Position numbers and translations under genes: made by a program. Of a DNA stretch of 64,000 bases, positions 1 through 64,000 are shown piece by piece. The notes under the pieces were generated by a model. It was not told where the DNA came from, did no database searches, and saw nothing but the letters and a program-made list of their open reading frames with translations. The number at the start of each line of letters is the position of its first letter. The first letter of the stretch is position 1. The stretch comes from Minutocellus sp. GHC0000111 (lineage: Eukaryota): contig OZ361259.1 in NCBI GenBank assembly GCA_977018835.1, forward strand, positions 186,001 to 250,000. The letters are read 5' to 3'.

Positions 1-9
1 ATAAGTGCG

Positions 10-2124
10 TTATACCAAAGCTCCATCGGGATCATCAGTACCGAATGATTTTGTAGTGCTGGGACTATCGGATGGTGCGGGGGCTCTTGGACCATCTTCG
101 TTATTCGGAGGAGAAGGAGCTCCAGTAACGCCAACAGCTCCAGTAACGCTGTTGGCATCAGCGACAGCCGAATCATTGATTTGGTCTAGTTGTATGCCAT
201 CATCACTCTTACTCTGTTCCGCTTTTGGAGATTCATCATTACCTTCACCCTCACTCTCCTGCCCCTGGTCTTCTTCTGGCGCATCGTCTTCGTTGTCGCC
301 GATATCATCCTCAACTTCTCCACCATCGACCTTCTTGTCCTCACCCTCTCCTTCCTGTTCCTGTCCATTATCACCCTTTTCGCTCGAATTTTCGTCTTCT
401 TTTTCCTGAAGATCCTCTTTCTTCTCCTCCTTGCCAAGGTTGGCAGGAGGCGCCCATCGCTGATGGCCATGCTTGGTGAATCCCGCGCGGGTGATGGCCA
501 CAGAGATATTCTTTTCGTACGACTTGACCTCCAGCTTCCCCAGCATAAGACTTACCCATCCCGAAAAGACGTACGAGTTCTTGACCCAGTTGAGCACCTC
601 ACCACGGGTGACACCGCCGTGCTGTTCGATGACGGCTTGCAATTCGGTCGACCACCCAGCGGTCATCACTGCGTGGACGGCAACGGCAGAGTTGAGAAGC
701 TGGTGGGGCCTTCCCCATGCGTCGTCGGATGCCACGGCCTCGTTGCAGCGCTGGAGCAACGTGGCGGTCGGAAGAGCCTCGAGGTCGGCAATGACCTTGG
801 CCTGGCCGACCTTGCCTCCACCTCCACCAGTACCGGTTGCGTTCGAAGCGCTCTCCGTCTTGACCTTTTTGGCAGCCGTGGCGGTTGCAGCCGCTGCACT
901 ACTAGCAGCCGCCGCAGCCTCGGCTTCGACCGCCGCCTTAGCAGCCTTTGCCTCTTCTCGCGCCCTCTTTTTCTGAAATACCGCATACGACGGGTTGGGG
1001 ACCTGCATCTTGGGTGCGTCACTACCGGTGGCATTACTCTTGGGCAGCAGAAAGTACAGCGAAAACCCCGCGAACCGCACCGTCGTACCGTTCCGCAGCA
1101 CGGCCGCCTCGCCCTGTCCAATCTTCCGCCCGTCCTTGCCGGTCCCGCCGACGGTAATCTTGTTCTTGCCGAGGCACTGCAGGACAAAGTAACCCGTAGG
1201 GGGCAGCTGCTTCATCGAGGAGGGTCGGACGATCTCCCCCACCGTGATGGCCTCGTCTTCGTCGTCGGCGGAACGGAGGTGGTAGACCAAACCACCACCG
1301 CCGCCACCACCGCCCTGCTTGTTCTCAACGTCGCTATTGTCCGAGTCGTCATCATCATCGGCAGCACTCCGCAGCGAACCACCAACCCCGTCCAGGTAGT
1401 GTATCCGGACATGATTCCGACTTAGAAGCCGGGCATCGCCCAAACTGAAAAAGTTGGGATCCTTGGTCTTGTGATTTCTACCGAGGACGGCCGGCAGGCG
1501 GGTGATGGGTACCGAAATGACGGACCGTTTGGTCGGATCGTCGTCGTCCTTTTTGGGATCGTCGAGGATCCCCGTGAGGAGTGCGTAGGCGGGGGTGGGG
1601 ACCGGTCCGCCCAGAGTTGTTGTAGAGGGTTCGTCGTCTTCGTCTTCGTCGTTGTCCTCGTCATCATCATCGTCATCTCCTGAACTGCCTCCTGACTCGT
1701 CTTCCGCGTTCTCGTCCTCGTCATTATTTGATTCACCGCCACCGCCGGCCTCCTCTTCATCGACCTCCATTTGATCTTCTTCATCTTGCTCATCCTCATT
1801 ACCCTCTTCGGCGCCACTCTCACCGTCATCATCGTGGTCATCCTCATTCTCACCCCCTTCCATCTGCGTCTGCGTCGGCATGATGTTATCATCATCGCCA
1901 GCGGTTGGAGCTGCAGCCTGTGCAGCTGCAGCCGTGGTACTCGTCGACTGAGATGGCCCCGGTACCGGCGAGGCCGAAGCGGCGGTAGCCGAAAGGACCG
2001 CAGGGGAGGCCGCTGCTACTGCAGAAGAGGCCGACATGTCTACGCTGGTATCCTTCTCCTCCTCCATGGCATTACCGCTGGCGGCTGCAGGAGCGGTAGG
2101 CGTCGGCGCTTGCTCTTGCTCCAT
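10..2124 (-). CDS. FHA (forkhead-associated) domain protein with acidic low-complexity termini
   Basis: Long ORF 10..2148, first ATG at 2124. FHA motifs VLGR...SRNHVRIHY...LQCLGKNKITVGG...LRNGTTVRFAG. Confidence 0.75.
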   Translation of the reverse strand: MEQEQAPTPTAPAAASGNAMEEEKDTSVDMSASSAVAAASPAVLSATAASASPVPGPSQSTSTTAAAAQAAAPTAGDDDNIMPTQTQMEGGENEDDHDDDGESGAEEGNEDEQDEEDQMEVDEEEAGGGGESNNDEDENAEDESGGSSGDDDDDDEDNDEDEDDEPSTTTLGGPVPTPAYALLTGILDDPKKDDDDPTKRSVISVPITRLPAVLGRNHKTKDPNFFSLGDARLLSRNHVRIHYLDGVGGSLRSAADDDDDSDNSDVENKQGGGGGGGGLVYHLRSADDEDEAITVGEIVRPSSMKQLPPTGYFVLQCLGKNKITVGGTGKDGRKIGQGEAAVLRNGTTVRFAGFSLYFLLPKSNATGSDAPKMQVPNPSYAVFQKKRAREEAKAAKAAVEAEAAAAASSAAAATATAAKKVKTESASNATGTGGGGGKVGQAKVIADLEALPTATLLQRCNEAVASDDAWGRPHQLLNSAVAVHAVMTAGWSTELQAVIEQHGGVTRGEVLNWVKNSYVFSGWVSLMLGKLEVKSYEKNISVAITRAGFTKHGHQRWAPPANLGKEEKKEDLQEKEDENSSEKGDNGQEQEGEGEDKKVDGGEVEDDIGDNEDDAPEEDQGQESEGEGNDESPKAEQSKSDDGIQLDQINDSAVADANSVTGAVGVTGAPSPPNNEDGPRAPAPSDSPSTTKSFGTDDPDGALV

Positions 2125-2573
2125 AGTTTTGCTGGGAACCAATTCCAAAAATGAGCTCGTTTTGCACGCGAAAAATATTTATGCAGAAATGTTTGCAAAC
2201 GCGCGGTACAGGAACAGGCGGCAATCTCTCTCACGATGCGAATAAGTACGGTGCGACGAGAAATGTGCTGATACCAACTGGAGAGTAGAGGAGCAACGTA
2301 GCAGAGGGCAACAGGGTGCTTACCGTGCTTCCCGAGAGGTATGGCAATGATGATACTCCTCCCTCCCGACTCCTCTAATTTAAGAGTTGAGGCTACGATA
2401 CCCATAAAATTCGATTGAGGAGTGCTTAGCGAGCGAGCGAAGCAAAACACTAGGTCTGTCCGTCTCCCAAATCAAGCCATTTCCGTCGAAACGTCGAGAA
2501 CGAAATCAATCAAACGGAGCTGGCGGCACACACACGTCCTCTCAAACTAATGCAGTAAGCAGCAACACTGACG

Positions 2574-3093
2574 ATGCGTTTGCTCCCTCTATTCATCTTC
2601 CTCTCGCTGGCTGTCCGGGCTGTATCCTTCTCGGCCTCGCCAGGCGACAAGCCGCCGACGCCGCCAAAACTCAAGGCACCACCGAAAAACATTGCCATGC
2701 CATTCATGAGGCAGATCAAAAGGTCGAGGACGGCAGAAGGTGCTATCCGGGTCATCAAAAGCATTGAACGGGAGGGATATCATCCCGACGTGTTCCATTA
2801 CAGCGCAATCATTAGCAAGTGCGCAAAAGAAAAGCAGCTCACGGTCATGCGGGTGACGACGAGCAGCAGCCCCAACAAAGCGGAACACGTCTGAGGAATC
2901 CAACGACGAAAGAATCCATCGCCTTTACGGCCCGTGTTAAAAAGTCTCGATCGGCCAAGGACGCGATCCGGGTCATCCTGGATGTCGAGGCGACCTCGGG
3001 TTGTTTCCCAGATGTGTTCCAATGCAGTGCTGCCATCAGCAAGTGCGCCAAGGAGAGGCAGGTGACGGCAGCTCTCAGCCTGCTCAAACGCAT
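2574..3093 (+). pseudogene. 5' part of a disrupted PPR(-SMR) gene with signal-peptide-like N-terminus; frameshift near 2845-2880
   Basis: Hydrophobic leader MRLLPLFIFLSLAVRAVSF. PPR motifs GYHPDVFHYSAIISKCAK and GCFPDVFQCSAAISKCAK lie in different frames. Coding breaks at 3093. Confidence 0.7.
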
Positions 3094-3577
3094 CGGAATT
3101 CCGGGAGGTCGAGTGGGGATGCGATCGGTCGAGATCAGCGAGAGTCGGTCATACGGGGGGTGCGGCGCAATCCCGGCAGTTTATCATCAACAACAACGTG
3201 GGAAAGCACCAGAGGGTCTGGGGCATCACAACGGGAGCACGACGAGCACAAAGACGGAGCAATGGTGCCACCCCAGAGAAACGAACGGCCGACAGATGGA
3301 GGAAAAGCAGGCCGATGGTTCATGGCGTTGACACGCAGCGGAGGCCAATCTGAGGATGCAGCAAGCTTCAACTACATCCAAACATGATAATGAATGCGTG
3401 TTTGGTACGAAAATATAGTTACACGCCGGCGCAACGCCGACGGACCACCATGGTGTTGGACGGTCAAAGAGTGGGTGACGAACGAGATTGGGTTTTGGTG
3501 GGTTTCTTCGTGACGTGTTCGTCTTCTGCCGAAAAACGCTTCATCCGACCGGCGAAACAAGACGAGATGGGGCTGTG
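3094..3577. mobile_element. Inverted terminal fragment of the Chapaev-like DNA transposon
   Basis: Ends at 3577 with revcomp CACAGCCCCATCT, matching the other end at 5879 (CACAGCACCATCT). Adjacent ATTT is the revcomp of the TSD AAAT. Confidence 0.65.
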
Positions 3578-3759
3578 ATTTTGCCGCCTTCTCACAAGCG
3601 CAAATTGCAGAATTGAAACATGTCAAATTCGGTTTTACTCCATGCGTTTCTTCCATTTCATTCAAAAACGAGATTGCCCTTCTGCACTGTCCATCATTGG
3701 CGCATGCATCCATGGTGGCGCCAAAGACAAACTCATTTGGCTTCACGCCCTGATTGACC
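3578..3759 (-). pseudogene. Inverted middle fragment of the PPR gene
   Basis: Minus strand reads VNQGVKPNEFVFGATMDACANDG...GVKPNLTCFNSAICACEKAAK. It joins in frame to both 3093 and 5880 when re-inverted. Confidence 0.75.
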
Positions 3760-5879
3760 ACAATAATTTTGCGCCCGAGAGGAGGAGACAGATAGCATTG
3801 GGATGAGTTTATGCAACAATCAACCCGACAAAGGGACTTTTTGGTCTGGGAGATAAATGGGTGAGTTAAGAAGGACGTGATGTGTTTGTTTGGGTGCACT
3901 GTTTACTTTTTTGCTCAATCGCGATGCTGTTTGTAAAAGTTGGATTATGCAATTCATTTGTTATTGTGTAGCAGTAGTGTAATTTCATTTTCTAATTTTA
4001 TGCATGCCCTGCTCCTATCTCTACATCCTCATCTCCATCGGTGGCCATCATGATCATTTGTTGGCGCTTGTCATCAGTTTCTGCTTTAACAGCTTCGGTC
4101 CTTGTCCTTTTCCTTGTTCTTGCCACCCGAGAGTTTCGCTCCCGCCTCTCCTCGACCTTTGGATTGGATGCCCTCTCCTCAGCCTTGAACTGCGCCGTCT
4201 GTTGGGCCTCATATCCCTTGACGCCCTGAGTCCGACGATCTTCCTTAACGCCCTCTTGGTGGGCTCGCTCTACAAACGATTCGTCGAGCCAATAGATGCC
4301 GCCCCATCCATTCTTCACTAGCCAAATGTGTTGGTCCAAGATGTGATCTTCGAGTAAGTGCCACTTGGGCGTTATGCTAATGCCGATTGCCCGTGCTTGC
4401 TTGAGGGCACTTGCAATCAATGCTTCAAGCTCTCTCACAGCCTTCTTTGCCCCTCATCATCCCATTTCATGTGCCATTTCAGAAACCTGGAATGTGTTGC
4501 GTCAAGAGTGTGGAGCAAATTAGAGCAAGCTTTGCAGAGCTCTTTGATGTCGTCATCCGTCATGCCATCTTCCTCGCGATTGTGCTCTAGGAGAGTTCCT
4601 TTGGTGGAGGTGTTGTGGTGGATGAACTCTATTGTCCTTGGTTTCTTCTTGTTGTTGCCATCAGAAATATTAATAGATAAAGCTCTCCAGCATTCTGCCA
4701 GCACTGCCCTTATTTTACCTGAGTCGGCCGCCTCAATGCCGGCCTTTTTCAGGAAATGGAAGTGAGGGGCATCGTCATCCTCGGCATCATCGACAGCTCC
4801 CATCTCTGGCTCGCCATCACCGTGCTTCTGACGATTCTTCTCAAAGCACTGCTGCATGTGTGCTTCATGTGTAGCGTCCTCTCTTGCAATGTCAGCTTCG
4901 TCCTCATAACAGGGCACATAGTCCTCGTCTTCGTCGTCATCGTCCTCACTGATCTCGCCGGCCTCCGTCGTGGTCAGGGTGCCCACCGTCCCAACATCGT
5001 CGTCATTGTCCCACCCATCGTCCTGGCCATTACACCCACCAAGGAATTTCTGGGCCTCGAGCAACATCTGCCTGTTGATTTCGTAGTCCATCGCCGCATG
5101 TCCCACCGATATATGTGGTGCGACCGACTTGAGGAATGCATTGCATGCCTTCGTCAAATTGAGCCGCGGCGGCGGTGTTTCGAGGCGAAATTGTTGCTCG
5201 ACCGTGACCATGTCGAAAGCCATCCATCCATCATCATGGAGAGCGTCGGCTGCACGAGGATTGATAGAACCGAGGCGAACAAACATGCTCTTTTTGTATG
5301 GGGTTCGCTGAACGTCGTCGGCAAGGCAGTGTCTTGATACCATTTCATCCCATCCATTCTGGTTGTCTGTCCTCACAAAAAACACATCGCAGTCTTCGTG
5401 TTTCTTCTTCTTCAAACCCAAGATGCCCGCAGTGCACATGACGGCGCCGTACATGATGGGACTGCATCCCAACACATTCATCAAGGAGTCGTTGTTGCCG
5501 ATGAAATTGTAGTAATGAAGTTCCTTTCTGCGAAGACGGACGAGTAGTTCAGCCAGGGCGTCCTGCACCGCAACTAAGTTCTGTCTGCGGTGTTGACCGC
5601 GGGATTGCGGCCGTTATTTTTTTTGCTCATGGAGAATTATGGATCGAGACCAACGGGAATATCACCAGGATGTCGGGAGTACCTGGTTGGTCTCGTGCCG
5701 TAATTCTCCCACACCAGCGCGAGATATCGCCTTCGTTCTGCACGTAGCGGCGGCAATTTGAATTTTTGCCGCCATGGTGGCTCGCGTTGGGCGCGCCGGT
5801 CGGTTGCTTCGCGCGCCGGCCGGCCACCGAAAGTGCGACCAAAAGTATGCGAGTCATCCGGCTGGCAGATGGTGCTGTG
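3760..5879 (-). mobile_element. Chapaev/Transib-like DNA transposon body with frameshifted, probably internally deleted transposase (ORFs 4435-5568 and 3998-4438)
   Basis: Transposase C-terminal motif ITPKWHLLEDH...GGIYWLDESFVERAHQ. CAC terminus at 5879 and 4-bp TSD AAAT at 5880-5883. Confidence 0.7.
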
Positions 5880-6722
5880 AAATGGGAAGAGGCCGTGATG
5901 CTGTTGCGCAAAATGACAGAAGTGGGCATTCGGCCTGATGTGTACTCGTACAGCTCGGCAATCAGCGCATGTGAAAAGGGTGTTCAGACCGATATTGCCC
6001 TCTCGTTGTTGACCGAGATGAAGGCTGAAGGCATTCGGCCAAATGCAATATCCTACAACTCAGCCATAGCCGCCTGCGGAAAGGGAGGAGCTGATTACAC
6101 CGATACTGCTCTTTCGTTGTTGGCGGAGATGAAGGCTGGAGGCATTAGCCCAACTGTAATATCCTACAGCTCAGCCATAACTTCATGCGAGAAGGGTGGC
6201 GCCAAATATACCGACACCGCCCTATCATTGTTCAATGAGATGAAAGAGGCTGGAGTCAAACCTGATGCATTGACCTACAATGCCATCACAAAAGCTTGTT
6301 TCGACTCGAATCGATATCCCGAGTCCCTCAAGAAAGTAAGAGAGGCGATGGATCTTGGCATAAAGATGAAAAATCGCCCTTTGCGCATTGACGCTTCCAC
6401 TGAAAATGGACTTCCAACGTGGGATCTCCGCGTTCTACCGGAAGCAGTTGCATGCATGCTGCTCTCGGAAGCCCTACTTAATTTGGTCGAAAGCAACGGT
6501 GGACCACCTCCAAACTTTCAAGATATTACAGTCAATACTGGCAAACGAAAGTTTCTTCGAGAGAAGGAGCGTGCATTTCTAAGCGACATTGCTGGATTGG
6601 ACATCAATGCCGTCGAGGGGAACGAGGGCAGATTATTTCTCATCACGGCGGCATCGTTGGAGGAGTGGGTTGTTTCGGGGGCATTCAATAATTTTCGCTC
6701 TCTCTTCATTACCTCTAGCTAG
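5880..6722 (+). pseudogene. 3' part of the PPR-SMR gene (several PPR repeats plus Smr-like domain)
   Basis: Repeats GIRPDVYSYSSAISACEKG, GIRPNAISYNSAIAACGKG. C-terminal WDLRVLPEAVA...ITVNTGK...GNEGRL. No own ATG; begins at the TE junction. Confidence 0.8.
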
Positions 6723-6889
6723 CAATTCCTAACTAAATCTGTAGTTTGTACTGTGAAGACCCTCTTACATATAACGCCGCTAAAGTCTTGCCTGAGATTA
6801 TTCTTCAGGCCAAAAGGGATGACGGGCGACGAATTATTCCGCACCAACAGTTATTGCAATCCCCTACTCTGCTCTGCTCTGCCTTATCT

Positions 6890-7402
6890 TTACCAACCCG
6901 TCCTCTCCCCCTCCTCTTCGCTCATGACGAACCAATTCGGTCCAAAGCTGTCCTTGTAGACCTCGAACACCGCAATCCACGCCACGAACAGCCCCACGAC
7001 GAGCGTGGCGCTCATCGTCGACCGCTTCACCCACTTCTCCACGCCCTGCTGCATAATCTGCGCCTCGAGGCGGGCCTCATTGTTGGCGGCATTGGAATTG
7101 TTGTTGCCATCATTGTCATCATCGTCGTCCTCAAAGTCGGTCTCGGCATCGGTATCCTCACTGGCGCTGGCGCCGACCTGGGGCATGTTTTCGATGGGTC
7201 CGTCCTCATCGTCATCAAACGCCGACCCATCGGCGAACCGGTCCAGGGCGGCCTGCCGTCGGTCCCCGCCGGGGAGGTAGTCCACGAGGGGTATCGGGCC
7301 GTACACGACCTTGCGAAAGTACATGGCGTTGACGACCCACAGCCACGGGAGGAAGGCGCAGCCCCCGTAGAACATTTGCCGTGCCAGCTTGTCTTCCCTC
7401 AT
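6890..7402 (-). CDS. PSENEN: Gamma-secretase subunit PEN-2-like, with acidic loop insertion
   Basis: KLARQMFYGGCAFLPWLWVVNAMYF...VKRS followed by a second TM segment. Confidence 0.8.
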   Translation of the reverse strand: MREDKLARQMFYGGCAFLPWLWVVNAMYFRKVVYGPIPLVDYLPGGDRRQAALDRFADGSAFDDDEDGPIENMPQVGASASEDTDAETDFEDDDDDNDGNNNSNAANNEARLEAQIMQQGVEKWVKRSTMSATLVVGLFVAWIAVFEVYKDSFGPNWFVMSEEEGERTGW

Positions 7403-7944
7403 TTTATTTGATGTTTATTATTTGTAAGAAGGGCAACGCCGGACTCCAAGTACACACGGTCCCAACACAATGGAATCGTGTATCGCTCTCTCCCAGTGGG
7501 CTTTCTGCTGGGGCGGGGCTCAACGGCTTGTTCCCGATGATTGAATGAGAAATAAGATACGGCCGAATTTCTTCCAGATACGCGGCCTGAACTGCACAGC
7601 GGAACCTTCCCCTTTATATCCGATTGTGGTGATGGCCTGTAGCTCCGGTAGAATAGCAGCTAACTACGCAATGCCCACGGCGTACCGGCGAGTAACGCAA
7701 CGGTTGCGTCGGCCGCAGAAAGGAGGAGTCGCCTAAAACATTAACCCTTCAATTTTAATAAAACCTCCCCCCTAAAATTGGAAAAGAAAAATTGGGGAAA
7801 AATTTGTCATGAGCGAAGCATGGAGGGGAGAGCGGAGAGTTGACCATTTTCCCCTCTTTTCTGTCAATATTCAGTCGAACGAGTCATGCGATTTTCAAAG
7901 CAATTCGCTGAGCTAATCTGCTGCCACTTTTCCCGAGGCTGGCG

Positions 7945-9135
7945 ATGAGCACCATGGCTCCACCGCCGGCAGCGGTGGCGGAAGCGCTGCTATCGCTGAG
8001 CAGCCACCTCCTCCGGACATTCCTCGGCACCGTGACGTTCACGTCACTGTACCACGCCCGAAGGCTGTTCCTTGAACCCACTGGTCGGTCGCACCGTCTG
8101 GCAGGACTTGCCCATCTCTTGTGCATCTTGGCCGGTGCCCTGTTTGTGGTAGCACCGCCGCCGATAACAATAATAAGTGCCAATGGCAATGGTACTGGTG
8201 GCGACTGGGCGTCCAACTCGTGGTCGTACCAATGCCTCATCTACGACATTTGCCTTGGCGTACTGGGCACAGCCACGACGCTCAGCGCCGCTAGAGCCTT
8301 CCCGCACAAAACGCTGACCAATGCACCTGGCCAATCGGGGACGTTGTCGGAGCACGCGTACGTGACACAGGGGGAAATGATTGAGCATTCCTTCTACCAG
8401 ATGCTGAATTTGATCCAAGCGGTGTATCTGCACAGTGTTACGTGGGTATTGGAAATGCCGGAGCTGCACAAGCAAAGGAACGACAATGATGAAAGTGATC
8501 ACGACGGTAACGACCATTCAATCCAAACAATAAGACAATCGTTTTGGCCGATATTGATGAGATTGGCGGCAGTATGGTTGGTCACGGCACCGTGGCTATG
8601 CCGGCATCTATTCCCCGTGAACAGCTTCTCAGCCAATTGGATCAAGAATAGAGAGGCGAATAATAAGAAGGGCAAACCATCGAATGGAAAGCAAAACTCG
8701 TGGCTCGAAATAAAGCTTTACCAGATCAAGAAGTGGCAGTACGTATTTTACAAGCATACCATCCTCCATGGTCTCAACATATCGGTGGCGTTTCCAGCCA
8801 AATCAGCGGCGTCAAAATCAGAGGCTATCCCCCTTCCCCTCTCATCATCGTGGCGAATTTTCTGGTTGTGCCTCAACGTAAGTTACGTTATGGAATTCTA
8901 CTTGCAGTCATTGGTGAAACGAAGATTCATATCTCAGCACTCCATGCTTGCCCTACAGCGGGTGCTGATGACGGCATCGTCCATCTCAGCATTGTTGGTA
9001 GTAAAGAATATTGTTCGACCGGAGCTTTGCGCTATGAGTGTCATGATGAATTTCACCAAAAGGGGTCGCGATGTTCTCAATGTGCTGTTTGTTGCACTGA
9101 TAGGTGGAATCTCTTCGATCACGGCAGTAAACTAA
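7945..9135 (+). CDS. Uncharacterised multi-pass membrane protein
   Basis: 396-aa ORF with several hydrophobic segments and conserved-looking motifs (EMIEHSFYQMLN, YKHTILHGLN). Confidence 0.7.
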   Translation: MSTMAPPPAAVAEALLSLSSHLLRTFLGTVTFTSLYHARRLFLEPTGRSHRLAGLAHLLCILAGALFVVAPPPITIISANGNGTGGDWASNSWSYQCLIYDICLGVLGTATTLSAARAFPHKTLTNAPGQSGTLSEHAYVTQGEMIEHSFYQMLNLIQAVYLHSVTWVLEMPELHKQRNDNDESDHDGNDHSIQTIRQSFWPILMRLAAVWLVTAPWLCRHLFPVNSFSANWIKNREANNKKGKPSNGKQNSWLEIKLYQIKKWQYVFYKHTILHGLNISVAFPAKSAASKSEAIPLPLSSSWRIFWLCLNVSYVMEFYLQSLVKRRFISQHSMLALQRVLMTASSISALLVVKNIVRPELCAMSVMMNFTKRGRDVLNVLFVALIGGISSITAVN

Positions 9136-9249
9136 AATGAAAGGGGTTTATTCATTCAATACATTCATCTCGAGTGTAGTGTATACACTCGATCGAAGCT
9201 CCGACGCAGAGTAACTCGCCGTCGACAATTTTCCGAAAGCCGCTGAGAT

Positions 9250-11582
9250 TTAGTCTTCCGCGACGGCATCGGCGTCGATGAGAGGTTTGTTTTCGAGGCG
9301 CTGCGACTTTTGCAAGGCCATGCTCAGCGTCCGAGTACTTCGCATCTTCTTATTCATACCCATTGGGTCTACTTTCTCCTCTTGCTTCATCTGAGCGTCT
9401 TCACGCTCCGTGGGGACACCGCTCTTGTTTTCCTCTACTTCCTCCTCAGCCTTTGTCTGCGCTCGCCCTTCGGTGCCCCACTTCAGTCCGGAACCAAACA
9501 TCATCTGTCCACCTGCCGCGAGGCCACTGAACAAACATAGAACATCGTTGCTGCTCCGACTCCTATAATCGCATCCCATACCGTTAAACAGACCTTCTTC
9601 CATGTCGGCCAAGCCAGGATTCCTTTGATGTCGAGTTCCTTGACGAGCAGCCAATGCATACAAAAAATTGACACATTGATAATCATGAATGTCGTCATGA
9701 TTGCAGTGACGAAGACTGTAGCAAGGGTTTGGAAGTAAGGGGTCTGCAGATAGAATGCCCAGCTCAAACCATAGAGAGCAAAGAAGAGGGGCTGGACGAG
9801 ATTGAATGACGAAAAAATGAACAGCCGCCAAAGGATTGGGAGCTTATCGAGAAGAGGGACACTCCATCCAGGTGACCGAGAGCAACCGATGTATCGAGCG
9901 CTCCCGAATGAGAACTCATAGGCATTGCCGTACATCCACCTCTTGATCTGAACAAAACGAGCAACGAAGCCTTGAACAAACTTGTCGCTCGTCACGTTGT
10001 ATACCGATATCGGAAGTGGAATGGGTTCCAGTCTAGCAAGACCCTTGGAAAAATGATGACTTTTGAAAAGGTTGTGCGACTCGTCAGCCACAACAAAGTT
10101 GTCTCCACCATCAATAAGATCAAAGAGCTTCCACGACATGGAATATGTATTGACTGGTACCCTGGGTTTGCATCCAACAAGACCAAGATCGAGCCCGGAC
10201 ATGTTGGCCAGTTCGTTAAAGGCGAAGATGACACTGACAGCCCGATTAATGAAGTCAACCTCGTCTAGGTTTTCATAAAAGGCCACTGGACACTGCCAGA
10301 AACGAAGATGTTTGAGAGATCCCTCCTTTTCCTCAAATTTCTTGGAAAGAGTGGCAAGAAATCGAGGGTGACTCAACGCATCGGCATCCATAAGAGTAAC
10401 GACAGCATTCTCCGGGTCAAAGACGAATCCAGGACTAGCGAGAGTTTTATCAATCAAGTCTGGGTGAGCAAAGTAGGCCTCTGAATTGCTGGCATAGTTG
10501 ATATCAGATGAAGGCGGCGGGGCTTGTTCTTGCTTGGGAGCATCACCGGCACTGTTTGCGGATGATCCATTTTCATCTGTGCCGGAAATATCATTCTTGT
10601 CACCGGTCATCGCAAACTTTTGCAGGGCAGCATAGCTCCACTTCATATTGCTACTTTTTCCGGGTTGTTCTCCATTCAGGCGAGGATGGCAAGTCACGAT
10701 GACATCTCGAAACATGGGGAGGAATTCCTCACGCAGAGACTTGGCTTTTTCCATATATCCCTCCTCTCCTTGCTCCATACCGAGGACGATGGAAACATTC
10801 TCTTCCACGTTGATTGACTGTTGATTGACAAGGCGAAGAATTGTATTCTTCATCATGGTAACATCTTCGCAATAATTCGGTAGGACGACCAGGTGCTGCA
10901 CTTTGTTGGAATGCTCGATAGGCTCATCACCCTTGGCGAGCTCCTTCTTCATGGATCGGAATCCATTGATGCCGTTGATCGCCAGGCAGATATTGGAAGC
11001 AAGCCAAAAACACATAAAGGCGGTAGATACAAACATATACGTCACCTGGAATTCAGAGATCTCAACATTGCCATTGAGAGAAATAACAATGGCCGTCGAC
11101 ACGATGAACCAAACGATAATGACGAGAGATGTCGTGAAGGGAATCCACTTGAAGCAGGCCATTGCGAAGGAAGACACGCGCTGATCGGGCTTATCGGCGC
11201 GCTTCACGCTGAGGCGTCGCTGCATCTCTTCCTCAGATACCATCCGGCCCTTCCTGTGCCGAAGAAGGACCAGCATAATGCCCATGAGGAGACTGAAACT
11301 GAAGATCGAACCACTCACGGTTCCGCCGATTTTACTTAGGCACCGATCGTCGCAGTAACAAGGGAAATCGGACACAAATTCCTGAGCATACCCATCTCGG
11401 CATAGGCGCATCTGCTCTTCCTTATCGACTGCACATATGTTGACCTCTGCATAGCGGCAGACAACCTCAGCTTCGGCGGGGGTGCAGTGTTCGTCGAGGA
11501 TGGGGTCCAGAGCCGTGCAGTTGAACGACCCGCTCTGCGTTTCCATGCCATCACTGGCGAAAACTTCGAGAGCCTCGTCCAT
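9250..11582 (-). CDS. Membrane GT2 processive glycosyltransferase with Cys-rich N-terminus; frameshift near 9533 (pseudogene or sequencing error); true start may lie upstream
   Basis: LPNYCED, PGKSSN, TLMDAD (DxD), ADESH and QIKRW (QxxRW) motifs plus TM helices. The C-terminal tail SGLAAGGQMMFG continues in another frame to 9250. Confidence 0.75.
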
Positions 11583-11973
11583 GTTGCACGCACAGACAAA
11601 TCTGGGATAGAAAAGCGCGTCTCAACCGCGACGTGGCGCCGACAATCCTATTCCTCGGTCCATCATTCTTCAGGCAGCAGCGCGCATCGAACACCCTCGC
11701 GAGAGTACCTCGAGTCAATAGCAAAGGTACCACATCGAGCATCCTGGCAGTACTGATCGCCGCGCATTATTGTTCGGTTGTAGCGAAGACGGTAGCTGAA
11801 GGACCCTCGCAGCAGTATATACTTATCGTCGGCTATCTTCTGACAAACACATAGAGCCTCCTTGAAGTACTTATCGCCGCGCACACACTGAAGGCAACAT
11901 GGACGAGGCTCTCGAAGTTTTCGCCAGTGATGGCATGGAAACGCAGAGCAGGTCGTTCAACTGCACGGCTCTG
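11508..11973. repeat. 80-bp inverted repeat (11508-11587 / 11894-11973, one mismatch) duplicating the GT2 5' coding segment
   Basis: GCAACATGGACGAGGCTCTCGAAGTTTTCGCCAGTGATGGC...CTGCACGGCTCTG is present on both strands. Confidence 0.9.
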
Positions 11974-12097
11974 CCCCGTCAGATCTCAAAAGATGCAACT
12001 TGATACGACCCAAACATCGATTGTGACATTGGTTGAAGCCTTACTTATCCCACAATCCTTCAAGCCACGTCCAGGAAAACACCAAACATTGCTCGCT

Positions 12098-13763
12098 ATG
12101 CATTTGAACTCACTTTCCCCTCTCATCACCGCGGCTCTCCCTTGGCTGGTCTTGATTGCCGCTGCATCTGTTTCGCCGTCCCATTCCTACTTTCATATCT
12201 TTTTCATTCTTTGCGCTACGCCACCCGGACATCTCTTCTCGGTTGGCTTCCTCGCATGGGCGATCTATTTGCTTCGATTGCTCTGGAACACATCATTTTT
12301 CATCGTCGAATACATCAAGCTTCGGCAAAAAGTTTGGTACTCATCTTTGCCATCCACTGTCGACGAGGTGACCAAGGAAGATCCTAGCAAAAGTAGCGAC
12401 GTTCAAGCCGAAACACCGCTGAGAAGAAAGACACTAATTCTGCTCGATTTTACAGCAACTGCCACACTCTACTTTGGGCTATGTTCATTTGCCTATGCAT
12501 TTTGGTCTCCGTCTACTTTCGATCTCGAGAAGCCATCTATAGAATCCCTCACTTTTCCTCCATCATTCACATTTGGTGCATCCACAAGCGCATACCAAGT
12601 AGAAGGCTAAAATTACAACACCCAGTGGTCCAGGTTCGAGAACGAGACTGGCATAGAGCGATGTGGTGCTGCTGCCGATGTGTGGAATCGTTTCGAATCT
12701 GATATTGAGAATCTAATAGTAGCCGAGGATGGTCTGCATCTCGATTCCTTTCGTCTTTCGGTAGAATGGTCAAGAATTGAACCAGAACAAGGCGTGTTCG
12801 ACGAGGAGGCCTTGGACAGATATGCCTCCTGGATAGTAGTACTTCGTTCCAATGGAATCAAACCATTAGTGACGCTGCATCACTTTACGAACCCAATTTG
12901 GTTCGAGGACATGGGTGCCTTTGAGAATGAAACTGCACCATCGCTTATTGTGCCCTTTGTGCGAAAAGTTGTTGAACGGCTTGGAACAGATGTTGATACC
13001 TACATTACCATGAATGAAATCATGGTGTATGCCGGTAATGGGTTTTTTTATGGGCGAATTTCCACCAGGTAGAAAAGGAGAGCTCGGAACAATGCTGAAA
13101 GTTGTCCGAAATATGCTAAAATGTCATGCGGCAATGTATCATGCGATAAAGGAATCCAACCCGGAAGCATCTGTCTCAATCGCAAAGAACACAATACTAT
13201 ACCAACCCGGCAGCTATTTGGATTTGATTTCCATTGTTGCAGCTACGATAAGCGATGTTTACTACAATGCAATGCCAATACGGGTATTAGAACGGCAAGG
13301 GACAATAGATTATCTCGGACTCAACACGTACATACGCATGAAGGTTTCTCGACTCGGTAGCTTTATGGGATTTGTAAATCCTCCTAAAAACCAAAATGAT
13401 ATGGGATGGGACCTGGAGCCCCAAGTTCTCTATCAGGTTGTCAAGCAATATCATTCCTACATGCCTGGCTTGGACATCATCATTACAGAGCATGGAGTTG
13501 CCGACGGTGACATGCCAGATTCACGGAGAGTGAACTTCCTTCGCGATTCCTTGATTGGTTTAGCTAGGGCGATTAATGAGGAGGGAATGCCCGTCACTGG
13601 GTATTGTCACTGGAGTCTTGTTGATAATTTCGAGTGGAGCTCGGGTTTTGCTCCGCACTTTGGACTATATCACATTGATCTACCCCATAATCAAACACGG
13701 AGTATAACCGAGGGTGGGAAGCTGTACCGAGAAATTGTAGAATCCCACAAAGTTCCGTTATAA
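12098..13763 (+). pseudogene. GH1 beta-glucosidase with N-terminal TM segments; in-frame TAA at 12608 and frameshift in T7 run at 13043-13049
   Basis: FGASTSAYQVEG, FRLSVEWSRIEP, TLHHFTNP, ITMNEI (acid/base), IITEHG (nucleophile), WSLVDNFEW. Confidence 0.85.
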
Positions 13764-13831
13764 TTGTAGAGACACATCGATTAAATCCCTTTAGCTCTAT
13801 ATATCGAATATAATTCTTGCGCCCATATCAT

Positions 13832-16054
13832 TTACTTCTTCTCAGCCGCAGACGCTTCTTCCATGATTATGTCCTCCGACATTTTACGATAAGTTACAAG
13901 CGCTTCCTTGGCAAGTGTCCCTGGGGATGGTGCACCTGCTTGAGATGGTACACCTGCCTTGGCTGCCGGTGGAGGAGTTGTGCTACTAGCGGTGCTTTGC
14001 CGACGGGGAGGCGTCGAGGCGCGAATGGCAGCTGCTACGGCAGCCTTGGTTGCTGCCGCAATAGTTTCCTTATCAACGACGCCCTTCTTACCACCCTTTT
14101 CAGGCGAGTTTGCAGCCGACGCGGCCTTTGCTACTACTTCTGCCGCAGCCTTTTTGGCAGCCGCCATGGCGGCTGCTCTGGCATCAAATGCTGGCTGCGA
14201 CGTTGCCGATACTGGTGGAGAGGGTGGCGTCGTAGTGCTCGTGGAAGGTACTTGCGTAGGAGCCGCCTTGGCTTTGGCCTCGGTGCTTGCAGTAGTGGCG
14301 GCGGTAGTACTAGGGGGCTGCTTTGGAAGTGGCGCATTAGTTTTCTTAGCGGCAGTAGGAGCGACAGAAGATATAACCACTTTCGTCGATGTGGCCCTGG
14401 CTGGTTGCCCGCCCACTTTCTGCTTCTTTGGCGGTGGGCCCGTTGATGTCACCGATGAAGACACCGCAGGTGCGGAAAGAGCAGAGGCAGGCTTTCTACT
14501 AGTAGGCACCGGAACTGGTGGAGATGGCGGTACAATCGTCCCGTGAACAACCCCGGCAGGCAATCTCGTTAGCTTCACTCGCACCAGAACAGGAGGGCCC
14601 TTCTTGCCTTTTCCCTTGGCTGCCGTCGCGGGCTTCTTCTCCTTGGAATGATGAGGCGCCTCCACCTCCAACGGATTCTTCAGCTCTCCACTGGCCAATC
14701 TCCGGCGCAGCTCCTTGAAGGCAGCAAGATCATGATATCCCAGCATGGTCTTGGGATCGCGATACCGTGCCTTCTTCCCGGTGATGATGCATACAGTCGG
14801 ATCCGGTCCACCGTGATGAGAATGATTATGTCGTCGATGATGATGCTGATGCTTGCCATGTCCATGCGTGCCTCCCGAAAGCACCGCGGGGACGGCATCC
14901 ATATCGGGAAACGTAATGGTATTGAGGCACCCCCGCCGAGAATGGAACTTCGAAATGACCCGACTCTCTCCGCTACCACCACCAGCACCTCCCTTGTGAT
15001 GGTGCTTCCCATGCAGAGCATCCTGCAGCACCTCCGCCTCCTCCATGATGCGCTTCCGTCCCAGTATCCACCGTTCGTTCTCCGGCTCGGTCACATTGGC
15101 CGCCTCAATTAGCAGTTCCTCCTGCGTAAATCGCTTCTTGGTTGGGTTGGCCTTTTGCCGAGAGGCGATCTGCGCCTGCCTCTTGGCTGTTTCTTTTGTT
15201 TGCTGCTTGATGGACGCCTCGGTCGCCACGCTCTTGGTGACGGTGGCAGCTCGAAGAGACCGCTTGGGGGCTAGCTCGGCCGCAATCTTTGCGGACGACC
15301 GCGATGCCCGACGAGTTGATGCGGTTGCTGCTGTTTTTGCTTTTGGTGCTGCTGTTTTTGCTTTTGGTGCTGCTGCTGCGGCTATAGGAGGGACAGCAGC
15401 AGCTGCTGGCGGTGGAGGCGGGGTTGGAGCCTTGGCTGCAGCGGCACCGGCCGCACCAGGAAAGTTGAGGACCAGACCAGCATTGGCCCCATCTCCCACG
15501 GCCAGACCACCGCCCACCCCGCCCTTCTTCTTGCCGTGCTTCTTCCGCTGTCGCATCAATTCCCGTCCGGCATTGGCGGCAATGTCCACGTAGGCCCCGG
15601 CCTTCTTATTCTTGCTCCTGCGCCGCTCCTCGCGTTGCATCTCCTTTTCCCGTTCGGCCGCCTTGCGCTGCGCTTCTTCCTCATCTTCCTCGTCTTCCGA
15701 CTCATCGAAATCGGAGTCAAACTTGTCCACCCGATCCTCTTCCTCTTCGTCCGACAATCGATACGACCCAGCGCCGGACGACATGCTCCCGTCGTCGGAG
15801 GAATCGTCGTCACTGTCATCGTCGTCGTCAGATCCACCGCCGGTACCGCCGCCGCCGCTCTTTCCGAAGCCACCCTCCTCGTCCCACGTCTTGTGGGACC
15901 AAAAGGCCTCGTCGGCCTCGGCCGCCTTGCCGGCCAGGTTGGTCATGCGGGTGCCGGCGGTGGAACGACGCGAGCGGGACAGGACGGCCGCCTCGACCGG
16001 TTCGTCATCCTCGGAGGAGGAGGCAGACAAAATTTCCTCGTCGCTGGAGTTCAT
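13832..16054 (-). CDS. VPS72: YL1/Vps72/Swc2 (SWR1 complex H2A.Z chaperone)
   Basis: SRRSTAGTRM, TQEELLIEA..TE.EN, and YL1_C motif CIITGKKARYRDPKT..GY. Confidence 0.85.
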   Translation of the reverse strand: MNSSDEEILSASSSEDDEPVEAAVLSRSRRSTAGTRMTNLAGKAAEADEAFWSHKTWDEEGGFGKSGGGGTGGGSDDDDDSDDDSSDDGSMSSGAGSYRLSDEEEEDRVDKFDSDFDESEDEEDEEEAQRKAAEREKEMQREERRRSKNKKAGAYVDIAANAGRELMRQRKKHGKKKGGVGGGLAVGDGANAGLVLNFPGAAGAAAAKAPTPPPPPAAAAVPPIAAAAAPKAKTAAPKAKTAATASTRRASRSSAKIAAELAPKRSLRAATVTKSVATEASIKQQTKETAKRQAQIASRQKANPTKKRFTQEELLIEAANVTEPENERWILGRKRIMEEAEVLQDALHGKHHHKGGAGGGSGESRVISKFHSRRGCLNTITFPDMDAVPAVLSGGTHGHGKHQHHHRRHNHSHHGGPDPTVCIITGKKARYRDPKTMLGYHDLAAFKELRRRLASGELKNPLEVEAPHHSKEKKPATAAKGKGKKGPPVLVRVKLTRLPAGVVHGTIVPPSPPVPVPTSRKPASALSAPAVSSSVTSTGPPPKKQKVGGQPARATSTKVVISSVAPTAAKKTNAPLPKQPPSTTAATTASTEAKAKAAPTQVPSTSTTTPPSPPVSATSQPAFDARAAAMAAAKKAAAEVVAKAASAANSPEKGGKKGVVDKETIAAATKAAVAAAIRASTPPRRQSTASSTTPPPAAKAGVPSQAGAPSPGTLAKEALVTYRKMSEDIIMEEASAAEKK

Positions 16055-16451
16055 TGTTTTTGTTATTGTAATTCCAATTGAAGTTGGCAGCCAATTGCAA
16101 TAATATATCCTCTATTATGTGTGTCTAGGCTAGCTAGCAACAAAGGCAGCTCGGGACAGCCGCTTGGTGCTCGTTCAGAGAGGAGTGGCGTATCTTGGCA
16201 CAAGATGTGCTGAGTCGAGCAGGATCGGTTGACGGAAAGACCATATTTGCGCCTTGAGCCTTGCCTTGTGTCCAGAGTTGAGTTGAGACTGTGCTTGGGC
16301 AAGAAGGCAACTTCGTGTGCACCATCAAAGAGGATATTAATGGATCCATACCAGTACATCCATTTTCTAGAGCTGATTGTTAATTTCAAGAAGAAAGTTG
16401 TTTTTACCGGCACATGCCATTTTCACTGACCCAAACTCTGCTCTTCCCTCC

Positions 16452-17933
16452 TCAAGGCAACAGCTGATTGGGATACTGGGCCAACCTAAGCTGCCGACCT
16501 TCGAACTCCACCATTTGCATTTCACGTATGGCCGCACGGGCATCGGCGGCAGTCTCGAATCGAACAATGAACGCATTGGTCGCTATCGGCGTATCGACCA
16601 TCAACGGTTGGATGTCGTCACTGTTCTCACCGTGATAGTTGCGATCGGGATAGAAGGGTTTGCCATCCTTCCTACGGCCGTAGTTGCCCTGAACCAAGAG
16701 CTGCGCGGCGTCCAAACCCTTGTCATCTCGCAATCGACGGGTATCGATAATGTCGTACCTTCGACAAAGATACCGCATGTCTTCCGGGGTGGACTGCACC
16801 GGGCAGTTCTCCACCCGAATGACGGAATCGTCCAAACGCAGTCGGACGGCACGATCGAACGATCGTTCGACCAGGGGCGTATCGGAACTAAACGACCCAG
16901 AGAGCATTCGGCCCTTAGCGGGGTCAAACTCACCCACCGACAGGGTTCTGCCACCGATGGAAACGGCAAGACGGCGGCCTGGTCCCTTGTTGGCATCTTC
17001 GTCGGCATGACTTAGGATGGCCTGAACGCAGCTCCGATCCGGCATGCGAAGGTACCAACCAGAGGGCCGTCCAAGGACTGAAAGAAGCAACCGCGCCTCT
17101 TGGATGTAGCTTCCATTCAGAGAGGCATCGTGCAGCGATGGATCCCAAAAGGGAAGATCCTCCATACTGGGAGAAGGTGTGGTCTCCTTTTCATTCTTCT
17201 CTCCCTCGACATCAACTTCCTCCTCCTGATCCTGATCCTCCACAAACTGCTCCGCCTTGTCAAGGTCGATGATCCCACTGTCAATCTCCCTCTGCATGAC
17301 CCGGGCGATGCAATCGGCAACGTCCTCCAAAATGGACGACGGTGGGATGTTCTGCACGCATATCCACGACGTGGTGGCAATCGGTCGGGGCTGCGGTTCC
17401 TCGTTCTTTTGAGGAGGGGTGTAAGAGTCGGAAGGACGATTGTGTCCTCGTCCCCGTCCGCGACCACCGCGACCTCGTCCGCGTCCACCGGCATGACGTC
17501 CACGACCCCCGGCATGGTGCCTGCCACCACCTCGTCCATTGTGATGGCTGCCGTTTCTATTACGCTCACCAGCCTGCTGCTGACTTCTTGGGTCGCCGCC
17601 ATCTTGGGAACTTTCGTCATCCTTCGTCTTGAACCAATCAGTTCCGTGGTTGTTGTCGTCTTGCTCCGCCATCTTCCTCATGTTGTTATCCTTATTGACG
17701 TCAAAATGCACCGACGGCAGCCGATCGCCCCCGAGGCCAGCCTCTGGCTTGATTTCGGCATCGCCGTGGAGGGCCGCAGACGTCGTACCAAAGGATCGGT
17801 ACGTGTTTGTTGTCAATGGGCGGCTGCCGGAAAGTTGTGCCGCTGACGCCGATGGTATCTGCCTCGGTCGCCTGGCGCCGGGTACAAGTGCAGATGTAGA
17901 AGCTTGCCTTGCAGCTGATATGAAGCGTTTCAT
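16452..17933 (-). CDS. RRM-like RNA-binding protein with RGG region, possibly mitochondrial
   Basis: R/S/A-rich leader MKRFISAARQ, RGG repeats, VIRVENCP...AFIVRFETAADARAAIRE. Confidence 0.65.
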   Translation of the reverse strand: MKRFISAARQASTSALVPGARRPRQIPSASAAQLSGSRPLTTNTYRSFGTTSAALHGDAEIKPEAGLGGDRLPSVHFDVNKDNNMRKMAEQDDNNHGTDWFKTKDDESSQDGGDPRSQQQAGERNRNGSHHNGRGGGRHHAGGRGRHAGGRGRGRGGRGRGRGHNRPSDSYTPPQKNEEPQPRPIATTSWICVQNIPPSSILEDVADCIARVMQREIDSGIIDLDKAEQFVEDQDQEEEVDVEGEKNEKETTPSPSMEDLPFWDPSLHDASLNGSYIQEARLLLSVLGRPSGWYLRMPDRSCVQAILSHADEDANKGPGRRLAVSIGGRTLSVGEFDPAKGRMLSGSFSSDTPLVERSFDRAVRLRLDDSVIRVENCPVQSTPEDMRYLCRRYDIIDTRRLRDDKGLDAAQLLVQGNYGRRKDGKPFYPDRNYHGENSDDIQPLMVDTPIATNAFIVRFETAADARAAIREMQMVEFEGRQLRLAQYPNQLLP

Positions 17934-18380
17934 GACTGGTGGTAGGCGAAAATTCAAAGGGCGGACACAGTTCAATTAGGTACTGTATTGTACATTTGTA
18001 TCAGCAGCACGAGATGGGATCGAATGATGCGATGGCTATGGCGAGATGAAGATGGTCGGTTCTGCTTGATTTGATGGTCTTTCCGTCCGCAAAAAATAAT
18101 CGGGATTATAATCGGGATTATAATCGGGAGTAGGGGTGGCGCAGGTCATTGCATCATGAGACGCCCGTGGGAGATACCACCGTTGCACCGCCCTTGTGAT
18201 CGCCTGATCGGAGCAATTCCACGCACAAGATAGCTAGATCAAAGACTAAAGAGATTCCTTGATACATTTATTCAATTGCGATTTACCCCAGTGAGCCGGC
18301 AGTCATTTCGTCGCACAACCAAATCTGCATTGCGGATCGGCTGGTGTCTGTTTCGAGACGGTCATTTCCCCCCCACAGGT

Positions 18381-20291
18381 ATGCAACGATATCCCTCGAT
18401 CACACGAGATTATCGTGCCGGCGGTTCAGGTGCGGCACCGGCAGGTGCTTCCTATCGTGGCAACCGGACAGCCGGTGAGGTTCCTCAATGGCTCGTGGAT
18501 ACGTGCAATGAAGATAATGAGTACGACGAGGAGTACGAATACCAACAGCAAGATGATTACAGGGACAACTCAGCACACATGTCTCATCATTATCGTCAGG
18601 ACGAGGCTGCCTCTCGCAAGTCGAGCCTTGATACCCTGGAAACCTTTCGGGCCGACAACACTACGGCGGGGACATCATTCATGCAACAACAAATGCACTA
18701 CAATGGCGAATATACTTCCAATTTTGATTATGCCGATGCCGATGATGGTGGTCAGAATCCTTATATGTTTGAACCATATGAGGAGCAAGTTGAAGATTTT
18801 GCAAAGACAGATTGCTATCCCGAAGACGATGCTCAATATACGCATGGCCAGAACAGAATGAATGATTATTACAGGGAAGAACAACAACCCCAGGTACCCC
18901 CAAGACAGTCTTTCAAGGAATATCAACGCTACGTCATGGAACAGCAACAATACTTGCCATCGAACAAATCTGGCAGAGGTTCGGGTGTTGGCCGTGGCAT
19001 CCTAGGTACCGTTGGTGGGTTTTTGAATGATCGGATGATGGCGCTTCAGAAACAGGGGCAATCGACATCCAACCTCATGGGAAGTATGGCAGGGCCCAAG
19101 CCGACAATGCCGCCGCGGCAATCTTCTATGAGGCATCGTGATGGTTCCCTCCGAGGTGGTCGGTATCAGCAGCAGCAGCAGCAGCAGCAGCAGCGATCGC
19201 AGCGTCAAATGACATTTCAAGCTGCGACATCTCCGCAACAGCATCCAATGGAAGAGCCCCCACCCATTAGTAGGCAGGAAGAGCTGATGATGATGGAGTT
19301 GTCGGGCGACGCGGTTCCTATTAGGGGTGGCGGAGGCAATCAGCGGAGTATACAAAGACAAAGGTCCCAAAGACCGGCTACTAGAACTGCGCAGTGGGAG
19401 GCGAGTAATAGCGGCTCGCGATTTGCGACGAGCAGATCGAGCGTTCATTCTTCCGAGTCGTCAATCTCCTCTCTATCCAGCAGAAGGGCGCTGCGCTATC
19501 ATGATCCAGAGTACAAACCAGAAGAAGACGAAGAGGAGGAATATTTTGACACAAACGGGCAGGAACTTATATGTGGCTGGGGGCATGAAGATGAGGTAGA
19601 GGCTGAAGATGTTGGTAGATACACTGCAGGCGCCGGTAGCTACGACATGCGCCCACCACCTCCACCACCCTGGACTTCTCACCCACGATATCGAAGGCAA
19701 CAAAATTATAGCAGTGGGGCTGCTACTATTCACAACCAGAGTCAGCAAGAAATGTATGAGGAACCAGAGGCCTATGAAAGCTTCCAAGATATGTTGCCCA
19801 GACGAGAAGGAGGGTCGCCAAAAGATAAGCTTGTCGGAATGGTAAAAAAGCAAGTCAACTTCCGTTCGCCCGAGTTCAATAGGCCGCCGCTTGTTCCTAA
19901 CGGCCGAGGACAGCCGGCCCATTACGACCCTGGCCCAATGCCAAGATATCAAGCTGAGGATCCACCTAGCCGAAATGAATTGCCTAGAAGGAGAGAAAAG
20001 CCAGCAGAACAAGTTCCCGCCCATTCTCACATCCAAACAATAAAGCGGCAACTCTTGCAGCAAAGCCGAAACAATAACAGCCTTACTTCATTAACAAACT
20101 ATGAGATCGACGCGAAGACAGAAGAAGGTGGGCACCCAGGGACTGAAGGAAAGGAGCGGCGTGTCTCCGATGTGACATTTGAGCCTATGCTAGAGCAACT
20201 ACTCAATTTCAATGGGAGCAAGAGCTCCCTAACTAGTTCTCTCAATGATAGTGGGAGTCTCAATGCCGATCAGATTGCTTCGCTGAGTTAG
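18381..20291 (+). CDS. Low-complexity Q/Y/R-rich hypothetical protein
   Basis: Open frame of more than 630 codons with a (CAG)n poly-Q tract; no recognisable domain. Confidence 0.6.
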   Translation: MQRYPSITRDYRAGGSGAAPAGASYRGNRTAGEVPQWLVDTCNEDNEYDEEYEYQQQDDYRDNSAHMSHHYRQDEAASRKSSLDTLETFRADNTTAGTSFMQQQMHYNGEYTSNFDYADADDGGQNPYMFEPYEEQVEDFAKTDCYPEDDAQYTHGQNRMNDYYREEQQPQVPPRQSFKEYQRYVMEQQQYLPSNKSGRGSGVGRGILGTVGGFLNDRMMALQKQGQSTSNLMGSMAGPKPTMPPRQSSMRHRDGSLRGGRYQQQQQQQQQRSQRQMTFQAATSPQQHPMEEPPPISRQEELMMMELSGDAVPIRGGGGNQRSIQRQRSQRPATRTAQWEASNSGSRFATSRSSVHSSESSISSLSSRRALRYHDPEYKPEEDEEEEYFDTNGQELICGWGHEDEVEAEDVGRYTAGAGSYDMRPPPPPPWTSHPRYRRQQNYSSGAATIHNQSQQEMYEEPEAYESFQDMLPRREGGSPKDKLVGMVKKQVNFRSPEFNRPPLVPNGRGQPAHYDPGPMPRYQAEDPPSRNELPRRREKPAEQVPAHSHIQTIKRQLLQQSRNNNSLTSLTNYEIDAKTEEGGHPGTEGKERRVSDVTFEPMLEQLLNFNGSKSSLTSSLNDSGSLNADQIASLS

Positions 20292-20368
20292 AATATGTCT
20301 AAATTTACACGTTTTCACAACTTCCCCCTCCCTTTACTGCCATGGTAGCTAGCTTGTCTACTACGTAG

Positions 20369-22027
20369 CTAGCAAACGCCTTCGCTCTCCCATTCTGGCG
20401 GTGACTTGACAAGCTCAACAATAACCAGGGCCGTCGCAATCCCAAGCAAGGCAGATAAGCTAAACGCAATGATACTGTTCTTTCCTGATCGTCTTGATAA
20501 TATCATGGAAAATGCTCGTCCCGACCCACCAGAGACCAAGCCAACCGACCAAATGGACGCAAAGTAGCCGGGAGAAATAATTAGCCCAGCAGTAAAATTA
20601 TGCAACGTATTGGTGCCAGAATTGAGAAGAGCAACCACAGACGTCGTGGTACTAGAGTGCAATGGATTCATATTGAGCAAGAGAAGCGTTGGTCCCAATA
20701 TTTCTCCACCACCGATGCCTAATATGGCTGATATGAGACCAACAAGAAATGCTGCCAGGGGTAGCCACCAAACCAAGACGTTAAATTCTGACGAGCTGCT
20801 TTCGGGCTGTGCTGTCGTCGTCGTTGCCGTCTGATCATTGTCCTCCCACACATCACCGTCCTCTTCGTTTACACTCTGCTCTCTATTACTATCGCGCGTC
20901 TGGTCGGCAATAGCTTGCTCGACTTCAATGCGATGCACAAGCAATACTCGGCCCCTCCAAATGAAAATAAGCCCAATAAGCACGGGGAGGAACACAACAA
21001 CAAAGTACGCAAGGGAGCATTTTGCGATGGAGCTGCTCTTTTGTGCCAAAAATGTTGCAGCATCCAAAACCCAACACGAAAAGATGAGCTTCTCAACTCT
21101 ACATCGAAGTATCCCTTTGTAACATATCGCGTTCTCCATTGATACAACGCTGGCACCAATCTGCTCTGTATCCGCATCTTCTTCGTTCTCGATATCACTA
21201 CTTGACTCTGCAACTCTATTATCCATCGCCTTGTACTGAAATGCGGACTCGTTATCATCGCCATCCTCCTCAAAGCCAGAATTTTCATTCTCTTCTGCTG
21301 AACTCGACATTAGATCTGCCTGACCAAGCGCCGCATCCTCTTCCTCCTTCCACATCTTGATGGCCTTCATAGTCGTTTTGACGACGCCCAAGGACAAGGT
21401 AAACAATGCCAATATCAAAATTGCCGTCGATGGCACCAATCCCTGTAGGGTCAAGGCTGTACTGCCACCTGCCAACAACCCTGGCAATATTACCAAGACG
21501 GCAGCCGATACTGTCTGATACAGGGAGTCGTCATCGGATCTACCTTCGTCCACATGCCCATGTGACCTTTGTTTCCGAATGCACCAGGCATTGCTGATGT
21601 AGAAGGTTGCCTGCCCCAGACAATTGCCAAATACTCCCGCGTGGCTCAAAACAATCGACTCCTTCGGTGTGAAATTCATCACCATAACAATGAGAGGGAA
21701 GAGCAGTCCTCCGCCGCCGATTCCGCCCATGGCAGCCAGGAAGCAACACCCGGCGATCAATAGTAGCGCAATTACATCACGGCCTGAAATTGGGTTGTTG
21801 GCGAGGGTCTTGTGAAGGCAGTAGTATTCGTTATTGGATAGATAGCTAGGGTCAAGGGCACAGTATCGGTCAGGACCGCAGTCTATTGAGGTCGAGGTGT
21901 CATCGCCGGTGTCGGGTGTACATGGTGTAGGGACGTCACCAGGCGCTATGGGGAGAACATCAGCGTTTGTGCAATTCGGCAAAAAGGCGCATGCGACCAA
22001 TGCAATAAGGTAGATGTTACATCTCAT
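20369..22027 (-). CDS. TauE/SafE (sulfite exporter / TSUP) family membrane protein
   Basis: Two GIGGG(G)..P motifs in two TM halves; signal peptide. Confidence 0.85.
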   Translation of the reverse strand: MRCNIYLIALVACAFLPNCTNADVLPIAPGDVPTPCTPDTGDDTSTSIDCGPDRYCALDPSYLSNNEYYCLHKTLANNPISGRDVIALLLIAGCCFLAAMGGIGGGGLLFPLIVMVMNFTPKESIVLSHAGVFGNCLGQATFYISNAWCIRKQRSHGHVDEGRSDDDSLYQTVSAAVLVILPGLLAGGSTALTLQGLVPSTAILILALFTLSLGVVKTTMKAIKMWKEEEDAALGQADLMSSSAEENENSGFEEDGDDNESAFQYKAMDNRVAESSSDIENEEDADTEQIGASVVSMENAICYKGILRCRVEKLIFSCWVLDAATFLAQKSSSIAKCSLAYFVVVFLPVLIGLIFIWRGRVLLVHRIEVEQAIADQTRDSNREQSVNEEDGDVWEDNDQTATTTTAQPESSSSEFNVLVWWLPLAAFLVGLISAILGIGGGEILGPTLLLLNMNPLHSSTTTSVVALLNSGTNTLHNFTAGLIISPGYFASIWSVGLVSGGSGRAFSMILSRRSGKNSIIAFSLSALLGIATALVIVELVKSPPEWESEGVC

Positions 22028-22283
22028 GGTTTCCGTGGCAAGCTACGTGTACGTGCAAAAGCAGTAATCGTTTCGTTGGCTCTCTCAGTTTGCAAGTTGC
22101 TGCCGAGCACAGGATGAAAGTCTTGGCGGTTTGCGGGAGATGGTGAGTGAGATACGACGTGAGAGGTGTGGTATGCGAGCATCATGGAGCGGCGGTTCGG
22201 CTCGGCTCCATCATCCAGTTGTATCGCAGGCCCGCAGAAAACTCGAGTGAAAGCAGAAAGCAGCGAAAAGGCAAGGGGGCAAG

Positions 22284-22934
22284 ATGAGCGAGACTCTCGA
22301 GAAGAAGCGCAAGGTCGAGGAAGAGGAGGCGGCGGCCGAACCCGCCGCCAAGAAGGCCAAGACCGAGAACAACGGGGATGCTGCCGCTCGTAGCACAACG
22401 CTCGGCACAAATGCCGACGGCGAACGGTACGCCGAGCTCGGGCCCAAGAAGCGGGTCACGGTCCGCCAGTGGAAGAAGAATGTCCTGGTGGATATCCGTG
22501 AGGTATGTTGATGGCGGGTTGGTTGCGGTGCATGTGTGATACATATACGCATGTGATTCAACGAGCATCATCTCCCCATCCCGGTTTCTCGTACTTATTG
22601 CAGTATCCGCCTTTCGGGTTTATTTTGATGAGAGAGCATGTGAATACTTCGCCGAGTTGTCTACTATTAAAGATCGTTGTATCATGCAGTAGCCAAGTGC
22701 ATATATTGAGCGCCCTTTACCTACCACATCACTCACATTCATAACTCATGTCTCATTGCTCACCAATTGGCACAGTTCTATGAAAAGGACGGCAAAACTC
22801 TTCCAGGCAAGAAAGGAATTAGTCTCACGCTGGATCAGTACAAGGCTTTGAGGACTGCCATTCTCGACGGTAGCATTGACGGTGCGGTAGAAGCCCTCGG
22901 CGGTACTCTTTCTGATGATGGAGATGAGAACTAA
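22284..22934 (+). CDS. SUB1: Transcriptional coactivator PC4/p15; exons 22284-22502 and 22776-22934
   Basis: ELGPKKRVTVRQWKKNVLVDIRE|FYEKDGKTLPGKKGISL across a GTATG...CAG intron. Confidence 0.9.
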
Positions 22935-23480
22935 TGTGCAGCGTTTGTATCAAGCCATGATTTGCCTCGACGTATCGAAGAACGATGAATGTATGTGCTC
23001 GAGCTTGGCTGAAAAAAATATTAGCTTTCTATTCGCGGTTCTGTGGCAGTTGGCTTTGGACCGACCTTAATGGGGAGATGCACTCTATCAAATTCTGGCT
23101 TCGTTCGGCATGTGTTTATCATTTCGGTGTTGATGTTGCATGTAGATCTACAGTTGGGGTAGTCGTGACTGTCATTCGTCTCGGAGATAGTCTATGCCAA
23201 AGAAAAATGCATTGAGGCCATTTCACCGCATCACCTTGACTGCGAAAGCTCTTGCATGCGCCATCCAAAGATATGCAGAAGAATATATATAAACACGAAC
23301 CAATAAGCTTGCCGTTATTGATGATCTATGGCGCTCTCTACTATTCTTATCTCCCCCCTTGAGTGATGACGATGCGTGGATTGCAAATTCCAACACCCGC
23401 ACAGACTGGCATTTCGATCGCTAGCTAGCACCAGCTTGCCACATTTTCTAATAACACTCCCCAGTGGTTCGTAGCATCAA

Positions 23481-23954
23481 TTATCCAAAACAGCTGCATG
23501 CAAAGCATGAAAATCGCGACGTTGCTGGCGTCGTTGGCCGAGTGCTTCCGCCGGCGCTCTCGTGTGGTCGGGCGCGACTTCTAGACTTGGACCGGCCTCT
23601 TTCGTCCATTGCCTTATTGATATTTCCATCGCAATGTGGCGCCAAAGCCAGGACGCCTCTCCGAGTCACGCTCCTTGACCGACTTCGACTTCTGCTTCTA
23701 CTTCTTGATAGAGCTCTCCCTATTCTCTTTGGCGACAATACGTCCATCAACGATCGTTTCTTTTTATCACTGTCTGGCGCGTCGTCTGAAACATCTTTCC
23801 TCGTCCTGCTCCTACCTCTCGGTCTTACGCCTTTGACTGTCCCTTCTCTTGGCGTTCGCGGTGACTTTGCTACGTTGTCGCATTGTTCGGAACCATGCTC
23901 TTTCCTCGGCCTTGTTGCTTTCTTTCTCTGTGGCATGACACGGGCGATGCACAA
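23481..23954 (-). CDS. Small basic RS-rich hypothetical protein
   Basis: ORF with SRSRSR runs and a Cys-containing C-terminus; start uncertain. Confidence 0.35.
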   Translation of the reverse strand: MCIARVMPQRKKATRPRKEHGSEQCDNVAKSPRTPREGTVKGVRPRGRSRTRKDVSDDAPDSDKKKRSLMDVLSPKRIGRALSRSRSRSRSRSRSVTRRGVLALAPHCDGNINKAMDERGRSKSRSRARPHESAGGSTRPTTPATSRFSCFACSCFG

Positions 23955-24879
23955 CAGTCAGAGATGCTGGGAGAGTTCAGGAAGAAATGACCAGCGTTTA
24001 TTTTTCCATTCACCGCGGCGACATCAAATTTGATTGACCGCGTGCGGACATGCGGACATCCAACTTGGAACTTGGATCAAAACTAGAATGGACTGCTAGT
24101 AGGTAGGACTTCGCTAGGCCTACTTCCGAACTGAACCTTAGGCAATTCAAGTGTGTCGGAGCTCAACGAACGGCCGACGAACGCCACAGCGACTGTTTGA
24201 TCTGTGGAAAGAAGCGAAGAGGATGCTTTTATTGTGCTAAGAATCTGTCGGGAAGATGGAGCGACACTTTTTCGTCCTGCTTTGATTTTGAGCATGGAGT
24301 TTTCAGTGCAAATTTTCGGCGACAGTCGGTCGTTTGACGGTTGACGTAAAGACGACACAATGGGATTTCAGACTGTTTCAGATCCAATGCTGACTGATGA
24401 AAGTGTGACACTAGCAGCATGGAGAGGAGAGAGACGGCGCAGTTGCAAAACGCATCAAACAACAAACCAAGGGGGTGTTGGTTGTTTTTGGGGGGTGGGG
24501 GTGTGCACGATTCGTGGCGGTGTGTGAAATGCCTCGACCATGCGTGCCAGAGAGACAGCAAGCTGCCCGATTCCGACTGGTGGAAAAAATTATATTAACA
24601 GAATTTCCCAAATTGGGAAAAATATCATGTTAATGATATTAGAACAGTTACTACACAAGATCAAAGCCAATAGGCGAAGAGATGATGCTGCAGTAACGAA
24701 TGCGAGGGGTGATTTTTGGGGCTTTTGGACCGCGCAAAAATTTGCGCCAGGTCAAAAATGCATCATCAAAATAATTATAAGAGGGATTTAGAGCGGGGGA
24801 ACTTTTCCCATGCTCCCACATTCTGCGCTCAGCTCCAACTTCAGTTTATGTCGAACAACGTTGACGGAGGGTGACGGCA

Positions 24880-27152
24880 ATGAAGCATTACCTCTTGGCG
24901 GCAACGCGCCAAGCTCGTTTCTCGTCTATTTTCCCTTCCTCAATTTCCTCATGCTGCCACATTTCATCCCGCCAAATCTCTTCATATCAGCTGAACCGAG
25001 ATGCGTTTGGTCGTCATCGACGGCTGGCTCCCGATTGTTTGGTGAGCGGCAGCCCCAGCAATCGTCCGCTGGATGCCGCTGATAAAGCCCTACTTGCAGA
25101 GTATCGCATTCAATCCAACTTGGCTGAAACGACAGTTGACAAGAATTTTACCGACCTGACCGGCTTAGATAGGAGTGTTTTGCTCGGCGAAATCAAGGAT
25201 GCAGCTTCCAAGTAGTCACAGGGGATTGAAACTGCTGAGATTGGACCCTCAGGTCGATGGTGCAGGTATTCGCACCTTTTTCCGGGTACCAGCCTCTTGC
25301 TCGGATAAAGAGGCAGCCGTAGAGTACTTGCGAATCAATTACCATGCCGAAATACCGGGGCCAACGTCCCTCTCGGCCGATGAGATGTTAATCGCTCGAA
25401 TTGCTTCTCCCACTCTCGGTGGAACTGAAAATATCATTGTGCGACACATTGATTCCGGAGGAAATGAGCACTCTATATCAATACCAAATTTAGACAGCAT
25501 TGTATTTGGTCCGAATGGGAAAGATATCTATTTTACAACAAAAAGCGATCTTGGCCGGCCCGATTCAGTGTATCGCATATCATTTGATGTTACGAAAGGA
25601 TTTGACGCACCTGAAAATGTGGAACTTTTATTTCATGATGATGACGAACGCAACTTTGTTGAAGTCCGACAAACGAAAGGTAATCGATGGATTATGATAC
25701 AGAGCACGTCGAAAAACAGCAATGAAATTTGTCTTGTTGATGGCAGTGACACTCGCCTTGTTCGCAAGCGTGAGGATGGCGTGATGTACTTTGTTGACTG
25801 TGGAAATGCGGACGATGAGATTTACATTCTTGCGCATAGGATGAGTTTTGATCTGGACGATCAAGATAGTGTCAAAATTGATGGGCTTGGAAAGGAGACG
25901 AGTCTGTTGGCCGCTTCCAGTGCCGATCTCCCGCTTAGCAGCTTCCAAAATGCCAAGACATTATACAAACCAGAGGACAATCATTGAAGACATGGATGTC
26001 TTCAAGGAATTCATTGTTTTGCACGAGCGATCCACTCAAGATGGCAAGCAACGAATATCGATTTGTGAGCTTGGCGGCGGTGTTCCGTCCGCAGGCGTTG
26101 TCCCTTTACCAGAGCAAAGTTTCATTCAGATTACGCCTGGACATAATGCATGCTTTGAGTCGTCGAGCTTTCGTTTCTACGTTGAATAGCCTCTTCATCC
26201 GCCAACGCCCATGGAATATGATGCGAAATCAGGCGCATACTGTGATCAGTGCAATGATTCGAACTCTTTGAACTTTGAGGACTATATTCTGAGAAAAGAG
26301 CTTGCCAACAGTGCCGACGGTACAATGATTCCAATGACTTTGGTTGGCAAAGCGAGCCCGGATGTCGATGGTCCAAGACCAACAGTGCTCGTTGCATATG
26401 GTTCCTATGGCGAGATGAAAGGGCTGGCTTATGACCCGACCCTGGCACCTCTGATCCAACGCAACTTCATTGTAGTATATGCTCATACACGAGGCGGCGG
26501 TGAACTTGGGGCAACATGGAATCAGAAAGGGAGGGGAGAGAAGAAGCCGAGGGCAATCGACGATTTGGCTGCTTGTGCAGATGCCCTTACAAACGAGTTG
26601 GCAGTGACGGAGCCGCATTTGCTTGGAGTAAAAACCTTTTCAGCAGGCGCAGTCATTGTCGCGGGGACTGCAAATAGGCGGCCTGATTTGTTTTCTGCCA
26701 TGTCGCTCGTTTGTCCATTCTTGGATGTGTTTGGTGCAATGTCCGACCCGACTCTTCCCCTAACAGAGCACGAACAGGTTGAATGGGGCGATTCAACCAT
26801 AATCGAAGAATATTGTCCATTCACCAATACCAAGGAGGGCTCTCTTCCACCAACGCTGGTAGTTGGAGCGCTCGATGACTTGAATGTACCGTATTGGTAC
26901 GCCAGTACATATGCTATGAAACGAAAACAGATGAATATTCAGATGAGAGAAGATGATGCAGTTGACGACCAACTGCATCCTGGAGAGACTCACCTCAAGA
27001 TCGAAGAAAGTGGCGGTCACAATCTCCATGGTCGTAGGCTCGATGTTGCATCCCTGGAATCTGCATTTCTCATATCAGAACTCCAGATTAAGAGCAAACA
27101 AGAGGCAAAGAAGGGATCGATGCTTGGCGCGCTTTGGGGCTTGATCAAGTAA
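24880..27152 (+). pseudogene. Oligopeptidase B / prolyl oligopeptidase (S9A) with in-frame TAG at 25213 and 26187 and frameshifts near 25270 and 25980
   Basis: SADGTMIPMTL, AYGSYG, AHTRGGGELG..W, FSAGA (catalytic Ser), PFLDV..AM.DPTLPLT..E..EWG, GGH. Confidence 0.8.
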
Positions 27153-27254
27153 GTTTGTGTAGCCACTTATTTTATTGTTGTATCCCCTTCGTAGCTTTAG
27201 CTTTGTGCCGGCATTCTTATTGAGTCAGATATGTAATGAATACAGCGAGTCTCG

Positions 27255-28046
27255 CTAGCCGTTTATCACATCAACGATAACCCCCATTGTTAGAATAATC
27301 GCAAACGCGCCAATGATTCCATAGAGGGGGATTCGATCGACAAAGTCAATGAGAGGCTTGAAGGTAGAGAGGAAGAATACAACGACGACGAGGACCAATG
27401 TTGCTGCTAGAAACGTTCCGAAACAAAGCTCCAATGGTGTGAAGAGATTAGCAATAAGTAACCCTGGGAAATAAATCACCTCGTCCAATGCTCCGAGCGA
27501 TGTCAAGGAGATTACTGTCATCACAGATGGCGTCTGAGGAATGTCCTCGCCATCATCATCGAAGGAGCTATCACTCGAAAAGGAAGATGAGGAAGAGGCA
27601 TCGTCGTCAAACTCTGCCCCGAGATTTTTCACTATGGAACGCGACCCTTCCTCAATCGATCCATACTGCGCACCACTCCCGGTTCCTGCCGGTCCAGCCG
27701 ATGCTTGCAGTGCCCGTTTTCTTCTCCTTTTCATCACTTTCTTAACGAACAGATAAATCGCAAGTGCCCAGGAGATAGATGCCCCGACGATCCCCATGAC
27801 CACTTCTTCATTCTCTGGCGTGCTGCAACCGCCAAAGATGACTGCCTTCTCAACCAATATGGCCGCCACGACGCAACCGAGCGATAAGGCGGTCAGAGTT
27901 GCTATGAACAGGACACCGTGAGTTATACGCGTCGCTGTCGGCAGTGAAGGGCTCGTGAATTTCAGGAGCCACACGGCGTCATCGGCTGTAGTTGCCGCCA
28001 CCAACGCGGTTGCTGCCGCGATTCCCTTCCAGCTCCAGTTGCCCAT
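27255..28046 (-). CDS. Membrane protein, CadD/LysE-superfamily-like
   Basis: Two TM halves with ATTADD and GALDE motifs separated by an acidic loop. Confidence 0.55.
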   Translation of the reverse strand: MGNWSWKGIAAATALVAATTADDAVWLLKFTSPSLPTATRITHGVLFIATLTALSLGCVVAAILVEKAVIFGGCSTPENEEVVMGIVGASISWALAIYLFVKKVMKRRRKRALQASAGPAGTGSGAQYGSIEEGSRSIVKNLGAEFDDDASSSSSFSSDSSFDDDGEDIPQTPSVMTVISLTSLGALDEVIYFPGLLIANLFTPLELCFGTFLAATLVLVVVVFFLSTFKPLIDFVDRIPLYGIIGAFAIILTMGVIVDVING

Positions 28047-28225
28047 GGTGCGATGATACAGTGGCGTAGCTTCCAACGTCAGTGATCATCTACAAAACTC
28101 TACAACCTTCCTGCAAACCTGCAAAGCAACATTCGGTCCAGAAAAAATGCGTCTGTCTGTCTCCCGCCCCTGCCCCTGGCGACATCTCATTTGGCCGGTT
28201 ACTCGTACTTGAACCAAAGAGAACC

Positions 28226-29399
28226 ATGAGCAAGTACGTCCCCCCTCACCTGAGAGGGCGCGGCAACAGCAGCAGCGCCTCTAGTAGCGCTAGCTTTCCT
28301 GCCCGGAATTCACGCTGGTCGTCCAATCCGAGCAACAATACCGCTAGTAGTCCATCGAGGCGATACAATGACCGCCCGTCACCTGCTCGACCATCTGCTT
28401 CGGCCGGTGGGGGCTCTCGCTGGGGAAATGTGGATGCTTCCTTGATTGGCCCGGCGCCAGCAAGACGGTCGGGCCCACCTTCCTTTAATTCTTCCGACCG
28501 CATGCATCAACGATCTGGTCCAAGGGTTGCATTCTCTGGTGATTCGTTCGTTCGGCTGTTTGGGCTGATTGACAAGCCGACAGTCAAGGTTCGAGGCTTC
28601 AAGGGTGCATCGGCCAAAGGTTTGGGCAGAGAGGGGAATGAGAATCGAACTACCATCACATCCTTCGTCGAGAGCATGGGTAGCAGCGTCGAACGTCTGG
28701 TCTTTGTATTTGGATCGGTCGACGTTCATCTGTCGTTCTACTATATGAAGTACGTCAAGGGTCAAGACATTGATTTGGAAACCATCGCCGAGAAGTATGT
28801 TGATTTTGTGGCAGATCTTCCCTCAGATCCCTCAGTTGTGAAAACTGTTGTTGGGGTTTACTTTAGTCCCCTGGAGGATGCAGATGTTGGGCCAAGCTTG
28901 CACTCTTATGGTTCCTTGACGGAAGAACAGGCCGCTCTCGTGAGCGAATCTGACGATGCCCACCTAAAGAATCGCCAGGAGCGTGTAATGTTGTTCAACC
29001 GTGTTCTCGAGAAGAGATGCGAAGAAAGAAATGTCGAATACTGTGATATCAACACAGAGATGGCCGATACTGAAACACTTGTTATCAAAGATGCGTACAA
29101 GGATGTTTCCAATCATAATATCCATATTGGTAAGTCATATCGTGATGAGATCAGGATGGTAAATGAATTCATATTTTTCTCAAAAATAAATTGCTTTCTT
29201 CCATCTTACTATGGTAGTTTGGGAAACAACCCTCCTTCTTTGGCTTGATAAATGGGAGTGGCTTCGCAATCTGACACCACCAGGGTTTGCGGAGGGATTG
29301 CAAAGGACTCTGGACGAGTACCTCAAAACGAAACCCTGGGCGGAGAAGACCCACGTCGCTCAAACAGCTGGCGTAGATGGGGCGGTGCATCAAAACTAA
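28226..29399 (+). CDS. SGNH-hydrolase-like hypothetical protein; intron 29130-29217
   Basis: GDSF, GASAKGL, FGSVD and D.SNHNIH|VWE motifs; GTAAG...TAG intron restores the frame. Confidence 0.65.
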
Positions 29400-29511
29400 T
29401 TATTTTTGTGATGTGAAGATTTCACTTAAAATAGAAATCTCAGCGATATACTTGTCCTGTTTCCATGTTATGGAGTTATCTATCAGATTCGTTCATATTC
29501 TAATAAAAACT

Positions 29512-31490
29512 CTACCGCACACTTCGCCGACCGCTCTGCCGCATCCACATGCCAACAATCTCGAGTGGATCCTCATCGATGCGGGAATGTCCGTCCAAGA
29601 ATACATCAGTAATTTGAGCACATCCCCACATGTGCAACTTGGAGAGCTGTCGGTCGCATTTATCCACCAGATATCCCAGGCCCTTGTCGCTGATTTTTGC
29701 GCAAAAGCTGACGTTGAGCTCTTCGAGGGAAGAAGAGCTCGTGGCCACCAAATGTTCCATGCTCTTATCGGTGACAGAAGACCCACTGAGGTCGACATAT
29801 ACAAGTCCTCCAAGTGTCGACAATCCAGCCCTAACGATCTTGCTGGCTGCTGTCGATTTGATGCCCTCGGCATGCTTGGAGGACGATGCAAACGCTGCCA
29901 GGTGAAGCACGTCGTCACTGACGGCTCCCTCGTCACAAGAAGACAAATCGAGCTTGCGAAGCTGTGGAGGTTGCGGTAGACCCGGGATATCGTACGTAAA
30001 GAAGGCCTCGAGACCTGCCGGCGTCAAGTTCTTGAGATTCCCAAGGCTCAACGATCGTAGCTTGCCATTCTGATTGCACTTGCGGATGGCCGGGAGACAA
30101 TCGTCGGTCAGCTCCACATTGTGGCTAAGATCGATATGCTCCAGTTCCCCGCCGGTGACTGCCCCAAGCAATGCTGACACGACCTCGTCGTCAACACCTT
30201 CAATCTGTCGCAGTGTCAAACTCTTGAGATTGCGAAGAGCATCCGACGAGGAGGCAATAGTGAGCAAACCCTCCTTGGAAAGCGGCACATCCTCCAAGGA
30301 CAATTCCAACAAACAACCGTTGCTACCCTTGGAGGAAAAGTGATGAGAAATAGCATTGCAAAAGGAAGGCCCGAGTAGATTGCACGCCTTGAATTCAATA
30401 GAAGACAGAGTCGATGCCGTGGCCGCCACCAGAGATGCGGCATCGTCATCCTTCAGCAGATACGCGCCACCGATGCTAATGGCAAACAGATCGTTCTTAG
30501 GAGCAGTAACGATGGCATTGACAGCCTTGGGACCAAAACATCGTCCTGCATGGTTCAACATGAGTGCCCTAAGACCGGCGGGCAGCAGTGCCTCCATGGT
30601 GTCGACCATGGCATCCTGCGTGACGCTGGTGCAATCCACCACGTCCAATGCTTCCACGCCTGCTTCCGCCAGCACATCGAACGCCGCCCCATTCATCTTG
30701 CCGCTGGCGACCAAATACTCGCAGAGTGACCGCCGCACATCGACACCGACATCTCCCAACGCATCGACGGCCTCGAAGTTGTCCACAATCAGATCGATGC
30801 ACATCTTGTACAGACTTGGGATACGACCGGAATTGCCGCTGGCCTCGCGCTGACGGGCCAGCTGCCTCCGTCGCTTGACGTAGTAGTTGGCACCGGCATC
30901 AGCGGTGGCTGCGGCGCCCTGCCACATCATCGAGGGGTTGGCCTTGCGCTTCTTCTCCATCTCCACCTCGTGAATGACGTCGTCCAGGGGATGGAATTCG
31001 CCAAACTCCCGAACTTGTCCGTCGGGTCCCATTTCGGCATTCTGCTGTTCCTCCTCGCGCTTCCGCCGGGCCTCCTCCCGGGCGGCAATGCATTGGCGCG
31101 CGACGCTGAACGGACCGCACCAGGCATCCTCGGCGATGCCATCGATCTTGCCGTCGGATTTGCCGGTGGAAGTGGATCCCTTGACGAACCGGCCCATGGG
31201 GACCGACGCGACGGCGCTCTTGCTCTTGGTGGCATGGCCGAGCTTGGTCGAGCGGAGGGGCTGCGAGGGACGGGCCAGACGAGATGCCTCCCGCTGGGCT
31301 ACCGCGCGGTTCCGAAGACGGACCGAGGAGGGGAGGCGGCTGCCGCCAGCATTGGCGTCGTCGTTGCTGTTCGTTCCAGTGTCTGCTGCGAGGACGATTG
31401 GCTCTTGAGTTGGAGGTTTGCTTTTTGACGTAAGAAAAGCGAACGAAGGCGGGGAGGAGGTGGATTCAGATGTGCTGTCCTCTGTTTTAC
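29512..31490 (-). CDS. RAD7: RAD7-like LRR nucleotide-excision-repair protein, 5' end apparently replaced by copia sequence
   Basis: WCGPFSVA, IPSLYKMCIDLIVDNFEAVDALGDV, multiple Cys-containing LRRs. No ATG before the TE junction; first in-frame ATG at 31197. Confidence 0.7.
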
Positions 31491-33326
31491 ACTGATTAAC
31501 ACCCACCGTCCCTCCCGCTCAGTTACGACGCGAGCTACCACCGCAAGGATTGCACTTGGTGGCGTTATCAACGTGGTTGGGCCCTTTGCAAGTGCATTCA
31601 AAGCTGGGGTGGTTGGACGAATAGCCGCACGTGTGGCAACAATGGCCTCTGGGGAGGATCGACTGCAGTTCCCGCTTCTCCTGGCGGTTGAGGTTAGGAC
31701 CTTGGCCTGGGAAGTGGCCGGCGCCATTCTGCTGGCCACCGCTGTGGCAGCCTCCACTGCCACCAGCATGGTTGCGTCCCTCACGCAGAACGCAGTTCTC
31801 GGCCTTGAGTGAAGCTGTTTCTTGGCGAAGTTTGGCAATGGTGTCATCCTTCTTGTTGCTCTTTTTGGCGAGGTTCGCCATCATGGCTTGGTTGGTCTTG
31901 AGGGCTTCGGTGGCATCAGCCAAAAGGAGATTGGCTCGAGAAAGAAATGGATCCTCCGAGGCCAATGAGGCCAAATTCGCGCCATGACATCCTGCCGCTT
32001 CGGTGGTGGTGTTGGCCATCTTCTTGTCACACCAATCGCGGAAGTCCGACTGCATGTTGGTTGGCCCACGTGCGTTCGGCCTCCGGTCTGTCGCCCCAGT
32101 CCTCCCATGCCTTCTTTGCCAATGAGAACCTGTGCACGGAGCGGCAGAACTTGGAGACCTTTTGCTTGTTGGTGAAGGGTTCGCCGGCCGTTTCAAACGC
32201 CTTGAAGACTTTGTTGAACATGGCGATGTGGGTGTCGATGGGTCCCCCGTCGTGCTGCTTCTCGAGCTGCTTCTCTAGTTCCTCCTTCTGAGTCTCGTTG
32301 AATTTCAAGCAGCGATCGGCAATGCTGTCGATGATTTGGCGGATGGTGACTGGCTGGAAACCGAGCACGTCATCTTCGAGATGATTGATGTAGACGACGT
32401 CGATCGAGTTGAGGAGGAGATTCTTGAGCGCCGTGTTGACTTGCTCGCACAAGTTGTGGTGGCCCTTTTCGATGTGTGACATCCCCGGATTGCACGATCG
32501 CGTTGGTCTAGATTGGCCACAGCGGGAACGGTGGGGCTGGGGCCAGGATTTGCCGGAGGCACATGTGGTCGGACGTTGCTTTTGGTGGTGTGTTCGGCAT
32601 CGCTGACGACGAGGCCCAAATGGCCGAGGTCATGTGTGGTCATTGCACCCTCCTGCTGGAATGCTGGCCGCCGCTTGTTGAAGCTCCTTGAGCGCTTTGG
32701 CAACACGCTCGCGTTGGTTGGGGAGGTTGTCCTGGGTCATTCATGCGTGTGATTAACTTGGTGGGGAGAATCGGCGCTGCGCCGAGAGGTTGGCCAAAAA
32801 CTGCGTCGGGATTCATGCTGGTGTTTCAGTCAGCGAAGACAGGCAGCACGGCGGTGTTGCTGCGAGACGCGTGATCGACAGAAGGCTCGATCGATCCAGA
32901 GAAGTGTGATCGATTGGTTGGATGGGTCGATCTGGTCAGGACTTTCGGGGAAGGGATTGGATCGTCGTTCCAACATTGTCGAAAGAAACGGTCGTTTTGG
33001 CCGATTGAGTGAAGATGTGTCGGTTTTTCTTGCGCGTGTGACGAGTGAGAACCAACCCAAGACAAACCGGTGAGAGGAGGTGCGAACCGAAATGGGGCGA
33101 GCACGGGTGGAAAAGATGTATCACGTAGGTCTGCTAAGAGGTCCTAAAGCTAAGCTAGATAGACATAGCTAGTAGAGGTTAACAGGACCTACGTAGATGA
33201 AAAATGGGCCATCGGAGATGTCGTTGGCCCATGGATCAACGGTCAGGAGAGGGCACTGAGTCAGTGGTCTGATCACCGCACGCACCGTGCGTATGTATAC
33301 GTACGTACGTATCCCACGGTATCAAC
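31490..33326 (-). mobile_element. Truncated Ty1/copia (CoDi-like) LTR retrotransposon: 5' LTR plus degenerate gag (about 31519-32816); pol and 3' LTR missing
   Basis: LTR start TGTTGATA at 33326 (minus strand). Gag motifs GHLGLVVSDAE..., P.NPGP.P, WEDW..RP...RTWAN, and CHTCGY...H.S.EC....P.H...AT..NP.GGS. Confidence 0.8.
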
Positions 33327-33797
33327 ATAAATACATATAGTGAATAAATAATAATATCTAGCTAGCTGCTTCTGGCAAATATAAGTCATGAACTGTACAT
33401 GCATCTGTGCTATGCCGGCATCATGTTGCTACTGTACCAGTACATGTAGCTTGCAAATTCAAGATATGATGCACAGTGCAACTTGTATTGTATAGATAGA
33501 TCTACCAGTACATAATCATTGTGCATGAGCCAACACCGGCAGTTACCATTCTGACACTTGCCGAGAATGCCAGTTTCCAAACTGGTATTCATTTTTGTTC
33601 CAGTTCGCGAACTCGTCTGGTTCCCAAATTCGGATTGGCGTGTTTATCTCAGTTTCCATTCTGGTAGTATCAGTGCGCAAACTGAGATCCTAGTTTGGGA
33701 ACTGGTGCCCAGTGCGCAAACTGGGATAAATGAATCTCAGTTCGCAAACTGGGATCCCAGTTCGCGAACTGGGACAGTGCGCATTTTGGGACTAACA
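33327..33797 (-). mobile_element. Partial copy of the 750-bp MITE, cut by the copia LTR
   Basis: Near-identical revcomp of about 36491-36958; intact terminus GGGACTAACA|TATA at 33797. Confidence 0.9.
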
Positions 33798-33936
33798 TAT
33801 ATATTACAAATCAGCAAAGATTGTCATTAGTAGGCGAGTTAATATACATACACATAGGAGAGTGCATGTAGCAGTTTGATGCTATGCATGTGCTCTTACA
33901 CACATGAAGCTATGCATGTACTCTTTTGCACATGAA

Positions 33937-34610
33937 TCAGTCGCTGTCAGCAAGATTTGTAGTCATGCAGTCATCGTCCCAGACATCAACCCACTTTGGT
34001 TCGAGCCCATGTTCGTGAGCGTACCTACTGATGAGATCATGGACCATGTCGAGAGCCATGAGCACATCATGGGTAGGTTGGACGCATGCAGCAATTCTCA
34101 GTTCACACCGAACAATCCTTCCAATAATCAATCTATCCCTCACTGCCAGCTCAGACCATTTCATGAAGCCCTCGAGTTTGGCAGTACGGACTACGATCAG
34201 CTGACTACGATGAGATCCCCATCGACCTTTCGAATGTCGTCGGCATATTTTGACACATTTCGAAGCTCCTCGGAATCACAAGGACCCAAGAATGACAGAT
34301 ATTCACCCATGGCGACTATGAGTGGTTGATTCTCGGCATTACGACCGGAAGGAATCTTCACTCCATCGACATTCCAATCATTACCTTCTCTTCGATTGGA
34401 AGGGGTTGTGCCAGCACCTCCCTTCTTGGTGCTGGAGCTGAGAGCGGCAGTCGCCTGGTCTTTGGAGATTTCATTAACCAAAGCCTTCAAAACAAGAACT
34501 GCATTTGCAATCTTGTTTGCCGCGACAATGGCGAGGCCGGCGGCAGCGACATTCGCAGCAGCATTTGCGATCGGCACAAACGCCTTGAGCGAAGACATAC
34601 TGGCGGGCAA
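33937..34610 (-). pseudogene. Orphan ORF interrupted by a short tandem duplication (possibly TE-borne)
   Basis: ORFs 34197-34610 and 33937-34164 join if the duplicated ATCGTAGTC unit near 34190-34215 is removed. Confidence 0.35.
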
Positions 34611-34686
34611 TGATTACAAGTGGCGGGCGCGGGCATGTGGCGGGTGTGGCGCGACATCAACAAGCGCCACGCACGACAATCGTCAC

Positions 34687-34876
34687 TGGCGTCTTTATTC
34701 GTTGAACAAGTCATCTGGAGTTGGCGTTTTTATTCCTAGTAAATGACTGCAGAATAAAGACGCCAAGCTCCAGATATTTGACAGCAGAGAGAGCAAAGAA
34801 TAAAGACGCTGGAGCCGAATAAAAACGTTGGAGCTTCCGGGTTCTTTGAAAAAAGACGCCACGAATAAAGACGCCA
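34687..34876. repeat. Array of 7 copies of GAATAAAGACGCCA (2 inverted, 5 direct)
   Basis: Copies at about 34687, 34722 (minus) and 34752, 34798, 34817, 34848, 34863 (plus). Confidence 0.85.
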
Positions 34877-35157
34877 ATTCCAGGGATATCCCAGCAGCAT
34901 CCTTCTTCTCGCGACGCGCGCCCAAGTTCTCAACTTATTGCCCCTGAGGAATTTGTCACTTCCGGAAGTCTGGGCGTGTCAGGGGGCTTACTGCCGTAAT
35001 TTGAGCTGATTTTGCCAGGCACTTTCCCCCTTTCAGTGCAATAAGTACGAGAAAGACTCTTGATGGCACTGCATCGTATCCAAGATCCCTTTTCAACAAT
35101 CGTATCATTTCACCATTTCACCGTACCTAGGCCTACTTTGAACGTATTCGCCGAAAG

Positions 35158-36421
35158 ATGAGCGGTGACAGCTTTGATGAGCGCACAGCTCTTACCATAG
35201 TTTGGATCATATTATTGGTCATATTTCTGTGAGTTGCGTCGCATGCAGGTACAGCCATGATAATTTCTCGCACTCTTTACCAAAATAAGTTGTTCTCACT
35301 CGCTCACTCAGAATTCTTCTTCTTCGTTATTCTGCTCATATTCCAATATTGCCTTATTCTGTCCTTCAGGATCTTTCCATGCTGTTCCTCTGCAAGGAAA
35401 CGGAAGATATGGCGCAAGCGCATCAAGGAGAGGCGGTGGCACGTGTATGTGGCCCAAGAGGAACCGGAGGATTGGTTCCTCGCAGCTTTGGAGAGGTATC
35501 GGGCCGCTCAGCAGAGAGAGGATGAGGCACAACGACAGGGGGGAACGGCCAACAGTTTGACGCAGGTAGCCGCGGACATTGTTTGGAAGGAAAAGGAAGA
35601 GGCGGAATTGCGCAGAGCTCTCACGGATGATCTCCTGCGCGACTTTACCAAGGTAAGGACGTTTACAACATTATGGTGGATCTTGGATCGGTCTTGGATA
35701 TCTTCTGGGTTCTCATTTTAAGAAGATGCCGATATGTCGATATTGACATTATTGCTTTGCCACACCTGCCTCCCCACTTTTCTTGCAGGAACTACAAAAG
35801 AAGGACTTTGTTGAGGTGCCTACTTCACCTCGATCTCCGCAAGACGATGTTGAGAAGGATGTGGCAGCGGAAGAAGAACCAACACCAACAACCGCCGATG
35901 GTGATACTGAAGATGGTATTTCTGACGTCGAGCTTGGCATACCAGTCGTCGTACCAGACGAGAATGGTATGCCCCTGAACGAGGATGAGATTGATATCTT
36001 TCAGAGCGATAGCATGATGGAAAATGCCTACAGAGTACGATTGCCTGCCCCAGGCAGTGGGACTTTACAACCCAACGAGGAAGCCGAAGGCGAAGGGGGA
36101 AGCGGTAGTGGCGGTGGCGGTGAGACGACTCGAGAGGTACCCAATGGCTGCGCCGTCTGCATGGACCCATTCGGCATCGGCGATCGCATCTGCTGGTCAT
36201 CCAACGCTGGATGTCCGCATGCATTTCACGAGAAGTGCTTGATCAATTGGCTCCTTGTTTTGGGACGTCGACGACGGATGCAGACGCTACAAACACCTTC
36301 GGATGATGTCGATCTTACCGATTACGACATGCTTTGTCCCTGCTGCCGGCAAGAGTTTGTGGTGAAAACTGGTGTTGGCAGCAACGATGATGAAGAGCGG
36401 CCGGATAGCCAGGGAGCTTAG
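35158..36421 (+). CDS. Single-TM RING-H2 E3 ligase-like protein; exons 35158-35228, 35370-35652, 35789-36421
   Basis: CAVC...CPHAFHEKCLINWL...CPCCR; GT-AG introns keep the frame; N-terminal TM segment. Confidence 0.8.
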
Positions 36422-36490
36422 TGACGATTCATTGTCGCAACGACCCTACTATTGCATGTAGAAGATGATGTAAACAATAGACTGTGTATA

Positions 36491-37240
36491 TGTTAGTCCC
36501 AAAATGCGCACTGTCCCAGTTCGCGAACTGGGATCCCAGTTTGCGAACTGAGATTCATTTATCCCAGTTCGCGCACTGGGCCCCAGTTCCCAAACTAGCA
36601 TCTCAGTTTGCGCACTGATACTACCAGAATGGAAACTGAGATAAACACGCCAATCCGAATTTGGGAACCAGACGAGTTCGCGAACTGGAACAAAAATGAA
36701 TACCAGTTTGGAAACTGGCATTCTCGGCAAGTGTCAGAATGGTAACTGCCGGTGTTGGCTCATGCACAATGATTATGTACTGGTAGATCTATCTACAATA
36801 CAAGTTGCACTGTGCATCATATCTTGAATTTGCAAGCTACATGTACTGGTACAGTAGCAACATGATGCCGGCATAGCACAGATGCATGTACAGTTCATGA
36901 CTTATATTTGCCAGAAGCAGCTAGCTAGATATTATTTTTTATTCACTATATGTATTTAGTATCAGCTAATGCCAATTTATTGAGTATCAGCTCCGGCACT
37001 AATGTCGTCTGGACGTCTGGACCAGGTTTGGGCTGTGTTGCTTCACTATGAAAAAATGAAGCGAGGAGAAGCAAAGGCGATATCATCCATGCTAAATATT
37101 CATTATTTCTCGATTGATCCCAGTTTGCAAACTGAGATTGTGCCTATGATCCCAGTTTCCAAACTGGGATAAATAAATCCTAGTTCGCAAACTGGGATCC
37201 CAGTTCGCGAACTGGGACAGTGCGCATTTTGGGACTAACA
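36491..37240. mobile_element. Full-length non-autonomous DNA transposon (MITE), ~60-bp TIR TGTTAGTCCCAAAATGCGCACTGTCCCAG..., TA/TATA target
   Basis: Matching TIRs, TATA on both flanks, many subterminal CAGTTYGCGAACTG palindromes, second copy at 33327-33797. Confidence 0.9.
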
Positions 37241-37391
37241 TATATATAATTTGTCCTAATATATTCTCCCATTTGTCGCGTAGCCGTGATCATTTGGCTT
37301 GAATGACACTGAAGTGCCTCGCACTAATTTCGACAGTGGAAAGTGGAAAATAGATCTACTCACTCGTAGATATTTTCTACTAATAGCTCTA

Positions 37392-38691
37392 TTAGTCATC
37401 CTCGTAATACTCTCCGCTTCCAACACCACGAGCACCACTCCAGACGCTGCCCCGGGGGGTGATGCCCATCCGCTTCATCTCCTCCCTCAGCTCGTCGGTC
37501 GGTGGGGTGTACTCGATGGCCCCGGTGCTGGCCAACCACTCCCGCAGCCGTCCGGTGTGCCACTTATCGGGCTCCCTCGGATCGATCGCCAGCTTGTCAA
37601 ATCCCGTCAGCCGATCGACGGCCTTGCCATTCTGAAAGACCAGGAGGGCGGGCAACGTCCGGATCTGCAGCTTGGCCACAAAGAACGGTGCCTTCTCGGC
37701 ATCGATCCGCAGAAACTTGCACGACATATGCATCGGTGCCACGAGCTTGAGGTGGTGGTCCATGATCTTGCACCGCTCGAACTCGTCGTGGAAAAAGTGG
37801 ACGGCCACCCACTCGGAGCTGCCGGTGCACTCCGGGAGGAAGTCGTCCTGCGCGATGGTCCGGAGCTCCCCGTGGCCCAATGCGCGGTGCTCGGCCTGCC
37901 GCATCTGCGCGGCCCGGATTTCCGCCATCCGCCGGGCCCGGATGGCCTCGATCTCGGCCGTTTCGTCGTCGTCGAGCAGATCGTCGTACTCGTCGTCGGA
38001 CGAATCGTTCCCATCTCCATTGCCGTTGCCGTCGCCCCCATCTCCTCCTCCGCTCGACTTGCCATTCTCCTCGTTCTCCTTGTCGAGCATCTGCCTCCGC
38101 ACCTGCTCCCGCAGTCCCTTGACGCGCTCCACCTCCTCGGCCCGCCGCCGCTCGGCCTGAGCGACGTGCGACCGCTGCGCCCGGCTCCGCTCGGCCTGGA
38201 TGCGGTTGGCCTCCCGGTAGGCCGCCCCCGTCGGGGCTCGGTCCGGGTCGTCGATTTCGTTGGTCCCCGCCGCGTGCTTCTGCTTCAGCTCTTCCATCGA
38301 CTTTTGCATCCGCTCGTTGACGTTCTTGGACATCTCCTTGTGGTATTCCTTGGAATCGTCGTCCTGGTGGGGTTTTGTTGGTGGGTAGATGGGAGGGTGG
38401 ATGGGATTTGTGGGGTGAGTTTTGAGTTTGGTCATTGGTGTAAGTAAGAATGATACTGAGGGTGGCTGTTGCATGGCAGCAACTTGCACACTAAAGATAC
38501 GCCGCCCCCAATATAGAATCAAAGGGGTGTCGAATCATTTGGAATTCGTCAACCATAATACTAGTACACAGCTACGTAGCAACTCCAATACTCACCATGC
38601 CAGCGAACGGGTCGGCCATCGGCCCGAGGGGGTTGGCAGCCACAAACTTGGCCGCCTTGCCCCCTCCGGCACTCTCTTGGTTGGAGGGCAT
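37392..38691 (-). CDS. TXNDC9: Phosducin-like / thioredoxin-domain protein (PLP3/TXNDC9-like); exons 38596-38691 and 37392-38363
   Basis: RARRMAEI...GHGELRTI...VAVHFFHDEFERCKIMDHHL...IDAEKAPFFVAKLQIRTLP. Confidence 0.8.
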
Positions 38692-39053
38692 TGCTGTTGG
38701 TGATTGTTTATTTCGATTCTCAAATCAATGACAATACACAACAAAAGGTTTGCAGTGCACGCTGGATCGTCGAGATGGTGCAATGGCCCAACTAACGCTG
38801 TAGTGTAAATAAAATGAGGTTGAGGCGTGTGCCTCGATCGATCGGTTTGAACAGTAGGTAAGTTGAAAAGTTGAAAATGAGGCAAGCTGCACGAGATTTC
38901 AAAATAATCCCCGAAAATTGAAAAAAAAACCTTGAAAAAAAAACCAGAGCTGTGACAGCTGTGAGATGCTCGGCTCCATATGCTCCATGCATTGCTTGCG
39001 TTTCGACCTACTACGTAGAAGCTTGACGCAGCAAAGTTCAGAGCTAAAGGATC

Positions 39054-40846
39054 ATGAAGACGCTTACTACGTGCCTGGTCGCTGGTGCCATTGCTCTTCA
39101 TGGATCAGCTGCGGCGGCGGCAGCAGCAGCCCAAGAGGAAGAAGCACCGGCGCGGGATGACGGACCATCGCGCCCGCCATCATCGCCCTACTGTGCCAAT
39201 GACCACGATAATCACGATAATACATGCCCTGGCCCGTGCATCAACGCCGATCCCGATTGCTACCGCCGAGCTGCTCTCGGCGAATGCAAGTTGCAGTCGC
39301 ACGCACAATACATAACAACTCACTGCTCCCGAGCCTGTGGACGCTGTTCACTGACACAACTTCCCGACGAAGCCACCATCCAGAAGGAGGAAGAGGAGGA
39401 ATTGAGAAGCAACGAGGCCAACGACTCCCCAGAACTAGATTTGGACTGCCACGATTTGCACGAGATGTGCCCCATATGGTCCGGCCAGGGAGAGTGTCTC
39501 CTCAACCCCAAGTACATGGCGACGGCATGTCGAGAATCGTGCCTGCTTTGCGTCAATGCCCGCACCAGCCGGGAGCGTGGGGAGGACACCGAACGGATCC
39601 GACGGAAGCGGACGTACGTGACGTCCGTCGATGCCGGCCCGCAGCAACGGATGGACGGATCGATCACCGAACAGCAGCAGGACAAGATACGGAATCTGTT
39701 GCAGCACATGGACCGTTATGCCAAGGTCAACTTGACAGATGTGGAGGTATCTCGCGAAACCAGAATGCTTTGTCGCAACGACCACGACGAATGTGCCATC
39801 TTGGCGGTACAGGGCCAATGTCGAAAGGACACTCTGTACATGCTGGCTCACTGTTCACTCGTTTGTCAATTCTGTGACAAGGTTGAGAAATTCCATCGAT
39901 GTGCGGCCACTACTGACAATGGCATTGGTAATGCTGAAACGAGTGGCTTGTTTCATAAAGCTGGAGATTTGAATTCCTTCTTTCGCCAAGCCAAGGAAGG
40001 CGGTCGATGGGACGAGTATCGACCAGAATACCTTTCACAGCCCGGTGGCCACGCCAATGCCGATGGCGAAGCAGATGCCAATGATGGCAGTCCCTGGGTC
40101 GTTCGATTCGATTCATTTTTGAGTGCATCAGAGAGCAAAAGAATGATCGACATCGCAAATATTATTGGTTGGTCAGACTCAAAAGTTGAGGAGAAAGATA
40201 TGTTTGGAGGTAATCCAGAGAAGGTGCCTCCTCAACGATCTTCCAAGAGTGCAGTGTGTCGTGCGGGTGCAGCGTGTGACTCGGAACCGGTATACACTGC
40301 AGTGATGAAACGAGTTGCCGACACCATTGGAATTCCGAGGGAACATTTTGAGCACACAGAGATTGTCAAATACGAGCATAGAGATTCATTTGGTGTTCAT
40401 CACGATTATCGTATCCACGACCTTTGGAAGCCAGGTGGGTGCAGCAGTAGTTTTGCCCTGACCAATGTGCATAAATTTTGCTAATATGTGGCCGTGTCAA
40501 CTCTCTTTCTTTTCCGTCCAAACCGCTAAAAGATCTCCCAAATTCACCATACTGTTTCTTCTTCTTCTTCTTCGATAGCCGGCCCAAGAGTCCTCACAAT
40601 GATGTTGTACCTATCCGATGTCGAGGAGGGGGGTCGACCGGATTTCCGGATCTTGACTGGTTGTTCATTGAGCCGAAAAGAGGACAAGCTTTGCTCTTCC
40701 CGAACGTTTTAGACAGCGACCCAACGAAAGCGGACCAAAGAATGGTTCATGAAGGTCTTCCGGTGGTGAGCGGCACCAAGCACATCGCAATCGTGTATAT
40801 CCACATGCGAGAATGGACGGCGGCATTAGAGCAAGACTGTGTTTGA
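39054..40846 (+). CDS. Secreted ShK-domain prolyl 4-hydroxylase; intron 40435-40578; 1-nt frameshift in G run at 40628-40633
   Basis: Signal peptide, three ShK domains, PWVVRFDSFLS, HHD, GPRVLT..LYLSDVEEGG.T.FP, HEGLPV..G.K. Confidence 0.85.
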
Positions 40847-41030
40847 CCAATGATAAAATAAAGGCATGGCCAATCGACCCACCACCTTACACTGGTGCGC
40901 AGTCAGCCTCATTCTTCTCGCTTGAGCTAGTCATTCATTAACATAAATATGTGGGGTGTACAGCTTTTTACTTTACTTATATCGCAGCATGGGCTGCCCT
41001 TGGTTTTCTATCTATTTTATTTTTCTTTGA

Positions 41031-41916
41031 TTAATAGAAGAAGCCCAAAATTTTGCCACCGGTCTTCTTTCTACGAGCCTCTTCGTGGGTCATGATGCCC
41101 ATTGAGGTAGTCAAAACAATGTGGCCGAACTGGCGGGAGGGGAGGAGGTTGACGATCCACTTCTCGATCTCGTCCTGGGTAACATCGAATCGGGGGCTGA
41201 TAATGCCGCACTTGTTGAGGCGTCCCGTGAGCTCAATTACGATCTTGCCGGCCCGGTGATCGTCGATGATCTCGAATTCTCCGATGTATCCTGTTGTCAT
41301 TTGGGTTGTCACGGATAGGAGAAAGAGGAGGGAAACAAAATGTGAGAATACATGTTCGATACTAGCGTGATATGTCGCAAGCGTAAAGGCTGTGCCGCTT
41401 CATGGTCGCCCAATTGACTGGTGCGGAAGGGCCCGTGAGTGTAAGCTATGCATGTTGCTTCTCCGGGGCAAAACTATTCCGGAGGGGGGCAAAGCATGCA
41501 CCGGGTCATCGCAGCACGTCGACCATTCGCGAGAACGGAAGCGGCGCTAAGTGCGATGCGCGCTCATACGACGCGGCCGAGGCCACGAAGTACCCCCACT
41601 TTCGCCCCGTTGCGTTCGAAGTCGGCAGGACCGTCCGATTTTTCCGTCAGGAGCGGAACCGAAAATATTTCGAGGTCGGTCAACGTCGGGAGAAAATACC
41701 ACTGCCGCCGCCTCTACCGGTCTACACCAATTTCGTTCGATTAAAATCCCAAACATAAACGGAAGATTCATGAGGAAACTTACCGTGTTGCTGCATCTGC
41801 TGGAGGAATTTGACAACGACCTTGGACGAAGGGCGGATGAGGACCTGCCTCTTGCCGCGCTTCTCGGCGTTGGTGATTGTCTTGAGACAATCAGCGAGTA
41901 CTGACATACGAACCAT
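41031..41916 (-). CDS. RPS15A: 40S ribosomal protein S15a (uS8); exons 41784-41916 and 41031-41290
   Basis: [33 protein letters not shown]...[17 protein letters not shown]...GGKILGFFY. Confidence 0.97.
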
Positions 41917-42909
41917 CTGTGATTAGGAATAAGATACAACGCAAAATGTTTGCAACAAGGAGAAACGTGTGAGACCAAGTACAATTGAGAGGTGAGAGCT
42001 GAGCCAACCAACCAGAGGTGGGTGACGTCCGCCGCAAATACGTGCGAGAACGACGGACAGGCATGCTCCAGAAATGAAGGGTCGGGTGGAGGCCGCTCCG
42101 TCAAAAGGCGGTGGCGCCGTTCGCCCATCCCTGCCGACGCCATTGTCCATGTGCGCCATCTGGACGATACCCTCCGCGTCGTTGTTTCGCAATCGATCGC
42201 CGATCCTCTCCATCGTCGTACCTTGAACGTGACCTTCCAATAAGCAAAAAGCAAGCAATCTCTCGGCAAGTGCCGGTAACACAAAATTGTTTTCCGAAAG
42301 GGTTATGAGCTGCACAGCATTTGTCACTCCTCATTAGAATCTTTCTCCGCAAAAATCCTCAACTTTTAAAAAAGAGGAGTATTTTTCATCAAGCAGTAAG
42401 CCGAAAGGCAGTAAAGTGACTGACTCGACTCAATGTTCGTTCGTTGCTCATAACCTGTTCTGCACCGATTAGGAGCACTTTCAACGAAGGTGAGGCCAAC
42501 CATGGTGGAATGGGAAGGGGCCCTGGGCTGAGACTGATGGAAGCGTCGGAAAGAATTCAGTGGAATAGATCAGGAGTGAGAAGCGACAACGCCAGTCGGC
42601 TGTGCGCTCGATGCGTCTGGGCGGTCGTCGCGGTTTGTTGGCGGTGCGGCAGTCGTCGTGAGACAGGTTATCCGTCGGGTCGTTCCGCATGCGGCTCGGT
42701 CGACCGGGGTGGAGCGTAAATGATGGATTCCGCGTGGATGTTGGAGAACAGCAGCCCTTGCAGCATCACCACATGCTTATGCCAAGTGCTGATAAACATA
42801 TCTACTCTGTATCGCATGGTGCACTAACCTTTTCCTCCTCTTTGCGCTCCTTTCGATTCCCACAGGTCAAATTTATCTCAAATTTTCACTTACTAAATAA
42901 TACCCCAAA

Positions 42910-43236
42910 ATGGCCTCCGAACCCTGCAGACTGTACGTAAGCGGTGCCATCCTCGGCTACAAGCGCGGCCTCCGCAACCAGCACAACTCCACCTCCCTCA
43001 TCAAGATCGCCGGCGTCGACTCCAAGGAGGAGACCGAGTTCTACCTCGGCAAGCGCGTCGCCTTCATCACCGAGGGCTCCACCGAGCGCAATGGCACCAA
43101 GTACCGAGTCAACTGGGGCCGCGTCTGCCGCGCCCACGGATCCAACGGTGTCGTCCGATGCAAGTTCGCCCGGGATCTCCCTCCCCAGTCCATCGGTGGC
43201 CGCGTCCGTGTTATGCTCTACCCCTCCCGCGTGTAA
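42910..43236 (+). CDS. RPL35A: 60S ribosomal protein L35a (eL33)
   Basis: RLYVSGAILGYKRGLRNQ...FYLGKRVAF...HGSNGVVR...VRVMLYPSRV. Confidence 0.97.
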   Translation: MASEPCRLYVSGAILGYKRGLRNQHNSTSLIKIAGVDSKEETEFYLGKRVAFITEGSTERNGTKYRVNWGRVCRAHGSNGVVRCKFARDLPPQSIGGRVRVMLYPSRV

Positions 43237-43630
43237 GAAAATGGGATTTGTTCGTTTGGGGGTACTGAGCGTGTCGTTGGTCTAACAAACAGCACGAGTT
43301 GATCTCTGATGTTATACACTGTGAGGCACGGCACGGCGGTACTCTTGACCGAGCATAGTAAAAATAAAAGAAACCAATACATCTGTAATCCCTTGGTATT
43401 TGTATGGCTACGGATGAAAAACTTCTCGTGTTTGAATGTTTGCACATGTGTACCTGGTACTACTAGTATCTGGGCTACCCACTACTAGTACTCTAGCGAG
43501 CTACTACGTAGTTACGTAGAAGCAGGTGCATGCAGTGGAAGGCAATTTATATCTCTACTAGAATCATATATTGTGTAATACAAAAGGTGGAAACATGGTA
43601 ATATTCCTGCTTAGCAACAACGCAATACCG

Positions 43631-45406
43631 TCACCGCTCGTTCGATTCGTCCTCGTCGTCTCCTTCTATTCCTTCTCTCTCATCGGAAGCAGCAAGATCC
43701 TGCTCCTTCCGCGGGACCAAGGGAATCAACGGAAGAAAGCAGAGAACCCCAACACTTTGGATGATGGCAGTTATGAGGAAGGTGAACGTATAGTCATATT
43801 TATCAGAAAGCCAACCCCCTATGGCTGCGCTGCCACACCAGCCAAACGATACGACACTGTCCAAAGACTTCCATCGAGCTCGCTCGTTCTTTGGAACAAA
43901 ATCCATCAATATTGACTCATTGAGAGGGTATGTACAATTCATGAGTGCTGTTCGTAGAACATATATTGGGACCAAGGCCAGTGGATGAGAGTCAAGATAA
44001 CGCTTACCAAACACCATGGCATAAAGACAGGACACGCCCATGGAGTTCAACAGGATCATGGTCTGGACCCTACCAAATTCAGTTGAAGATATCTTCTCTC
44101 CAACGCCGGAAAATGCCACCATGGAAAGAGGGACGAGAACGTAGATTAGCTGCACCTGAGAGGGAGAAAGCTTGACCTCTTCTTTGAAGAATAAAGGGAA
44201 GAATTTGATCGTCATCCCGGATCCGAGAGCAAAGACAAGTGATTGGAAGCACAGTATGATTGGGATCAGCTTTTGTTTCCTCTTCGTGCTCAGTTCATCC
44301 GCGGTATTGCCTATTTCGTCTCAAGTATGAGCATCCGACGCGGATTCCTCTTGAGCAGTACTCTTTTCGGTATTTTCAATATCCCTTAAATCACTGCTGC
44401 CGGCCATTCTAGTCTCGTCATCATCATTATTCGTTTCTTCGTTTGCCCTTGATTCATCCTCCTCGTCCAAGCTCTTCTCGTCGTCAAAAAAGAACATTAT
44501 GATGGCAGCAACTCCCTCCAGACCAAGTCCAACGTACAAAACAGCACGGAGATGACTAAGATCCCACTCATCTCCAAGTGTCTGGAAGAGAATGATTGAT
44601 ACCAATGGCCCGAGACAGCTGCTAATCATGTAGGCTGCGAACAAATACATATAATATACAGACCTGGACCCAGCCGGAGTGGAGTCTGCATACAAAGCTT
44701 GCGACGGGCCGTTGATGACGCCACCGCCTATGCCCCAAAGTGCCATGACAGCCGCAAACAAGATGAAGGACAGTTCCCTCTTTCCGTCGTCGTGGTTGAG
44801 CGCCTCCTCGTCTGTACCGATCCACTCCAACAACGCAGCGTGGGCGACGGCCGTAACAATGATGAGCGCACCTCCTGCCCCAATCACCTTGTCTCGTCCG
44901 CATTTGTCTGCCAGATACCCCACGGGCAATGCCGAGAATAGCGAAGCCAGACCCGACACTGCCTCAACGTCGCCCACCGGGCCGTTCTTTTCCCTGCCCA
45001 GACGCTTGAGATAGGCGGCAATGACTGTTCCTGACCAAAGAGAATCGGCGAGGCCATACAATCCAGAAAGGAGTAGTGACAGAAAAACATTGTGGTTCAT
45101 TCTGGGGCGTGATGCTGGCCTTGTACGGCATAGAATCCATCGAGGAAATAACATGTCCTTACTGCACGCAGTACTGTTGGTATTATTGTCGTCGTCATCG
45201 GCAGCAGAGGCCGGAAGAAGCGGCTCGTGCAGTTGTTGCCCATCATCGTCGTTCGATGCCATGATGGTTCTACTATCAAGTCCAGGCGAAGAGATGAGAA
45301 GCTCTCGCAATTGATCAGTGATGGTGGCCTCCCGATTACATGTATTCCTTCTTCTTTTAGCGTTGCTGGCGACAGAAGCAGCAGCCCCGTCGTCGGTGTC
45401 CGCCAT
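43631..45406 (-). pseudogene. MFS transporter with in-frame TGA at 44321-44323 in the central loop
   Basis: GYLADKCGR motif A, GPSQALYADS, GSGMTIKFFPLFF, SILMDFVPKNERARW; both halves are in the same frame. Confidence 0.75.
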
Positions 45407-46682
45407 GGTTGCGAAAGAGTAAGAACATCCCGCCCTGCCTCGGAGCGAGAGCCTCGGAAGGGTGCCTACCTAATCACATTGACTAGTTGATTTTTTTAGT
45501 TTCTTTAGACTATTTGAATTCTTAATTACGTCACAGAGAAATAAAAGAGAAAGACAGAGACGCTGTGTCAGAAAGTGACACAAGAGACATGTGCCCCGCC
45601 TGAAAGACATCCTGCAGCAGGCCTCATCCGCCATTAATCTTCATGCAATTGCACCACTCGTTTCTTCTTGGCGGGTGGCTCGTCCTTATCGTCGTCGGAA
45701 GAGGACGACTCGTCCGAGGATGACTCGTCGAACGAAGCACCACGGCATGCGCTCAGCGTCGGCCAGGGCCTCGTCTTCAGACCACCACTTGATGCCCTCG
45801 GAGGAGGAGGCGACTAGCAGCACCATCGACGTGAACCACCAGCACACTCTGGCCTTTGCATTACGCACTTTTGCGATCTTGCCCACCGTTACCGGCTGGC
45901 TCTGGCTCATCACCACTGCCGGCAAACTGCCTGCTCCTTAAAAGGAGTGACCATTGGACACACCACTGTTGTTTGGATGTCGTCATCAACCATCACCATT
46001 GTGTTGGACATCATCACTGCTTGGACATCACCTCACTTTCTGTTGGAGAATTTCATTTAATTATTTTATGAATGCAACCTTTTCCCGGTCTTTTGAGTTC
46101 AGGATTTCATCGTTCGATGATTTCCTGCGAGGGTGTGTTGATCCCGGGGATCTGGTCCCGGATGTCCGTTGCATTTTGCTTGTGATCGGCGGCGCGCCCA
46201 GAGCACAGATCACTCTCGCTGCTAGAATGGCTGGCTCACAATCTGTGTGTAGTTCCTCCTCAGTTGCGCATGCACTGCGAGAACCTGCTGGTCCACCATC
46301 TTAGCATCGGCGTCTTCTCTTCTTCTGTTTGCCGACGGAAGGAGACACATGGGATCCGGCGACACTAGGAGGGGAGGGGAGTTGGCGAGAGCTTTCTTTG
46401 ACGATTTCGGCTTCGGCTTCCGACTGCGACTGACTTTGCTTCTTCTCGGGGAGGAGCCGCTTGCCTGGGCGTGGCACAGGGCAATGTCTCGCACAAGCCT
46501 TTCCGACTCGGCCTCGGCGTCGGCGTCGGCGTCCAGATCGGTGGTGGTTTGACGACGACAATCAATCGCGACAAGCGGCATCGGCAGCAGCGAGACAAGC
46601 TGCGGGTGTTGAACATTCGCTCATTTTTGTTCGATGATTGGCGGCATGCGTGCCACACGGCGAGGCTTGGTGCAAGCTAGCA

Positions 46683-46900
46683 GGGTCGTCTGACCTGTCA
46701 GATTGGCCGGCCAATCTCCAAAAAGAAACCAAATGACTTTTGATGTGGAGGCCCCACAGAAAAATCAAAAACACATTGCTAACTTGCTTTTTTGTGAGGA
46801 ATGTCGCTGTGGTCTTGTTTTTGATTAAAATTAATTGTTTTAAAAATTGTTCTGCATGGTCGTCTTAATTGGCCGGCCAATCTGACGAGTCAGACGACCC
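46683..46900. mobile_element. 218-bp MITE with ~33-bp TIR GGGTCGTCTGAC..GTCAGATTGGCCGGCCAAT
   Basis: TIRs at about 46683-46715 and 46868-46900; flanks are CA (left) and TA (right). Confidence 0.85.
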
Positions 46901-47393
46901 TAGTGTGCACATGCTAGCACAGGCCGGTGCAGACGGCAAGGTGGAGCGGTGGGATGGGGGCCGTCATGAGGGCAAGAAACGGACGGCCAGAAAGACTGCT
47001 GACAAAAAGGAGGTAGCGCGGGTTTTCCGCGTTTCTGAGTTTATTTAGCAAATTTTGCTTCAGAAACCAAAGCAAAGGTCAGAAAGTCGGCATGCTTTTA
47101 CACAAATGAATGTTTTTATGTTTCAACGTCATTAGTCAGTTGTGTCAGAATTTTGGGGAGTTCGTTACATTTTACTGCACTGTAAGTAGCCCCGTCATTA
47201 GGAACATTCCCTCGGAAGAATGTGAGTGACTGCGAGCAAGCATTGCTGGTCGCATCTCACAACATGCAAACTCCCGCGTTTTCGTTTTCGTCGTGCAAAT
47301 GATGATGAGACCATCCAACCAACCGCTACAAGGAGACTACTAGCTGCGTAGCTAGTGTTATGGCGGGGCAACAGCCACCGAAAAGAAATGTAA

Positions 47394-48224
47394 ATGAAGC
47401 GATTCCTGGTATCAAAGACATCTGATGCACCGGCAGCTGCTGCAGCGGCGGCGGCGAAACGAGCCAAATTGTCTCCTCGCGCTGGTCCTGGTTCTCCACC
47501 AGCTGCTCCACCGCAACTGAAACTGCCTCGACCACGAAAGATTAGTCACCACGGCGATTTGGATGTGCTGTACTATTCCCGATTCCTAAACGATGGGTCA
47601 ATAACGCCGGCACTTGCAAATTTACCGCTCGAGGAGTCTGTCATTGTCATGTTTGGCAAAACCATCAAAGAGCCCAGACGGACGGGCTTCTTCTCGTCGA
47701 ATGACAGGCCATTGAAATACTCCGGATCGATTCGGCATCCCCTGCCTCTTACAGAGGAATTGGATTCGATTCGACGAAAGATTGAGGAATTACCCGATGT
47801 GCAAAAGGCGCTGGTCAAGGAGCGGGGGGGGAGCAATAATGTACCAAACAAATCGAATTATAACAACAACAGTGGTGAGATGGATAAAAAGAATGATACA
47901 TCATCGTCATCGCGATATAGCTTTACAGGATGCTTCGCAAACATGTATGAAGACGGAACACATTACATGGGGTTCCATTCAGATGATGAAGCAGAGAATG
48001 GACCATCGAAGGACAATCGAGTCATCGCGTCGGTGACATTTGGCGAAGCGAGAAGATTCGTCTTCAAGAGAAAGAGTGATGGTACCAAGGTGGAGCTTAC
48101 GTTGGAGCCTGGGTCGCTCCTACTGATGAAGGGCCGGACGCAGAGTATATGGAAACATGCGGTGCCGAAAACGACAAAGCCAATGGGGAAAAGACTCAAT
48201 CTCACATATCGAATTATTCTGTAA
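47394..48224 (+). CDS. AlkB-family 2OG-Fe(II) dioxygenase (ALKBH2/3-like)
   Basis: MFGKTIKEPR, N.Y.DG...MGFHSDDE, IASVTFG..R.F, WKHAVPK, RLNLTYR. Confidence 0.9.
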   Translation: MKRFLVSKTSDAPAAAAAAAAKRAKLSPRAGPGSPPAAPPQLKLPRPRKISHHGDLDVLYYSRFLNDGSITPALANLPLEESVIVMFGKTIKEPRRTGFFSSNDRPLKYSGSIRHPLPLTEELDSIRRKIEELPDVQKALVKERGGSNNVPNKSNYNNNSGEMDKKNDTSSSSRYSFTGCFANMYEDGTHYMGFHSDDEAENGPSKDNRVIASVTFGEARRFVFKRKSDGTKVELTLEPGSLLLMKGRTQSIWKHAVPKTTKPMGKRLNLTYRIIL

Positions 48225-48365
48225 ATACACTGTAGATCATTGGGATCAGGAGCTTCGACGTTACTCGTAGATGCTGTACATGAACGGCATAATTGAGGTT
48301 TCTGATACTTTCTTATTTTATAACATATATTGCATTGTTGTATTGTGTAAAGATATGTGCTTTCC

Positions 48366-50714
48366 TTAAACGACGTACACCGATGACTCGTCCCTGTCCT
48401 CCACTGACACTTCTACCGAGACATTATCATCATCCTTCTTCAGTCCGTGCTTCCTTGTTGATTTCTTAATGGACACGCTTCTACCCATACCAGCACTATT
48501 GGCAGGTACCCTGGGAGGCCTTGATCCCTGCACATTCTTGGTATTCTTCGACTTGACCCATTTGGTACCAGTGGGTTTGCGCTCTTCGTACTGTACTCCA
48601 GCTAGCCACTCGGTGACCGTCTTCTTCGGGCGGCCTGCTGCCTGCTTCCCCTTCCGAAGGCCATTGCTAGATTTGATCACCTTCATGCGCCTGCCGCTAC
48701 TTGCTGACGATTCACAAGTAGAAGGTTCGTCGTTCTTTGCACCTTTTGTGATTGAGCGTTGGGAAGGAGAGCTGGCACTTTGCTGGGTTTCTTTGGGCAA
48801 TTGCTGGGTTTCTTTGGGCAACCCAGAGGCAGGGCCTTGATACACGGGTCCATTGATGTTGGCTTCTGTCTTGAGTAGAGACGATGTAGAGGGCGAGGGC
48901 TTGATTAGAGTCACCGTAGTAGTGGATGTTTCGTTGCCAACGCTATCGTTCGATCGGTTGGCATATTTCAGTAGATGGGCGTTGGGTGATTGATTTTCGT
49001 GCTCGTTCGAAATTAGCTCGGTACCACCCACGACGGTCCCTTTGCCACTCGCTTCGACCTCGACGCTTTCGTCAGCAATGCTTGTACCACCACTGTGGAA
49101 AAAATATGCCACACCACTTCCTACCTTTCGCAAAGCGGCTTTGGTAGAACGAATGTAGTCTCCATCTTCATCGGCAGAGGGGTTAATCACGGACATTTGT
49201 CCTCCCTTGATCATCACGTGAGATTCAGGGGTAGTATGTTTGGGGCTCGTGGTGGCTTCTGCCGCCTCCGTGTTGTGAGGGGCTGGTGGTGTTGGAGGAC
49301 GAGGAGCGGGTTGTTTGGCGCCAAGACCATCATCGCTATCGAGACGAGATGGTTCATCGTAGGAAATTCCTGATACTAATGCAGTATCATCCTCCTTGGC
49401 GGACTCGACATCGATCGGTGGAGGCTTTCTGGGTGCTCCTGCATTGGCCTGTCCATCGTTGTCATCAAAGTCAACAACAACGCCAAGCGACGGAGTGAAG
49501 CTGGCTGATGAGACGAGATCGGATTCGTTCTGAACAATTTGGGAGTGATCGAGGTTCTTCAGATGCTCGCCCCATGCCTCACGTCGCCTAGCTCCTCTTC
49601 CGCGGGGTGATTTGCTCCCGGTGCCCATATTGAGCTTGTCGTTGATCATGGCAACCAGGCTGACCTTGCCTTTACTTACGAGCTTGTCAATCTGTTTTTG
49701 TAGGACACTAAAGTCGCAAATTTGAACATCTTCGAAGTTGTCTTTCATGTCACGCTTCTCCTCGCGCCAATCCCTCCGCATCTCCTTCATTTCCTTCTTC
49801 ACTTCTCTCATCAGGTGGTTGGTGTTGGGGTTGGTCCTGTAGTCCGTACATGCGGAATGTGTGTCAGCGGTGAAGCGGCTGTCACAGCCGGTGTCACAGC
49901 CAGTGTCGTCGTCTCGGCTGTAGTCCTCTGTAAGGCCGGTGCCTGCGCTGGTGTGTCCGGTGATGCCCGCATCCTTGGAAAGCACGCTGGAGCAATCGGT
50001 GATGCCCGTGTCCTTGGAAAGCACGCTGGAACATCCTCCGCGGGAGCAGGCGTCAGAGTGTCCGGTGCAGTTGGTTCCTCCACAAGCGCTCTCGTCCTCG
50101 ATGAAGGAGGCGCTGGCGTCCTCGTTGAGACTGGGCATGCGACCACCACCGCGACCGTGGCCGTGACCGTCACCGCTGTAACTGCGATCGCGGTTGTGAT
50201 GACCTCGGTGCCCATTTTTCGACGTCAGGCCTCGGAGCTTGTTGAAGTCGGGCGAGGCCATGTGCGACATGGTCGACACGACCATGAGACGGTCGCTCTC
50301 CTCACTGTGTTTGCTCTGGATCCTGCCCCGATGGTCACCGTCACCGCCTGCGTAGCTCGATGCGTCGTCGCACTTGCTCGCATCGCAGTTGGTGAAGCTT
50401 TCGGTTCCAATGTCCCGCAATTCGTTGGCAGCTTCTTTGGGATGAGGAGCAGAGTCGCCGAGGGCACCGTCGTCCATGGGCGGTTGGTCTCTCCTCCCAC
50501 CACCGCTAGCACCGGCGGCGCTCTTCTTCTTCGGTGCCTTCGGAGGGCGAGAGGTAGGTGTTCTGCCGCCGTAGTTGGCGTTGGCTTTGGAGTGAGCCTT
50601 AGGGCCACCACCTCGTGGGGACGGATCGTCGATGTGCTGATCGCCATTTCTGCCATCACCATGCTGGTGGGCACTGCCGCGACGACGGTCGCGTCCACCG
50701 TGATGCCTGACCAT
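48366..50714 (-). CDS. Low-complexity hypothetical protein with short internal tandem duplications
   Basis: About 780-codon open frame from ATG 50714; repeats CSSVLSKDxGIT x2 and LPKETQQ x2. Confidence 0.6.
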   Translation of the reverse strand: MVRHHGGRDRRRGSAHQHGDGRNGDQHIDDPSPRGGGPKAHSKANANYGGRTPTSRPPKAPKKKSAAGASGGGRRDQPPMDDGALGDSAPHPKEAANELRDIGTESFTNCDASKCDDASSYAGGDGDHRGRIQSKHSEESDRLMVVSTMSHMASPDFNKLRGLTSKNGHRGHHNRDRSYSGDGHGHGRGGGRMPSLNEDASASFIEDESACGGTNCTGHSDACSRGGCSSVLSKDTGITDCSSVLSKDAGITGHTSAGTGLTEDYSRDDDTGCDTGCDSRFTADTHSACTDYRTNPNTNHLMREVKKEMKEMRRDWREEKRDMKDNFEDVQICDFSVLQKQIDKLVSKGKVSLVAMINDKLNMGTGSKSPRGRGARRREAWGEHLKNLDHSQIVQNESDLVSSASFTPSLGVVVDFDDNDGQANAGAPRKPPPIDVESAKEDDTALVSGISYDEPSRLDSDDGLGAKQPAPRPPTPPAPHNTEAAEATTSPKHTTPESHVMIKGGQMSVINPSADEDGDYIRSTKAALRKVGSGVAYFFHSGGTSIADESVEVEASGKGTVVGGTELISNEHENQSPNAHLLKYANRSNDSVGNETSTTTVTLIKPSPSTSSLLKTEANINGPVYQGPASGLPKETQQLPKETQQSASSPSQRSITKGAKNDEPSTCESSASSGRRMKVIKSSNGLRKGKQAAGRPKKTVTEWLAGVQYEERKPTGTKWVKSKNTKNVQGSRPPRVPANSAGMGRSVSIKKSTRKHGLKKDDDNVSVEVSVEDRDESSVYVV

Positions 50715-51314
50715 TCTTGCCTGACTTTGGAAGTGCGGAGGAGAGAGGGAGGAAAGAGTGGTGCTGGGGTAGTGGATAGGAATTCCTACCACTTGGGAAA
50801 GTAGATGGCCAACTTTTGGTTTTTTCCAATGCCAATGTTGGAGACCTTGCGGCAGGCAGGGCACCACACGGAGACAGCCACAGCACAGAGAGGAACGAGT
50901 CGGCTAGATGCCTTGGACAGTGAGCAAAGGATTGCAGAACTGTAGCTTAGCGATGAGATTGAATCGCGGGGTAACTGTGGGCCTGACTGCACGATCTTTC
51001 TTTGCGCAGAAGATGCTGCTGCTGGGGGGACAGCAAATGAAGCGGAGGCGATCCGAAGCATCCCATCTTGTGCAAAGACATTTGACCGGGCAGGCTTGCA
51101 TGTTGACTTATTCGACTCAAATACATAAAGTACAAAAACCTGGAGCTGGCGAGGTGGGCATAAGCGTTGAGCAATGATGATGATGAGGCCGAGCCAGCTG
51201 GGCCGCGCCGGGCACGAGCATTTTTCCTCTTTCCTCTTGGTCGTTCGCCCGACCCATCACGCCGGTACCTTGCTGCTTGCATACGAAGCAGCAAAACAAA
51301 CTAAGCAAGACAAG

Positions 51315-52539
51315 ATGGCCGACAACCGACTCCGATGCGCCCTGGTGTACCGCCTCGACGCCGGTGACGAGACCTCCGTCACCATGCTGGCCAAGTACGA
51401 CCACGCGTCGCAGTACGAGACCAGCCCGGGAGGGTCCGACCTGTACGGCGGCCGCGACAAGAGCTACGCCGATGCCGTCGGGATGGTCATCGGGAACGAC
51501 CCGCCGGGCGCCACCTCCGAGGCCGGGACCATCGGTGGCTTCAAGGTGTGCCAGTCCGAGGTGCACCAGGTCGTTTACGGTTCCGATACGGATGGATTGT
51601 GTAAGTCTTGTGGCAACAGTCCATGCCAGCACGTACATAATTGTTTTACATGTGTTCGTCCAAAAGGATTTGAATTGTTACTTGAATTGTTCATGTAATG
51701 GGCGCCATAACAATATGCATTCGGGGCATGTTTGTCGCCAGTCAATAATTGAGTGGGTTAAGCGCTGCTGGCGTTGGGAGTATTAACCTGCTGTGTGACT
51801 ACTCTTATTCGGGTGCAGATTGCAATGCGGTACCCACTGCTGCGTCGTATTTTTAGTTCGTGTTACCCGAATAAATGGTTGGACGCGACCGAATCAAAGC
51901 ACTGGCCCGGTTGGGGTCGAAAGTCGTCCGATTAGATTGTAGCCGATGCCTTCGATGTCCATCTCACATTTCATTTCCGCATACCTCTTTTGCCTCATCC
52001 TGTCCCTGTCCTTCCTTGACCTCATCGGCCTGCACCACCGCTTCCCGCCGTCCTGGACCGCACTTCAAACCGCAGGCCTCGCCGTCATTACCGGACTCAA
52101 GTACCCCTCCCGCGTCGCCATCCAGGCCCTCATCGAGCTGTACGGCAAGTACTCCGAGCAGTTCGGCCTCCAGGCCAAGTCGGCCACGACCAACTCCCTC
52201 ACCAAAAAGTCCAAGCCCGTCCTTCAGGCCATGTGCAAGAAGTACGACGACCTCTCCAAGGTCGACAAGACCTCCGCCCTCATCGGCAAGGTCGACGAGG
52301 TCAAGGTCCAGATGCAGGACAACATCAGCGCCATGCTCAAGAACACCGAGCAGGCCGAGAGCCTGGCCGAGCGGTCCGACCAGCTCAACGAGCAGGCCAG
52401 CGTCTTCAAGAAGAAGAGTACCGACCTCCGGAAGCAGATGCGATGCAAGAACTTGCATATGACCATCATCCTTACGCTCCTGGTCGTCGGTGTTTTGGCC
52501 ATCATCTTGGTCCCACTCATCATGAAGGCGAGGAAATAG
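51315..52539 (+). CDS. VAMP7: Longin-type R-SNARE (VAMP7-like); exons 51315-51600 and 52076-52539
   Basis: YPSRVA longin motif, KVDEVKVQMQDNI...L.ERSDQL.EQASVFKK synaptobrevin coil, C-terminal TM. Confidence 0.85.
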
Positions 52540-53038
52540 CACAAGTAATATTGTGATAAGAGATATTGGCCGTGTCAAACGAGGTGTGCGGTATCCTTTC
52601 AATTCGGCATTAAGCAAAGAGTCGGTAACGATTTGAAACGGCTGGTAAGCTTCCCACAGGTGATGCTACGAGCATGTTGGGAATCGCCTTGTTGGCCATA
52701 TGACGCATCCTTATTTCGGGGAGGTTTGGTTTAGGAATTCCTTTTGCTGAAGTAGATCTATTTATTTGCGGGTCGCCAATGACAAAATTCTCCTTGACCC
52801 GTGGAGTGATTGAGTTGGAAAGACTTTCGCATTGTATTTGGAGACCAAAAGGTCCTTACAGCTTTACTTTGTAGTCATAAAAAAGGATAAATTTATTCGC
52901 TTAGATTTAGGTATTTGTTACACCGTTTTTCAATATGTATTGGAATGTGCAGCGCTCTAAGAAAGAACAAGGACAAAAATTCGGGCTCGTCGTAAGCAAT
53001 CGTTTTCTCCTTTCCAAAATAGGGTGGTATGCAGAAAT

Positions 53039-54395
53039 TTACAAGAGATATTCGACAAGGGATGGGTTGGATTGATTGCTCGTCTCTCTGACAACAGAGT
53101 GGCTAGGAATCATCGCGATATCGGAGGTGGGATGCGGATTCGCATGCTGCGGGGGGTGGGTTGGAGAAAGAGGACCAGCCGTTTCGCATGCGAAAATGCT
53201 TTTCACTCCCCTCTTGAATCGTTTGGACAGATCCTTGAGGTCAAAGTCAAATATTTCCTCTCGGTCATCGTTGTCAAAGGTTTCTCGGTACCTCCTGGAG
53301 TCTGGCAGGTCGGTATAGGCTGTGCCCGTGTAGGCGGTGTCATATGCGGTGCTCGCATCTGTATAGTTGGAGTCATCGTCAGCCGATTGAGTTGGTCTTT
53401 GGGCGAGGGAGTAAGCAGTCGCTGTGCCCATCGTGTAATTCGTAGCTCCGGTCGAATAAGCTGAGTAATCACCCATGTCGGTGTAGTCCGTGTAGGCACT
53501 CATGTCTTCAGTGGCGTCGGTCATGGCCGTGTAATGTGTGTCATAGTTCGTCTCGTTGTCCTCAGTGATGCTGCTGAGCCCGGTGCGAATGCTGGCGCCG
53601 GTCGTGGTGTACCTGGTTCCACCAGCGTTGGCCCAGCCCCCACTTGGTCCTCCCATCTCGCTCATCATTCCAGTGTACTCCGTGCCATACTCTGTGAAGT
53701 AGGCCGTGTTCTCGTCGAACTCGAATTCTGTGTTGTACTCTCGGAACGCCAGGACCAGGTGGCATGTCATATTCGGTATTGTAGTTCGTCGCATCCTCTT
53801 CGGCGTCGTCGCTGTTGTGGCCAGAGAAACTGGAAATGATGCCGCTCATACCACTGTAGGCGCTCTCGGCCTCGCGGATGGTTGGCAAGTGGCTGTTCTG
53901 CAACGCCACCCTATTCCAAGCCGAACTCGGTGCATTATTTTGGGATTTAACATATGCATTACTAGTCCCTGGGCGCGCGGTACTAATATTGCAATTAAAG
54001 GATGGTTTGGACGGCAACTGCTGCTGCTGTTGTTGCGATTGTTGCTGCTGCAATTGTTGCTGCTGCAATTGTTGCTGCTGCAACTGCTGCTGACCCTTCT
54101 TCGGCTTTCCAAGACCCTTCTGAACACGGTAGCCAGAGGAAGCGGTGGATCGGTTGCTTGGGCTGGCCGACGAGTACTTGCTGGTGGCATCCGAGAAGGG
54201 TTCTCGGTTTGGTTTGGGACTTCGTGAGCTCATGGTCGATGGTCGTCTCACACTGCCCAGAGGTGGCTTCGCGTTGGTGTTGACGGACATGGCCCGAGCT
54301 CCGTTGGAGGCGGCATTATTTTTTGCCGGCCCCGAGGGTCGCGGCGGTCTGCCCGATGGAGGTTTCTGTTCCCTCTTGAATTTCTTCCTGAACAT
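53039..54395 (-). CDS. Low-complexity Q-rich and Y/T/D-rich hypothetical protein with frameshift near 53742
   Basis: ORFs 53562-54482 and 53039-53794 share YNTE-type repeats and join across a GAGAG run. Confidence 0.55.
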
Positions 54396-54916
54396 TGCAG
54401 ATAGATCGATATGTGAAAGGTTTGGAGCGAGCCACTTTAGTATTCCTGCCAGTGAGCCTCCTCTACAAAGAAAGGGTTGCAATGGAACGAGAACCGGCTG
54501 GCAAGAAATAAATGATGCGGATGGAATGCTTTTTTATGTATGCTTGGTTCCTTCGCTTGCTAAGTGGGCCTAAGGTTTGGTCTTGTCTTGGGCGATGAAA
54601 TAGAGCACATTAGCCCCTGGGCGATACAACTGCGATGCTTTCTCATCCCTCCCAGTATGATAGCCCACATGAGACCACGGTACATCGCAAGTCCATCATC
54701 CATCTCTTTTGAGCATACAAAAATTTGAGTGACGCGGGGGCCGGGGGCCTTTTCCTCCTAAAAAAATCGTGATGGCGCCTGTCCGTCCGTCGTCGAGCGT
54801 GGCATCGGCTGACTTTCAGCAGCAGCGGAACCACCAAGATGAAGTCAAACGCCCGGCAGAGCACCAGTCCAGTTGGAGGAAGAAGGAGTAGCCTCTAGTA
54901 GATAGATCAGCAGAGC

Positions 54917-56254
54917 ATGTCGTCCACGCAGACGCAAAGAGATGCGCTCCTCCAGCAGATTGCTCGGGAGAGGAGAGAAGTGCGCATCCTGGAGTCCGAA
55001 CGGGCCCTTCTCCTGAGCCGGTTCAACCATCGTCAATCGCAAGGAACCGACAAAGGGGCGAGAGATACCTGCTCCGATACCGCCAACACAGCAAATGCTC
55101 GGAATAGCAGTAAGAAGATGCCACGCCCTCGTTATCATGGCGGAGACTTTTCCGGGGATCAAATGGCCAGGCTGACACATGGTGCTGCTGACCAAGACGG
55201 CGGTAGGGATCTGCTCGACGTGCTCGATGCACTGCAGTGCCGAACGACGCTGGAAACCATGAACGCGAACAATATTGGGGAAGCACCATCTTCTACGTCA
55301 GGTATCTTTGTACCAAGGAATGCTGCCACTGGTGGCGGCGGCGTTCTGAGAGAAGTGGACGCAGATTCCTACCGGATGCATCCTATTCTTGGCGGCATTA
55401 CCTTTACAAAGGTGGAGGGACCGCTTCCGCCAGGCGAGCAGAAGCGGTCACAAGAAAAAGACATCGACAATGGAGATCCCAAGAAGAGTACACGGTCATT
55501 GTACATCCTTTCGGGACATACCAATGCCAATATATCTGCAATTCCTGGGTCGGAACACAAATCGGAATGTTGCTGCATTGGTTTCGAGGTCCGAGCGGAG
55601 ATATCCTTTGCAGATCAATCTGATGGTGCTGATGACGAAAGGGCGACGGTGTCATCGGTACACACCAAGTTCTTCCCGCATCCGTCAAATGAGATGGCTC
55701 AAGACGATGATTCCAAATTTGCCCTGCCCATTCCCTTTCCAAAGGAGGAATTGGAAGAACTTGCCGATTTGGTATCCAAGACGCGAAGTCTGACGCAACT
55801 GTTTCGGGAATTGGTGGCCTTTCACGAATTTCATTTAGAACGATCGGCATCGATGCAACGGCTTGTCAAGGAATTTGGCACGGATGGTTGTCTATCGATC
55901 ACATGCGCCGATATTATGGAAATTAGAAGCAGCTATGGCAATATGAAGGCCGGCAGGGATTGCTTGAGTGGGTTCAAAACAGCTGGTGCTGGTGCTGGTG
56001 TTGGTGTTGATGCTGGTGTTGGGCCGCTTCTGCGCTTGAGACTATCGTGGTCCCGCTCCTTTTCGGAGCTTGGCCGGGAGGATGATCTCTGCGTTGAAGA
56101 TTGCACCGTCGGGGGCAACGGTGAGGCGGATAATGCTGTCGATGCACTGGTGGATACCATCCTGGATCCCGACGGCATCGATTCTCTCGTCCATATTGCA
56201 GGTGGCATCGAGGAGGCTATCCGTGCGATCACCCGGGCCGTCATGGGGACGTGA
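54917..56254 (+). CDS. Hypothetical protein, candidate CENP-P/Ctf19-like kinetochore subunit
   Basis: 445-aa ORF with N-terminal coiled coil, then LGGITF, YILSG, FEVRAEI, ELADLVSKTRSLTQLFRELVAF...R...L...F and LRLSW segments resembling CENP-P as recalled. Confidence 0.5.
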   Translation: MSSTQTQRDALLQQIARERREVRILESERALLLSRFNHRQSQGTDKGARDTCSDTANTANARNSSKKMPRPRYHGGDFSGDQMARLTHGAADQDGGRDLLDVLDALQCRTTLETMNANNIGEAPSSTSGIFVPRNAATGGGGVLREVDADSYRMHPILGGITFTKVEGPLPPGEQKRSQEKDIDNGDPKKSTRSLYILSGHTNANISAIPGSEHKSECCCIGFEVRAEISFADQSDGADDERATVSSVHTKFFPHPSNEMAQDDDSKFALPIPFPKEELEELADLVSKTRSLTQLFRELVAFHEFHLERSASMQRLVKEFGTDGCLSITCADIMEIRSSYGNMKAGRDCLSGFKTAGAGAGVGVDAGVGPLLRLRLSWSRSFSELGREDDLCVEDCTVGGNGEADNAVDALVDTILDPDGIDSLVHIAGGIEEAIRAITRAVMGT

Positions 56255-56786
56255 CGCTTGAACCCTTGGCCAAACATCGGTCCCATACCAGTAAATACGC
56301 GTAAAGCTACGTAGCTAAGCTGCATGTTGGAGTTTCAAGATCAACATCTTCGCACTATAATAAAATCAAAAATCAATTATATCTACCAAAACATTGATCA
56401 TCGAAGAAAAAAGAAATCTAGAATATCCCCAACCTGCATTGGCAAGGAAGCCAAGCGGTGTGCGTAATGCGTAACAAATGTGCGGTATGCGGTGTTCGTG
56501 GCGAGAGAGGGGGGAGGTAGCTACGTAGGTGTGCGGTTTGACGTGTACGGTGGTGGGTAACGGTGGCGGCGGGAAAGGGGGGTCGGTGGTGGTGGATCCG
56601 GGAACACAGGAGTCCCTGGAGCCCACCCACAGCGGGGGTCCGGAGCCAAGAACCTCTCTTGGCTCCAGACGGCGCTGCCTCTAAAAATTTAATACCACTT
56701 CCGCTTTGCCTCCAGCCCCACACTAGCTAGACTTTGACACTTACTCCTCCCTCTCTCCTCCCTTCCCTCGCCCCCTTCTCCTCTCT

Positions 56787-58070
56787 TTAGGCCTCCTCAC
56801 ACCATTTGTTCTCCTCGCGGACCTGGGCCTCCTCCTCGGGGCTGAAGTCGTTGGCGATGTTGAAGGTGCGGCGGATCTCCTCGGGGGTCTTGCCCTTGAT
56901 CATGGAGGCGACGGTGGCGCAGGTCAGGTCGAGGAGGGGCTTGATGTCCATGTAGTTGGCGGCGAGGATGAGCTCGAAGAGGAGGACCTGCTCGACGTTG
57001 ACGAAGTCAGCGTACCACTTCTGGACGACCTCGGACATGACGGCGGACTTGAGGGGCTTCTCGATCTCGGTCATGGGCTCGGCCTTGTGGTGCTCGCAGA
57101 AGTCGATGACCTTCTTGAGGACGGAGGCCTTGACGTTGGGGAGGGGGATCTCGGCGACGGCGTCGTCGTCGTCCCCGTCCATCATGGTCTTGACGAGCTC
57201 GGACATCTTGGCGACCTCGGCGGAGACCTCGAAGGAGTCTCCCTCCTTGCTGACCTGTTATGTATTACGACGGGCCGCGGGGCGGGAGGAACCAGATGGC
57301 ATGGAAAATCGCACCGGCGATCGAGAGTTGGTTCGACGGGAGTGACGGGCCGGACCAGAACGGAACCGGACGATCGAAACCAAGAAGAGAAAGAGTACGT
57401 CAGTGTGAGATAGAGCGTGAGCCGGGGGACCATGAATGAACATACATAGATGATAGATACATCATAATGTGGTGTGGCCGAGAGCTTGCGGTCGTGCGGC
57501 GGGGGGACCCGAAAGGATACGGCACATCACCAACTCCAAATGCAACTACAACCAATCAAAATGAAAATAAAATTCATTGGCCGAGACCGCAAACCACCCG
57601 AATAATTGGTCCGGATCGGTCGGACCGGAGGGGAGAGGCCGGCGATGCAAAGGTTCCACGGCCTGCCGACCGACCGCCCGATCGCAAAAATCCGCCACAT
57701 TCATTTCTCAACAAATGCGGGGAATTTCCAAGGCACAAATCCAGACTTAATTATGAAGAAATGGGCCAACCGACCCGCAAACCGGCCGGACCGTCTCCCA
57801 TTTTCAACCCTTGGAAAGGATGGAAGCACCGCCGGGACCGGTCCGGTCCGAACAAGGCTGGGCAAAGCCGGCCGATTCCAAAGCTCCCTCCGGCCTCCGG
57901 CCTCCCGCCTCCGACTGCGATTCTGTTCCCGTGGATTGGGGGTCGCGGACTCGACTCTCCCTCCTCAAACTGGACGGGGAAACCCCACAGAAACAAATTG
58001 ATACGGCTGAACTAAAACTTACAAGGTTGACCTTGGTGGTGTCGGCGTCGGCGGCGGCGGCTTCGGACAT
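56787..58070 (-). CDS. SKP1: SKP1; exons 58023-58070 and 56787-57254
   Basis: IPLPNVK...[11 protein letters not shown]...[37 protein letters not shown]. Confidence 0.97.
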
Positions 58071-58911
58071 GGTTGTTGGTTGATAACGAGCGGGAAGGCT
58101 TGGAACAGCAAAAGGCAAAAAATCTGCAAAAATGAAGTGAGCCTGAAAACAGCAAAGAGTTGCAAAAGCCGAAAAGCCGAAGCGGCGCTGGAGCCCGGTG
58201 ACGGCCAGACGACAATTTGGGCAATTGGACTCGCTCGACCTGGCATCATGCTTGGCGGGCGCGGGAGGCGAGGAACTTTCCCCAACGCACCTGCCGCCCG
58301 CTCCGATGGCATCATATTCCTCCGCCACGGACCGTGGAAGGCCGTGGTATACTCAATACCGAACTCAATTTCGGAGTCGAGTGAACGGAAGAGTGATCCA
58401 AATCTGTTTCGCTTCCACGGCTTTGTTGTTGTGCAACGCCGTCGTGCCTTGGGGGACGCACGCATGCATGCATCGCATGGGAGCAAAGCACATACATTTC
58501 ATTCCTTCATCCATCCGAGTCAAAGGTGGCACCTCTTTTGCACATGCATACATCTGCGTGCCGCACCCAATACACGAACAAAAGCACGCGTCCTGTGAGG
58601 TCGGAAAGATCCCCTTGAAGCTACGTACTTCGCACAATAACGAAAAAGGTCGGTCGGCGGAGCGGAGTGGTCGTCACTGACTGAAGCGAGGCAAAGCAAA
58701 CATTAACGGTGTGTGAGATAGCACCGAACTGATCACCGCTCGCTCGGCGCGTGGCAGCAGCGTGGAAGCACAAAAAGGAAGAGGGTGCAATTTACCTGCC
58801 GCCCAAACAAAAATAAATATCGCAGCAATCGAACGGCGTGGACACCAATATAATAGCAGGTGCGAATATTAGTACCCGAGGAAAGATACCGTTTCGCATA
58901 TCAATAGATAA

Positions 58912-61900
58912 ATGAAGGAAGCGTCGGGATCATCTGCATCGTCGGCCTTTGCCGACAAAGGCGGCAACATGAACAACGGCGGAAGTATCAATGGCACCAA
59001 CGGCACCAATGGCAATGGCACAGGAGCTGCGGCGCCAAGAGTTGGCAGGCCGCATAATCTCGTTCGGGTATCCTCCGTCGATGCCGGGCGCGATCTGACC
59101 TCGGCCTATGGGAGCTCGTACGACGATGTGATGGACGGCGAATCGACGTCGGGAGAGGATGGCAACGGAGGCCTAGCGGAGGCAGAGAGGAGAAGGCTGG
59201 GCGTGGAACAGCCGACAACTTCAACTGTCCCCGCTGCTGGAGATGGTGCAAAATCAACTTCCGTCGGTGGCGCCGTTAGAGGTAGCGTCAGGGATCAGCT
59301 CATTGGTGTGCAGCATCCGCCGCATCTTGTTGGTTCTTCCTCCTCGCAACAAAGGCAGCAGCATCAATCGCAGCATTCGTCGCGATCGAACCATTCCAGC
59401 GCCAGCAACTCGGTGGCATCGTCCTCGGCGGCTCAGAGACGGAGGGGCTCACTCCGACGCAATCGGCACCGTCGTCGCGATTCGTACGACGGGGAGGACG
59501 ACTTCAGCGGAAGCGATGGAGAGTCGTCGTACTTCAGTGAGCATCAGGCCAGTCCCAAAAGCGGCAGTACAACACCGACCGCCTCGGCAATGGCGGCGGC
59601 TGCTGCTGCTGCGAAGCAGCATGCTAGTGGGGTGCCGTCGGCCAGACCTGTATCGATGGGTGTGGCATCAAATGCCAATGTGAATGCAAATGCGTTGCCT
59701 CAGGTGCCATCCCTTGGCTTGCCGTATCTTTCGCATCAGCAGCAGTTGACTGGTAGCAGTATGGATAACCTTGACACCAGCCTTAGCTTCTCAGATGATG
59801 ACGACGACAACGACGTTGGGAACGGCGGTAACACTACTCGGCTCGGAGGCATCCCGTCTCAGCAACCAAGGCCTCATCACAATGTTCCACGGCTTCATCG
59901 ACGATCCAGCTCGGACGAGCAATTGCAGCTGTATACGAGGACAGTGGAAAGAGGGACGTCGGCGCAATCCGTTTCCAGTATCGTTTCTAGCTCTTCGGAC
60001 GAAGCGGCAGGTCCAGAACCAGCCGTTTACAATGCCGGACCGGGTTCTCGAGAGGCTCCGCCCTCTGTGTCCATACCGACCATTCCCCGTGGCGCTGCTA
60101 GTGGCAGAGGCAATCCCCGCACTCCGCGCGATCCCTCCGAAGCGACGCACAGTACAGATGGATCAAGGGAACAAAGATATGCCCAAGCACCATCCGGCGC
60201 TGGCGCCGATGCTAGTATGGATGATTCCACTGTCTTCTCTTCTTCGGCGACGTCTCCATCATCTGAATTCACCTCCAGTACGAGCAGTGATCCTTCCGTG
60301 AGGAGTGAGCTGCGAGAGATTGGAGTTCAAGGAAGCTTCGAGGGTGCAGAGAGTGGTCGTTCCAGCGGCAGGCGGAAGCCTATCAAGGACGTCGGTGAAA
60401 TAAGTGGGGCAACTCCTAGCTCAATGGATGGACGGCAGCAGGCGTCGTCGCGACAGTCCTTGCAGCCCCCACATATCTCCACAAGTTCAGATGGTGCACA
60501 GGCTACTGCCGCACATCCTCACGCGGAAAGGATGCCTCCCGCCAGCCAAGATCAAATGGCACAAACTTGGATCTCGATGGCATCTGTACCAACCAAGCCT
60601 CCATCGTCACCAGGAGCAGCTCACAGTCCGAGCAGACGAGCAGCGACTGACCGTGGTGGTAGCGTGCTTTCATCTACAGCGTCTCGCACGACCAGTCTAA
60701 GTGATGGAGGCCACAGTCACTACTTTGCAACACAATCATCTCATCCTTCTGGCTCAACATTGAACATGCACTACTCTGAAGATGATGATACTGCTGGCGA
60801 AGGTGGCTTTAGTAGACATGTCAGCCATGCAATGGGAAATAGCCGGGGGCGAAACGGGGATTTGAATCTCTCTGAAGATGCCCAACGGGGCAACCGACGC
60901 GCCATGTTTGCCGATAGCAAAATTAGCAATGCTTCTGGAAAGGAGAGTTCTATGGGAGGGGGCGGAGGGGATGTTGTGGCTGGTAGTTTTCGGGTCTACT
61001 GGCGCCGATGGCTAATGCTCATGTATATGTCTCTCCTCAATCTTCTATCTGATTGGACTTGTTACTCTGTTGCGCCGATCGCGGTGCTCACCTCTGAAGC
61101 ATTTGGTGCCATCGACCCCGAAAGCCTAGTTACGATCTTTCTGTCTGCCAATGCAGTTGCAAGTGGTCTGGAACCCATCATTCTGGGTCGTCTTGGCCTC
61201 CGACGAACAGTCGTTTTTGGATCACTCCTCCTCATGTTGGGTAGTATCGTCAAATCGGGAGGGCTGCCTCTACTCATGCCTAGGTGAGATTTTTGGCAAT
61301 TTTTTTGTTCTTCCTCCTTACGACAGTACTAGTAATATCCATGCAGGGCCCTAACGGCAACTTTTTTCTCTTGCTCATCATTATTCTTCCCCCCAGCACC
61401 CTTGAGAAAGGCCATGGCGAATGGCGAGTGTATCTAGGCTTCTTCCTTGTTGGACTCTCCCAACCTCTTTATCAGTGCACGCCGGCATTGCTATCAACGT
61501 CATGGTTTCCCGAGAAAGAAAGAACAATGGCAACTGGAGTTGCTCTGAACTCCAACCAGCTCGGCATTGGTTTTGCTTTTGTATTCGGTACTTTACTCGT
61601 TGGTAATTCCGATGACATCATCCCTTACTTCGAGCTACTGAGCCTCATTAGCACTCTCGTTTTTGTTGGATGCGCTCTTCAGTTCGATGATGCCCCGCCG
61701 ACGCCGCCTTCTGATACAGCGCGAGTCATTCGAGGAACTTTCGAGATGGACATTCCTTCGCTGGGTCAGTTCCAGGATACCATCAGCCAAAGTGTCCGTT
61801 ATCTAAGCAAGAGTGTTCGCAATCTCGGCACCGGTGGGAGTGGAATGCACCGATCTTCTGGGTCGCTCAAAAGTCTTGGAAGTAGGAGCAGCGGGCGAAT

Positions 61901-64000
61901 GGAGCGTTCTTCCCGTCACTCTAGAAGAGCGAGCCAAGAGAGTGTCGGCTCTGAAGGTGGTGGCACAAAATCAACTCGAGCTAAGAGTACTACCAACAAA
62001 AGTATTGATCCGGTGTCGGGTGCATTCCGCACAGCTGCACCTGTCAACAGAGAACGCACCAGATCAAGAGACTCGGCACGTTCGACTGATGCTTCCCGGA
62101 GGCGTTCCAAGCGCCGGGGATCGGGCAGCATGGGGGGTTCCATGTCAGGTAATCGGGTGCGAACGAGTAGTGAACATAGCACTGGCAGCTTGAGCAGTAG
62201 CGCCCCCCTCGCTAGTACTGGCAGACCTCGCCGCGCCGAGAGACAGGCATCAGGCGGTAGCCGCGGTGGATCAGGAAGCCGCCGAAGAAGCTCCGACGCA
62301 CGAAGGTCTTCAGGAAGCAAGGGCAGATCTTCTGGAGGTCGTAGATCATCGAAGGGCGGTGGAGAAAGCGCCAAACAACAACATCGACAAACATCATCTG
62401 GCACACGTCAGACGGCTTCGGCTGACTTTGGCTTCCTAACAGGGCCTGTGGCACCAGCTCCCTCTCCTGCCATTTCAGATGGCCAGCCAACACGGTCGGC
62501 AATAGATAATATTACCGCTATGGAGCGCGAAGCTGCAGAATTGGGCTTTTTTGGCCCACCGCCGTCTCCTGTGATGGCTGGTCCGAACGCACATGACGGC
62601 GATGGTGTCTCCGGCCCCGACTCTGGGGGTGGAGGCGGCACTGACGAGCATTCGCAACGGCCTCGACAAGAGGGTCTCGCACCTGTGCCTCCCCCGAACT
62701 CAGGGACGCCACCTCGGCCAGGCAGGGGCCGTCCTCGAGGACAACCACATCGCGAATTGACTCCCGATGCCGATGAAGGTAGTGATGGTCAAATTCCTCC
62801 TGGCTCTCCGTTTCCACACCTTCAGTATGATAGTCAAGCAATGCATCAGCAGCAGTATCAGCAGCAGTATCCTCAGCAGTATTCTCACTTTGGACTAGAA
62901 GGAACCAGCGGCGTGTACACAGCACCAGATGGGCAGGTTGTTTACTACGGAATGCAAGCACCAGGTTCCATCTCCGCGGGGGGTGGCTATTACCCGCAGC
63001 AGCCACAGATGATGATGCCATTGCAAGGACCACCTGCAGCCGCGCCATACTTCAGCCCATATCAGTACGGTTCTGTACCATATTATCATCAGCGGCCGCC
63101 ACCCGTCTATTTTGACCAACGCGGTGGGCAGTATTCGATGATGCATCAGACATATCCATCGCTACCTGAAACGGAGAATCCACTTGACGAGGGTGCAGAA
63201 CCTGTTCTGACCCTCACGGCCCACAAGCTCGACATTGATATTCGCGACGATCAGATTCTTCTCTCGCTCCGAGCCTGTTTTTCCCGGCCGGGCTTCATTC
63301 ACTGCTTAGCCTCGTTTACGGTCAGTGGCATTGTCATCAATACGCTCAGGTGAGACACTTGTTATAGTAGAATAAATTCCCAGCTGTCCAGCTTGTTCGT
63401 TTGATTAGCATTGCCCATGCCTCGACTGGGGAAGACCTCGTGATTTTTTTCCCCCATGCAATAAGCTCAAGCCTGCTTTTTCGTTTTGGTTGGGCACCTT
63501 TTTCTTTCTACCCTTTTTTGCCAAAACAGCACCTACATGGACTATCTGGTTCGATTGGGAGGTGCCGGTAGAGAATATGTCGGTGTGGTTGGAGGTCTCT
63601 TCCAGCTGCTTATAATGATATCCTCCTTAGTAATTGGTGGCTTTACCGACCGAACCAGGGCTTACTATTCAGTGTCGATGGCCATGCTGGTGCTCGGAGC
63701 CTTTGCCCTCGCTGAATGCGGGGTAAATCTGGACGAGGATCGAGGAAATGGTCTCCGATGGTCGTTACTGGTAGTTGGCATCCTCGTCGGCCCTCTTCAA
63801 CCTATATCAACTGAGCTCGGTGTCGATGTTGTCTACCCTTTGAGTGAAAATACAGTTCTGGTCATCCAACAACTCTTTGCCAACCTACTAAGCGCCATGT
63901 TCATTCCTATCTTCAAGGCTCTCAAGGACGTGGATTTCAACAGGGATCCAGATCTACCTGAACAACCAGAGTATACCTTTTCCTTTTACTTGCTCATCAT
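58912..64000 (+). CDS. FLVCR-like MFS transporter with very long disordered N-terminus and loop; introns 61284-61396 and 63350-63529; runs off the window
   Basis: VYWRRWLML, LGLRRTV..G, GLSQP, SWFPEKERTMATG...NQLG, ELGVDVVYPLSEN. Confidence 0.85.

Follow-up and report, generated by a model that had tools for sequence, protein, structure and literature searches.

In ascomycete fungi, RIP is triggered by duplication and converts C to T at CpA and CpG, making TpA dinucleotides and stop codons. RIP indices appear in passages of PMC7884421, which deals with ordinary transitions. The closest described system to the locus presented here is that of the chlorarachniophyte Bigelowiella natans, in which integrated NCLDV and virophage DNA undergoes de novo TpA>TpG/CpA hypermutation, elevated ~1000-fold according to the main text of Mettrop et al. 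(bioRxiv 10.64898/2026.01.13.699255). The same text describes the TpA-poor genes of B. natans as enriched in reverse-transcriptase and DDE domains, and proposes adenine deamination as the mechanism with ADAT2 as a candidate, the enzyme being unproven. The initial annotation of our locus, made without a literature search, knew of no described mechanism of this kind; the process has this precedent in print. Polymerase eta is another source of mutations at A, producing A>C/G changes at WA motifs after mismatch repair in the passages of PMC4686820 that deal with this activity. No report of a TA-to-TG/CA process in diatoms or other algae beyond B. natans was found in the open-licence literature.

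The DNA under study lies in a 64-kb window (the whole stretch that was analyzed), the relevant features of which are collected in Table 1. The core, which spans the leader and most of the gag gene of a retrotransposon, contains exactly four TpA in 1,422 nt, yielding an observed/expected ratio (O/E) of 0.06 compared to 0.59 for the whole window. This recount agrees with the four sites (CTAG twice, GTAG and TTAA in ~1420 bp) listed in the initial annotation, which map to positions 32276 (CTAG), 32391 (GTAG), 32509 (CTAG) and 32754 (TTAA). The survivors are mostly of the CTAG/TTAA type, three of the four being pyrimidine-TA-purine and none purine-TA-pyrimidine. Sliding windows of 1,421 nt placed elsewhere in the 64 kb, outside of 31300-33200, never contained fewer than 18 TpA, and the Poisson probability of the core count was 1.8e-12 at the whole-window rate and 5.6e-8 at an O/E of 0.41, the lowest host-gene value. 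TpG (O/E 1.30) and CpA (1.20) were both raised, and CpG (0.96) was not depleted. The non-coding leader alone harbored no TA in 302 nt where 9.3 were expected (P = 9e-5), bearing out the earlier argument that codon bias is insufficient to account for the depletion. The edge of the depleted region is sharp, with no TA across 32756-33118 and 20 in the next 209 nt.

Table 1. Coordinates of the retroelement copy, its neighbors and the second block with the survivor fingerprint in the 64-kb window.
Feature	Position	Strand	Evidence
TpA-depleted core (leader and most of gag)	31697..33118	.	TpA count
5' LTR, 196 nt, TG...CA ends	33132..33327	-	Loose ends of family contigs at 33132 and 33327
Predicted primer-site position behind the LTR	33120..33137	-	Predicted pairing with LTR 33179-33198
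5' leader, no TA, six short insertions relative to family	32817..33118	-	Family contigs
gag, Cys or His in place of 14 of 16 ancestral Tyr, frame broken by insertions	31519..32816	-	Family comparison
In-frame continuation past the gag stop, protease D-T-G at 31375-31383	31371..31518	-	Alignment to L001
Host leucine-rich-repeat (LRR) gene, FBXL-like	29512..31370	-	In-frame join to truncated protease
Partial MITE-like repeat, cut at the 5' end of the LTR, TA intact	33328..33804	.	Repeat comparison
Complete inverted MITE-like sister, 94-nt terminal inverted repeats	36487..37247	.	99% identity over 474 nt
Second block with survivor fingerprint	45342..47409	.	No purine-TA-pyrimidine in 2,067 nt

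The stretch consists of leader and gag sequence from an LTR retrotransposon that has lost its 3' part and is likely copia-like and of diatom origin. Both "diatom" and "copia-like" are provisional assignments, since a Pfam search matched no family to gag and since its look-alikes in the Atlas, although commonest in Bacillariophyta, rest on few recorded members. In line with the diatom Ty1/copia (CoDi) elements, as presented in the relevant sections of PMC2806351, the LTR has TG...CA ends, a single stop codon follows gag, and the protease is succeeded by an integrase-like region in L001, a sister element recovered as the single related locus from metagenome contigs (one of 329 pattern matches). 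Unlike the CoDi elements described there, the present one has a primer site that looks self-complementary, and the copy is truncated, mutated and known without a reverse transcriptase. Only the 5' LTR is found in the window; the element breaks off at ~31371, and pol and the 3' LTR are missing. The pairing predicted between primer site and LTR had a z-score of -4.5, with none of 200 shuffles folding equally well, and no tRNA gene was found within the 64-kb window. The complementarity may reflect self-priming in place of a tRNA primer, a possibility suggested by the folding model; the literature documents such a mechanism for Tf1/Sushi and puts it forward for some copia elements of plants. L001 extends past the D-T-G motif into the integrase-like region, with Pfam matches below cut-off to DDE_3 (E 0.056) and SH3_retrovirus (E 8e-4), and its sequence stops short of a reverse transcriptase. 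The integrase-like region of L001 is followed, at ~3408-3542, by a Tudor-like domain (PF21743, E 9e-12) that is possibly a chromatin-targeting module. Related family DNA was absent from the 114 pattern matches in viral contigs and the 14 in prokaryote genomes, and the metagenome, viral and prokaryote DNA searched yielded no reverse-transcriptase sequence of the family.

On its truncated side, the element is joined in frame to the LRR gene, which is FBXL-like and may resemble RAD7. The junction at 31371 was seen in contigs of two public runs, X1 and X2; the LRR gene may have lost its original 5' end, or may now be driven by the LTR promoter. The family is multi-copy: in runs X1, X2 and X5, the contig depth summed over the element was one to three orders of magnitude greater than that of the flank, a figure which is not a copy number. 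On the other side, the 5' end of the LTR abuts the interior of a MITE-like repeat (33328-33804) whose inverted sister continues with the very junction letters of the family contigs, and we therefore infer that the retroelement inserted into the MITE-like repeat. The two inverted MITE-like copies enclose 2.7 kb of DNA with a RING-finger ORF (35747-36421), and the resulting composite could look like one long-TIR element.

To define the changes at the DNA level, the window copy was compared to family contigs, and 40 of the 56 differences were tabulated; runs with small word shares were left out of this comparison. Sixteen of these 40 were family TA read as TG (9) or CA (7) in the window, one was a TA transversion, and none was a TG or CA turned into TA. 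After the exclusion of five rows that adjoin TA changes or gaps, the 18 clean non-TA rows consisted, by hand count, of eight A>G changes elsewhere, six CpG transitions, one other transition and three transversions. This dinucleotide table, which the initial annotation had called for, shows a clear excess of TA->TG/CA, and it upholds the earlier proposals that the change is opposite to RIP, affecting A 3' of T, and that it is strand-symmetric. In run X1, 11 of the 16 TA rows were polymorphic within the family (less than 95% of one letter) compared to none of the 18 non-TA rows (hand count). TA variation is therefore not confined to the protein set described below.

L001, the TpA O/E of which is 0.55-0.65, was also compared with the window. 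When 28 of its TA sites were aligned to the window, ten were found as CA, six as TG, six as TA and six as other dinucleotides, TA being the least conserved dinucleotide of all (0.21 compared to 0.35-0.73). Taking the L001 O/E of 0.55 as ancestral, ~36 TA would be expected in the core, which corresponds to a loss of ~89% against ~1% for other changes, and we estimate the historical TA excess at roughly 100-fold. None of the nine L001 TA sites in 31697-32119 was kept, compared to six of 19 in 31371-31696, with survivors in weak contexts; these numbers of sites (9 vs 19) are too small to call a fading of mutation towards the LRR gene.

Individual copies were then compared through 33 family proteins, ENA members from eight clusters at ~90% identity of which the largest contributed 15 of its 71 members; being automatic gene calls, these proteins are biased towards open frames. 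The ancestral state was taken from intact outgroup gags, which carry Tyr at 15 of the 16 ancestral Tyr columns; out-of-frame segments were masked, and two columns with Tyr in an outgroup and Phe in every copy were left out. Across the 16 columns (363 cells), Tyr was present in 163 cells, Cys in 119, His in 80 and Phe in one, such that 200 cells (55%) had changed, 199 of them to Cys or His. Eleven further TA-spanning columns, which were picked after seeing the data, had 99 of 258 cells changed (Thr>Ala, Asn>Asp, Met>Val, Ile>Met/Thr), and all remaining columns differed in 70 of 9,023 cells (0.8%). Both Cys and His were carried by 29 of the 33 copies. Consistent with what the main text of the B. 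natans study reports (bioRxiv 10.64898/2026.01.13.699255), A>G transitions were thus found almost only at TpA, and on both strands.

In the window copy, 14 of the 16 ancestral Tyr are changed, ten to Cys and four to His, leaving the two that the initial annotation had noticed. Among the peptides in which it had suspected a replaced Tyr, those of DAEH and NLCEQV, the Cys of KFCRSVH and the first Cys of GHCCHTCG were indeed Tyr replacements; the His of RPHVPP, of THIAM and of the GH in the last peptide, in contrast, is ancestral, that of RSVH results from an Arg>His CpG change, and the Met of THIAM reflects another TA change, Ile>Met. Two copies are near-unmutated, P0019 retaining nine of nine and P0021 nine of ten covered Tyr columns. 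His and Cys are therefore not a feature of the active element, contrary to the scenario in which all active members are equally TpA-poor and share these residues.

The pattern of changes was specific to nearly every copy. The four-gamete test was failed by 200 of 256 character pairs, which is incompatible with one tree, and a single pair among the 269 protein pairs sharing at least eight Tyr columns had identical Tyr patterns. Some changes may nevertheless be inherited, because columns 55 and 109 have Tyr in no copy. The load per copy, at its lowest 1 of 18 sites and at its highest 16 of 21, was overdispersed (P = 1.5e-11). It did not correlate with non-TA divergence (rho 0.15, P = 0.40; with 61 such changes, a comparison of low power), a result that fits bursts of mutation and, equally, one-shot editing during transposition. 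Cys and His loads were likewise uncorrelated (rho 0.10, 27 copies).

The family proteins further allowed the flanking preference of the process to be resolved by strand. A change to His requires A>G on the antisense strand, on which the affected A is followed by the complement of the base preceding the codon. Where that preceding base was a purine (target TAY), 69 of 176 cells had His, compared to 11 of 186 where it was a pyrimidine (target TAR; per-column P = 0.001). At purine-TA-pyrimidine columns, 0-43% of copies retained Tyr, compared to 37-92% at other columns, and codons with an AA step were barely changed (Lys 3/667, Asn 6/609, Phe 4/324).

A block at 45342-47409 bears the fingerprint expected of survivors, 26 of its 50 TA being of the resistant pyrimidine-TA-purine class. 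Within it, the flank rule recurred at 46100-47350, the TA class distribution of which differed from background with P = 3e-10, the block having been picked as the extreme of this same statistic. No gag- or pol-like frame was seen in the block by eye; a 34-nt inverted repeat (46682-46715 / 46868-46901) lies within it. Two non-genic stretches, 23738-24592 (854 nt) and 3413-4211 (798 nt), are also free of purine-TA-pyrimidine and are possibly lightly hit blocks. Elsewhere in the window, an 80-nt inverted duplication (99% identity; 11508-11587 / 11894-11973) derives from the start of the gene at 9501-11621, a PPR-repeat gene occupies 5748-6722, and a 61-nt repeat pair at 2784/3008 (region 2700-3100) may be a decayed PPR-like fragment.

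Host genes and the adjacent MITE-like repeat were spared. TpA O/E values of 0.44-0.72 were obtained for 15 long ORFs located elsewhere in the 64 kb, and the part of the LRR gene at 29512-30820 (O/E 0.41) has kept ten purine-TA-pyrimidine sites; the restriction to mobile or foreign DNA, with host genes left alone, is again as in the main text of the B. natans report. The LTR of the window copy is nearly spared, keeping 18 TA including seven of the most sensitive purine-TA-pyrimidine class. Its one TA>TG change relative to the family is at 33289, where all of the X1 and X2 depth has the family A, and a 145-nt family record covering 33134-33278 has two other letters; this evidence pertains to the window copy, one site and one record rather than to the family at large. 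The partial MITE-like repeat had an O/E of 0.92, nearby intergenic and MITE DNA being near 0.9 in general. Over 474 nt, four substitutions and a single 2-nt indel separate its arm (33328-33801) from that of the inverted sister (36487-36958); none of these is a TA>TG/CA difference, and the 99%-identical pair thus provides an internal control. As this adjacent, multi-copy repeat is untouched, repetition alone is insufficient for targeting.

RIP, which resembles the process described here in its strand-symmetric, dinucleotide-specific transitions that kill transposon copies, was considered and ruled out. It runs in the opposite direction to the TpA loss and the TpG and CpA gains of the core, and the closely linked, near-identical inverted MITE-like pair is unmutated.

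In addition to its TA changes, the window copy has at least 11 small insertions (2-5 nt), all located between 32056 and 33072. Twelve of 32 indel rows were tabulated and all consisted of extra letters in the window, representing 11 events. Those at 32713, 32633, 32473 and 32056 in gag are out of frame and that at 32649 is in frame; the leader insertions, relative to the family, are at 32887, 32914, 33006, 33034, 33050 and 33072. Seven of the 11 events are perfect tandem duplications, and ten correspond to 38 of the 39 gap letters in a single 1,048-nt contig from run X7; the insertions private to the window copy are provisional, since contigs drop rare variants. The four out-of-frame insertions leave the window copy without a long ORF. 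The earlier suggestion that victims keep long ORFs and are mis-annotated as genes hence holds for the many sister copies that are open and called as genes, but not for this one. Eleven one-residue insertions were found in sister proteins, nine of them in the first half (P = 0.016).

Tandemly repeated 4-nt words (squares) numbered 17 in the element compared to 6.0 expected. They were also raised in TA-normal stretches (16, 14 and 15 vs ~6), and their window-wide correlation with TA loss was weak (rho -0.13, P = 0.10); a coupling between duplication and TA change is therefore not claimed. An excess of 4-nt tandem words was seen at 4001-6000, 46001-48000 and 56001-60000 (14-16 per 2 kb vs ~6), and may reflect a general micro-duplication process. 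The insertion at 32633 fits a duplicated TA-bearing word of which one copy reads CA and the other TG, and that at 32713 cannot be a former TA because a TA there would give a stop. The short duplications probably represent a separate, second process in the same dead copy.

Altogether, the copies of this family have been altered, one by one, by a local, symmetric and flank-dependent A>G process at TA. All of the features tested match the TpA hypermutation of B. natans, pointing to the same kind of process. Activity is uneven between lines there, and the copy-to-copy unevenness of the loads here would be an analogue only of that variation. The two systems also differ. The host here is likely a diatom, a word absent from the main text of the B. 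natans report; single-copy viral inserts were followed de novo there, whereas a multi-copy LTR family is read historically here. The same main text holds no flank rule beyond TA, no LTR sparing and no short duplications, and its supplements may bear on the flank rule (bioRxiv 10.64898/2026.01.13.699255).

The A>G changes at TA were probably introduced into the inner part of the element by a host adenine deaminase, likely after insertion. An enzyme of the ADAT2/TadA fold would turn the A of TA into inosine in chromosomal DNA, and inosine would be read as G at replication, giving TG or CA depending on the strand. TadA-type enzymes prefer T-A-C, a preference that the TAY rule seen here would resemble and for which no supporting passage was found in the literature looked up. 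Chromatin or small RNAs would guide the deaminase to silenced, coding inner transposon DNA, where it would work in bursts, and gag would be inactivated without stop codons through the loss of most Tyr along with Ile>Met/Thr, Thr>Ala and Asn>Asp replacements. A bolder form of this reading, a two-stroke "adenine RIP" in diatoms, would have one targeted enzyme deaminate TA, with TAY preferred, throughout the inner domain of silenced retrotransposons, after which staggered nicks arising from the processing of opposed inosines would be refilled to give the 2-5-nt tandem duplications. Tyr and reading frame would then be lost together, LTRs and non-coding repeats would be spared, and the deaminase responsible would qualify as a naturally occurring adenine editor of double-strand DNA; we regard this version as doubtful.

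Editing could instead have taken place during retrotransposition, a deaminase acting before integration on the element RNA to give TG and on minus-strand cDNA to give CA, in the way that ADAR and APOBEC3G edit viruses. This would account for the spared LTR and the spared MITE-like target repeat, for a load that varies between copies without tracking other divergence, and for the uncorrelated Cys and His loads. We nonetheless consider it unlikely, given that the second block displays the same fingerprint with no gag- or pol-like frame by eye, that one flank rule would be needed on both RNA and DNA, and that the same change arises in resident chromosomal DNA of B. natans according to its main text. 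Error-prone repair, in which a polymerase-eta-like enzyme recruited by mismatch or base-excision repair to methylated transposon DNA would put G opposite T and slip or refill staggered nicks to give the short duplications, is rather improbable. While the eight A>G changes outside of TA among the 18 non-TA rows and the 11 short insertions speak for it, as does the likeness to polymerase-eta (non-canonical AID) mutagenesis in A>G changes after T on both strands, the WA motif includes AA and many of the changes there are A>C (PMC4686820, in the passages concerned). Here, AA codons changed at ~1% or less against 55% for Tyr, the changes were almost all transitions, with transversions as rare as one Phe in 200 changed cells, and at a CpG O/E of 0.96, that is, with CpG not depleted, little T:G substrate would be available for repair.

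A modified adenine, methylated or oxidized at TA in silenced DNA and prone to deaminate or to mispair with C, would leave the same symmetric, domain-limited and flank-dependent A>G pattern, its writer setting the specificity. As eukaryotic 6mA is mostly found at ApT in active chromatin and not at TpA, this origin seems a poor prospect. It is very improbable that no targeted process was at work and that the pattern stems from codon bias of the element, descent from a single TA-poor master, a bias of the whole genome or errors in sequencing. The low TA content of the whole window and the two Tyr columns changed in all copies would be in keeping with such causes, but the leader is non-coding and devoid of TA, L001 and the nearby intergenic and MITE DNA have much higher O/E values, near-intact copies exist, columns with all three of Tyr, Cys and His break tree-like inheritance, and contigs from separate public runs show polymorphism at TA sites. 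The depletion is real, targeted and unusual, and has a precedent; neither the deaminase favored above nor the timing of its action is proven. The present analysis adds depth through family-wide counts, a strand-resolved flank rule, the AA test and the MITE control.

A single case of eukaryotic genome defense by A-to-G DNA editing is in print, that of a rhizarian alga, and no enzyme has been assigned to it. The presence of such a defense in a likely diatom would extend it to a second eukaryotic supergroup, one amenable to genetics. With its preference for TAY over TAR and its sparing of AA, the flank rule provides a biochemical fingerprint against which candidate enzymes may be compared, natural DNA adenine deaminases being rare and useful for base editing, and blocks free of purine-TA-pyrimidine offer a sharper index for genome scans than TpA alone. 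For the element family itself, mutated copies that keep open frames enter protein databases as genes, as did the 33 analyzed above, and dating transposons by their divergence would return ages that are far too high.
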